Below are positions 1 to 64,000 of a DNA stretch of 64,000 nucleotides, piece by piece. The notes below the pieces were generated by a model. That model was not told the DNA's origin. It ran no database searches and was given only the letters and a program-made list of their open reading frames with translations. Source of the DNA: Octopus sinensis. Taxonomy: Eukaryota. Every line of letters begins with the position of its first letter. Within the stretch, counting starts at the first letter, position 1. Made by a program: the position numbers and the translations under genes. The stretch is from contig NC_042998.1 of NCBI RefSeq assembly GCF_006345805.1, positions 207,080,001-207,144,000 of the forward strand. The letters run 5' to 3'.

Positions 1-244
1 TCATGCGCAATAATGCCATTGAGAGGGAGGCCCTGAAATGGTGCACATCCTCTCCTGATGACCCCAATTAACCTGATAGCATCCAGCATGTGGACCCTTC
101 GGCTGGTAGTACTTGCATCTGCAAGTTATTTGCAAAAAATACATGCATGCACACACTCACACATGATGGGCTTCAACACAGTTTCCATCTAGTAAATTCA
201 TTCTCAAGGCATTGACCATCTCAGGGTTACAGTAGAAGAGACAC

Positions 245-2005
245 TTAAACCTTTCGTTATTATATTTCTAATTAAAACCCTTATGAGTTTCAATTAAATT
301 CTGAAATCATCAAGAATTTAGACTGGTTTCATTAAACAACCGTAACTATTTTATTTATCGACTTCTTAATGTGATTTTTGGAACGCAATTGAAAAAAAGG
401 TTCTTAATTCTGTTGCGTAACTTTTGCCTCAATGACACGAGTGACTGAGACCTTTGGAGATATGCTGTGCTTGAGAAGACCGACAGGCCAAGTGAGACCA
501 TAACCCAGGGCCTATGCCAGTGCTGTATAACCAGCCCATTTAAGAATACCCTTCAATCATTGGGCAATAAACTTTGCTTGTGAAGACCTGTTGAGGCAAG
601 TGAAATCAAAATCGCTGATGTGGCCAATGATGGTACCGCCTGATTGGCATTCGTGCCAGTGATATGTTAAAAGCATATCTGAGCGTGATCGTTACCTGGG
701 CTGCTGACTGGCTCCCATGCAGGTGGCACGTAAAAAGCACCATTCGAGTGTGATCATCGTCAGTGTCACCTTACTGGCACACGTGCCGGTGGCACGTGAA
801 AAACAACATTTGAGCATGGTTGTTGCCAGTGCAGGTGGCATGTAAAAAACACCTTTTGAGTGTGGTCATTGCTAGTATTACCTGACTGGCCCTCGTGCTG
901 GTGGCACGTAAAAGCACCCACTACACTCTCGGACTGGTTGGCATTAGGAAGGGCATCCAGCTGCAGAAACTCTGCCAGATCAGATTGGAGCCTGCTGCAG
1001 CCTTCTGGCTCACCAGTCTTCAGTCAAACTGTCCGACCCATGCCAGCCTGGAAAGCGGACGTTAAATAACGATGATGATGACTCTAATTACAGGTAAATA
1101 CATTTCAACCACAAGCTATCTTTTTTTCTCGATTTGTTTACTTTCTGCATAATGGTTTGATTCTGTATGTGATCATTTCAGACAAGCTTACCTTTGCTTG
1201 ATTTCTCCATATCTTCCATTGAAAAGGCCTCAAATTCAGAATCACTGCTCGATAGCAGGAAACTGTTATCCATTTTAAAAGTTTAAAAAAAAAAAAATCA
1301 CCGAAGTAAAAAATGGGAAAAAAAAAAACCTTCCAAAAGTCTCAGAGCTCAGGTCTCACATCAATGTCAGATACTGTGACTCAACTGTTTACAAAGCGAA
1401 ATCAAGTGTTTTCACAAATGTACTCGGTGACTGGCATCCGTTGCTAGTGGAGTGCTAAGAGTACCAAAACTCGGTGACTGACATCCGTTGCTAGTGGAGC
1501 GCTAAGAGTACCATACAAGTGAGATTGTTGCCAGAGCAACAAGCTGGCCTTCGTGCCGATGGCACATTAAACACACCATTCGAGTGTGATCGTTACCTGC
1601 GTTGCCTTACTAGCACTTGTGCTGGTGGCACGTGGAACATTTGAGCGAGGTCGTCGCCAGTGCCGCTGGACTGGCTCCTGTGCAGGTGGCACATAAAAAG
1701 CACCATTTGGGCATGGCCATTGCCAGTACCACCAAAATGGCCCTTGTGCCGGTTGCACGTAACTCTCAGAGTGGTTGGCATTAGGAAGAGTATCAAGCTG
1801 TAGAAACTCCGCCAAATCATGATTGGAGCCTGGTGCAGCCATCTGGTTAGCCAGACCTCAGTCAAACCGTCCAATCTATGCTAGCATGTAAAGCGGACGT
1901 TAAATGATGATGATGCTGATGATGATGTACTAACGAGATTGGTGCTGAAATTCATATTTAAATATCAATGGGTTCCCTCGGCTGGGTTGGTAATGAAAGG
2001 GTGAA
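245..2005 (-). mobile_element. Degenerate piggyBac-like element interrupted by two RTE insertions
   Basis: Ends ttaaacctttcgttat (245) and gtaatgaaagggtgaa (2005) resemble the TTAA-CCCTTTC TIRs of the MITEs at 16-18 kb. An internal relic ORF MDNSFLLSSSDSEFEAFSMEDMEKSSK ends at a G|GTAAG donor (about 1192-1274). Confidence 0.45.
435..1081 (+). mobile_element. RTE LINE 3' fragment (3' UTR with internal ~60-bp tandem units and a (GAT)n tail)
   Basis: Same sequence as the UTR that follows the RTE RT C-terminus at 62115-62930. About 25 copies in both orientations, e.g. 1430-1927+, 2810-3130-, 5068-5350+, 6790-7135+, 7830-8035-, 8465-8915+, 9257-9835-, 10338-10795+, 17515-17900-, 22685-22875-, 23640-23900-, 40905-41408+, 49465-49715+, 53390-53660-, 58885-59160+, 59295-59525-. 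Confidence 0.85.
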
Positions 2006-3317
2006 GTCACATGATTGCAAAGAGAGCTTCTTAACCACGCATCCGTTTTATTCAAGTTGCAGCCATTTACTTTGAAACAAATCCTTGTCTGTCAAAAACA
2101 TGTTTAGTGCGTCAATATACAACATTCTCAAAGATTCTTTACCATGACAAAGCTGTGTGGACTTACTTTCAGGAATCCAAACAGTGACCACCACCAGTAA
2201 TATATAAGTGAGATTTTCTCAAAGCCTGGTAAATCAGAATAAATCTTTTTGAACATAATGATGTGGTAAGAAGCTTGCATTCCAACCACATGGTTCCGGG
2301 TTCAATCCCGCTCTGGCACTTTGGGCAAGTGTCTTTTACTATGGCCTCTGGCAGACCAAAACCTTGTGAGTAAATTTGGTAGAAAGAAACTTAAACAAAT
2401 CTATCATATATATATATATATATATTCTTTTATTCTCTTGTTTCAGTCATTTGACTTTGGCCATGCTGAAGCACCGTCTTTAGTCAAACAAATCGATCCC
2501 AGGACTTATTCTTAATAAGCCTTGTACTTATTCTATTGGTCTCTTACCGAACTACTAAGTTACGGGGACATAAGCACACCAACATTGGTTGGGGAACAAA
2601 CACAGACAAACAAACATATATATATATGACAGGCTTTTTCAGTTTTCATCTACCAAATCCACTCACAAAGCCTTGATCAGCCTGAGGCTATAGAAGACAC
2701 TTGCCCAAGGGTCTGAACCTGGAATCATGTGGTTGGGAAGCAAGCTTCTTAGCACACAGCCACTTCTGCACCTACATATATATATATATATATATATCAT
2801 CATCCTCATCATTAGCATCATTGTCATTTGATGCCTGCTTTCCATGCTGGCATGGGTTGGGTAGTTTGACTGAGGACCAGATGGCTGCACCAGGCTTCAA
2901 TCTAATCTGGCAATGTTTCTACAGCTGAATTCTCTTCCTAATGCCAACCACTCCGAGAGTGTAGCAGGTGCTTTTACGTGCCATTGGCATGAGGGCCAGT
3001 CAGGCAGTTCTGGCAACGACCATGCTCAAAAGATCATTTTTTATGTGCTACCTGCACAGGAGCCAGTCCGGTGGCACTGGCAACAACCACGCTCAGATGT
3101 TGTTTTTCACATACTGGGAAGGTGACGCTGGCAACAATCATACTCGAATGGTGTTTTTTCTGTGCCACCTCAATGTAATCGACTTAATCACCCTGTCTGT
3201 CCTTTATTGTCCCCTCTGTGTTTAGCCCCTTGTGGGCAGTAAAGAAATAAGTTGAGCTCCAACATCAGCTTTGGCATGGTTTCTGTCACTGGATGCCCTT
3301 CCCTAGTGCCAGCCACA

Positions 3318-3745
3318 TTCATTCATTGTTCGACTGTGGTCGAGACAGTGGAATTTACTACCACGGTCCATCATAGCATTACGGAGGTCCTGTTGCTGGA
3401 TGCCTGTATCCCTGGAGATTACATCAGGGTAGGAGAGTGTGCGCCCTCTGGTATCGCGAGCAGATGGCTTCCAGAGGAGAAGAGTAGAAATTACCTCGTT
3501 TTCAGCTCTACAACAATGTCCAACAAACTGGACTCTTCTACCTTTCATAAGAGATGATACAGGTGGTAATTTCCCATATATTTGTACTTTGGTTGGATGG
3601 CGCTTCCACGAGAGATTTTCTGAGCTCTCATAAGGAGGCAAGTGTAAGTTCCATCCAACTGCCTCTCAAGCTGGTTGGATGACGCTTCCACGAGAGATTT
3701 TGAGCTCTCCTAAGGAGGCGAGTGTAAGTTCCATCCAATCACCTC
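3318..3745 (-). mobile_element. RTE-group LINE RT C-terminal relic
   Basis: IYGKLPPVSSLMKGRRVQFVGHCCRAENEVISTLLLWKPSARDTRGRTLSYPDVISRDTG resembles the non-LTR RT C-terminal GH..R...W.P....RGR motif; short internal duplication at about 3590-3740. Confidence 0.7.
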
Positions 3746-3978
3746 TCGAGCTTCTTTGATAACGTCCAGGTTTCTGAGCCACTTTACTGAGTGTACTGGG
3801 TGCTTTTCTCTAGTTAGGTTGCCAGGTTCTCTAGTGAGGTTGCAAGACAAGAAAAGAATGGGAAGAAGGAAAAAAAAAATGGCAAAAACCCCCTCAATTA
3901 AACAGGGGGCTATGTATATACACACACATTAAGATGACAAATGTAGATGTTGTGTAACTATTTAATACCCATCTCTCT

Positions 3979-3984
3979 TTTATT
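3979..3984 (-). terminator. Candidate poly(A) signal for RCAN (3' UTR about 720 nt)
   Basis: AATAAA on the minus strand inside unique AT-rich sequence downstream of the stop, with GT-rich sequence beyond it. Other AATAAA hexamers are possible. Confidence 0.3.
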
Positions 3985-4706
3985 TCCATAGTGACGTTGC
4001 TCATGAACAGAGTTAGAAATCCAGTCAGGTATATTTAGATTTAATATATTGTTTGTGTGTATAATAAATGTTACAACATAATAATTAAATTTAAAATATA
4101 ATTTTAATTTACAGTTTGTTGTGCCTTGTTGAAAGAGGAAAATAGACAGATAAATCCACAAATTATCAATATGACAGTGCTTTTACATAAAGGCATTGAT
4201 GGATACTAAGAGATTACTGGCTGCTGGTGTTGGTGAAGGTGGTGGTGGTGGTCGTGGTGGTGGTGGTGGTAGTGACAGTGGCAAAGTAAGGTTGGTCCAA
4301 TCCAGTTGCTGGTAGAAGTGAAAGGAATTTCTGGTTGTTTGTTTAGAAAGACAGGAAGAGGAGAAGCAGGGGGAGATTTTTTTGTTTTGTGGGGACGATA
4401 GGTGACTGTCCAAGCAAAGTCTTAGCAAATATAGCAGTAATTAGTAACATTGGTTTTAGCGTAGAAGGGTGTTGAAGAGAATAAAATCAAGGGACAGGAA
4501 ATACAAAGGAAACATTTTAATAAAAAATTGAGGAGAGAAAGGAGGAGAGAGAAAAAAAAAGTAACGTGGAGAGGAAGGAGAGATTAAAAAGAGAGAGAAA
4601 CAGGGTTTTTTTTTACAACAAACACAGAAAATCAGTTCAAGGAGAGGAAGGTGAGCATTTTTAAACCTTTTTTTTTTTTTTCCATTTTTTAAAATATTTT
4701 TCACAT

Positions 4707-4843
4707 TTAGTTGACTCTGTCGGGACACATAGTTTGAACGATTTTTGGTTTGGCTAAATCTTTGAAGTCCTCTGGTTCCTCACAAATATGGACGACAATA
4801 CCTGGTTGATTCTCTGTTGGTGGATGGAGTTCGTGGGCTTCCC
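4707..4843 (-). CDS. RCAN: RCAN/calcipressin last coding exon: (G)EAHELHPPTENQPGIVVHICEEPEDFKDLAKPKIVQTMCPDRVN*
   Basis: Polypyrimidine tract plus cgacAG acceptor at 4844-4845; phase 1 matches the upstream exon; TAA at 4707-4709. The peptide parallels vertebrate RCAN1 GEKYELH..TPSVVVHVCE...PKPKIIQTRRP. Confidence 0.95.
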
Positions 4844-4922
4844 CTGTCGAAGAGAAAAAAAGAGAGTAGAAAGAAAGAAAGAAAGAGACTCAAGACAAAC
4901 AAGATGTTTATAGTACAAGTAT

Positions 4923-5614
4923 TTACATTATTTACATTTGACGGATATTTGTCCTCATCTTGTTTGTTGTTAACACAACGTTTCAGCTGATATACCCTCC
5001 AGCCTTCATCAGGTGTCTTGGGGAAATTTCAAACCTGGGTTCTCATTCCTAAGATAGTTTTTGATATTGGCCGATGCCAGTGCCACCTCGACTGGCCTCC
5101 GTGCCGGTGGCACGTAAAATGCACCAATCCGACCGTGGCCTTTTCCAGCCTCGCCTGGCACCTGTGCAGGTGGCACGTAAAAAGCACCCACTACACTCAC
5201 GGAGTGGTTGGCGTTAGGAAGGGCATCCAGCTGTAGAAACATTGCCAGATAAGACTGGAGCCTGGTGCAGCCTTCTGGCTTCCCAGATCCCCGGTCGAAC
5301 CGTCCAACCCATGCTAGCATGGAGAACGGACACTAAACGATGATGATGATTATTATTTACATTTGACGTATATTTATTTGCATCGTGTTTGTTGTTAACA
5401 CGATGTTTCGGCTGATATACCCTCCAGCCTTCTTGGGGAAATTTCAAACCTGGGTTCTCATTCCTAAGGTATTTTTCAATGTTATTATTATTGTTATTGT
5501 TCAGGTCACTGCTTGGAATCAAACTTGGAATCTTGGGGTTAGTAGCCTGTGCTACGCCATATCCCCAAATGTAAATAATGTACATAATTCCTCATCTCTT
5601 AAATATAGAACTGT
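4923..5614 (-). mobile_element. Composite tRNA-HHR SINE insertion (partial duplicate, RTE fragment, full copy, inverted 3' end)
   Basis: Flanked by a 22-bp direct repeat (20/22 identical) at 4901-4922 and 5615-5636. Confidence 0.7.
4972..5017 (-). ncRNA. Hammerhead motif family A, near-intact, sense to RCAN
   Basis: Same as 44884 except C11.1 is U (G.U closing pair). Confidence 0.7.
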
Positions 5615-8049
5615 AAGACGTTTCTAGTACAAGTATACCTTTATCTTTATTCCAGTCCACATCCACAAAACCATCAAATTGTCCGATTACCAAAGTTTCA
5701 CATCACCAACCAATTGACCCAACAAGACCCTGGCTATTTGTTTTGTCAGAACAACAGCAGACCCTGTTCTTCTAAGCTAGCAAGTTGTACATCAACCTCG
5801 TCCAGACCAACCTTCATTTTTACATACATACCTACCTTTTCCCTTTTTTCCACCCCTATTGTCCCCCCCATTAACCCTATGATAGACTGGCATCGCATCC
5901 AAGGGGGTGAGTGTTGCAGTCTAAGTCACTCATACACCATGGAAACCTGATTAATCCTTCGGTGTTTAAACCAGCCACATCTGGCCAAAATTTCTGCTAG
6001 TATAATGCTCAAACTGGCCAAACCTGGTCTCACACCCACTCTACAATGTCCGACAATCACATCATTGTAATCTCAAAGCTACAAGACAATGCATAATAGA
6101 TAAACATTACTTTTGACAGAATAATCTGAATGGCCTTGGATCTCTAAGTCTATTATCTCACATCCCAAACTCCTTAAACACTTTACTTAATCCTTTCTTT
6201 CCAGAGTAAAAAAAAAAAAAAGCCTCTCCTTGACACATTTTCTTCACAGTTTATCAGCAAACAAAAAAATTAATCTCATTACTAATGACCTTGATCTCGT
6301 AGATCTTGTGGGACCCGCATCAGGCTCCCTCTTTGCTTGAGTACAAAAATAAACCTTGACCTTTTGAATGTGGAAAAATAATATATCCACTCCAAATTTT
6401 ATCACCATTAACTGCAGAATGCAGTTTTATTCCACAGCTTTGGAAAAAAACTCTCCTTACACTATGAGAAGCAAAAGAACCCCTAGTGGCACGTGTTCAG
6501 ATTAAAAAAATTTTCCCCCATGTTTCATTAAATAGCCATAGCCTATGCCAGTGGGTGGAAGCAGCCCCTTCTGAGTACCCCTCATTCATTGGACAATAAA
6601 CTTTGCTTGCCAAGACCTTAAATCCTTAAAAATGTTTTAGTCCGAAGGCCACGGCCATGCTGGGGTACCACCACTGATAAGAAAAATAGGTTGCTCTGAA
6701 GTAGAGAGCAATGCCCATATGTGTTAGAAAGATCGATTGATCTCTTCCGTCCTTGTCAAGGGGAGTGCTAACCGTCTCTCCTTTTTTGCAACACCTATCG
6801 AGACAAGTGAAATCAAATCAAAATCACTGACATGGCCGATGACAGTACCGGCTGATTGATACTCGTGCCAATAGAACGTTAGAAACACATCTGAGCGTGA
6901 TTGTTGCCAGGGCCATGGATTGGCTCTCGTGCCAGTGGCATGTAAAAAGTACCATTTGAGCATGATTGTTGCCAGCGTAAGCCTTACTGGCACATGTACC
7001 GGTGGCATGTGAAAGACAGCATTTGAGCATGGTCATTGCCAGTGCCGCCGGACTGGCTCCCATGCAGGTAGCACATGAAAAAAATCTTTTGAGTGTGGTC
7101 GTTGCCAGAACCGCCTGACTTTTTGTTGTGGACATGAAAACCCTGCTTGTAAGAGATACTGAAGAAGCAGAAGTAGAAAATATCCATTCTATTTTTTGAT
7201 GGGCAATTAACAACATTAAAGGAACGATTATGAAATGGAATTACTCGGTCGAAGTCGCATTCATAGATTTCCTGTAGACTTTAATAGTTGCAGTAAAGAT
7301 TGTTTGCCAACATAACGTGGCATTCTTGCTTTAGGACGAATGTTGCTGTAATTTAGCCCCAGGAGACATCGTCTCCAGCTGACTATTCGACATGATCTGT
7401 GTCCTTATATTTTTGAATCTTTGCTCCAAAGTACCGTTGCTGAACACCTCCCATTGTGAGATTTAAAAATAGTAATTTTCTAATTAACAGTTGCAGTCAG
7501 GAAATAAAAACAGGTCCAGACTTGAGTTTGATGGAGTTTACTATGTCACAGTTTTCTTCTTTCAGTGGAAACTTTGTCTACAATTCTCCATAGTTTCATT
7601 TCTGTTGAGAGGAGTCTGCAAATGGTTCTCTGGGGTCTGCAAATGCAGCCCATTGCCCCCTTTTGCAGAATGGCATTTTACAAACACCTGTTCCCAAGTT
7701 TTCAAAAAATAAAAGTGCCCTAACTCAAACAGAAGTTGATTTAATGCAGTATATTTCCTTACACTCTCCAATCTGTTTAGATGTTTGCACGCGCAGCCAG
7801 CGTCCTCTGTAGGAGGACTTTGGGGCACATGGCCTGCTAATCATCATCATCATCATCGTTTAACGTCTGCTTTCCATGCAAGCATGGGTTGGACGGTTCG
7901 ACTGGGGTCTGGGAAGCCAGGAGGCTGCACCAGGCTCCTGTCTGATCTGGCATGGTTTCTAACAGTTGGATGCCCTTCCTAATGCCAACCACTCTGTGAG
8001 TGTAGTGGGTGCTTTTAACGTGCCAGGTGAGGCAACAATGATCAAGGAC

Positions 8050-8400
8050 ATCACATGGGAAAAGAAGACAGGTTATGGTGTGCCTGGCTGTGGTGGATCA
8101 GTCCAATCCATGCACAGAAGGCTCTGCTCCTGGTCATGCACTGGTGGTCTGTTGGGACTGAAAGCAAGGAGGTGGCTCTGGACCTCCATGCTCCTGAAAT
8201 CCTGTTCTTCTCGTAAGAGGTGGCACCTCTGTTACTGCAGCTTTTCCTAGCCAGGGTGCTCTTGTGGTTGCATTTCCCAGGTGCCCGGGTTGATCTCAAA
8301 GCTCTTCTGTGTATCTTTGAAGTGCTTTTTCTCTCCACCTTGTGTGTGCTTGCCATCCACCAGTATTGCAGTGATTTGTCTGTTAGCAACAATAGTAAGT
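8050..8400 (-). mobile_element. Decayed RTE (BovB-like) LINE 3' end
   Basis: Frameshifted GKHTQGGEKKHFKDT...EINPGTWE and a terminal zinc-knuckle-like HQCMTRSRAFCAWIGLIHHSQAH. Confidence 0.7.
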
Positions 8401-9778
8401 TGTGCTCAGTGACACTAGTCGTTATTGCACAGTTGTCTCTGAACCACAACAGTCAGTATTGTACAGTGGCACATAAAAGGCACCATTCGAGTGTGATCGT
8501 TACCAGTGTCGCCTTACTGGCACTCTAGCCCCGTGCTAGTAGGGTGTTAAAAGCACCATCCGAACGTGATTCTTGCCAGGGCAGCTATCTGGCCTCTGTG
8601 CTGGTGTCACGGAAAAGACACCATTCGAGCGTGATCGTTACCAGCATCACTTTACTGGCACTTATGCCGGTGGCATGTGTAAAAGATTTGAGCAAGGTCG
8701 TTGCCAGTACCGCCTGACAGGCCCTCGTACCAGTGGTACGTAACAGCACCCACTACACTCACAGAGTGGTTGGCGTTAGGAAGGGCATCCAGCTGTAGAA
8801 ACACTGCCAGATCAGACTAGAGCCTGGTGCAGCCTCCTGGCTTCCCAGACCCCAGTTGAACTGTCCAACCCATGCTAGCATGGAAAATTGACGTTAAACG
8901 ATGATGATGATGACGATCTGGTGTTTACCAGGACACTTAACTGTTAATGCTACAAGTAGTGGTTGTGTGTACTGAGGTGAGAATCATTTGCGTGTCATAC
9001 TTAAATTCTTCCTAAAGGAAAGTTACCTGTGACAAACCAGCACCCTGTCCCAGAGAAGAATTACCTCTCATTTGATTAATACTACAGAAACCTGAGGTGG
9101 GGTCTTCTCCACTGGATTGTTGTAGTTTAGCAAAGAAACAATTATTTGGTCATTTTAGCAAATAGTTCTATGTTGCAATTCCCTTGATTGGCTTCCAGAC
9201 ACAGATCAATTGGACTGCAAGGTCTGGCAGTTCTGTATCAATTTTATATATATATATATCATCATCATCATTGTTTAACGTCCGTTTTCCATGCTGGCAT
9301 GGGTTGGACGGTTTGACTGAGGGTTGGTATGCCAGATGGCTGCACCAGGCTCCAATCTGATCTGGCAAGATTTCTACAGCTGGATGCCCTTCCTAACACC
9401 AACCACTCCGAGAATGTAGTGGGTGCTTTTTACGTGCCACCAGAACATGGGTTAGTCAGGCAGTTCTGGCAACAACCATGCTCAAATGTTGTTTCTGACG
9501 TACCACCAGCACATGTGCCAATAAGGTGATGCTGACAACAATCACGATTGAATGGTGCTTTTTACATGTTACCAGCATGGGAGACAATACGTGGCCCTGT
9601 CTATGATCATGCTCGGATGGTGCTTTTAATGTTTCACTGGCAAGAGTGCCAATCAGGCAGTACTGTCATCAGCCACGTCAGAGATTTTGATTTTGATTTC
9701 ACTTGCCTCAAAAGGTCTTTGCAAGCAAAGTTTATTGTCCAATGAATGGGGGGGGGGTGCTCATAAGTGGCCTGGTTA

Positions 9779-10294
<516 letters not shown>

Positions 10295-10811
10295 TTAACA
10301 ACGCAGTCATAGGATTTGGTTCAATTTCGGGCAAGTGAAATCGAAATTGAACCAAATCTTATGGCTGTGCAGGTGTCTCAAGTAAAGAAACACTGTTTCG
10401 ACCCTGTGCTTGAGGAGACTTATTGAGTCAAGTACATCGACATCAAAAATCAATGGAAATTGTAGTTGTGATGCCTATGCCGGTTGCACATAAAAAGCAC
10501 CATCCAAACATTGCCAATGCCAGTGCTGCCTTGACTGGCTCCCATGCAGGTGGCACGTAAAAAGCACCAGCTGATCGTGGCCGTTGCCAGCCTCCCCTGG
10601 CACCTGTGCTGGTGGCATGTAAAAAGTACCCACTACACTCATGGAATGGTTGGCGTTAGGAAGGGCATCCAGCCGTAGAAACACTGCCAGATCAGACTGG
10701 AGCTTGGTGCAGCCTCCTGGCTTCCCAGACCCCGGTCGAACCGTCCAACCCATGCTAGCATGGAGAACGGACGTTAAACAATGATGATGATGATTATATA
10801 ATATATATATA

Positions 10812-11378
10812 TCACCTATTTCCGAATTACATTACTTGGCGGTTGGAGTTATGGCTGCTCTGTCTAGTGGACGAATGGCCTGTTAAGGCCATTCCTAAAT
10901 TGTTATATATTTACATTTTAGTCTCATGACTATTTTTCTTTTCCACTGGGCCGCTGGTAGTGATAAATTTTTATCGAATTTTTTACTACTCTAAATTGAT
11001 TAATTGATTATTTTCTGACTAATTCTGAGTTTGAATCGGCAGTTTATATTTGCTGCTGATAAGGTTGGCGCGATTGCGCTGGTCTTCGAAAATTTTAAGA
11101 CAGATATTCCAGAGGCTTCGATGCAGTAGCCTCGTGTATATTTGCCTCTACCAAAGGTTTCTTTACTGACGAAGCGTGACCTATGGTAGATTAGCTTAAT
11201 TTAATTTAATTAAGCTGGTCTATCATTAAAAACGCAGAAACGATGCATCGTCTAAAAGATGAATTAGGGTAAACGTTTTTAATTTTTCACCTATTTCCGA
11301 ATTACATTACTTGGCGGTTGGAGTTATGGCTGCTCTGTCTAGTGGACGAATGGCCTGTTAAGGCCATTCCTAAATTGT

Positions 11379-11385
<7 letters not shown>
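10812..11385 (+). mobile_element. 475-bp non-coding unit with 99-bp identical direct repeats and a hammerhead (Penelope-pLTR or retrozyme-like)
   Basis: Repeats at 10812-10910 and 11287-11385; both flanks are (TA)n. Confidence 0.7.
11162..11256 (+). ncRNA. Type I hammerhead motif with a long stem II (family B)
   Basis: TTTA CTGACGA A GCGT [18-bp hairpin] ACGC A GAA ACGATGCATCGT C TAAA; 12-nt palindromic stem III; GUC site at 11252. Confidence 0.8.
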
Positions 11386-11419
<34 letters not shown>

Positions 11420-11645
11420 ATCCTTGCCTAGAGATCATGTGATGGTTGTAAATGTGCATCATCTTCATACAAGCAATATCATTTGTTTCCATGAAAAATG
11501 AGTCTAGCCAATGGGGAAATATCACCTTACTTGGAAACAGGTAAAGGTTGGCAAGGTGGAGGGGGGTGGGCATCTGGGGCATAGAAAGTTTGCCCCAACA
11601 AATTCCATCTAACCCATACAGTGGACATTACATGACGATATATAT

Positions 11646-11857
11646 ATTCTCTTTACTCTTTTACTTGTTTCAGTCATTTGACTGCGGCCATGCTGGAGCA
11701 CCGCCTTTAGTCGAGCAACTCGACCCTGGGACTTATTCTTTTGTAAGCCCAGTACTTATTCTATCGGTCTCTTTTGCTGAACCGCTAAGTGACGGGGATG
11801 TAAACACACCAGCATTGGTTGTCAAGCAATGCTAGGGGGACAAACACAGACACACAA

Positions 11858-11896
<39 letters not shown>

Positions 11897-12060
11897 CGAC
11901 AGGCTTCTTTCAGTTTCTGTCTACCAAATCCACTCACAAGGCTTTGGTCTTCTTGAAGCTATAGCAGAAGACACTTGCTCAAGATGCCACACAGTGGGAC
12001 TGAACCCGGAACCATGTGGTTGGTTAGCAAGCTACTTACCACACAGCCACTCCTGCGCCT
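11646..12060 (-). mobile_element. tRNA-derived SINE, family 1 (head ggcgcaggagtggctgtgtggtaag, CORE-like ccttgggcaagtgtc, (TAAAAGAG)n tail)
   Basis: About 18 full or partial copies, e.g. 2415-2770-, 13870-14240+, 19319-19746-, 27930-28320+, 34170-34560-, 39962-40198+, 42415-42640-, 54755-55151+, 60063-60500+. Confidence 0.85.
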
Positions 12061-12241
12061 TTGATTCTTATATATTTTTATATGATGTTTATATATTTAT
12101 ATATTACTATATTTTTAAACGTCGGACTTTATATCTGTTCTGTAGATATAAATGAATATATGAATATATGTTGATCTTTCTGTGGATTTTGTAGTGTTCC
12201 TTTAGTTGCTGCTCACATTGCCTCCCCTCGGATTAAAAAGT

Positions 12242-12278
<37 letters not shown>

Positions 12279-12821
12279 CATACATAAAGTCAAGGGTACA
12301 TAACATCTTGGCGTGAAATTGTGTTTGACCCGCTGGCTGTGACTGATGAAGAATTGGTGACCTGCGTCTGTTTTCCATTTGTTTGTACATTTATTACATG
12401 CTTTCTACCTTGTGTGTCTGTGTATATGTATATATACATATATATATATATACATGCATATATGGGCACAGGACATCACCAACAGTAAACAACAAGAAAT
12501 ACGAAAACAAATGAGGTCAATAGACAAACAACGAGGGAAACAAATGGAAAACAGGACAAGTAACATAAAGAACGACCCTTCATCAATTGTCCACTGAGTC
12601 CATCTACTCTTCATTTCGAGCATTCAACGACAATATGAGTCTCCAAAGACAGTTGCTCCCATAAATACCAAAATAAAATTCATGATTTATGGAGGGTCAA
12701 AGTCGGGAACAAAAACAGGACAGTGGAGACATAGAAGGAAACCGAAGGAAAACAAGCATGGAGGGTCGTTAGACCAGAACGAGGGTAAAATAGCGAATGC
12801 TGGAGAAATATTTTCTTTGAT

Positions 12822-12921
12822 CAAACGCCAGAATGTAAGTGAGTAAGACAAATGAAAAAATACAAAATCTTTATATTTTGTATCTTTTCATTTGTCTTGC
12901 TTGCTTACGTTCTGGTGTTTG
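12822..12921. repeat. 47-bp-arm inverted repeat with a 6-nt loop
   Basis: 41/47 Watson-Crick pairs; 5 of the 6 other positions are G.U pairs on the + strand. Confidence 0.9.
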
Positions 12922-13118
12922 CTAAATTTTCTTGGGAACATTCCTTTCTTAGTGGTAAGACCATAGCGGATCTACTTCTAGCATAATGGATGTCCACTTA
13001 GTGGTCATCCCACTTATATGTATGTGTGTGTGTGCATATATATATATGTGACCTCGTGAGTACCGCTGGCGATTTTTTTTCCTCCGTCTTCCCTTATCAG
13101 GATCTTTCCTTCTCCTAT

Positions 13119-13153
13119 GTTTCTGACGAAGAGCTCCGCTCGAAACGTTAAAC
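13119..13153 (+). ncRNA. 35-nt minimal type I hammerhead motif (family C), intact
   Basis: GTTT CTGACGA A GAGC TCC GCTC GAA ACGT T AAAC. Confidence 0.85.
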
Positions 13154-13411
13154 CCTCCTTCTTCCCTTCTTTCCTGAGCGTCAATAATACTTTATTTGTT
13201 CCACATCCTCGCGTTGTTGTGTTTTTTTTGTGTTTTCTTGTTTGGATTAACTATATATATATATATTTAAGTAGTTGAATGAATTATCCTAGTATGGATA
13301 ATTTGGTTAACCGATACCTGGGTAGCAAATTCATGTCAGAAAAACACGGTTGAAGCTACATGCCAAGGGCAGAGATCACGTGCTTTCGTGTGGAAATTTG
13401 TGTGTTTTTTA

Positions 13412-13502
13412 ATACAAATAAATGAAAGAATGGAGTTGAACGACGATTTAACAAAAGGAATTTTGTTAAATCGTTGTTCAACTCCATTCTTTCATTTATT
13501 TG

Positions 13503-13505
<3 letters not shown>
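13412..13505. repeat. 45-bp-arm palindrome with a GGAA loop
   Basis: 44/45 matched. Confidence 0.95.
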
Positions 13506-13538
<33 letters not shown>

Positions 13539-15679
13539 AAGGTTTTGAGTTTTCCTGTTTGAATTACCAAAATCTTTGTGTGTGTGTGTGTGTGTATGAT
13601 AGTGAATGATGATAACCCTCAGCCTGTCTATCTCTCTTTTTCTCTGTTTGAGAAAGAGGGAGCAAAAGAGGAAGAAAGAAATAGTTTATTTATAGGCAGA
13701 TAAGGAAGGGCAGGTTCAAGATAAGTGATCTCTATATTTGTCTGTTTTATAAGACAAGGAATGAGATGGCGACAGAAATAACTTTTACGAGGAAAGGCAA
13801 GGACAGACAAAAAAAAAATTTATGATTCACAGTTTTATGGTAAAAATAGGAAAATAGATAATTTATAGGTACAGGTGTGACTGTGTTAAGTAGCTTGCTT
13901 ACGAACCACATGGTTCTGAGTTCAGTCTCACTGCGTGGCACCTTGGGCAATTGTCTTCTACTATAGCCTCAGGCTGACCAAAGCCTTTCAAGTGGATTTG
14001 GTAGATGGAAATTGAAAGAAGCTGTTGAATATATGTATACCTATGTGTGTGTGTGTGTGTTTTTCCCCCTCCCCTTCTTAACAACCGGTGTTGGTATATT
14101 TATGTCCCTGTAACTTAGCAGTTTGGCAAAAGAGACTTGTTAAAAAAAAAGTCTTGGCGTCAATTTGTTTGACTAAAACCCTTCAAAAGTGGTGCCCCAA
14201 CTTGGCCCCAACCAAATGAGTGAATCAAGTAAAAGATACAAGTTGAAATGTATAAAATATAAGGATAAAATCCATTTCAAGAATTTATCAAAAAGCCAGC
14301 GTGAAAAACCATTCCTATATATATATATATTTTGTTAGTCTTTTACTAGTTGCAGCCATTTGACAGCAGCCATGCTGGAGCACTGCCTTTAGTTGAACAG
14401 TTGAGCAAAATAGAATGATAGAACAAGTGGCAGGCTTAAAAACAAAACAAGTACTGGGAGGGGAGTTGGATTCATTTTATTAAAATTCTTCAAAGCCATG
14501 CCCCAGCATGGCCACAGTCTAGGGCCTGAAACAAGTAAACGATGAATAAAACCCCCCATGAATGCAAATATTTAAGGGGTAACTTTGGGGTGAGGGAAAC
14601 TAAGGTGCTGTGAGTATCTAATGCTTAGAAGCCCTGGATTAGCAGTGTGGTAAGGAGTTTGGTTTCCAACCACAAGGTGCCAGGTTCAATCCTACTGCAT
14701 GCCACCTTGGGCAAGTGTCTTCTATTATAGCTTCAGGCCAACCGAAACCAAGTGTTTTGAGTGGATTTGGTAGATGGAAACTGAAAGAAGCCTGTCACAT
14801 ATATGTAATGTCGATGTGTGTTTGTGTTTGTCCCCTACAACTGCAATTCAGCAAAACAAAATGGTAGAATATGTATCAGGCTTAAAGAGAAAATAAGTAC
14901 AAAGGTTGATTTGTTCAAGTAAACCCTTCAATGTGGTGTCCCAGCATGGCCACAGTCTAATTCCTGAAACAAGATTCATCATCAGCATCATTTAACCCAT
15001 GCTGGCATGGGTTGGATGATTTGACTGGACTGGCATGCTGGAAGGCTGCACCAGACTCCAGTCTGATTTGGCATGGTTTTCTACAGCTGGATGCCCTTCC
15101 TGACACCAACCACTCTGAGAGTGTAATGGGTGCTTTTACGTGCCACCGGCTTGGGTGCCATTTGTGTGACACCAATATTTCTCACAACAATGACTTTGCT
15201 CGGCTTGATGGGCCTTCTTCTCAAGCACAACACAAGGTCAAAGGTCTTGGTCATTGCCTCCATGAGGCCCAACACTCAAAAGGAACTGAACTGTTTTAAT
15301 TATATATATTTATGTATGTAGATACAAACTTTAGGTTAGTTAAGATATGTTTGTGACAGATTCCAACTCCTAAAGTCAAATTCACTGCATTTACCATGAA
15401 GGAGAGATTCTCTCTTTTGGCAGAAAGTATCAAAACACCACATGTGCTCAGTGCTTCCTTCCAGCGACTTCTCAGATGCATGATTCTGGCTCTTTAGCCT
15501 CCTCCTTCAAAGGGAAATCTGATGAATGCTAACTTTGGCCAAAGCAGTCAACATCAAGTGACTGAGTTGCACTAGTGGACCCCCCCCCCCCCGCCACTTG
15601 CTAACCAGAATTGAACAGCAGCACCGGGCAGGGATTAGAACTAACCAAAATTTTTTTTCTTCCTAATCACTGCTTGGCA

Positions 15680-16162
15680 CTGATCTGCTGCCCTGGGTCC
15701 AGAAGGTGGCTGCTGGAAGACCCTATGTCTAGCAACAGGACTCTGCACCATGCCACACGAACAGGAGAACCCAGTCATGGATGTCAGACAATTTCTGTGA
15801 CCACATCACCCCTAACATCTGGTCGCCTAACTCCTCAGACTGCAACCTCCTTGATCATTATGTGTGGGGCACGGTTGAGTGAGAGACCAACAGAACTGCT
15901 TGTAATACCAAAGATCTACTGAAGGCAAAGATTATGGCAGCATTCACCAATTTAAACAAGGTGACCATCCAGAAGAGTTGCAGGTGATTCTGAAGTCGTC
16001 TGGAGGCTGTTGTTGAAGCCAATGGTGATTTTATTGAATAGATTTACTGTTTAGTATTTCAAGATATTTTTATGTAATTTCAGTAAATATATCTGTTAAA
16101 ATAAGATGTCAGTATTGTTTTCATTTTTGCATAATTTAGACAACAGTTTATTCACTGTATCC
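15680..16162 (+). mobile_element. Tc1/mariner transposase relic with DD37D (maT-type) spacing
   Basis: QQDSAPCH...WSPNSSDCNLLDHYVWG with 37 residues between the two Asp residues, then ...SRLEAVVEANGDFIE*; in-frame stops. Confidence 0.85.
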
Positions 16163-16235
16163 TATATACATACATACATACATATATATATATAGAACAA
16201 ATGGTGAGGGATTATCAATCTGGGGGAAATACTTC

Positions 16236-16461
16236 TTAACCCTTTTGATACCAACCCAGCCAAAACCGCCTCTGGCTCTGTAGTACAAATGTCTTTCATA
16301 AGTTCTGAATTAAAATCTTCCACCAAACCTTAGTCACAATTTATGTTCCCAACACTAGCTTAATGATAACTAAGTTCTTTTACTAAATTCTTTGTTATAT
16401 TTGAAATTAATTGAATGAAGCACAGAACATCTCAAAATAAATACGGTAATGAAAGGGTTAA
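16236..16461. mobile_element. piggyBac-type MITE (TTAA ends)
   Basis: ttaacccttttgatacc ... ggtaatgaaagggttaa; same family as the 18159 and 18415 copies. Confidence 0.85.
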
Positions 16462-17077
16462 GATCTCTGTTTGCCCACCAGGCTAACAATATTGTTTGGA
16501 TTAGTGAAGAACTTAAAATATTCCTAAGGCCAGGTCTGAGGTTACGGTTCATCATTAAGGTTAGTCATCATCATCATCATCATCGTCATTCAATGTCCAT
16601 TTTCCATGCTGACATGAACTCGATGGTCTGACAGGAGCTGCACTGGGCTCCAATTGTCCGTCTTGGCATGGTTTCTCCAGCTGGATGCTCTTCGTAATGC
16701 CGACCACCTTACAGAGTGGACTGGTCAGTGATGCAATAAATTAGCTTTGACTGGTCACACAAGTAACAAGACAGCAATAGTGATCTGTGCATCATCATCA
16801 TCATCATTTGATGTCCTCCTTCCAAGCTGGCAAAGGTTGAATGGTTTGCATATGCATGAGAACCAGGAGTGACTAATCAAACAAAAGCAACAGCTAAAGA
16901 GACTCTCTTGTTGACCATTTCAATAGCAAATGGCAGTGACCTCAATGTCACGGCTGATGGCCTTTAATGGAGATGTTGAATAACAACCTCAGAGGTTATC
17001 CAAGGACAATAGGAAACTATGGTTGAGAAACATGAAATTAAGAGTGTCCAAAGATCTTGGAGTTCTGTGATGCAAAT

Positions 17078-17354
17078 CAGTGGTTTCCAAAGTGGGCAGT
17101 ACTGCCCCCCCCCATTGGGGACAGTGGAAAGATCCAGAGAGACACTGAAGAAATGTGAGGTGATAATGGGGTGGCCAAAATGGGGTGATAGATGTAAAAA
17201 AAATATAATTATCAAGAGGTTAATTAGGTTTAAGTTTTATTTGTGAAATAAAGTTGTTTTGAATTTGCTGCCGAAAGTGGTTTATATTTGTGGTGGGGAG
17301 GGCGAGGGGTGGGGGCCAAGTGGGTGGCAGCCTGAAAATGTTTGAGAATTACTG
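17078..17354. mobile_element. hAT (Charlie-like) MITE, degenerate
   Basis: Ends cagtggtttccaaa / tttgagaattactg resemble CAGTGGTTCCCAA-type TIRs; no clear 8-bp TSD. Confidence 0.45.
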
Positions 17355-18158
17355 AGCCGGTCACCTGACCAGCTCATGTAAACATACAAGCCCGGAAGAC
17401 TTGATACTCAATGGTAAACAAGATAGACAGATACAAAATGTCATAACTTTGAGTGTTGGCTCTAAATTCTATAGAAAAATCTGTAGAGATAAAACTTTAA
17501 ATGAAAGCAACACACTCATCATCATCATCATCGGTTAACGTCTGCTTTCCATGCTGGCATGGGTTGGACGGTTTGACTGAGGACTGGCAAGTCAGAAGGC
17601 TGCACCAGGCTCCAATCTTGACCTGGCAGAGTTTCTACAGCTGGATGCCCTTCCTAATGCCAACCACTCTGAGAGTGTAGTGGGTGCTGTTTTCGTGCCA
17701 CTGGCACAGGTGCCAGTCAGGCGGCACTGGCATTGGCCATACTCAAATGGTGCTATTTACATGCCACTAGCACTGGTGCCAGTCAGGCAGCACTTGAATC
17801 GGTCATGCTTGAATGGTGCTTTTTATGTGCCAGCAGATTGGGGGAAAAGCACCATTTGAATGTGGCCGATGCCAGTGCTGCCTGACTGGCACCCATTGCA
17901 AAAAGGTAAGACACATTATTGACTTTTAAACCTTTTGATATACTTGGTAGCATGTTATTGGTTGCAACGCAAAATATGGTGTCCATACCAGTAATTAATA
18001 GGACAGATAGTTGTGACTAATATGTTTTCCCTCAGTGAATAACAATCCCCTCAACAAAGATTAATGATCAGGGATGTCAGAGCAGGAGACTGACAGAGCC
18101 AGGCAAGCAACACAATGTGAAGAAGAAAGGTAAAAATGTTGACAGTCCTTAACTAGAC

Positions 18159-18391
18159 TTAACCCTTTCATTACCAACCTGGCTGAAACCAGCTCTGGCT
18201 CTGTAGTACAAATGTCTTGTTTTCAAAAGTTCTGAATTAAAATCTTCCACCAAACCTTAGTCACAATTTATGTTCCTAACACTAGCTTAATGATAATAAC
18301 TAAGTTATTTTACTAAATTCTTTGTTATATTTAAAATTAATTGAAAGAAACATAAAGCATCTCAACAGAAATATGGTAACGAAAGGGTTAA
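18159..18391. mobile_element. piggyBac-type MITE
   Basis: TIRs ttaaccctttcattacc / ggtaacgaaagggttaa. Confidence 0.9.
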
Positions 18392-18414
18392 AATATATAA
18401 TAGAGAAACAATTC

Positions 18415-18641
18415 TTAACCCTTTCGATATCAACCTGGCTGAAACCTGTTCTGGCTCTGAGTACAAATGTCTTGTTTTCATAAGTTTTGAATTAAAATCT
18501 TCCACCAAACCTTAATCACAATTTATGTTCCTAACACGAGCTTAATGATAATGAAGTTATTTTACTAAATTCTTTGTTATATTTAAAATTAATTGAAAGA
18601 AACAGAGCATCTGAACAGAAATATTGTAACGAAAGGGTTAA
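18415..18641. mobile_element. piggyBac-type MITE
   Basis: TIRs ttaaccctttcgatat / gtaacgaaagggttaa; starts 23 bp after the previous copy. Confidence 0.9.
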
Positions 18642-19105
18642 GTTCAAAGGATTAACAGTTGACATATATGCCATGAAAGGTAAGAAGACAAGGAAAAAGG
18701 GGGCAATTGGGAGTTTTCACAAAACAATCTGCTGTGCAAGAGACAATGATACAATTTTGGGGATTGTTTAAATGATGGAATCCCCTCTGATGAGACTCCA
18801 ATGAAGGATGTCTACTGCATAGGTTTATATGTATGCGCATTATTTTGTCACAGTGGTCCGTTACTCTGGAGTTTCCTTGATGTGTGGTTGGTTCCTTGCA
18901 TAGAGGAAGAACAGACAAGGAGTGAACACACAACTCTCTGCTGACGGAGGAGGCTGGCGGACATAAAACTGTATAAACCTACAAGCTGGCTTTCCACTGT
19001 GATTGGTTGAAGAAAAACTAAGATTGGAATGTTTTTACCCATTGCTTACTGTTCGAATAACCAGCAGCACATTGAGGAAAGGTCTCGCTAAATAAAACAT
19101 GATTT

Positions 19106-19541
19106 TACAGTTCTATATTAAAGAGATGAGGAATTATGTACATTATTTACGTTATTACATTTGATAGATATTTGTCCTCATCTTGTTTGTTGTTAACACG
19201 TTTCGGCTGATATACTCTCCAGCCTTCATCAGGTGTCTTGGGGAAGTTCCGAGCCTGGGTTCTCATTCCTAAGGTATTTTTTGAGGTTATTCTTTTTTCT
19301 TTTTTTTTTTTATTTATTCTTTTTACTTGTTTCAGTCATTTTGACTGCGGCCATGCTGGAGCACCGCCTTTAATCGAGCAACTCGACCCCGGGACTTATT
19401 CTTTGTAAGCCCAGTACTTAGTCTATTGGTCTCTTTTCTCGAACCGCTAAGCGATGGGGACATAAACACACCAGCATCGGTTGTCAAGCAATGCTAGGGG
19501 TACAAACACAGACACACAAACATATATATATATATATATAT

Positions 19542-19582
<41 letters not shown>

Positions 19583-20067
19583 TATGACGGGCTTCTTTCA
19601 GTTTCTCTCTACCAATCCACTCACAAGGCTTTGGTCGGCCCGAGGCTATAGTAGAAGACACTTGCCCAAGGTGCCATGCAGTGGGACTGAACCCGGAACC
19701 ATGTGGTTGGTAAACAAGCTACTTACCACACAGCCACTCCTGCGCCTTATTATTATTATTATTAAGGTGGCGAGCTTGGCAGAAACATTAGCACGCCGGG
19801 CGAAATGCTTAGCGGATTTCGTTTATCTTTACATTCTGAGTTCAAATTCCGCTGAGATCATCTTGGCCTTTCATCCTTTTGGAGTCGATAAATAAAGTAC
19901 CAGTTGCATACTGGGTCGATCTAATCGACTCACCCCATCCCCCCAAAATTTTGGGTCTAGTGCCCTAGGGTAGAAAAGATTATTATTATTATTATCATTA
20001 TTGAGGTCACTCGGAATCTTGGGGTTAGTAGCCCGTGCTCTTAACCACTACGCCATATGCCTGTGGG
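19106..20067 (-). mobile_element. tRNA-HHR SINE copy split by two nested SINEs
   Basis: Tail at 19106-19290 and head at 20003-20067; the intervening 19319-19746 and 19765-19979 belong to other SINE families and sit in the (AAT)n linker. Confidence 0.7.
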
Positions 20068-20534
20068 CATCTTATCTTATTACTTATCTCAGTCTCATGC
20101 CCTGCTTGACAACCAGTGTTGGTGTGGTTACGTCCTAAAACAAAGTACTGGGGTTGATTTATTTGACTAAAAATTCTTTGAGATGGTGCTTCAGCATGGC
20201 ATGGCTGCAATCTATTGGAGACACACACAAACACATGCGATGGGCTTCTCTCAGTTTTCCTCTAAACGCTCTCATAAGAGTTTACCAAAGCCTAAGGTTA
20301 TAGTAAAAGACACTTGCTCAGGGTCCCATGTAGAGGTACTGAACATAAAATCTGGAGTACTAAGTTATGTCCATGTTCTTTCTCTTATATATATATATAA
20401 CATACTAATAAATATCTGTAAATATAAAACCATCCTGATTTCTGAGTACCTCTTTTCTTCTAATATCTATCTATCTATATATACATATATATATATGTGT
20501 GTGGGGGGGGGTGTAGAAGGTTGAAAAGGAACAC

Positions 20535-22094
20535 ATGAGTTGATGTATATATGGGAAAAAATGTCAAGGTAGAAAATGCTAAAATAATTTTATAAAAAAC
20601 ATTTCAGTACCGGTTTCGGTCATTGAGACTTTTTCAACTGTAAGTATGGAAAACAATTGAATTTTAGAAAAATTAAATGAAAAGTTTTTTTAAAAGAATA
20701 TTTGCATAGTGTTTGAATACAAGAAGCATTTTCCTTGTTTCTGCCTGTCTCTGTATCTCTTGTTTACTCTTGTGGGTTCAAGGTTGTTGTGAATTCTTGG
20801 CAGGGAAGAAGAAAGAGAAGGAGAAGAAGAAGAAGGAGGAGAAGAAGAAGGAGGAGGAGGAGAAGAAGAATGTGTGAGTGCCATGATAGTAGTAGAATGT
20901 TAAATGTTCAAGTGCCCTGAAAGTGACTTGTGGATGGTAGTAGCGATTGAATTCTTGAGATATCTCTTTTGAATGTATTGTTTATAATATTTGCATAGTT
21001 GTTATTCTAAACAACAATAGTGGTTAGGAAGGCGGTGGCGGAGAGGAAGAAGACGAAGAAGAAGCAGGAGAAAGACAAGGGAAAATAAGAAAGGAATGTA
21101 GGTGGTATGATAGTAGTAGGATGTTAAATGGTCAAGTGACGTAAAAGTGGTTTGTTGTGGATTATAGCAGTGATTGGGACTTTTGGTTGTTATGAATTCT
21201 TGTGTACCTCTTGAATGCATCATTTTAAATTTTTGTGTGTGTGTTTATGTTATTCTAAGACTGTGGTGGATATGTCTGTTGTAGATGCGTTCAAAAGGGG
21301 TCTTTATTTTGTAATAAAGAGAGTATCTTTACTAATTCGTTGGCTCAAGGTTGTATCGTCCCTGAATTGGTAGAGAGGAAAAATTCTGAAGCTTGGATTT
21401 TTGTTATTGGCGCAAATTTTGATGTGTTGGCTGAATGCTATTTTGCTGTTTTGGGGAATTTTGATCTGGGATCTGTGTAGAGCCATTCTTTTACGTAGGC
21501 TGTTTTTTGTTTGGCCTATGTATTGCTCATGACACCCAGAAAAGGTTGTGCGTGTATCAGGTTCTCTGAAGCACATGTGAAGCTGTTTTTCCCTGTGAAA
21601 CATTGTCCCTGTTTGAAGGAGAACTCTGATCCCTCAATTAAAATGCAGAAGAGCCACAGTTGGGTCTTCTGCATTTTTTTACTGATGGCTTCTGTGTTGT
21701 TATTGAGTATATTCAAGCTTGTATTAGGAGACTTTTCAGAGTTTTGAGTTGTCTCTTGTTTTTTATGATGGTGTGTGTTTGGTGGGTTAAGTTCATTCTG
21801 TGGTCCTTTTTTAGCAGGGGATGTTTTGGGGATGGTGTCGAAGGCTACATTGTTGAGAGAGTTGTGTGTGGAGATGTATGGTAAGGCTTTTGGTTGTAAA
21901 TCTTTCTTTAATTTGGGATGTCTGAGTTCATGGATGTTGAAAGCATATGTCAATTAGTGAAGGTGGGTAGTTCCTGGTGATGAGTGTATCTTTAAGTTCA
22001 TGTAGTTGTGTGTCTCTGCTATTTGCATTAGAAACTATAGTAGATATCCTTTTTGCTAGGTTGAAGGGGATATTCATTCTGGTGTGTCTGGGGT

Positions 22095-22095
<1 letters not shown>
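20535..22095 (-). mobile_element. Penelope-like element relic (RT C-terminus, GIY-YIG endonuclease, pLTR)
   Basis: HTRMNIPFNLAKRISTIVSN...LHELKDTLITRNYPPSLID and CHEQYIGQTKNSLRKRMALHRSQI...FSQHI, frameshifted; pLTR-like segment with a hammerhead-like motif downstream. Confidence 0.85.
20605..20640 (-). ncRNA. Hammerhead-like motif with a U3-A8 core in the Penelope pLTR
   Basis: CAG TTGAAAA A GTC TCAAT GAC C GAA ACCGGT A CTG; degenerate copies at 31515-31551 and 31770-31806. Confidence 0.55.
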
Positions 22096-22142
<47 letters not shown>

Positions 22143-22266
22143 TAATAATGATGATATGACAACAAAAGAATGAATGAGACCTCGATATTATGAAAAATAG
22201 AGGAATTTATCTATAAATACAATATGTGACAATTAGATGGTTGTCATAATAAAACTCAGTTTCTCT

Positions 22267-22329
22267 TAATAACTGATGAGATGCTGGAGCAGACTTCAGT
22301 CCCAGCATCCAAAACTCTGAGTTTTATTA
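22267..22329 (+). ncRNA. Hammerhead motif family D, G12 apparently mutated to A
   Basis: TAATAA CTGATGA GATGCTGG-loop-CCAGCATC C AAA ACTCTGAGT T TTATTA. Confidence 0.6.
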
Positions 22330-22886
22330 TGACAACCAACTAATTGTCACATATTATATATATATATTTGGTTTTTAGCTTTGGTTTGCAAGATTCTACA
22401 TGTGAGTTTGTATGTTGAAGCATATTCTGTTGTGTCTGGGGAGAGCAGTTCTCTTTTAGTGCCTTATAATTTAACACACTTTTCAATAGTTTTTTTAATA
22501 GTCGTTGACTATTGAAAAGTGTGTTAGATAATAAGGCACTAAAAGGTTGCAAGACACAATGAAAATTTTAGGAAAAATAAAGAAATGAATGAGTGGAAAC
22601 TTTACCAGTGAGTGTGTCAAATAATAAGACACTAAAAGAGAATGACTCTCCCCAGACACAACAATAAACAAATATATATATATATATCATCATCATCGTT
22701 TAACATCTGTTTTCCATGCTAGCATGGGTTGGATGGTTCGACCGGGGTCTGGGAAACCAGAAGGCTGCACCAGGCCCAGTCTGATTTGGCAGTGTTTCTA
22801 CAGCTGGATGCCCTTCCTAACGCCAACCACTCCGTCAGTGTAGTGGGTGCTTTTTACGTGCCAGACGAGGCTGGCAAATATATACA

Positions 22887-23203
22887 TATATAAATAAAAA
22901 GGGGCAGGCAACAGGTTGCTTAGCCACATACCGAAAAAAGACTGTTTATTTCTATTTTCTACAAATAAGTTACGTTGATAAGGATATGAATTTATGATTC
23001 TAATCCAGAAACACGTCCGTAAATAACCCCAGACTTTGTTTTCATTATTTTTTCCTTCTGTTTTACATATGTGAATTACATGGATATGTTATATGTGGAG
23101 TCTTATTTGTAGAAAATAGAAATAAACAGTCTTTGACTGCTATTTCTAATTTTTTCGGTATGTGGCTAAGCAACCTGTTGCCTGCTCCCTTTTTATTTAT
23201 ATA
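22887..23203. repeat. Imperfect fold-back (arms about 22887-22970 and 23102-23203)
   Basis: The arms match except for an 18-nt insertion in the right arm; related sequence at 50625-50720. Confidence 0.8.
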
Positions 23204-23359
23204 CAAATATATATATAGAATGTTTTTTTAAAAAAGTTCCTACCGATAATGGTTATATTTACATACTGAAATCTACCCAAAAATAATTGTTGGGTTTTTT
23301 TAAAACTATTAATTATTTACCCTTATATTATTAATAATGAAATATATATATATATGTAT

Positions 23360-23560
23360 ATATTGTTATATTTCGGAATGGTCATTTTGCCAGTTTAGCC
23401 AATAAAAACACACGCACTATATATTTGGTGTTACTTTGCTTCAGTGTTATTTATTTTTTACATTAATCTTAATCTTATTTCGGCCATATATATCCTTATA
23501 TAGTGCGTGTGTTTTTATTGGCTAAACTGGCAAAATGACCATTCCGAAATATAACAATAT
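23360..23560. repeat. Perfect 64-bp inverted repeat with a 73-bp spacer
   Basis: 23360-23423 is the exact reverse complement of 23497-23560. Confidence 0.95.
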
Positions 23561-25299
23561 CTGTTTCAACATACAACTTCACATAAAAAAATCTTGCACA
23601 ACAAATATATATAGATATATATATATATATATATATATATCATCATCATCATCATCATCATCGTTTAACGTCCGTTTTCCGCTCTAGCATGGGTTGGACG
23701 GTTCGACCGGGGTCTGGGAAGCCAGGGGCTGCACCAGGCTCCAGTCTGATCTGGCAGTGTTTCTACAGCTGGATGCCCTTCCTAACGCCAACCACTCCGC
23801 GAGTGTAGTGGGTGCTTCTTACGTGCCACCTGCACAGGTGCCAGGGGGGTCTGGCATCGGCCACGATCGGTTGGTGCTTTTAACGTGCCACCGGCACGGA
23901 GAGATATATATGAGAAAAGAACATGGGCATGACATAGATACAGATAATCTGTGTGACAATCCAGATACAGATAATCTGTCTGTACAAGCAGCAGTTGGAG
24001 TTTAAAGCGATTAACATTAAAGCTGGAACCCATGTGGTTTGTCATGCGCATCCAATCATGCCTATATGTATGTATGTATGTATGTATGTTTATTATTGTG
24101 TCTAGACATGCTCATATATATTTCTTTATTGCCCACAAGGGGCTAAACATAGAGGAGACAAACAAGGACAGACAAACGGATTAAATCAATTACATCGACC
24201 CCAGTGCGTAACTGGTACTTTATTTATTGACCCCGAAAGGATGAAAGGCAAAGTCGACCTCGGTGGAATTTGAACTCAGAACGTAACGACAGATGAAATA
24301 CCATATTTAAATGATAAACTTCTGGAAAGTTTTACAGATTTTTACAGTTCCATTGATAGTCTTTGAATCAGCTTTCTCCTTTCTGGTTTTGAGAAGTCTA
24401 ATTTCTCAAGACTGGTATTTAGGCAATGTGGTACATATCCCAGGGCCCCAATAATTACAGGTATAATGCATGTGTATACACATCTTTCTCTCTCTCTCTC
24501 TCTACACACACACACTGCTTCACCATTTCTCTTTTATAAGGCTGAAATGAAAAGTATCCTCCAAACACCAGACATCGTCATTATTAAAACCACCAGCAGC
24601 ACTAGATCCTATACCACTATCATGAACCATCTTCAAGAACCCTAACAACAACCAGCTTCCACCATCACCACATCTACTCCAACCACTACCACCATCCCTC
24701 CTACTATCCTCATCCATACCAACTCTTCCTTTCCCTCTGTAGGACCACCACTTTTACCACCACCCACACTGCTGCCACCACCTGCAAGAACTCTACCGTC
24801 ACAAAAGCCTAATTTCACTTTAATGACAATCTACCCTACTATCGCCAATACCGCCACCACTACCACCACCACCACTCTTGTTGACCACTTTCTACTACAG
24901 CCACTACAACCACCACCATTACCTATTTCTTTACTACCCACAAGGGGCTAAACACAGAGAGGACAAACAAGGACAGACACACGGATTAAGTCGATTATAT
25001 CGACCCCACAGCGTAACTGGTACTTAATTTATTGAACCCGAGAGGATGAAAAGCAAAGTCGACCTCGGCAAAATTTGAACTCAGAATGTAACGGCAGACG
25101 AAATACTGCAAAGCATTTCGCCTGGTGTGCTAACGGTTCTGCCAGCTCGATGCCTTTCCATCACCATTACCATCACAAGAGACATGACCAGCTTGTACTT
25201 TTGTACAGGATGGCCATGGCTGGAACGTTTGTGTTTATGGTGGTCTTGTTTGATCAAAGGTGACTTGGAGTTAAACAATTGTTAACCACACACCACTAC

Positions 25300-26550
25300 T
25301 GCCACTATCACCAATACTAATTTCATGACCACCACCACCATTACCACCACTGATCCCTCCAATATACCTCTTGCCCTACCCACTACACTGCTAGCAGCGT
25401 TATCCACCCCACCATGACCACCACAACAAACACAACTTCAATCATCACCCTCACTACTACAGCCAACACACTACAGCCAACACACTACAGCCATCACTGC
25501 CGATGCTACAAACAACAGAAACACCTTCGGTGCCAGCACCACCACCACCACCACCAACACCACCACCTTCTGTAGTAACCCCACCAATTAGCCCACCATC
25601 CTCTCCCCTACCACCACCACAATCAATTTCTCTCTTCTCCTCCGCTACCATCAACCACCACAGCCACCACCACCACCACCACTACCACCATCAACACCTT
25701 CAGTAGTAACCCCTATCAATTAGTCTCCCATCCTCTCCCTGCCACTACCACCACCACCATCAACACCTTCAATAATAACCCCCACCAATTAGCCCACCAT
25801 CCTCTCTCCATTACCACAATCAATTTCTCTCCCCTCCTCCGCTACCATCCTCTCCCCGCCACCACCACCACCACTACCACCACCATCATCATCAACACCT
25901 TCAGTGGTAACCCCTACCAATTAGCCCACCATCCACTCCTCTACCACCACCACAATCAATTCTCACCTCCTCCGCTACCATCCCCACACCATCACCCCCA
26001 CCACCAAACTCCCCACCAGTGGTAACACCCTCTCCATTTCATTTACCCGCCCCTCCCCGCTACCCTCCACCCCCCCACCAACACCACCACCACCAACACG
26101 ACATCACCACCTTCAGTGGTAACCCCTACAATTAGCCTACCATCCTCTCCCTGACACCACCACCACCCCACCACCCCACCACCTACCACCACCACCACCA
26201 CCACCACACCACCACCACCCCACACCACCACCACCACCACCACCTACACCACCACCACCACCACCACCACCACCACAATCACCACCACCACACCACCACC
26301 ACCACTACTACACCACCACCACCCCACCATACTACCACCACCACCCATCACCACCACCACCACCACCACCACTATACCACCACCACCACCACCATTACCA
26401 CCACCTTCTGTAGTAACCCCTACCAATTAGCCTACCATCCTCTCCCTGACACCACCACCACCACCACCACCACCACCACCACCACCACCACCACCACCAC
26501 CACCACCACCACCACCACCACCACTACTACCACCACCACCACCATTACCA
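25300..26550. repeat. (CAC)n low-complexity tract with an embedded ~45-bp minisatellite unit
   Basis: cttcagtrgtaacccc(c/t)accaattagcc(c/t)accatcctctcc recurs 6 times. Confidence 0.85.
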
Positions 26551-26556
26551 CAACCA

Positions 26557-26779
26557 TGAGGTCAACATTACCAATGTGTGATGTAAATAGTACATGACAT
26601 CACAGGCCTCATCTCAGCCGCATAATAATGTGAAGGGGAGTGAGAGAGAGGAGAGAGCGAGGAGCGGTGAGAGTTGTTTACTTGGACTGACTGGGCTGCG
26701 GCTAAGAATAGATATTACCGCTACAATAACAACAACAAGAACAACGACGTTTACTGCCAGAATCTCCTGCGTTACATCA
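26557..26779. promoter_or_regulatory. Candidate enhancer or promoter island with clustered bZIP and FoxO motifs
   Basis: TGAGGTCA 26557, TGATGTAA 26579, TGACATCA 26595, TTGTTTAC 26674 and TTACATCA 26772, in a unique island between low-complexity tracts. Confidence 0.35.
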
Positions 26780-26829
26780 CTTGATTTTCTGTGTCTAGCT
26801 TCCTTGTAGAACAAAGGAAAGATAGGTGA

Positions 26830-26835
26830 GTGTGC

Positions 26836-26877
<42 letters not shown>

Positions 26878-27337
26878 AAAAAGATTGATGTGTGTGTGAG
26901 TGTATATATGTATATATATATACACACACATACATATATACATACACATAAAAATATATATATATACATACATACATTCATATATACATACATTATACAT
27001 ACATACATATATATATACATACATACATATATACATATATATATATACATACATATACACACATATATATATATATACATACATATACATGTACATACAT
27101 ATATACATACATACATTATACATACATACATATATACATACATACATCATCATCATCACATATATATATATACATACATATACACATATATATATACATA
27201 CATATACATGTATATACATACATGTACATACATACATATATACATATATACATACATACATACATACATACATATACATTCATATATACATACATATATA
27301 TATAATTAGATAGAAAGATAGCTAGATGCATAGATAG

Positions 27338-27380
<43 letters not shown>
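26830..27380. repeat. Compound (TA)/(CA)/(TACA) microsatellite; similar tracts at 35545-35780, 38240-38430, 50105-50625, 59600-60060, 60550-60800, 62930-63540
   Basis: Direct inspection; these tracts are the source of the long YI/HT/VC pseudo-ORFs. Confidence 0.95.
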
Positions 27381-28076
27381 TGTATACGTTTAAGACAGAG
27401 CGAGAGAAAGTGAGAGGAAGCAGTGAATTGGAAAGATAAGAGGAAATTATATAAAGAAGGTGGTGGAGTGGTGGTGGGTAGCAGAACAGAAAGTTAGAAT
27501 TAGAGAGAGACAGAGTGAAATAAATATGAAAAGGTAGACAGATAGATAGAGAGAGAGGGAGAGAGAGAGAGGGGAGAAGGTGGGTGAGTTAGAGGATACT
27601 TGACTTTTAAGGTTAAGAGTACAAAGAGGGAGATCATTGTCTAGTGTATGCATGAGAGATTTACATAGGCGTGTGTGTGTGTGTGTGTATGTAGATCTGT
27701 GAATATATATATTATATGTATGCATATATTATATATAAATTTTGAGCTCTGTGGTTAAGAATCTTGCTTCCCAACCCTGTGTCCTTGGGTTCAGTCACAC
27801 CGCGGTACCTTGGGACAAGTGTCTTTTACTATAGCCCCATGTTGACCAAAGTCTTGTAAGCAAATTTGGTAGACATGTATGTGTGTGTGTGTGTGTGCTT
27901 TGACCTTTGTTTTGACATCATGTGATGGCTGTGTTGTAAGAAGTTTGCTTCCAACCACATGGTTCTGGGTTCAGTCCCACAGTGTGATACCTTGGGCAGG
28001 TACCTTCTACTATGGCCGAGGGCTGACCAAAACCTTATGAGTGGATTTGTTTGATAGAAACTGAAAGAAGCCTGTC

Positions 28077-28111
<35 letters not shown>

Positions 28112-31100
28112 CATGTCTGTGTTTATTCCCCACCACTTCTTGACAACCGGTGCTGATGGGTTTACGTCCTTGTGACTTAGTAGTTTGGCAAAAGAGACTG
28201 ATAGAATAAGTACTATGCTTAAAAAAAGTACAGGGGTTGATTCATTTGAACTAAAAATTCTTCAAGGGAGTGCCCCAGCATGGCCGCAGTCTAATGATTG
28301 AAACATGTGAAAAATAAAAGATACGAGTGATATCGTTTGTTTCCACTGTTTCATGAAGAAATATTACCTTGCGAGGAAAACAGGCGAAGGTTGGCAGTAG
28401 GAAGGGCATCTGGCTGTAGAAATTCTGCCACAATAATTCCATCTAACATGGGAAAGTGGATATTAAATGATGATGATGATGATGATGATGATATTGCATT
28501 TTATTAGAGGTCGAAGCTTCTTAAATCAGAACTCTTAACATTGTTCAGTGTTTAAACAATTAAGAGTATGGAAGCAGTGTGACACACTGTCAGCAAAAAT
28601 ATTCGCAAATACATCAAAATATGATCCGGCAGCAGTGCATCAAGATTTGATTGATTGCCAAACAGAAACAAAAAAACAACAGCAACTCATGTTAGAGAAT
28701 GCGTCACACATTCACCTCTTCAATCTTCATGCACTGAACACATGATATTTTTATACATTTACATGCAAAACACGTGATGCCATAATGCCTGTAGTACCGT
28801 ACGGACATACACACGTGTGTGTGCTTGTGTGTGTGTTTGTGTAAATCGTTATTAATCCAAACAAGTGGAGGAAGAGAAATGAAGTTAAAAATGCACAGAC
28901 AATATACCAGAATTAATCAGAATTTAATTATTCTTTAAAATACAGGAACACACTCGACCAGTTTCATATTAGATTTTCAAAAGTGTATAGGATATGGAGA
29001 TGTGCCACAGATTATATTTATTAGTGCGTAGGCGTACGCATGGTAATACTGAGCAAGTGAATTAAGCAAGGAAGGTAGTCATTGTTAATAAAATTTTAGT
29101 ATTGATAAATAGACATTTAATGTTAATTATGGCCATATTTCATGATGTGGCAAATCCGTTATTTATGAAACAAACTATTATACCCATCTGGTAGTTGGAG
29201 ATTCTTTGATAAATTGCAATGAAAGCATCTTTAAGAATTTACCAATTCCAGTTTTTTTTTTGTTTTAAAATTGTAAAAGGATAGAACAGAATGCTACTTC
29301 TGTGAGTGACAAAATTCAGACATTCTATATAATTTATGTCAGGGACATATTTTGTGTAATAGGTCAAATGCTGATTTTTATCATCTTTTAAATTCCAGAT
29401 ATATTTGGAGAGTGAAGTGGTGAAGCACCTGTCAGAGTGGCTGAATGTTTTTTATTTGTTTTTTTTCTTTCTCGCTGCTTATCAAAATGAGAGGGATAGC
29501 ACTCATGATTTGTTATATTTCCAGGGCTTCTAAGGCTACTGAGAGAAATAGATGAGGTGACAACTTCCTGGGAACCTGGTTCAAATGCTTGCAACAAAGT
29601 TAAATAGAATTAAATGCACACAGGGATCAGCTTATAATGTTCGGCCAGACAATGTCTGTCACCCCAAACCCCAGAAAGCAAGGCTTCAAGACTGACATTC
29701 TAACATTTCTGTCAATTCACTGCCCTAGACTTGTGCTTTAATTTATTGTCTTTGAAACAATGATAAGCAAAGTTAATCTCAATGGGATTTGATCTCAGTG
29801 TGCTGATAGTCAGAAACCTATCAAAAGTTTTACACTCTAATGATTCTGTCAATTTGCTTTAATGTATATGAATATTGTTAGAATCTTATTTAAAAGTATT
29901 TTTAGTTAGTAGCTCTATATAGCTTTTTGTTTCATTGATATTTGGTCAGCCTAGATCAATAAACTAATGTTTTAGAAAGGCACAATTCTCAAGGAAGTAG
30001 ATATTAGTGTGGATTCAATTATATAGCATAGTAGAATTTTGTGTGTTCATAGTGGAACGGTTTCTTCTGTTTATCCTGGTTATGGAAGCAACAAGAGTTT
30101 TGGTGCAGTTGTAGCTTACCTTAAGACTACCTTGTTAAATATCTTATGTTATTTATGGTTTTTGAGGAAATACATATTAATAAGTTTGAGAAAAATTTAA
30201 GCAACATTTAAACTAGCGGGTGGATTTTACCATCCAATATTTCATTTTCTACTTCTGTGGTTATGAATATTAGTGTTGTACTTTATGTAAGGCAGCCTCT
30301 CTTTGAAGCCACTGTCATTTAATGTGACATTGCAGTTATTCAATTAGACAAGTTGAATAAGGTGACACTTGAAATCCAAAACACTCTACATATCTAAATA
30401 TATATCACAATTTAATAAATGCACCTTTTACTCTTTCATTCATTTGTTCCAGCTTATGGTCTGTGGCCATATTGGAGCAGCACAGTTATTGTTGCTACTC
30501 TTTCTATATAACCTGACTTATTTGGTTGGATTTTGATGACCATGGAAATCTGGTACTTTTGCCCTCATTTCGTCGTAGCTTTTGTCACAAAAGAGATTCA
30601 ACAAGAATCTCAAGTGTTTGTTGAACATATTTACAACAGCATATTGAAACAGCTGTAGGCTTTTGAACCCTTAGCAATTAGACTATCTGGCCCTAACTCT
30701 AGATAGAGATGATGGGATATTTGGCACTATCTGGTTGCAGTCACAGACCATAGATACCGTAAGACCTTTAATAGAAGTAGAAGTACAGTTACAGCATCAT
30801 AACACCCACTTCCCACAGACCATATAATATATACATCATCATCATCATCATTGTCATTTTGACATTCACTTTTCCATGCTTCTAGGATGGGATGCCCTTC
30901 CTGTTGCCAACCATCCCCTGTCTCCAAGCAAGGTAAGTATTTTCCCATGCACAGACATGTTCTCACAGAACATTGGAAATGAATGACACTGCTTGTATGA
31001 CAGGGATACTCGTTTACAACTACCAAGCAATGTCAAGACAAGGACACACACACACACACACACATGCATGTGTGCACAGGAAGTGCACTATTCCTAAATA

Positions 31101-31419
31101 AACACGATAAACTAATAAGAAATTTGAAAAGATTTTTAATAAGATTAAATGTGAACAGAGACATGTCTTCAAGATATTCTGTCCATGTGACACTGTATAT
31201 TATACATATGCATGTGTGTGTGTGTGTGTCTGTGTGCAGGTGTATGCTGATAATACTGAGGAAGAGTGTGAAGCAAATTACGTAACAGGCCAATTTGCAT
31301 GCGTAATACCAAGGACAGTGAGAGATAAAGAGAGAGAGAGAGAGAGAGAGAGAAAGATAGGGGTGGGAGTCATAGAGTGAATGCTGTGAGAGCATCCTAG
31401 CCAGCAACAACAACAACAG

Positions 31420-31454
<35 letters not shown>

Positions 31455-31462
<8 letters not shown>

Positions 31463-31679
31463 AAAAAAAAAAGTCAAGGTAGAAAATGCTAAAATAATTT
31501 TATAAAAAACATTTCAGTACCGGCTTCGGTCATTGAGACTTTTATCAACTCTAAGTATGGAAAACAATTAAATTTTGGAAAAATTAAAAGCAAAGTATTT
31601 TAAAAGAATATTTGCATACTGTTCAAATACAAGGGGTGTTTTCCTTGTTTTTGCCTGTCTCTGTGTCTCTTGTTTACTC

Positions 31680-31717
<38 letters not shown>

Positions 31718-31940
31718 AAAAAAAAAAGTCAAGGTAGAAAATGCTAAAATAATTTTATAAAAAACATTTCAGTACCGGCTTCGGTCATTGAGACTTTTAT
31801 CAACTCTAAGTATGGAAAACAATTAAATTTTGGAAAAATTAAAAGCAAAGTATTTTAAAAGAATATTTGCATACTGTTCAAATACAAGGGGTGTTTTCCT
31901 TGTTTTTGCCTGTCTCTGTGTCTCTTGTTTACTCATATAC
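31455..31940 (-). repeat. Two tandem ~255-bp copies of the Penelope pLTR segment also found at 20535-20770
   Basis: The two copies appear identical, are flanked by (TA)n and are similar to 20545-20770. Confidence 0.85.
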
Positions 31941-34567
31941 ATATATATATATATATAGTAGTGGTAAGTGGGACCACACCTGAGGGGCAGTGGAAATGGT
32001 GATGGAAAGATTGATGAATGTCAAAGGAAGAGTGACCAGAGGGAGAGGGAATGACAGTAGGCAACGCAGGAGGATAATGGTTGGGGGTGGTGGTCAGCAG
32101 TTAGTAAAACCACTTTATCCAACTATCCAGATGCAGAAGGACAAAGGAGGTTGGTGGGGCAGGGGTGGATTGAATATAGCAAAATCCGAATGTTTGCTTC
32201 TGATTTGACAGGCAGTAAAGTACAGTGAATGGGAAGATGAGGGAGAAGATATTGGATGAGGGAGAGAGAGAGGTGATGTAGCATGGATAAGGGCCCACTG
32301 TATATCACCCATTAATATGGCCCTTCATCATCCCTTTTGTAAAATGTAGCATCTTTTCATCAGTCTTTGCTACCCTGCTCTGAGTCTTCCTCTGTCTCTC
32401 TCTCTTATCCACAGACATCATTCACTTTAAGTGCCAACCATTTCCTTAAGCTGCCATAATCCTCCTTACCCATCATATTGCCCCATATACCTGTTTCTTT
32501 ACTACCCACAAGGGGCTAAATATAAAGAGGACAAACAAGGACAGACGAATGGATTAAGTCGATTATATCGACCCCAGTGTGTAACTGGTACTTATTTAAT
32601 CGACCCCGAAAGGATGAAAGGCAACGTCGACCTTGGTGGAATTTGAACTCAGAACGTAACGGCAGACGAAATACCGCTCAGCATTTCGCCCGGCGTGCTA
32701 ACGTTTCTGCTAGCTCGCCGCCTTATACCTGTTCAAGAACAGTCTCCTGTCTTGTACACTATTCAAATTCTCTCTTATATCTCAGCTCATTTCTACTTCT
32801 GCATCATTACACACCATCATTCCACATTCAGCAGGTCCTGCTTGCTTCATTCACTCTCTTCCAAAATCCAACATCACACACAAACAACATTCAAACTGCC
32901 CTTGACTTTGAGAGAGAGAAGCTGTTCTTCATTGCCAACAATGGTCTGGGCTCCTTGAAAATTTTTCCAATCCCTTTTTACTCTCTGTCACCAGACTTAT
33001 TGAACACCTTACCCCAGATCCCATTACAAATTAGATCATTTGGGAAACAAAAGCTATCATTTATTTCTCTGGAGACATCTAGCCATTTGAGTGAATCTCT
33101 CAAATATTCTTAAAGCCTATTTCCGCCTCTGTAGCTGATGTGTATAAAACCTATTTTCTCTTTTAGTCCACTTGTGTCTGCCCCCGCCCCTCCACTGCAC
33201 CTTTTTTACCCACTGTATACATGAGGTACTTTTTTGCAAATTTTTACCAATTCCTTTTCTGCAAACAAAATTCAACCATTTCTCTGATGGTAGCAGGATC
33301 TTATCTCCCTGCTTACAAAGACTTTTACTTTTAGGCCCTTAAAATCCAGGTTTTGCTTCCATGTCAGGAATTGTTTCAGTTCTTCAGAAGAACTACGTCC
33401 TCATTATACTAGAGTACTTAAGGACTCAAATGGTCTTAAATGATGCTGCTTTCAGAGGTATGATGAATAAAAGAGGTCTGCAAACAAAGTTCTGACAGAC
33501 TCATACTTGCAAGCTGAATTTGTTGCTAAAATCATTGCCGACTGCCCTTCTGTACATGGTTTCTAAAGCCCTCACAGACCTATTTCTTTGCTACCCACAA
33601 GGGGCTAAACACAGAGAGGACAAACAAGGACAGACACACGGATTAAGTCGATTATATCAACCCCAGTGCGTAACTGGTAGTTATTTAATCGACCCCGAAA
33701 GGATGAAAGGCAAAGTTGACCTCAGCGGAATTTGAACTCAGAACGTAGAGACAGATGAAATACCGCTACATTTCGTCCAGCGTGCTAACGTTTCTGCCAG
33801 CTCGCAGCCATAAAATCCTCACAGACCATTCATCTCTCCCTAGTTTCCAAAGTGACAACCAAATCCCAGAGTGAAAGGATGCCAAAAGGTGCCTCCAAAT
33901 CACCGGAATCTAGGTACCAAACTTACACCTATCTAAGTACCTCTCTTGTAGTTGTCTCATTAACAAAGTGATATTAGCCGTACCTCTTATTGGCACAAAG
34001 TCAAACTTCATCTGAATCCAGGAAAACCCTGTTTCCAATTAATTTCTGGCAAAACCTCTTCTCGTTCCTTCCATGACATTCACCAACTGTTTCACACCTC
34101 AGAGTCACTTTGCTTTCTCACTTTTTCGCATTTGTTCTTCACCTGCGAGTCTTTTTTTTTCTTTTTTCATCTTTTACTCGTTTCTGTCATTAGACTGTGG
34201 TCAGGCTGGAGCACTGCTTTGAATCATTTTAGTTGAATGTATTGGCCCAAGTACTTATGTTTTTTGAAACCTGGTACTTATTCTATCAGTCTTTTCTGCC
34301 AAACTGCTAAGTTATGGTGATATAAATACACCAACATTGGCTGTCAAGCAGTGGTAGGGGACAAACTTACACACAGACACACACACATACACACACACAT
34401 ACACATAAAAACACGATGGGCTTCTTTCAGTTTCCATCTACCAAATCCACTCATAAGTCTTTGGTTGGCCCAAGGCCAAGATACTTGTCCAACGTGACAT
34501 GCAGTAGGATTGAACCTGAGACCATATGGCTAGGAAACAAACTGCTAAATATACAGGCACACTTAAA

Positions 34568-34621
<54 letters not shown>

Positions 34622-35718
34622 ATTTTCATTTAAAATATATGACCGTAATCATATTCTTTTCTACCCTAGACACAAGGCCTGAAATTTTTTGGGAGGGGGC
34701 CAGTCAATTAGATCGACCCCAGTACACAACTGGTACTTAATTTATCGACCCTGAAAGGATGAAAGGCAAAGTCAACCTTGGTGGAATTTGAACTCAGAAC
34801 GCCAAGCATTTCGCCTGGCGTGCTAACATTTCTGCCTGCTCACAGAAATCCTATTACACAGTGTTATCAAGGCGTAGCTTTATATTTATAAGTATGTAAA
34901 AGTACACACATTTTTATTTATATCTAATGATATATACATCTTGATACACACACACACACACACATACACACCACACATATGTGTGTTTGTGTAAATTTTC
35001 TGAATGTCAGAATTACCAAGAAAATACAATTGTCTGAATCTGTAAAATAAACCAGGTAAAGAGAAAAATTCTGACATTCATAAACACGAGCGTGTTTATT
35101 TTTGTTTATATCTGTACCGATGACAGCTTCTTTGCAGGACATAAATATACGGTGTTATTTATGAATTTAATTAGCAGAAATTCAATTAAGAAAGAAATCC
35201 GATGGGCTGAAATCTAATAAAGACAAAAGAAAAAAAAGGAAAAAAGAAATCCAATAACATTGGAAGAAAAACCATTTGTTAAGAAATGAAGAAGCACAGA
35301 AACTAAATTCTTAAAATAGTTTGAGAAATTCAATTGAGAGGAGGCGGAGTTTAGCAAAATGTATGAATGGAGACAGTTTACTACTTGTGACTTCAGGTAG
35401 CAGAAGGACACAGAGGACACACGGACACACACACACACACACACATGTATATATAAATAACATTATGAATGACTTTTATAGAACAGGTTCGAATGTATGG
35501 TGGTGGTGGTGGTGGTAGTGGTGACGAGGAAGTTAATGTATATCAGACACACACACATACAGAGATACATATACCCACACATGTATACATATATATGTAT
35601 ACACACATATATATATATACACACACACACACACATATATATACACACACATACATATATATACACATATACACACATATATACACACACACACATATAT
35701 ATATATACACACACACAC

Positions 35719-35774
<56 letters not shown>

Positions 35775-36271
35775 GATGATGATGATATATATAAACACAC
35801 ATCCTGCTTTGTAAAGAAGGGCAACAACAATGCGGTGACATTCATGGGTTTTCCCAAAGGTATCAGTAGCTGGGGTAGGGGTGGGGGTGGGGAGTAAGCC
35901 CCCCCCCCAGGGACACTGTGTCTTTTCTGTTGTTATTATTAGAAAACTTAAGATACATACAAAAGAAGTAAAAGGTAAAATGGGATGTTGTGGCAATCAT
36001 CACTTCATCTATCAATAGTATATGTAGGGAGACAGACAGATAAATACACATATATATATATATGTATATATGTATATATATATATATACACACACGTGTG
36101 TATATATTTATTCACACACACACACATATATATATATAAACACACACACACACAGGTATATGTGTATATCTGGGTGTATACACACATGTATGTATATCTG
36201 TCTTTCTATCTATATATCAAGTTTCATTTATATTAATGTTTTTGTTTATGTTCAGTACAAATTTATAATTC

Positions 36272-36362
36272 GACAGTGACTTCGAAGTATCGGCCGGCTA
36301 AGCCATCATCAGACTGGCAGACTGACGACCGCTTAGCTGACCAAAACTTTGAAGTCACTGTC
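36272..36362. ncRNA. Back-to-back pair of hammerhead motifs (family E)
   Basis: Minus: GCCAGT CTGATGA T GGC TTAGCCG GCC GAT ACTTCGAAGT C ACTGTC (A14U). Plus: GGCAGA CTGACGA CCGC TTAGCTG ACC AAA ACTTTGAAGT C ACTGTC (degenerate). Confidence 0.7.
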
Positions 36363-36614
36363 AACAACATTCCTGTATAAGAATTTAAAAATAACCCATT
36401 TTTTTTCTTCATATATACATATATATAGATAGAAACACACACTCATATATAATCATATAGACAAATACACCAATACACACAGACATACATATATATATAC
36501 TCACACACACACACACTCATACATAAGTGGAGTTGATAATAATTACAGAACCAAAGAAATTATCCAAGAATTTAGTTTCTTTTCTTTTGGAATTGCATAA
36601 AGAACACATTTTAC

Positions 36615-36653
36615 CTTGCTGCAAGCAGGTGCGTCGTAGGTGGTGCAGGGCAT
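36615..36653 (-). CDS. Candidate coding part of an alternative first exon, MPCTTYDAPACSK (phase 0), probably RCAN
   Basis: ATG at 36653 follows a 5' UTR of about 420 nt with only one upstream ATG (3-codon uORF at 37007-37018). Donor AAG|GTAAAA. A competing donor AG|GTACTT lies just upstream of the ATG. No homology support. Confidence 0.4.
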
Positions 36654-37043
36654 GATGAAAGTACCTTCTTGTACTGTTTGAAACGGCTAAGATCTTGGAA
36701 CGACTCCCTTTCTCTTGGTTTTTACTTATTTTTGTTGTTGTTGTTGGGATCCCTTTTTTTCTTCCCCTTTTTCTTCTTATATCCGTCTTCCGTTAATTCC
36801 TTATACTTTGGTTTATCAATTTCTACACAGAGGCACCGCTGAGAAAACGGGTTCCACAGAGGCAGAGAGAGAGACAGAGTTGTAGGAGAGAGGTTATAGA
36901 TAAAGGTAGAGTATACTCTAGAGGAAGAGAGTGTGGGGCTAAGTCCACCTTGGTTAGGGAGTGAGTTGGATGAGGTTGGCTAAAGAGAGGATGTGTACCA
37001 AAGTACTCAGAGCAACATAAAGAATCTCGACAGAGATCTGCTA

Positions 37044-37106
37044 GGTCTCTCCTCCAAGAGTGTCGGCTGGTGACTGAGCTGCTGCTCTCTCACTGCTAGG
37101 CTTATA
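37044..37106 (-). promoter_or_regulatory. Pol II core promoter: TATA, Inr and DPE
   Basis: TATAAG begins at -31 (37106); Inr TCAGTC has A+1 at 37075; G at +24; AGACC (RGWYV) at exactly +28 to +32 (37048-37044). Confidence 0.7.
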
Positions 37107-37279
37107 TCACACATAAGATTGAACAAACGGTAAAGGTGAGACGTGTGTGTGGAGGAAGAGAGGGAGGTGGTGGAAGGAGAAGGAGGAGAGGAGGAGGAGG
37201 AGACATCTTTATTCCATAAAAAAGTTACACAGAAATGTGAGGGTGTCGGTGGTGGAGATGTTATGAAGGTATAGGCAGA

Positions 37280-38322
37280 GCTGGTTGTTTGGTGGTGGTG
37301 GTGGTGGAAGCAAATCAGTGGGGGTGTTGGAGGCAGTTTGGATGGTATTGACAGTTTGACTTCTGTTGATGATGATGATGATGATGGAGGTAGTGGTGGT
37401 GGTGGCTTTGATGGTATTGACAGTCTGGTGGTGGTGGTGATTGGGGATAATGATTAGTGATGGTGGCAGTGGTGGTGGTCGTCGTTTTTGAGGTACTGGT
37501 AGTCTGCTCTCAAGTAATGGCAGTAGTAGTGGTAGTAGTAGTAGTAGCAGCAATAGTGGTGTATTGGTTGGGATGTAGGTAGTGGTGGCGGTGGTAGTAG
37601 TAGTGGTGATATTTGTCAATACCATTTTGTCATTGTAGTAGTAATGGTTGTAGTGTTGTTTATGTTAATGATGATGCAATTTGGGATGGTGGTGGTGGTG
37701 GTGGTAGCAGCGATGATGAGGCTTATGATGGTGATGGTGGTAGAGTTGGTGGTGGTGGTGGTGGTGGAGGGGGCAGTGGTGAGGATTGCAATATCAAAAT
37801 AGCTGTTGTTGTTGTTATTGATAAACCCGTCATTTGATCTGATCAGGCAAATCTGTACCCACAGGCGTCCTGGCCATGACCATCCCCACCTCTTTCCTAT
37901 GTACTGTGAACCCAGCACCGTATCATCTAGTGTGACCTTCCCTGGGACACTAAGGTTGGGATTTGAGGGAGATTTGGCTGTTATTTCTAGCAAGTTGAAT
38001 GACCAACCACATAGAGGCTTCCCTACTGGGTCCAGTGACAACAGTGGTGGTGGTGGTGGTGGTGGTGGTTGTGGTGGTAGTAGTAGTAGTAGTCAAAGTA
38101 AAAGCTAGTAATAATGGTGGTATTGAAGGTAGGTATCAAAGTGGTTATTGTAGTTGAGGTGGTGGTAGTGGTGGTGGTAAAGGTTGTGAGAGTGTGGTGG
38201 TAGTACGAAAAAACCAAGAAGTGAGGGAAGTTATTTAAAGAGTGACAGTGTGTATATATATATATATGTATATATATGTATGTATATATATATGTATGTA
38301 TGTATGTATATATATATGTATG

Positions 38323-38359
<37 letters not shown>

Positions 38360-39318
38360 ATATATATGTATGTATATATCTATGTACGTATATATGTATG
38401 TATGTTTATATATATATATTATATATATATGGAGAGAGAAAAAGAGAGAGAGGAGAGAGAGAGAAAGATATATAGATAGATAGACAGAGATGGATAAATA
38501 GACTGATAGATAGAGAGAGTGATATATATAAATTGAGAGAGAGGGAGGGAGAGGGAGAGGGAGAGGGAGAAGTAAATAATAAATAAACTTCCTTCTGCAA
38601 CAGATTTTCTTGTAAGCCAAGTGGAGTGTAAGGAAGTCAGAACAAATACCACCACCACCACCACCACCACCACCACCACCTACAACAACCATCACCACCA
38701 CCACCACCACCACCATCAACAACACCACCACTATTACCACCACCACTATTACCACCACCACCACCATCAACACCACCACCATCAACACCACCATCAACAC
38801 CACCACCACCACCATCAACACCACCACCATAACACCACCACCAACACCACCACCATCAACACCACCACCACCATAACACCACCACCACCACCATCAACAC
38901 CACCACCATCAACACCACCATCAACACCACCACCACCACCATCAACACCACCACCATAACACCACCACCAACACCACCACCATCAACACCACCATCAACA
39001 CCACCACCAACACCATCAACACCACCACCATAACACCACCACCAACACCACCACCATCAACACCACCATCAACACCACCACCACCACCATCAACACCACC
39101 ACCATAACACCACCACCAACACCACCACCATCAACACCACCATCAACACCACCACCAACACCACCACCATCAACACCACCACCACCATAACACCACCACC
39201 ACCACCACCACCATCAACACCACCACCACCATCAACACCACCACCATAACACCACCACCACCACCATCAACACCACCATAACACCACCTCCACCAACAAC
39301 AACAACACCACCACTATT

Positions 39319-39349
<31 letters not shown>

Positions 39350-39410
39350 CCACCACCATCAACACCACCACCACTATCACCACCAGCACCACCACATCTG
39401 CTACCTCCCC
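37280..39410. repeat. (GGT/GAT)n tracts (37280-38200) and (CAC/CAT/CAA)n tract (38645-39410)
   Basis: Direct inspection. Confidence 0.9.
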
Positions 39411-40369
39411 CCTCTCCCACATAACAGTACCATCATCACTTCATCAACCACCACCTCATCATAAACACCCATCCTCATCCTCCTCCTCATCATCTCAGTC
39501 ATCACAAACAAAATCCTCATCACAACCATTTATTTTCTATTTCTTCTTTTCCTTTTACTTCTGTCTTTTATTGATTCTTTTTCAATTATTATTATTAACA
39601 TCATCATCACTGTCATCATTATTTTATTCAGGCAGCTAAATTCTAATATCAGCATTAAAATTAATCTAATGTTATGAACAAAACACAATTTTTTTTTCTA
39701 AATATATAATTTGAAGGAAACGATGGCTAAAAAAAAACCAAAAAAAAACCAAAAAAAAAACCCATCCCCCCCCCTAAACAAAAAAAAAACCAATGCAAAA
39801 CAAGGCAACGTGCAAGAGGGACCTATTGTTGGTTCAAACAAAAGAAAGGTAGTTTTACTGGTTTCCTTGTTTGACCGAGTCTCAAGTGCTGCTAATATAT
39901 CACAGTTTCTACTTTCATATTGCATTTTCTGTTTGACCAGAACCTGTGATGATAACAACAAGGCGCAGGAGTGGCTGTGTGGTAAGTAGCTTGCCTACCA
40001 ACCACATGGTTCCGGGTTCAGTCCCACTGCGTGGCACCTTGGGAAAGTGTCTTCTACTATAGCCCCGGGCCGACCAATGCCTTGTGAGTGGATTTGGTAG
40101 ACGGAAACTGAAAGGAGCCTGTCGTATATATGTATATATATATAAGTGCATGTGTGTGTGTTTGTGTGTCTGTGTTTGTCCCCCTAGCATTGCTTGACCA
40201 GGGTCTGTGAAGCCAGAAGGCTGCGCCAGGCTCCAGTCTGGTCTGGCAGTGTTTCTACAGCTGGATGCCCTTCCTAATGCCAACCACTCCGTGAGTGTAG
40301 TGGGTGCTTTTTACATGCCAGGGGAGGCTGGCAATGGCCACGATCGGTTGGTGCTTTTTACATGCCTGA

Positions 40370-40685
40370 TATCACACATTCAGCTTCATTTCTCTCTAGC
40401 CTTTGCATGTCCTCTGCATTCTCACTGTCATGCAGCATCACAGTCCATACCCATGCATCATACAATCTTCCCTTCGCTTGGAGTGAGTGAGGCCTTCAGT
40501 TGCCAACAGAGGTAAAAGCTCTTATTCGTATCCTAGCAATTACACTTTCTGTACAACATCCTTCACAGCTAATTAGGTCACCTGGGTAGCAACAATGATC
40601 TACAACTTCCAGAAAACCACTGCAACATCTGAGGAAATCAGTTTCCTCTGTATTGGTGGTTCTTATGGTTCCTGTACATCTTACA
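40370..40685 (-). mobile_element. RTE LINE RT relic
   Basis: RCTG...LEVVDHCCYPGDLISCEGCCTESVIARIRI followed by a frameshifted ELLPLLA...GRLYDA...MLH...AEDMQRLERNEA. Confidence 0.75.
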
Positions 40686-43302
40686 CACACACACACACAA
40701 TTCTTGTTTGGAACAGTGGATCCTGAAGCACCTAAAGCTACAATTAATAGCATAAATATTAGGTTGAAAACCCTTTTGGGCAGAGAAATCCAAAAGATTG
40801 CTTTGGTCCAGTGGTAAAACACTTGTCATGTTTATAGTTGATGTGGGTTCCAGTCCCAGGGCAACCTTTGAGTTTTTTTCTATCCAAAGGGTTTTTTAAT
40901 CCAGCAGCCCTGGCAATGGTCACGCTCGGATGGTGCTTTTAACGTTCCACTGTCATGAGTGCCAATCAGGCGGTACTGTCATTGGCCATGTCAAAATCAA
41001 AATCGCTGACATGGCTGATGATAGTGGAACATTAAAAGTACCATACAAGTGTGATCCTTACCAGGGCCACTGACTGGCTTCCATGCTGGTGGCACATAAA
41101 ATGCACCATTCAAGCATGATCACTGCCAGCATCGCCTTGCTGGTACATGTGCTGGTAGCATGTCAAAAACAACATTTGAGCATGGTCATTGCCAGTGCTG
41201 CTGGACTGGCCCTCGTCCTAGTGGCATGTAAAGGTACCCATTACGCTCTCAAAGTGGTTGGCGTCAGGAAGGGCTTCCGGCTGTAGAAACTTTGCTAGAT
41301 CAGATTGGAGCCTGGTATGGCCTCCTGGCTTGCCAGTCCTCAGTCAAACTGTCCACTCCATGCCATCATGGAAAGCCGACTTTAAATGACAATGATGATG
41401 ATGATGATACATGCTATTATTTATAGCTTTATATGCTTCAAGCCCCACTGTTTCCAAAAGAATTATTTCATTTTCAAAAGTTTATAAATTCTTATGATAT
41501 CAAAAATATATATAGATATGATTGATTTTATGTATGTATATATATATATTTGTGTGTGTGGGTAAGTGTGTGTGTAGGCATGTGTGTATATATATTTGTG
41601 TGTGTAGATGTGTGTATATATGCTTGTGTCACCTTTTCTTGGCATTGTGTGATTGTTGTAAACAAGTTTCGTTTTCTTAGAAGAAGCGGTGTCATTCTTT
41701 CCCAATCTTCAATGAAAACATGTCTGGCCACGGAACATATTTCGTTGGATGGAAACAGGTCAGGGTTGATGACAGGAAGGGCACCCAACCAGAGACAAAT
41801 CTGCTTCAATAAACTCCATCTGACTCATGCAAGCACGGAAAAGTGGACATGAAACGATGACAATGATGACGGCGACAAATGTTTGTTAAATAAATTATTC
41901 ACATTACGGTTTAAAATCAGAGAATATTTCACTCCATAAACCATGATAGGCCATGTTTGAAGTATCAGTTTAATAAAGATTTCATTAAAGAAATTCTGTA
42001 GACTCGATGAACTGTGAGGCGTAATTAAATGAGATTGAGAAGGAAAATAAAAAACTACTAATGCACATCACAAGAGCTTTTTCTTAATTAATGAACAATT
42101 CTTGTAAAATTAGGTCATTTAATTAATTGCTATTTTGTGAAAGTCAATCAATACATATACATAGTTAAAGTGCGGAATGTTAGTAATAATGGTTTCAAAT
42201 TTTGGTACAAGGCCGGCAATTTTGGAGGAGGGGGGGGGGCGTTAGTTGATAACATTGACCCCCAGTGTACAACTGGTACTTATTTTATTGACTCCAAAGA
42301 GACAAAAAAAAAAAAAAGTTGACCTCAGCAGAATTTGAACTCAGAACATAAGGACAAACGAAATGCTGTTTAGCATTTTGCCTGGCACCGAAATGGTTCT
42401 GCCAACTTGCCAGTTTTACTCTTTTACTTGTTTCAGTCATTTGACAGTGGCCATGCTGGAGCACCACCTTTAGTCAAGCAAATCGACCCCAAGACTTATT
42501 CTTTGCATGCCTAGTACTTATTCTATCAGTCTCTTTTGCCGAACCACTAAGTTACGGGGACGTAAACACACCAGCATCGGTTGTCAAGCGATGTTGGAGG
42601 GACAAACACAGACACACAAACATACATACATACATACATATATATATATATATGTATAAAAAATTCAGTGTGAATACTTGATAATTGTAAGCATCTGTAT
42701 ATGGCATTTAGTGGTGTAGGTGACAGAGTATATTTATCAAAATAAAAACATGATGCAAAGGATTTAGCGGTACATATGTTTCTGGCCTTTATTAGACGGT
42801 TTATAACAATGCATAATTGATGTAAATGTGTGTCTATAGCCTTCTTCAGCCACGTACAATTACTACTTCAAGGACATGTATTACATTATAAGTTTTACGT
42901 TGGGGATGCAAATCCTCATAGTCGCGTACGACAGAGCGAGGCACCAAAACAAAATCGAAGCGTCCATCCCGTTTTTCACCACTACCTTCATCATCATCAT
43001 CATCATGACTGAAATAAGCAAAAAAAAAAAATACAAGTGGTATGTAACCCCACTCCCCACAAGTCTATGTGAAACATCATCCAGCTATTATGGGATGTCC
43101 TGGTTCATCTGATTCATCTTTCCTTCTTCCAGTCCCAGCCAAACAGACACAACACACCTTTGCTTCTCCCAAACTCCATGCTAAACATTCCATCCAATCC
43201 TTCTTTCCCTGCCCACACTTTTTCCCTACAGGCATCAAACTAAACACCAGCTCAATCAACTTAAGTCCTGCAAAACTACAGCCTCTCCCTACTTCCTCAG
43301 GT

Positions 43303-43333
<31 letters not shown>

Positions 43334-44437
43334 GTTTAATGTCTGCTTTCCATGCTGGCATGGGTTGGACGATTTGACTGAGGGCTCGCGAACCAGATGG
43401 CTGCACCAGGCTCCAATCTTGATCTGGCAGAGTTTCTACAGCTGGATGCCCTTCCTAATGCCAACCACTCCCGAGAGTGTAGAAAATAATATTTTTAAAA
43501 AGTGGCAAAAGCGAAAGGCTTTAATGCTCCCCTCCCCCACACTCTAACTAAATGCACAACAAAAGCCATTGCAAGTACCGCGGGGCACAATATTCTCCCT
43601 ACTTAACTGAGAAGTATACAGTTCATCCAAAATTGTTCGATGGTTTGGCAGGAGCTGGTATGCTGGGGGGCCACAGCAAAGTTCATTGTCTGTTTTGGAT
43701 TGGTTTCTGCAGTTGGATGCCCTTTCTAATGTCAACCATTTGGCAGGGTGGACTGGGTGTGTTTTACGTAGCACCAACACCAGGGCTTTTCTGCATGGCA
43801 CCAGCACCAACTGAACAATTGTGTAGAGCCCAACCAGCCAGCTGCCCTAGTCAAGAGAACTTTTTGTTTAAAACAATTGAGAAAAAGAATAATTATGGGC
43901 AACAGACTTGAAACCAGTCACATCTCTACTCCGACCATAATTACCATTTATACCAGTAATTAAGGTGCACTTAGTAATGTTTATATATGTCTAAGTGGCA
44001 ATCTTAAAAAGTTGGGGGTTTTTGAGCAAATACAGAGACCAACAATCCTGTACTTATGCAAACTACAATCAGTAAGAGGAACAATATAGATATGCAAGAT
44101 TTTTCCAAAGTTTAATATAGTTCTACATTCATCATCTTTGTTATCTAAATTCCAGCGATGGGACTTTGTTCTTTGCTTGAAATGGTTTCTTTCTTTGGAG
44201 GAAGCATTTGAATAATTAGAAAGGACACATGCCGAGAAAGAAAAAAGAAAAACACACACACACACACTCTCCATCAGTCATGACGATGAGGGCTCCAGTG
44301 GATCTGATCAATGGAATAGCATGCTCATGAAATTAATGTGTAAGTGGCTGAATACTCCACAGACATCAAGTCTACATAGAGATTCAGCATGAAATAGAAT
44401 GTGACAAGACTGGCTCTTTAAAATACAGATACAACTT

Positions 44438-44684
44438 CATTTACATTATTTACCTTATTTACATTTGACGGATATTTGTCCTCATCTTGTTTGTTGTTAA
44501 CACAACATTTCGACTGATATACCCTAAGCCTTCATCAGGTGTCTTGGGGAAATTTTGAACCTGGGTTCTCATTCCTAAGCTATTTTTTGATGTTGTTGTT
44601 ATTATTATTATTATTACTCAGGTCACAGCTTGAATCAAACTCAGAATCTTGGGGTTAGTAGCCCGTGCTCTTAACCACTACACC
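44438..44684 (-). mobile_element. tRNA-HHR SINE copy, head-to-head with the 44697 copy
   Basis: Reverse complement of the same head, linker and tail; HHR at 44499-44543. Confidence 0.8.
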
Positions 44685-44696
44685 TTAAGCCCATAT

Positions 44697-45005
44697 GGTG
44701 TAGTGGTCAAGAGTGCGGGCTACTAACCCCAAGATTCCGAGTTTGATTCCAGCCAGTTACCTGAATAATAATAATAATGATGATGATGATGATGGTAGTG
44801 GTGGTGGTGATTGTGATGATGATGATGATAATGATGTCAAAAAATACCTTAGGAATGAGAACCCAGGTTCAAAATTTCCCCAAGACACCTGATGAAGGCT
44901 GGAGGGTATATCAGCCGAAACGTTGTGTTAACAACAAACAAGATGAGGACAAAATATCCGTCAAATGTAAATAATGTAAATAATTCCTCATCTCTTAAAT
45001 ATAGA
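44697..45005 (+). mobile_element. tRNA-headed SINE-like element with a hammerhead-containing tail (most intact copy)
   Basis: Box A tggtgtagtgg, box B gagtttgattcc, an (AAT/GAT)n linker, then a tail with an intact HHR at 44884-44929. No TTTT on the sense strand and no poly(A) tail. Confidence 0.8.
44884..44929 (+). ncRNA. Minimal type I hammerhead ribozyme motif (family A), intact
   Basis: GACAC CTGATGA A GGCTG-10nt-CAGCC GAA ACGT T GTGTT; palindromic stem III; GUU cleavage site at 44924. Confidence 0.85.
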
Positions 45006-45239
45006 GCAAGTACAACTCATTTATGCCATTGTGGACTGGTGCAACATCAAATAAAGTGTCTTGTACAAGACTGCCAGGAATTGAAATCACGACCTTGTGA
45101 TTGTGAGTCAAACGTCTCTAACCACTAAGCCACGTGCCTTCACTCACACACACGCAAACTTAAAAGCATGTGTACTGACATACTTTAATATATAGACATA
45201 TACAAATATACATAATTAAACACACGTTTTTAAATATAC

Positions 45240-45490
45240 ACACACAACTATACATATAGTCATACATATATATATATATATGTGCATACATAACTACATA
45301 AATATACACACACACCTATACATATACAGTCATACATACATATATATATGTGCATACATAACTACATTATCTATACACACACACCTATACATATAGTCAT
45401 ACATACATATATATATGTGCATACATAACTACATAAATATACACACACACCTATACATATACAGTCATACATACAGACATACATATATGT
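45240..45490. repeat. ~60-bp tandem repeat x4 built from TA/CA microsatellite
   Basis: atatacacacacacctatacatat(ac)agtcatacatacatatatatatgtgcatacataactaca repeated. Confidence 0.8.
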
Positions 45491-48400
45491 GCATACATAC
45501 CTTACATGCATATGTAAATACACACTTAAATATATACATAGATACACCTACAGCTAATAAGGAAATTCTAATTACAAGCCGTTAATGCAACTTGAAAAAG
45601 TGTTCTACATTCTACATTGCTGACGTTTAGCCTGTAACATGTATATTTACACATGTGTAGACAGAAAGATGTGTGTTTTTACACATAAGTCAAAACATAT
45701 ATTCACATGCTTACAGATGTACAGAGATTTATGTGTGTCTTGTTGAGGTTCAATTTTTAAAGTTAGTGTTCAATCCTGCCTATGTTTAGATTGAATACTG
45801 CAGTACATAGGGTCAATGTGCTTGAAAGTTGTGGGGTTTCGTTTTTGGATGTTTGCTCCCAAACAACACCTCTTTTAGTGCTGTTGATACCACCAGATTG
45901 AATGGTACTGCTCAGGTGTGTCAAAACCATAATGATATCTGTGGGGCAGCTGATGATGGAGGTATGTTGGATTGTTGGTATGGCTGTTTTTGTATATGTC
46001 GAATAGTATTATAACACATCCTTTTGATACATACATGCTTACACGTTATACTTTCATGTGTGCAGAATGCATACATACACATACACTCACACACACACAC
46101 ACACATACATCACTAAGATCATAAATCTATATTCATACTAATAATGACTGGCATTTTTGGTTTTGTGACTAAATGCCTAAATGAGAATCTGGTTGAGCTA
46201 AGATCTACAGAAAAAGAAAGCAATCAACTAACTCGTGCATTACAAATACAGTCTGTAAGTGGAACTGTAAAGATATGCAAGACATTTTTAGATGAGTTGA
46301 GGGCTAGACAACCTCTTTAGTGTTGGTGCCCCTTAAACATACAGCCAGTCCACTCTGTAAAGTTGATGGTGTTAGGAAAAGCATTCAGCTGTAGAATGTA
46401 TGTGAGTGAAAGAAAGGGGTGGAGAGAGGGAGGGGTGGAGAGAGGGAGGGGTGGGAGAGAGAGAGAGGGGGAGGGAGAGAGAGTGATAAATAGACAAAGA
46501 CAGGGAGTGAAAAATGATGAAGTGGGCAAGAAGGATTTTCACTAGAAAAGCCTGGCTGTACCAGAAGTAGATCGTTAGATGTCAGGAAAGCAAATTCGAT
46601 TGCTTAGAATGATACAAAATGGTAAGATAAAAAACCAAAACAACAAAAAAAATGCTAAGTAAATTGTGGTTTGTGATTAAGTAGAGCAGATGCAGGCCCA
46701 GGGTGGGAGATAAAAGTGAGAAAATCTTAGTGAAGAAGAGAGCAATGACTGAAGTAGCTGAACATAAAAACAGAATGCAATTAATTTAATTAATTAATGT
46801 ATCTATAATTAAATTAATTAGTATATCTGTAATTAAATTAATTAAGCTATCATTTCATAAATAAGCAAAGGAGTTCAGACTCGTCTTATTAAATAAGTTA
46901 TTTACTTTCGGTATTTGTGGACCAAAATTATTGATGTTGAAGTCTGATGATATGAGAGTCCATGTCTATGGTGCAAAGGCACCAAACTAAATTGGTTTTC
47001 ATTCTTACCTAGCAGCAGTTGTACAGGTGATAACAGGTGATGCAAAAGAGACAATCTAATTGAAATTGTACAGACATAACTAGAAAGCCAATAATCAGGT
47101 TCAAACCAAATCAATATGCTATTACGGTTGTTGGTGTTTAGCCCCTGGACAGACCTAATTGGCCATTACCACCATCCTATAATTTCATATATCAGTGACT
47201 ACATTATCAAATGTGTCTGGCCATCTTTAAAGACAGTAGGGTGTGATTCGAGGGGCTGCTATTTCTAGCTGGTTGTGTGACCATGTAGAGGTTACTTTTC
47301 CTTGGCTCCAAGTCAACTTATTGAATTTGTCTGTTTATTCACCAAACTTCCTGGTTTTGTTTTTCAGGAAACTAAAGAATATACACGAACACAATACAGG
47401 GTAAATATTGGAATAACTTTAGCCATTCCAGCCATTGTCCTGTGTGCCAAACTAACGGGCATGGAACACAATTTGTTATCTTTCTCTTTTACTTGTTTCA
47501 GGCATTAGACTGTGGCCATGCTGGGGCAAAAGCTTGAGGAATGAACTGACCCTAGTTCTTCCTTTTTTTTTTTGGTAAAGCCTGGTACTTAGTCTACCAG
47601 TGTCTCTTACTGAACTGTTGAATGTAAACACACCAACACTGGTTTCAAGTAGTGGGAAGGGACAGACAAAGACAAAGACACATGTTGGGGCCGTTCAAGA
47701 ATTTGGACCTGGAGATCTCCATTTCCAACGACTTGTAGGCCACCTCCCAGTGGTGTCGGGCGTCAACGAAGAGCCCTCGACTACAACAAGAGGACCAAAG
47801 TTTTTTTTTCCCAAGGTCTGGGGGTCTCCCGCCCCTAAGCCCTAGATCATCACCTAATCACCCTTACCCATCTTGTTGCTTAACAACAACAACAACACAT
47901 GATGGACTTCTTTCAGTTTCCGTCTACCAAGTCAACTCACAAGGCTTTGGTCAGCCTGGGACGATAGTAGAAGACTTTGCCCAAGGTGCCGTGTAGTGGG
48001 ACCGAACCTGAAACCATGTGGTTGGGAAGCAAGCTGCTTACCACATAGCCACTTCACAAGGACTGCCCCACCTACTGAGGAAGAAGGGGCAACCATCACA
48101 GCTCTGTCCAGACTACAACCAACCAAGGTTCAATAACTGACATAGAATTATCTCATGCCTATTCGCTTCAACATGCATTCCAATGGCTCTTCTAAGAGCC
48201 ACGTGCTAATTATGGGAGCTTCTTCTGCGTGGCACCTTAGCCAGGTAGAAATAGATGTCAAATCTCTCTCAAATCACACGCTAACATTGTAAATAAGGAA
48301 AGGACACTTTAAGATAACATCATCCAAGATAACCCTACACATATAAAGATGGGTACATCTGGCACAATCAGTGTTGAGCTGGGGTTAAAGCTGCTAGAAG

Positions 48401-48691
48401 CCCAACGAATTCTTCTCAACACACGGCTATGATGCTCCCCCACTACTTCTGTTCATGATCAGAGATGCACATATCGTCAGCCACTAAGGGACATGGTCAA
48501 CTGATTAAGGTCAAACAACTGACAAGCAAATCTGTGGTATTGAGCAGAATATTTGCTGTAGCCCATCTTTTATACCAAGACAAAACAATGTACATGATAA
48601 CACTTCCAATCAGTTAAGATCAGAAGCCATGAGAGCCACTGCCTGGTACTGCATCAATGCATTTATTATTATTATTATTATTATTATTATA

Positions 48692-49458
48692 ACTGAGGCT
48701 GAAAGGACTGAGGAAAGACACCTTCCCTTTCACTTAAGTTCTCATCGACTTTTTAAAGTTTCAAATGGAAAGGAGAGTGAGGGGATGGGGGAGAGGGAAG
48801 TGTTACATCCCAGTGAATTTGTGAAAAGATGGGTGACTGTGGCAAAAATGGCTAGAATGAATGGTTTTACTCTAAGTATGCGCTTGTAGATTGGAGAGCA
48901 GGAGAGAGGACTCGTGCTTTGGTGAGCAGGGTGATCCTGGATCTGTGGGGTTCCTTGATTGGACCTAGTTAGAGCTCCTCCTGTGTCAGGAGGACTACAT
49001 CACTTATGCTCTTACAGAATTTCTATACTATGTAGAACTTTCAGCACATTTCACTATCTTTTCCATTTCTTTTTCCTCCATCTTACAAACAATAACTCTG
49101 AGCACCTTTTCAACCTCCACCTGTCTCACACCTGTGGACATGTTTACAAAGTCAGAAAACAGCACAGCTCCTTCCATGACTTTCGGAAGCATTTTTTCAC
49201 ATTAAGAGTTGCTGAAGCATGGAACAAACTGCCGGCATCAGTTGTTAGTTGTCAGAGCACTGCATCCTTCAATACTTCCATGCTTCCTGAGATTCGCCAA
49301 CACTACACCTGATCTTTCTCCCCTCCATACACACAAGCAAGCATGTATCTGACTCATACACTGTTCACTTCCCAGACATTTGTACATTACTGCATATGCT
49401 TTATATGCACTTTTGACAAGTTGTGGTGCACCTGAGCACTGTATACAATATTTTCATT
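48692..49458 (+). mobile_element. CR1-type LINE 3' fragment
   Basis: HTCGHVYKVRKQHSSFHDFRKHFFTLRVAEAWNKLPASVV is a typical CR1 RT C-terminus. Confidence 0.8.
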
Positions 49459-50112
49459 ATATGGCTTGTGCCAGTGGCACGTAAAAAGCACCAAGCGATC
49501 GTGGCTGGTGCCAGACCCCCTGGCACCTGTGCCGGTGGCACGTAAAAGCACCCACTACACTCACGGAGTGGTTGGCATTAAAGGGCATCTAGCTGTAGAA
49601 ACATTGCCAGATCAGACTAGAGCCTGGTGCAGCCTCCTGGTTTCCCAGACCCCGGTCGAACCGTCCAACCCATGCCAGCATGGAAAACGGACATTAAAGG
49701 ATGATGATGATGATATCTTTTAAGTAAATCCTCACAGATTGTTGTTGGTCCTTGTGATGTCCCCCTCGTCCATGCCCCTGTGGCCAATAAAAGAAAATAT
49801 TATTATCATCATTATTATCATCGATGTTTCTTCTGTCCATCTTCTGGTTAATCACAGCAAGAAAGCTGTTAATTATTGCAGCTAATCAGAACGGTGAGGA
49901 TCCTTGCAATCAATAACCACATAATTTATTTACCAAGCCCAAACATGGCCATCTGGTTTGGGCTGTTTACATGCAAACGTGTCAAGAATAAAAGACCTAT
50001 GGATTTGTGTGTGTGTGTGTGTGTGTCTGTGTGTGTGTCTGTGTATGCATATGTGTGCATGCATATGTCTATATACGTATAAACATATAAGTCTACAAAT
50101 ACATACATATAT

Positions 50113-50155
<43 letters not shown>

Positions 50156-50336
50156 CATATATATATATGCTCACACACACATATATACACACACACACAC
50201 ACACATATATGCACATACATGTATATATATATATATATATACACACACATATATACATACACATGCACATATACACACACATGTATATATATATACATAT
50301 ATATATATACACACGTGTATATATATATGTGTATAT

Positions 50337-50382
<46 letters not shown>

Positions 50383-50407
50383 CATATATATGCTCACACA
50401 CATATAT

Positions 50408-50438
<31 letters not shown>

Positions 50439-50588
50439 CATACACACACACACACACACATATATATATACACACACACACACACACATATATGCACATA
50501 CATGTATATATATATACACACACACACATATATACACACACATATACATACATATATATATATACATATATATACACACGCGTATATA

Positions 50589-50624
<36 letters not shown>

Positions 50625-51965
50625 CTAAGCAATAAGGGTTTAGCAACGAGTTGCCTTACCACATACCGAATTTAGAAATAGCAGTCAAAGGGTTATAGCT
50701 ATTTCTTCTACTAAAAAGGGAGATCTCAGTAAAAACAGCATTTGGAAGGCAGACACAAACAGGTAAGAGAGAATGAATTGACTGCAATCTATCATACATT
50801 TTTTTACAAACATATAAACATACATATATACTATATACACACACAGATATATATATACACACACATATACATACATATATTTATACATACACACGCACAC
50901 ATACACACTCACACACACACCTAAGGATGTATGTATGCTTAGATACACACTTACATAGACACACACATAGACACACACATTTGCCTGCTGTGCAAATCTA
51001 TAAAAGTAAAGAACACACACGCGTACACATCTGGTTACACACATGTATACATGCATCCATAAATATAAAGAAAATGATATACACATGCAAATGTACACAC
51101 GTGTGTGTACACGTGTTTTGCAACCTGATTTTGAGCAACAGGTGTATATGGCAGCAGAGTGTAGAGTATATATACACATCTGGATCAGGGTTAGGGTTTA
51201 TCATCATTTTAATCTTTAATCTTTTATCTTTAATCTTTTTTTACTTGTTTCAGTCATTAGACTGTGGCCATGCTGGGGCACCACCTTGAAGAATTTTTAG
51301 CCAAATGAATTGACCCCCAGGACTTATTTTATTGTTCCCTTTTGCCGAACTGCTAAGTTGTGGAGACGTAAGCACATCAACAATGGAAAAACAGAGAGAC
51401 AACGCACACACACACATATATAGCAGGCTTCTTCCAGTTTCCGTCTACCAAATCCACTCTCAAGGCTTTGGTCAGCCTGAGGCTATAGTAAAAGACACTT
51501 GGCCAAGTGGGACTGAACCCGGAACCATGTGGTTGTGAAGCAAAATTCTTACCACACAGCCACACTCGTGTTCTCCTTCTTATGCTTGCATGGGTCATTC
51601 GGAGTTTGTTGAAACAGATTCTCTACAGCTGGACGCCCTTGCTGTTGCCAACCCTCACCTGTTCCTCTAGCAGGGTAATAATCCTCCTCCTGACCGGATG
51701 TGTTCTCAAAGAAGACTAGAAATGAAAGACACTTGTTTACCACAATCACACACACACACACCACACACACACACACACACACATACACACACACACACAC
51801 ACATATATATATACATACACACACACACACACATATATATATACATACACACACACACATATATATACATACATATATATATATATACACACACATATAT
51901 ACATACACATGCACATATACACACACATGTATATATATATACATATATATACACACGCGTATATA

Positions 51966-51999
<34 letters not shown>

Positions 52000-53114
52000 C
52001 TAAGCATAAGGGTTTAGCAACGAGTTGCCTTACCACATACCGAATTTAGAAAGCATCAAAGGTTATAGCTATTTCTTCTACTAAAAGGGAGATCTCAGTA
52101 AAAACAGCATTTGGAAGGCAGACACAAACAGGTAAGAGAGAATGAATTGACTGCAATCTATCATACATTTTTTTACAAACATATAAACATACATATATAC
52201 TATATACACACACAGATATATATATACACACACATATACATACATATATTTATACATACACACGCACACATACACACTCACACACACACCTAAGGATGTA
52301 TGTATGCTTAGATACACACTTACATAGACACACACATAGACACACACATTTGCCTGCTGTGCAAATCTATAAAAGTAAAGAACACACACGCGTACACATC
52401 TGGTTACACACATGTATACACGCATCCATAAATATAAAGAAAATGATATACACATGCAAATGTACACACGTGTGTGTACACGTGTTTTGCAACCTGATTT
52501 TGAGCAACAGGTGTATATGGCAGCAGAGTGTAGAGTATATATACACATCTGGATCAGGGTTAGGGTTTATCATCATTTTAATCTTTAATCTTTTATCTTT
52601 AATCTTTTTTTACTTGTTTCAGTCATTAGACTGTGGCCATGCTGGGGCACCACCTTGAAGAATTTTTAGCCAAATGAATTGACCCCCAGGACTTATTTTA
52701 TTGTTCCCTTTTGCCGAACTGCTAAGTTGTGGAGACGTAAGCACATCAACAATGGAAAAACAGAGAGACAACGCACACACACACATATATAGCAGGCTTC
52801 TTCCAGTTTCCGTCTACCAAATCCACTCTCAAGGCTTTGGTCAGCCTGAGGCTATAGTAAAAGACACTTGGCCAAGTGGGACTGAACCCGGAACCATGTG
52901 GTTGTGAAGCAAAATTCTTACCACACAGCCACACTCGTGTTCTCCTTCTTATGCTTGCATGGGTCATTCGGAGTTTGTTGAAACAGATTCTCTACAGCTG
53001 GACGCCCTTGCTGTTGCCAACCCTCACCTGTTCCTCTAGCAGGGTAATAATCCTCCTCCTGACCGGATGTGTTCTCAAAGAAGACTAGAAATGAAAGACA
53101 CTTGTTTACCACAA

Positions 53115-53120
<6 letters not shown>
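50625..53120. repeat. Near-identical tandem duplication, period about 1369-1375 bp
   Basis: Identical ORF pairs offset by 1369 (e.g. 50927/52296, 51332/52701). Confidence 0.95.
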
Positions 53121-53152
<32 letters not shown>

Positions 53153-53984
53153 ACACACACATACACACACACACGACATACTTTTTTTCAGTTTCCATTG
53201 ACAAAATCCAGCCATAAGACTTTCGGTTGACCTGCACCTGTATTAGAAGACACTTGCTCAATATGCCATGCAGTGGGATTGAACCTAAAACAATGTGGTT
53301 GGAAAGCAAGCTTCTTAACCCTCCATCCATGCCTGCCTACCTGACTGGGGTATGTCAACTGTGTGAGTTTCTGGCAAACGGAAATTTTTAAATCATCATC
53401 ATCATCATCGTTTAACATCCGTTTTCCATGCTGGCATGGGTTGGACGGTTCAACTGGGGTCTGGGAAGCCAGGAGGCTGCGCAAGGCCTAGTCTGATCTG
53501 GCAGTGCTTCTACAGCTGGATGCCCTTCCTAACGCCAACCACTCCAAGAGTGTAGTGGGTGCTTTTTATGTGCCACCTGCACAGGTGCCAGACGAGACTG
53601 GCAACGACCACAATCGGATGGTGCTTTTTTGTGCCACCGGCAAGGAGGCCAGTTGGGGTGGCGCTGAAAATAACAAAAATTCCCAAAATACAGTGATACC
53701 TCAGCAGTTTCAGTTTAATTCGTTCCTTGACTGAGCTCTTCTCATGACTTACTCGTTTTACAAATCAATTTTCCCCCATTGAAATTAACTAAAATATAAT
53801 TAATCCATTCCAGCCCCTAAAACCCACTCAAAATAATTTTTTATGGGTTTTAAAAACAGAAAAGGTGTAGTTACAGGTAAAATGACAATTATAAAAAAAG
53901 AGAATGCCAAATAAATATGTAAACTGGTTTTATTAACTGAATTACCTTAAAGATGGGACGATTTGTGTGCTTGTACTGCGGATT

Positions 53985-54655
53985 CCCACAAGAAAACCTG
54001 GGATGAGGTGGTGAAGCATGACCTTCAAACATTGGGCCTTACCGAGGTAATGGCTAGTGACTAACACCTTTGGAGATATGCTATGCTTGAGAAGACCCAA
54101 CAAGCCAAGTGAGACCATAACCCATGGCCTATGCCAGTGGGTGTAACCAGCCCACTTATGAATACCCCTCATTCATTGGATGATAAACTTTGCTTGCAAA
54201 GACCTGTTGAGGCAAGTGAAATCAAATCAAAATCGCTGACATGGCCAATGACAGTACCACCTGATTGGCACTCATGCCAGTGGAACGTTAAAAGCACATT
54301 TGAGTGTGATTGTTGCCAGGGCCACGGATTGGCTCCTGTGCCGGTGACATGTAAAAAGCACCATTCAAGCGTGATCATTGCTCGCAGTGCCTTACTGGCA
54401 CATGTGCTGGTGGCATGTGAAAAACAATATTCGAGTGTGGTTGTTGCCAGTGCCGCCGGACTGGCTCCCGTGGCATGTAAAAGCACCCACTACACTCTCG
54501 GAGTGGTTGGCATTAGGAAGGGCATCCAGCTGTAAAAACTTTGCCAGATCAGATTGGAGTCTGGTGCAGCTTCCTGGCTCTCCAGCCCTCAGTCAAACCC
54601 ATCCAACCCATGCCAGCATGGAAAGTGGACCTTAAATGATGATGATGATGATGAC
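53985..54655 (+). mobile_element. 5'-truncated RTE LINE (ORF end plus full 3' UTR)
   Basis: KTWDEVVKHDLQTLGLTEVMASD followed by the family UTR and a (GAT)n tail. Confidence 0.85.
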
Positions 54656-54910
54656 TTCAAGACAAAATTTCACAAGGGTCTCAGCTCATACAGCAAATTA
54701 CTCGTACAATGGATTTCTTGTACTGCAAGGTCCTACGGTATAATAGTAAACATAGGCGCAGGAGTGGCTGTGTGGTAAGTAGCTTGCTAACCAACCACAT
54801 GGTTCCGGGTTCAGATGTGGGCATCTTGGGCAAGTGTCTTCTGCTATAGCCCCGGGCCGACCAATGCCTTGTGAGCGGATTTGATAGACGGAAACTGAAA
54901 GAAGCCTGTC

Positions 54911-54950
<40 letters not shown>

Positions 54951-55884
54951 TTGTGTGTCTGTGTTTGTCCCCCTAGCATTGCTTGACAACCGATGCTGGT
55001 GTGTTTACGTCCCCGTCACTTAGCGGTTCGGCAAAAGAGACTGATAGAATAAGTACTGGGCTTACAAAGAATAAGTCGATTTGCTCGACTAAAGGCGGTG
55101 CTCCAGCATGGCCGCAGTCAAATGACTGAAACAAGTAAAAGAGTAAAAGAGAAATATAAGTAAAACTAGTAAACACACACACACCAACCTCTTAACCAAC
55201 GCATGCTAACCTCACCCTGTTGTGCTACCAACCAAGAGCATGGTACTCTCTCTTCTCTGAAGTACCCCTACTACTGCCAGTCCCTCCCACTCCCTGGCGT
55301 ATCCCTGCCTTCTCCCACCACACCCATGCCCCTTCCATCTTCCCGCTCCTTCTAGTGTTTCTGAGGTCAATGCCCTCTTGCCCTCCTTCCTCACCTGTGC
55401 AGGTGTACATACCCTGGTTTACTGCATGCTCTCTGCACCTACGCTTAATAACCATGCAGTCAAACACCACAACCTACATAACACGTTCTCCATAGAATCA
55501 CAAACCAATAAAACAACAATAAAATAACACGACATGTGCATTATTGATGTTCAATACAATAAAATACTCTGAACACCACCACCCCCACCACCACCACCAA
55601 CTTGTGTAGCTCCTGTTCGATACATCGTCAGCATCATCGATTAAGAGGAGCTGGTAAGGCCAGAGGCTGCACCAGGCTCCAGTTGTCTGTCTTGGCATGG
55701 CTTCTTTGATGGGATGCCCTTCCTAATGCCAACCACTTTTCAAAATGTAGTGGGGCTCTTGTTACTATTTATACCAGTAATTATGGTGCACTTAGTAATG
55801 TTTATATATGTCTAAATGGCATCACCACCACCACCACCACTACCAGCACCACCACCACCACCACTAGCAGCAGCAGCAGCAGCA

Positions 55885-56113
55885 GCAGCACCATCACCAC
55901 CACCAAAAATTATTTACATCAAAAAGGTGCTTTTTTTTCTATGAAAATCCCTATTTTTTACGATTTTTTTTACTGCTGTGTCACCATTTTTCGGTGTATT
56001 TCAACCAGAGAGAATAACAAGCTAAATGATGCAAAATTTTCACTTTTCAAAAATTCCAATTCTAAAGGGTCGAAAAGAAAACAAACCCGAGGAATGCCGG
56101 GCTATACTTCTAG
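55885..56113 (+). mobile_element. Helitron-like 3' end
   Basis: CCCG..CGGG hairpin (56086-56101) 8 nt before CTAG (56110-56113), followed by T. The 5' end was not identified. Confidence 0.5.
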
Positions 56114-57074
56114 TATTAAATAATATTCATTAAACACATATTTCATATTTAAATATTCCATCTGTATCAGTATGATATCACTGAATTTATATTGTTCTTT
56201 ATCAATTTCATTTGCTTCCCAACTACATGGTTCTGGGTTCAATCCCACTGCATGGCACCCTGGGCGAATGTCTTCAACCATATTCTTGGACTGACCAAAG
56301 TCTTGTGAGTGGATTTGGCAGATGGAAGCTGAGAGAAGCCTGTCATCTGTATGTGTGTGTGTGTGGGGGGCTGATTCATTTGACTAAAAATCCCTCAAGA
56401 CTGTGCCCCAGCATGGCCACAGTCTAATGACTGCAACAGATGTAAATGTAAATAAATGCACAAAAATTGTGTCTGAGGTTATGTGTTTTATTGTTTGGTG
56501 GGGATTGTAGAGTGTTGTTAATTAACCCTAGGTCAGTCCTGTTTGAGCAAGTCCATGATAAGGGACATCCCACCTGTGATGAGATCCCGTCTCATCTTTT
56601 ACTCCAACGCTGTATTTCTAGAACCACATCAGCCAGTGTAACGTCCCCTTTCTGTTTTAAAGTCAATACAATGCCATTTGATAAATTTCAATAAATATTT
56701 GGCTGCTACTTCTAGCAAGTTCAATGACCACACAAGACATCCTCATTGGTAGATGTTCTGCATGCGTGTGTGTGTGTGTGTGTGTACGAAATGTTATATA
56801 TGCGTGTGATAAAACGGAACAGTGATATAAATAGCACCAGTACTTTTCTTACCAAACCGATAGCAGCACAGTTTTGAAAATTGAATAACGGAAGATGGGA
56901 GGATTTTGGTAAATAATAAATGGTGAATGATGAGTGAGAGAAGGAGAGAGAGAGAGAGAGGCTGGGGGGGGGGGAGTGGAGGAAGAGATAACTATGAGAA
57001 CAAATAAGATACCAAAATCAAAGAAGAAACAAGATTCAAATGTGCAGACAATTTTGGCAGTTTAACAAGGTGTA

Positions 57075-57105
<31 letters not shown>

Positions 57106-57388
57106 TGCGTGTGTGTGTGTGTGTGCGTGTACGTGTGTGTGTATATAGCATTATATATGTATATGTACATATGTAGATATATATTTATGTGTGTGTGTAT
57201 ACAAATGTATATACATATATATATGTATATAAATGTATACATATATGTATGTAGATAAATGTATATCTGTGTGTGTGTGTGTGTATTTGATGGCAAACAT
57301 CTCCTGATAAATCTATGGCCTCCTACTCTTCCTGCTCCTCTCACTGCTACCAATACTATCACCTACAATTACCATCATCATCATCATC

Positions 57389-57422
<34 letters not shown>

Positions 57423-58095
57423 CTACCACCATCACCACTACAATCTTATCAAAAGAGAGTTAAAGAAATATTTATGAAATACCTATCTTAGCACAATTTT
57501 TGTTTCCCCCTTGGCAAACTGTAAACAAAGGATCTAATGGTGGCAATTAAGGATCAGGCAACAAAGTAAGAAAAAAAAGTGGGGTAAATAAAAGGGGACA
57601 CAAATTGATGTCCTTTATTTGTTGGTTGAATACTTTAAAGTTTAATACGGGTTCTTTTTTAAATAGGGGTCATTTTCTTTAAATGAATTAGGGGAATAGG
57701 CACAAGATCTGTTGAAGTAATGTCGAAAGAAGGGAGAGAGTACAATCAATAAAAATGACCCCAGGACATCACTGGTATTTTATTTTATTGACCATGGGAG
57801 GATCAAAGACAGTTGACTTCACGTAAAAAGCACCGAGTTCACTCTGTGGAGTGGTTGGTGTTAGGAAGGGCATCCAGCTGTAAAATCCCTGCCAAAACAG
57901 ACACAGTAGCCTAGGGTAGTTTTTCTACCTGGCTGGCTCCTGTTATCCATCCTACCCCTGCCGTTAAATGATGATGATGATGATAATGTAAGGAGCGGGA
58001 AGAAATTCTAAATACTGCAAGACCTTTATTTCTTCCCTGAAATTACATATCTTTCCGTTATCTTAAAATATGGAAAGATACATTAGAAAATATAT

Positions 58096-58327
58096 ATTTC
58101 TTTACTACCCACAAGGGGCTAAACACAGAGGGGACAAACAAGGACAGACAAAGGGATTAAGTCGATTACATCGACCTCAGTGCGTAACTGGTACTTAATT
58201 TATCGACCCCGAAAGGATGAAAGGCAAAGTCGACCTCGGCGGAATTTGAACCCAGAACGTAACGACAGATGAAATATGGCTACGCATTTCGCCCGGTGTG
58301 CTAACGTTTCTGCCAGTTCGACGCCTT
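58096..58327 (-). mobile_element. tRNA-derived SINE, family 2 (head ggcgagctggcagaaacgttagcac, body gcctttcatcctttcggggtcgat, tail ttgtgggtagtaaagaaata)
   Basis: Copies at 19765-19979+, 24120-24300-, 24925-25150-, 32493-32722-, 33580-33810-, 34650-34840-, 42210-42410-. Confidence 0.85.
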
Positions 58328-59676
58328 AGAAAATATAGGGCCTCCTTACTTTTACTTATAATGGCATTCATCTGTGGTGGGTTGAGCCAGCTCTGACCAA
58401 CAAGTTCACCATGGGCCCTCACAAATGCTGACCACATCTAAAGGTCAACTCTAACATTCCAGCAGGCAATGGCATGATTCTACTTGCAGCCCAAAAGTCC
58501 AGCTTGCAAATTTAAGAAATGTCCAACTAAGAGAGCAAGCATGTTGGATAGTGCAGATGCTGCAGCTGTTGTTGTCCTTCACTCTTAAGGGGTGGAGTTC
58601 ATGGTTGGATTTCAGTGGGAATACAAGCTGAAACCCAGGTTATGTCAGCTCCAATAATCTGACCAGTGGCTTGGTCAGTGAATCCTCTGTGACAGTCGAC
58701 AAACAACTGCAAAATGAACATCTTTGGATCACACTGTCTCAAAGTGTGTATGTCTGTGACTTGGGACCATGGGGGAACTTGTATTCCCGCTGCAAACTCT
58801 GGTTAGAAAATACAATACTAGATCAGCATGGAAAACAGGTGATAAATGATGATGATGATGATGATATATATATATATATATTCCAGCGCCACCCTGACTG
58901 GCTCCCAGGCTGGTGACACATAAAAAGCACCATCAGATCATGGGTGATGCCAGCCACCTATGCCCCCTGTGCTGGTGGCATGTAAAAAAAACACCCACAA
59001 CACTCTTGGAGTGGTTGGCGTTAGGAAGGGCATCCAGGTGTAGAAACTCTGTCAGATCAAGATTGGAGCCTGGTGCAACCTCCTGGCTTCCCAGATCCCA
59101 GATGAACTGCCCAACCCATGCCAGCATGGAAAACGGACGTTAAACGATGATGATGATAATGACACAATATTTGGGGAAAAAACACAACAAAAAAGTAGAG
59201 AGAACATGAGACAAAATACGTTCTTGTAATTCATTAAGGTCTTTTACATTCTGTGAATGAGCATGGCCAAGTGGTAGCACTTATGATCATTCTTCATCAT
59301 CATCATCGTCGTTTAACATCCGCTTTCCATGCTAGCATGGGTTGGACGGTTTGATGAGGACTGGCAAGCCAGGAAGTTGTACTAGGCTCCAGTCTGATCT
59401 GGCAATGCTTCTACAGCTGGATGCCCTTCCTAATGCCAACCACTCTGAGAGTGTAGTGGGTGATTTTACATGCCAGTCAGGTGGCACTGGCAATGACCAC
59501 ACTTGAATGTTGTTTTTCATGTGCCATCAGCATTTACATCATTCACATCAGCAAGAGAGGCATGCACTTCACATAATCATCTTTCTATCTTCTCTATCAA
59601 TATCAATAATAATGTGTGTGCATGTGAATATATGCATACATATACATATATATATATATATTATATATATATGTGT

Positions 59677-59709
<33 letters not shown>

Positions 59710-59812
59710 ATATATATATATGTGATACATACATATATACATACATATATATATATATATATGTGTGTATACATACATATATACATACATATATATATAA
59801 TATATGTGTGTA

Positions 59813-59845
<33 letters not shown>

Positions 59846-59846
59846 C

Positions 59847-59880
<34 letters not shown>

Positions 59881-59896
59881 GTGTATACATACATAT

Positions 59897-59936
<40 letters not shown>

Positions 59937-60024
59937 ATACATACATATATATATATATAATATATATATATGTGGTATACATACATATATACATACATAT
60001 ATATATATTATATATATATATATA

Positions 60025-60064
<40 letters not shown>

Positions 60065-60760
60065 TGCAGGAGTGGCTGTGTGGTAAGAAGCTTCCTTCCC
60101 AACCACATGGTTCCAGGATCAATCCCATTGCGTCACACCTTCAGCAAGTGTCTTCTACTATAGCATCGTGCTGACCAAAGCATTGAGTGGATTTGATAGA
60201 CGGAAACTGAAAGAAGTCCGCGTCGTGTATGTATGTGTGTGTATATATATATATATATATACATATATATGTGTGTGTGTGTGTGTATGTTTGTGTGTCT
60301 GTGTCTGTCCCCTCAACATTGCTTGACAACCAATGATGGTGTCTTTATGTCTCCCTGTAACTTAGCGGTTCGGGAAAAGAGACTGATAGAATATGTACCA
60401 GGCTTCCAAAGAATAAGTCCCGGGGTTGATTTGCTCGACTAAAGGCGGTGCACCAGCATGGCCACAGTCAAATGACTGGAACAAATAAAAGAATACAAGA
60501 GAATACGTATACATACAGCATGGAAAGTGGATGTTAAACGATGATGATGATACATATATATATATATATATACATATGTATACATATACATACATACATA
60601 TATATAAATATATATATACACATACATATATATATATACACATACATATATATATACACATACATATATATATATACACATACATATATATATATATATA
60701 TATACACATACATATATATATATATATACACGTTAAACGATGATGATACACATACATATT

Positions 60761-60793
<33 letters not shown>

Positions 60794-61920
60794 TATATCG
60801 TTTTTGGATTTGGTTTGCAAGATTCTTTATATGAGTTCGTGTGGTGAAGCATAATAAGTGGAAATTTTACCGGGGGGTGTGTTAAATAATAAGGCACTAA
60901 AAGAGAATGACTCTCCCCAGACACAACAGATTATATATATATATATATATTAGAAGGTTTGGAGATGATATATATACACACACATATACACGTACATGTG
61001 TGTGTATATACACATTTATATATACACACACACACACGTGTGGATGATCATCTTATTTTTACTTCATTATTCATATAAAAAAAGAGAGCTGAGTCTCATG
61101 GAAGAGAGGTGTTACTGTCAGACACTGAAACACACACAAAATTCTGTAATTTTATGGAAAAAAATGGCCATTAAAATAATTATTTATCATCATTGTCATC
61201 TTCGTTTTCACTGTCACCACCACCACTACTACCTTCATCATCATCATCATCACCACCATCATCATCATCATCATCACCACCACCACCATCATCATCATCA
61301 TTTCATGTCCTTTTTGTTCTTGGGTGATTTTAGCAGAGTCCATTCACTCTGTTGCCAAGCATTTGGACCAAGTGTCTTGGTTAGTGGATACATCCCCCCC
61401 CCCACATTCCCACTAGTCCTAGAAGACCCAATAAATGGTGATGGCTAAGACCTTACCCTTCTGACTAAGTGATATAAAAAAAAGCAATCTACTTGATATG
61501 GGTTGGATGGGTCATCAAAGTCTGAGTATGTCCTAATTCAGAGTCCATTTCCGTTCCTGATGATTCAGAACATCATGTCTCACTCACTCACAAATTCCAT
61601 TTTTGGTTGAATGTCACCAGCTGGAATCACTTCCTGACACCAAACACCAAACACAATGTCTATTAAGGACATTATAAAACAGCACCGGCACCAGTGAGAT
61701 TCTCTGTCCTCAGTAAGACTAAAAGCTTCACCTGACCCTGCACAGCCTGTGCTTATCTACCCTAACCACTTTTCAAAGTGTACTCGATGGCACCAACACC
61801 AGAGAGGTCCCTTGTAATTTAGCCCCAAGAGACATCGTCTCCAGCTGGCTATACAACACGATGTGTCCTTATATTTTTTAACAAGGGCATCTAGCACCCC
61901 CACTCAGCTCAAAACAATAT

Positions 61921-61965
61921 CTGCGTATCACGATTTCTGGGTTATTTCTCTTCATCAGCATAGAA
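61921..61965 (-). ncRNA. Degenerate hammerhead-like motif (family F)
   Basis: CTATG CTGATGA A GAG AAATAA CCC A GAA ATCGTGAT A CGCAG; imperfect stems I and II. Confidence 0.35.
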
Positions 61966-62114
61966 TAATTGTTCGGCTAGAGGTAGCGCTGCCAAATTCC
62001 CGTTCGAAATATATAGTTTTCAAAGTGACAACTAGTCGCTGATTTATAAATTAGAAAATTACTGTTTTAAGATCTCACAACGAGAGATATTCAGCAACAG
62101 TACTTTGGAGTAAA

Positions 62115-62930
62115 CACCAGGCTCCAATCTGATTTGGCAGAGTTTCTACAGCTGGATGCCCTTCCTAATGCCAACCACTCCGAGAGTGTAGTGGGTGCTT
62201 TTATGTGCCACTGGCACAAGGGCCAGTCAGGCAGTACTGGCAACGGCCACACTCAAATGGTGTTTTTTACGTGCCACCTGCACAGGAGCCAGTCCAGCGG
62301 CACAGCAATGACCTCACTCCAATGTTTTTTACATGCCACTGGCATGGAAGCCAGTCAGCTGCTCTGGCAACGATCATGCTTGGATGGTGCTCATAGCGCT
62401 CCACTGGTTTGGGTGCCAGTCTTTGAATTTGATTTGATTTCGATTTCACTTGCCTCAACAGGTCTTCACAAGCAGAGTTTAGTGCCCAATGAAGGAAAGA
62501 TAGGCATAAGTGGTCTGGTTACACCCCTGGCATAGGCCATGAGTTATGGTCTCACTTGGCTTGCCAGATCTTCTCATGCACTGCATATTTCCAAAGGTCT
62601 CAGTCACTAGTCATTGCCTCAGTGAGGCCTAATGTTTGAAGGTTGTGCTTCAGCACCTCATCCCAGGTCTTCCTGGGTCTTCCTCTTCCACAGGTTTCCT
62701 CAACTGCTAGGGTGTGGCACTTTTTCACACAGCTATCCTCATCCATTCTCACCACATAACCATACCAGTGCAGTCTTCTCTCTTGCACACCACATCTGAT
62801 GCTTCTTAGGTCCAACTTTTCTCTCAAGGTACTGACATTCTGTCGAGTATGCACACTGACATTACACATCCAGCAGAGCATACTGGCTTCATTCCTTGCA
62901 AGCTTACACATGTCCTCAGCAGTCACGGCC
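62115..62930 (-). mobile_element. 5'-truncated RTE LINE, RT C-terminus plus 3' UTR
   Basis: [23 protein letters not shown]...RRLHWYGYVVRMDEDSCVKKC...RGRPRKTWDEVLKHNLQTLGLTE. This ties the abundant UTR fragments to the RTE clade. Confidence 0.9.
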
Positions 62931-62966
62931 CACATATATATATATACACATACACACATACATACA

Positions 62967-63002
<36 letters not shown>

Positions 63003-63794
63003 TACATATATATATACACACATATATACACACAAATATGTACAAATATATATATATATACACATACACACAAATATATATATATATATACAAATACATA
63101 CAAATATATATATATATGCATACATATACATATATATATACACATACAAACATACATATATATATATATATAATATATATATACACACATACATATATAC
63201 ACATACATACATATGTATATATACAGACATACAGATATATACATACATACATACATACATATATATACACATACATACATATATATACACACATACATAC
63301 ATATATATATATATAGACATATACACACATATATATACACATACATACATATACATATATACACATACATATATATACATACATACATACACACACACAC
63401 ATATATATACACACGCACACACACACATATATATATATATACACACACATACATATACACACACATATATATATATATACACACACATACATATACATAT
63501 ATATATACATACACACACATACATATATATATGTATTATATTATATAAGTATGTACAGGAAGAAAAAGAAAATATTTTGGCATTTATCCATTCCGGCAGA
63601 AACGAGATGTGTAAGCATGTGACTCTGCGTGTGTGTGAGTGTGTGTGTGGCTGCGTGTGTGTGTGTGTGTGTGTGTATGTGTGGCAGGGCGTACACCATA
63701 CATGTTTGATGTACCCAGCATATAATGTACGGCTACGAACAAATGAAATGGGTGCAGAGAAGAGGAGGAGGGAAGAGTAGGAGGAAGGAAGAAA

Positions 63795-63825
<31 letters not shown>

Positions 63826-64000
63826 AGAAGGTATGTAGTGGCTGTTGTTGTTATGTCAAACAAACAAACAAACAAACACACAACCCTCCCCCCACCAAAA
63901 AAAACACGTCATTAACTATTCACAGTATTGAACCCTGCAACTCCCGTTCTAATAATCGCGTGCAATGTATTCATTAAAAGCTCTTCACTGCTACTCTATG

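What the first reader, a model, noticed from the sequence alone, without database searches (positions are those of the whole stretch)
36615..37106. Internal TATA+Inr+DPE promoter predicting a short, RRM-less RCAN isoform
Seen: TATA at -31, TCAGTC Inr, G+24 and DPE at +28 to +32 all in canonical register; an ATG-poor 420-nt leader with one 3-codon uORF; a 13-codon ORF ending at a phase-0 donor that matches the phase-0 acceptor at 10192. Inference: splicing across 26.4 kb gives a ~113-aa protein (MPCTTYDAPACSK-PTKCLG...DRVN) that keeps the LxxP, SPPASPP, PxIxIT-like and TxxP motifs but lacks the RRM, i.e. a minimal inducible calcineurin inhibitor. I do not recall such an isoform being described, but I cannot search.
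Basis: partly seen in the sequence, partly recalled or inferred. Interest (0 to 1): 0.72.

Follow-up and report, generated by a model that had tools for sequence, protein, structure and literature searches.

The report
Octopus RCAN gene's internal alternative first exon
Inside a long intron of an octopus calcineurin-regulator (RCAN) gene lies a small, evolutionarily conserved alternative first exon that should give a 113-residue protein with only the calcineurin-binding half; it looks real, already exists as an uncharacterised database model, and is of moderate interest.

Summary
These are TATAAG at -31, TCAGTC with A+1 at 37075, G+24, AGACC at +28..+32, a 422-nt leader with one 3-codon uORF, and a 13-codon ORF ending at a phase-0 donor after 36615. 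The TATA+Inr+DPE combination occurs once in 128 kb, against 0.04 expected.

The predicted 113-aa product matches an existing UniProt model from Octopus bimaculoides (A0A0L8H116), with the same 13-residue N-terminus. In Argonauta hians the mini-ORF sits in the same intron. It keeps 12 of 13 residues, and 6 of 7 base changes fall at third codon positions. It is one of only four unique conserved blocks in more than 50 kb.

A TATA box and an Inr-like block are also shared, and the leader is ATG-depleted in both species. However, TATA-Inr spacing differs by 14 nt and the DPE is not conserved. The RRM exons lie outside the window.

No transcript data could be reached, so the TSS and the splice junction remain inferred. 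"Inducible" has no support: there is no NFAT-like site cluster. I read this as a real alternative first exon, a new variant of the RCAN family's usual alternative-TSS scheme.

The parts
37133..37141 (-). Upstream block TCTCACCTT, shared exactly with Argonauta just 5' of the TATA box
   Evidence: 9-mer exact match, collinear with the other promoter blocks
37101..37107 (-). TATA box (ATATAAG). The T of TATAAG at 37106 is -31 from the predicted +1
   Evidence: Read. The same heptamer is in Argonauta at L001:50975
37072..37077 (-). Initiator-like TCAGTC, with predicted +1 A at 37075
   Evidence: Argonauta has CCAGTCAGTT at L001:51015-51024. The TSS itself is not shown by any data
37060..37070 (-). 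Conserved downstream block CCAGCCGACAC (Argonauta: CCAACCTGACAC)
   Evidence: Promoter-block alignment scoring 59, above all 500 shuffles and all 1000 Argonauta intron pieces, and reached by 4 of 1000 Octopus intron pieces
37044..37048 (-). DPE-like AGACC at +28..+32, with G+24 at 37052
   Evidence: Fits RGWYV. Not in register in Argonauta, so it may be fortuitous
37007..37018 (-). 3-codon uORF, ATG TTG CTC TGA, the only ATG in the leader
36615..37075 (-). Predicted alternative first exon: 5' leader 37075-36654 and CDS 36653-36615 (MPCTTYDAPACSK)
   Evidence: The ORF is conserved in Argonauta (12/13 aa, 82% nt, 6 of 7 changes at third positions). The N-terminus matches O. bimaculoides model P0001. 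The leader is ATG-depleted in both species
36609..36614 (-). Splice donor GTAAAA after AAG, phase 0
   Evidence: Argonauta has AAG|GTAAAT
10193..36614 (-). 26.4-kb intron with no RRM exon and no other block conserved with Argonauta
   Evidence: tblastn with cephalopod RCANs finds nothing here. The filtered blastn gives no other significant unique collinear hit in this interval
10027..10192 (-). Common exon equivalent to vertebrate exon 6 (PTKCLG...LSPG), carrying LQPP and ISPPASPP
   Evidence: tblastn and blastn matches to cephalopod RCANs. Phase-0 acceptor, phase-1 end
4707..4843 (-). Last coding exon (GEAHELHPP...PGIVVH...TMCPDRVN, then stop)
   Evidence: Residues 55-91 of the product match the RCAN1 core peptide in PDB 6UUQ_B
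4060..4142 (-). Block conserved with Argonauta about 570 nt after the stop codon, presumably 3'UTR
   Evidence: 77% identity over 87 nt to L001:59785-59867

Best explanation
The window holds the 3' part of an octopus RCAN (calcipressin) gene on the minus strand. Inside the long intron that separates the RRM-coding exons (upstream, outside the window) from the two common 3' exons lies a genuine alternative first exon.

The proposed mechanism has four steps:
1. Transcription starts at an internal TATA-type promoter, at or near 37075.
2. An approximately 420-nt ATG-poor leader is scanned to the ATG at 36653.
3. Thirteen codons are translated, and the exon splices in phase 0 over 26.4 kb to the exon at 10192.
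4. The product is a 113-residue protein: a unique 13-residue N-terminus plus the intrinsically disordered calcineurin-binding half of RCAN ([22 protein letters not shown] core, TMCP), without the RRM.

By analogy with human RCAN1 residues 89-197, which bind and inhibit calcineurin on their own, this mini-RCAN should act as a calcineurin binder and inhibitor uncoupled from RRM-dependent functions.

Shown here: the exon, its coding constraint, phase compatibility, motif content and an existing matching gene model.

Inferred: the TSS position, the splice junction in this species, expression of the product and its inhibitory activity.
For: 1. Database model. O. bimaculoides UniProt model A0A0L8H116 (P0001, 113 aa) is MPCTTYDAPACSK followed by PTKCLG..., 96-97% identical to the window's product.

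2. Conservation of the mini-ORF. In the Argonauta hians RCAN locus the mini-ORF lies in the same intron, between the second RRM exon and the PTK exon. It reads MPCTTYDAPTCSK followed by AAG|GTAAAT. Of 7 base differences, 6 are at third codon positions and only one residue changes (binomial p about 0.007).

3. Rarity of conservation. The ORF is one of only four significant unique collinear blastn blocks between the two loci; the introns are otherwise unalignable.

4. ATG as start codon. Conservation begins exactly at the ATG. In-frame stops lie 12 and 9 codons upstream. A at -3, C at -1 and C at +4 are shared.

5. Promoter. A block with TCTCACCTT, ATATAAG, CAGTCA, CCAnCC(n)GACAC and CTAGCAG is shared. 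Its alignment score of 59 beats all 500 shuffles and all 1000 Argonauta intron pieces, and is reached by 4 of 1000 Octopus intron pieces.

6. Leader. It is ATG-depleted independently in both species: 1 ATG in 422 nt and 0 in 343 nt, each matched by about 1.5% of tiles.

7. Core-promoter composite. It is unique in 128 kb, with 0.04 expected.

8. Product. It hits Pfam Calcipressin at 74 bits over profile positions 82-185 and the RCAN1 peptide crystallised on calcineurin, 6UUQ_B. Human RCAN1 89-197 alone binds and inhibits calcineurin (PMC7458460).
Against: - No transcript, CAGE or junction evidence was reachable. Exact-sequence look-ups of both 113-aa proteins in public assemblies returned nothing, and no other database protein carries this N-terminus.
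- The O. bimaculoides annotation split the locus into two complementary models: P0121 covers Pfam positions 3-77 and P0001 covers 82-185. P0001 could therefore owe its existence partly to a gene-splitting artefact, and its supporting evidence cannot be inspected.
- TATA-Inr spacing is 14 nt longer in Argonauta, and the DPE is not conserved.
- A second TATAAG-like site lies at 36782, 129 nt before the ATG.
- The middle of the leader is not significantly conserved.
- TMCP lacks the arginine at i+2 that contributes much of TxxP-mediated inhibition in human RCAN1.
Confidence: 0.68

Rival explanations
1. The exon is real and coding, but transcription does not start at 37075. It could start at another site, for example about 30 nt downstream of the second TATAAG-like site at 36782, giving a leader of roughly 100 nt. 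Alternatively it could start at an unseen non-coding exon further upstream. The TATA+Inr+DPE register would then be partly fortuitous.
For: The 11-mer ATATAAGAAGA at 36782 is identical to the Argonauta TATA box sequence. The DPE and the TATA-Inr spacing are not conserved. Only the proximal ~120 nt of leader shows weak collinear similarity (0/1000 and 48/1000 controls), and the middle leader shows none.
Against: At the position collinear with 36782, Argonauta has GATAGAATTTG, which is not a TATA box. The ATG-free zone runs back about 365 nt from the start codon in Argonauta, and to the upstream TATA region in Octopus with only the uORF ATG inside it. The upstream TATA lies in a collinear conserved block.
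Confidence: 0.2
2. The exon is not a first exon. It is an internal or cassette exon of transcripts from the canonical upstream promoter, for instance a poison exon that truncates the protein after the RRM. The internal promoter would then be illusory.
For: No TSS data exist. O. bimaculoides has an RRM-only model with a foreign 29-residue tail (P0121), which shows that alternative 3' ends after the RRM exon are at least modelled.
Against: In-frame stops lie 12 and 9 codons upstream of the ATG, and no conserved acceptor or polypyrimidine tract precedes it. Peptide-level conservation starts exactly at the ATG with synonymous-biased changes, which a poison exon does not need. The P0121 tail is not encoded in this window. 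ATG depletion of more than 340 nt upstream fits a scanned leader.
Confidence: 0.08
3. There is no functional isoform. The mini-ORF is a chance ORF picked up by a gene finder when the long-intron RCAN locus was split, and the promoter motifs are chance.
For: The 2015 O. bimaculoides annotation did split the locus into two models. No transcript-derived protein with this N-terminus is in the 5.8-billion-cluster database.
Against: A chance ORF would not be one of four conserved blocks in more than 50 kb of otherwise unalignable intron. It would not keep 12 of 13 residues, the donor and the Kozak-like context in Argonauta, nor place 6 of 7 changes at third positions.
Confidence: 0.05

Closest known systems
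Vertebrate RCAN1-1 / RCAN1-4 alternative first exons (RCAN1-4 is the calcineurin-NFAT-inducible form)
   Same: The gene family is the same, and so is the strategy. An intronic alternative promoter drives a short coding first exon that is spliced to common 3' exons carrying the FLISPP and calcineurin-binding motifs. [quoted passage not shown]
   Different: Vertebrate first exons join exon 5, so all isoforms keep exons 5-7 and most of the RRM. The octopod exon sits one intron further 3' and joins the exon-6 equivalent, so the whole RRM is dropped. No NFAT-like GGAAA cluster lies upstream here. From my own knowledge, calcineurin-regulated NFATc factors are a vertebrate feature.
Human RCAN3-1,3,4,5 / 1a,3,4,5 / 1c,3,4,5 transcripts, predicted to give a 116-aa product
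   Same: These give a predicted N-terminally truncated RCAN of almost the same size. It lacks the N-terminal domain but keeps FLISPP and the CIC calcineurin-binding motif (PMC3178534).
   Different: The human form arises by skipping the first coding exon, which implies use of a downstream ATG. It does not come from a dedicated, conserved coding first exon with its own promoter, and there is no unique N-terminal peptide.
Recombinant human RCAN1 calcineurin-binding domain (residues 89-197; complex structure PDB 6UUQ)
   Same: The octopod product's 100 RCAN-derived residues correspond to this construct, which starts at about the same exon boundary. The construct is disordered, binds calcineurin tightly through LxVP, PxIxIT and TxxP motifs, and inhibits it (PMC7458460). 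Residues 55-91 align with 6UUQ_B.
   Different: The construct is a laboratory fragment, not a natural isoform. The octopus TxxP is TMCP, which lacks the Arg at i+2 that is important in human TRRP.
Mizuhopecten yessoensis calcipressin-2-like isoform X2 (P0039)
   Same: This is a mollusc RCAN with an alternative short N-terminus (MCENVPESLK) replacing exon 1. It shows that molluscs also use alternative 5' exons in this gene.
   Different: It joins the second RRM exon, so half of the RRM is kept, as in vertebrate RCAN1-4.

Membership tests
RCAN / calcipressin (Pfam PF04847) | Significant match to the Calcipressin profile | tested here: met
   74.1 bits against a cut-off of 23.5, E 1.6e-20, but only profile positions 82-185 of 186
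RCAN / calcipressin (Pfam PF04847) | FLISPP-type signature, the SPPxSPP phospho/pseudosubstrate motif | tested here: met
   [10 protein letters not shown] is encoded at the exon starting 10192. The motif definition comes from PMC3896409 and PMC7458460
RCAN / calcipressin (Pfam PF04847) | Core calcineurin-binding region (ELHA + PxIxIT-like, the CIC motif) | tested here: met
   INYDLL...ELHPPTENQPGIVVHICEE aligns to RCAN1 peptide 6UUQ_B, E 8e-8
RCAN / calcipressin (Pfam PF04847) | LxVP-like and TxxP motifs | tested here: inconclusive
   LQPP and TMCP are present at the expected positions. TMCP lacks the i+2 Arg shown to matter in human TRRP. Binding was not testable
RCAN / calcipressin (Pfam PF04847) | N-terminal RRM-like domain | tested here: not met
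   It is absent from this isoform by construction. The RRM exons are not in the window. They do exist in O. bimaculoides (P0121) and Argonauta (P0004)
RCAN1-4-type inducible alternative-first-exon isoform | Short coding first exon inside an intron, spliced in frame to common 3' exons | tested here: met
   The phase-0 donor at 36615 and phase-0 acceptor at 10192 are compatible. O. bimaculoides has the same model, and the exon is conserved in Argonauta. The junction itself was not observed in reads
RCAN1-4-type inducible alternative-first-exon isoform | Joins the exon-5 equivalent, so the RRM is largely retained | tested here: not met
   In Argonauta the exon lies downstream of the second RRM exon (L001 26550-26735 versus 51364-51402). 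P0001 joins it to the exon-6 equivalent
RCAN1-4-type inducible alternative-first-exon isoform | Cluster of NFAT sites upstream, giving calcineurin-dependent induction | tested here: not met
   GGAAA/TTTCC counts over -1000..+50 around the TSS are 1 (Octopus) and 3 (Argonauta), against a background of about 3 per kb
TATA + Inr + DPE core promoter | TATA at -31/-30, Inr TCAKTY, DPE RGWYV at +28..+32 | tested here: met
   All three are in register in the window. The combination is unique in 128 kb with 0.04 expected
TATA + Inr + DPE core promoter | The same architecture conserved in the orthologous promoter | tested here: inconclusive
   The TATA and Inr-like motifs are conserved. In Argonauta the spacing is 41-45 nt and there is no DPE in register
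TATA + Inr + DPE core promoter | Transcription actually initiates at the Inr A | not testable with these tools
   No CAGE, RACE or RNA-seq data are accessible

The most novel reading that the evidence does not exclude
Octopods, at least Octopus and Argonauta, have maintained a dedicated internal promoter and a 13-codon exon since their common ancestor. Together these produce a natural 'calcineurin-binding-domain-only' RCAN. This would separate calcineurin inhibition from the RRM-dependent roles of RCAN. The conserved Cys-containing N-terminal tag (MPCTTYDAPxCSK) might add a function of its own, such as lipid anchoring or targeting. No such dedicated RRM-less isoform turned up for any animal RCAN in the literature searches made here.
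Probability: 0.55. Interest if true: 0.5.

Novelty: new variant of a known kind. Interest (0 to 1): 0.4.

Why it matters
RCAN proteins are the main endogenous regulators of calcineurin, and the role of their N-terminal RRM is still poorly understood. A naturally selected isoform that consists only of the calcineurin-binding half would be a ready-made separation-of-function allele. Comparing where the long and short forms are expressed in octopus tissues could show what the RRM adds.

The case also shows that the family's habit of alternative promoters extends to molluscs and can move to a different intron.

On the practical side, it flags that the O. bimaculoides 2015 annotation splits this locus into two models. 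It also gives an example of finding real micro-exons in very long cephalopod introns from cross-species coding constraint alone.

Tried and rejected
- RRM exons in the window. A hidden RRM exon between the new exon and 10192 is therefore rejected.
- Transcript evidence. Exact-protein look-ups for both 113-aa sequences returned nothing. A degenerate DNA pattern for the mini-ORF found nothing in metagenome contigs. Two protein searches covering lengths 62-327 aa found no further protein with this N-terminus.
- RRM-less RCANs in other invertebrates. P0038 looked like one but is an ORF-calling artefact on a genomic contig with short introns, with a TTG 'start' just after an acceptor.
- A 39-nt perfect Octopus-Argonauta match at 22139-22101 is only a (TA)n microsatellite.
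- The MAFFT alignment of the whole exon region misaligned the promoters, so it was replaced by local alignment with controls.
- NFAT-type inducibility is rejected on site counts.
- The 2015 octopus genome paper could not be opened to check how the gene models were made.
- ORFs overlapping the region on both strands are low-complexity only.

Full report
**Observation**

The gene lies on the minus strand.

- TATAAG has its T at 37106, which is -31.
- TCAGTC spans 37077-37072, with A+1 at 37075.
- G at 37052 is +24, and AGACC at 37048-37044 is +28..+32.
- The leader is 422 nt long. Its only ATG opens a 3-codon uORF at 37018-37007.
- The main ATG is at 36653 with A at -3, and opens 13 codons (MPCTTYDAPACSK).
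- AAG|GTAAAA follows position 36615.

The downstream exons run 10192-10027 (phase-0 acceptor, phase-1 end) and 4843-4707 including the stop codon. Joined together they give 342 nt, or 113 aa.

The strict TATA+Inr+DPE combination occurs once on both strands of the window. Markov-1 simulations expect 0.04 per window, or 0.005 with G+24.

**What gene this is**

tblastn and Pfam identify the two 3' exons as the C-terminal half of an RCAN/calcipressin. The exon at 10192 corresponds to vertebrate exon 6, and the last exon corresponds to exon 7.

No RRM-coding exon is present anywhere in the window. I searched with squid, Argonauta and O. bimaculoides proteins. The RRM exons must therefore lie beyond position 64000, more than 27 kb upstream of the candidate promoter.

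**The isoform is already a database model**

The best database hit is UniProt A0A0L8H116 (P0001) from Octopus bimaculoides. It is an 'uncharacterized protein' of 113 aa whose sequence is MPCTTYDAPACSK followed by PTKCLG... It is 96-97% identical to the window's product.

The same annotation also holds a complementary model, A0A0L8GZK7 (P0121, 202 aa). It carries the N-terminus and the RRM up to ...KCYFAQ, followed by an unrelated 29-residue tail.

Pfam places P0121 on Calcipressin profile positions 3-77 and the short product on positions 82-185. The 2015 annotation therefore split one locus into two models.

It also means that P0001 alone is weak evidence for a real isoform, because it could be a by-product of the split.

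**Independent test by conservation**

Argonauta hians has a full-length RCAN (P0004, 281 aa), and its 69-kb locus could be fetched as L001. Its layout is as follows:

| Element | L001 coordinates |
|---|---|
| Exon 1 | 10001-10375 |
| Second RRM exon | about 26550-26735 |
| PTK exon | starts 57316 |
| Last exon | starts 59113 |

Between the second RRM exon and the PTK exon, at 51364-51402, lies ATG CCC TGC ACT ACT TAT GAT GCC CCT ACC TGC AGC AAG|GTAAAT. This reads MPCTTYDAPTCSK.

- Against the window there are 7 base differences. Six fall at third codon positions and only one residue changes. By my own binomial calculation, six or more of seven at third positions has p of about 0.007.
- In a repeat-filtered blastn of the whole window against L001, only four unique collinear blocks are significant: this mini-ORF (E 3e-7), the two common coding exons and one 3'UTR piece. 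Everything else aligns only as interspersed repeats.
- Conservation starts exactly at the ATG.
- In-frame stops lie 12 and 9 codons upstream of the ATG.
- A at -3, C at -1 and C at +4 are shared.

This is the signature of a translated exon whose ATG is the start codon. It is not the signature of a chance ORF or a cassette exon.

**Promoter and leader**

About 390-450 nt upstream of the ATG, both species carry an ordered set of blocks: TCTCACCTT, ATATAAG, CAGTCA (TCAGTC in Octopus, TCAGTT in Argonauta), CCAnCC(n)GACAC and CTAGCAG.

- A local alignment of this region scores 59. That is above all 500 shuffles and all 1000 Argonauta intron pieces. It is reached by 4 of 1000 Octopus intron pieces.
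- The leaders are ATG-depleted independently in both species. Octopus has 1 ATG in 422 nt, and Argonauta has 0 in 343 nt. Only about 1.3-1.5% of same-size tiles are as poor.

Both facts fit a scanned 5'UTR that begins near the TATA/Inr block.

The canonical register is not conserved, however. In Argonauta the TATA lies 41-45 nt from the Inr-like A, and no DPE is in register. The middle of the leader is not significantly similar between the species.

Octopus also has a second TATAAG-like site, ATATAAGAAGA at 36782. The collinear Argonauta position is not a TATA box.

I therefore regard 'an internal promoter here' as likely and 'TSS exactly at 37075 with a functional DPE' as possible but unproven.

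**Function**

The product keeps the following motifs:

- LQPP (LxVP-like)
- [10 protein letters not shown]
- the ELHP...PGIVVH core, which aligns to the RCAN1 peptide crystallised on calcineurin (6UUQ_B)
- TMCP (TxxP)

Li et al. (PMC7458460) showed that human RCAN1 residues 89-197 form a disordered domain that binds and inhibits calcineurin by itself, through these motifs. That fragment corresponds to the portion retained here. The short isoform most likely acts as a calcineurin binder and inhibitor without RRM functions.

One caveat applies. The i+2 Arg of TRRP, which is important in human RCAN1, is Cys here.

'Inducible' has no support. GGAAA/TTTCC sites are not enriched upstream, with 1 and 3 per kb against about 3 in the background. 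From my own knowledge, calcineurin-regulated NFATc is a vertebrate feature.

**Comparison with what is known**

In vertebrates all RCAN isoforms share exons 5-7, and variation comes from alternative TSS usage (PMC3896409; PMC7468584). A scallop RefSeq isoform (P0039) likewise swaps exon 1 but keeps the second RRM exon.

The octopod exon sits one intron further 3', so it removes the whole RRM.

The nearest precedent is the set of human RCAN3 transcripts that skip exon 2. They are predicted to give a 116-aa protein that retains the CIC motif (PMC3178534). That form arises by exon skipping, not from a dedicated conserved coding exon.

Literature searches for calcipressin plus octopus, and for an alternative-promoter RRM isoform of RCAN, found no description of this one.

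**Verdict**

This is a real, conserved alternative first coding exon of an octopod RCAN gene, at about 0.7 confidence. It predicts an RRM-less 113-aa isoform. The isoform is already present as an uncharacterised gene model but is undescribed in the papers that could be searched.

The exact TSS and DPE, the splice junction in this species and the protein's activity remain inferences. 'Inducible' is unsupported.

Overall this is a new variant of a known kind, of moderate interest.

Noticed in passing
window 6679-6794 (-): A full-length U6atac minor-spliceosomal snRNA gene (Rfam RF00619, 95 bits, E 6e-22, model positions 1-126). It ends in a T-run and sits in the last RCAN intron on the same strand as RCAN. 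No Rfam match at gathering score was found anywhere in the Argonauta locus L001.
   Followed up: partly
window 4060-4142 (-) = L001:59785-59867: A conserved block about 570 nt after the stop codon (77% over 87 nt). It includes ACAAGGCACAAC and CTGTAAATTAAAA, a Pumilio-like UGUAAAU core. It is a probable 3'UTR regulatory element shared by Octopus and Argonauta.
   Followed up: partly
window, many sites, e.g. 59457-59293, 54654-54497, 53556-53392, 9412-9258, 8917-8764, 7994-7840, 5356-5200, 1927-1765, 1081-928: A roughly 160-nt interspersed (SINE-like) repeat family is present in many copies, in both orientations, in the Octopus window and in the Argonauta locus (70-90% identity). It accounts for nearly all non-exonic blastn hits.
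   Followed up: no
window about 37200-39400: Directly upstream of the candidate promoter lie a CT-rich tract (37140-37200) and about 2 kb of low-complexity, microsatellite-like sequence. ORF translations there are runs of T, H, V, P and similar residues. This limits how far a proximal promoter can be traced.
   Followed up: no
P0121 (O. bimaculoides A0A0L8GZK7): The RRM-bearing model ends with a 29-residue tail (MNELEQREIKCLAQEHNTQPGPGFELTTS) after ...KCYFAQ. The tail is encoded neither in this window nor in the Argonauta locus. It is either an alternative 3' exon giving an RRM-only isoform or an annotation artefact.
   Followed up: partly
L002 (Logan contig SRR18067307_4732292): The apparent 112-aa 'short RCAN' P0038 is an ORF-calling artefact on unspliced genomic DNA of an unidentified invertebrate with short introns. 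The contig does show that the intron after ...YFSQ lies at the same position as in cephalopods.
   Followed up: yes
window 37018 and L001:50999: Both species have an ATG that opens a 3-codon ORF exactly 365 nt before the main ATG (MLL* in Octopus, MLY* in Argonauta). In Argonauta it lies between the TATA box and the Inr-like motif, so it would be outside the transcript under the promoter alignment used here. This is probably coincidence, but it is not resolved.
   Followed up: partly
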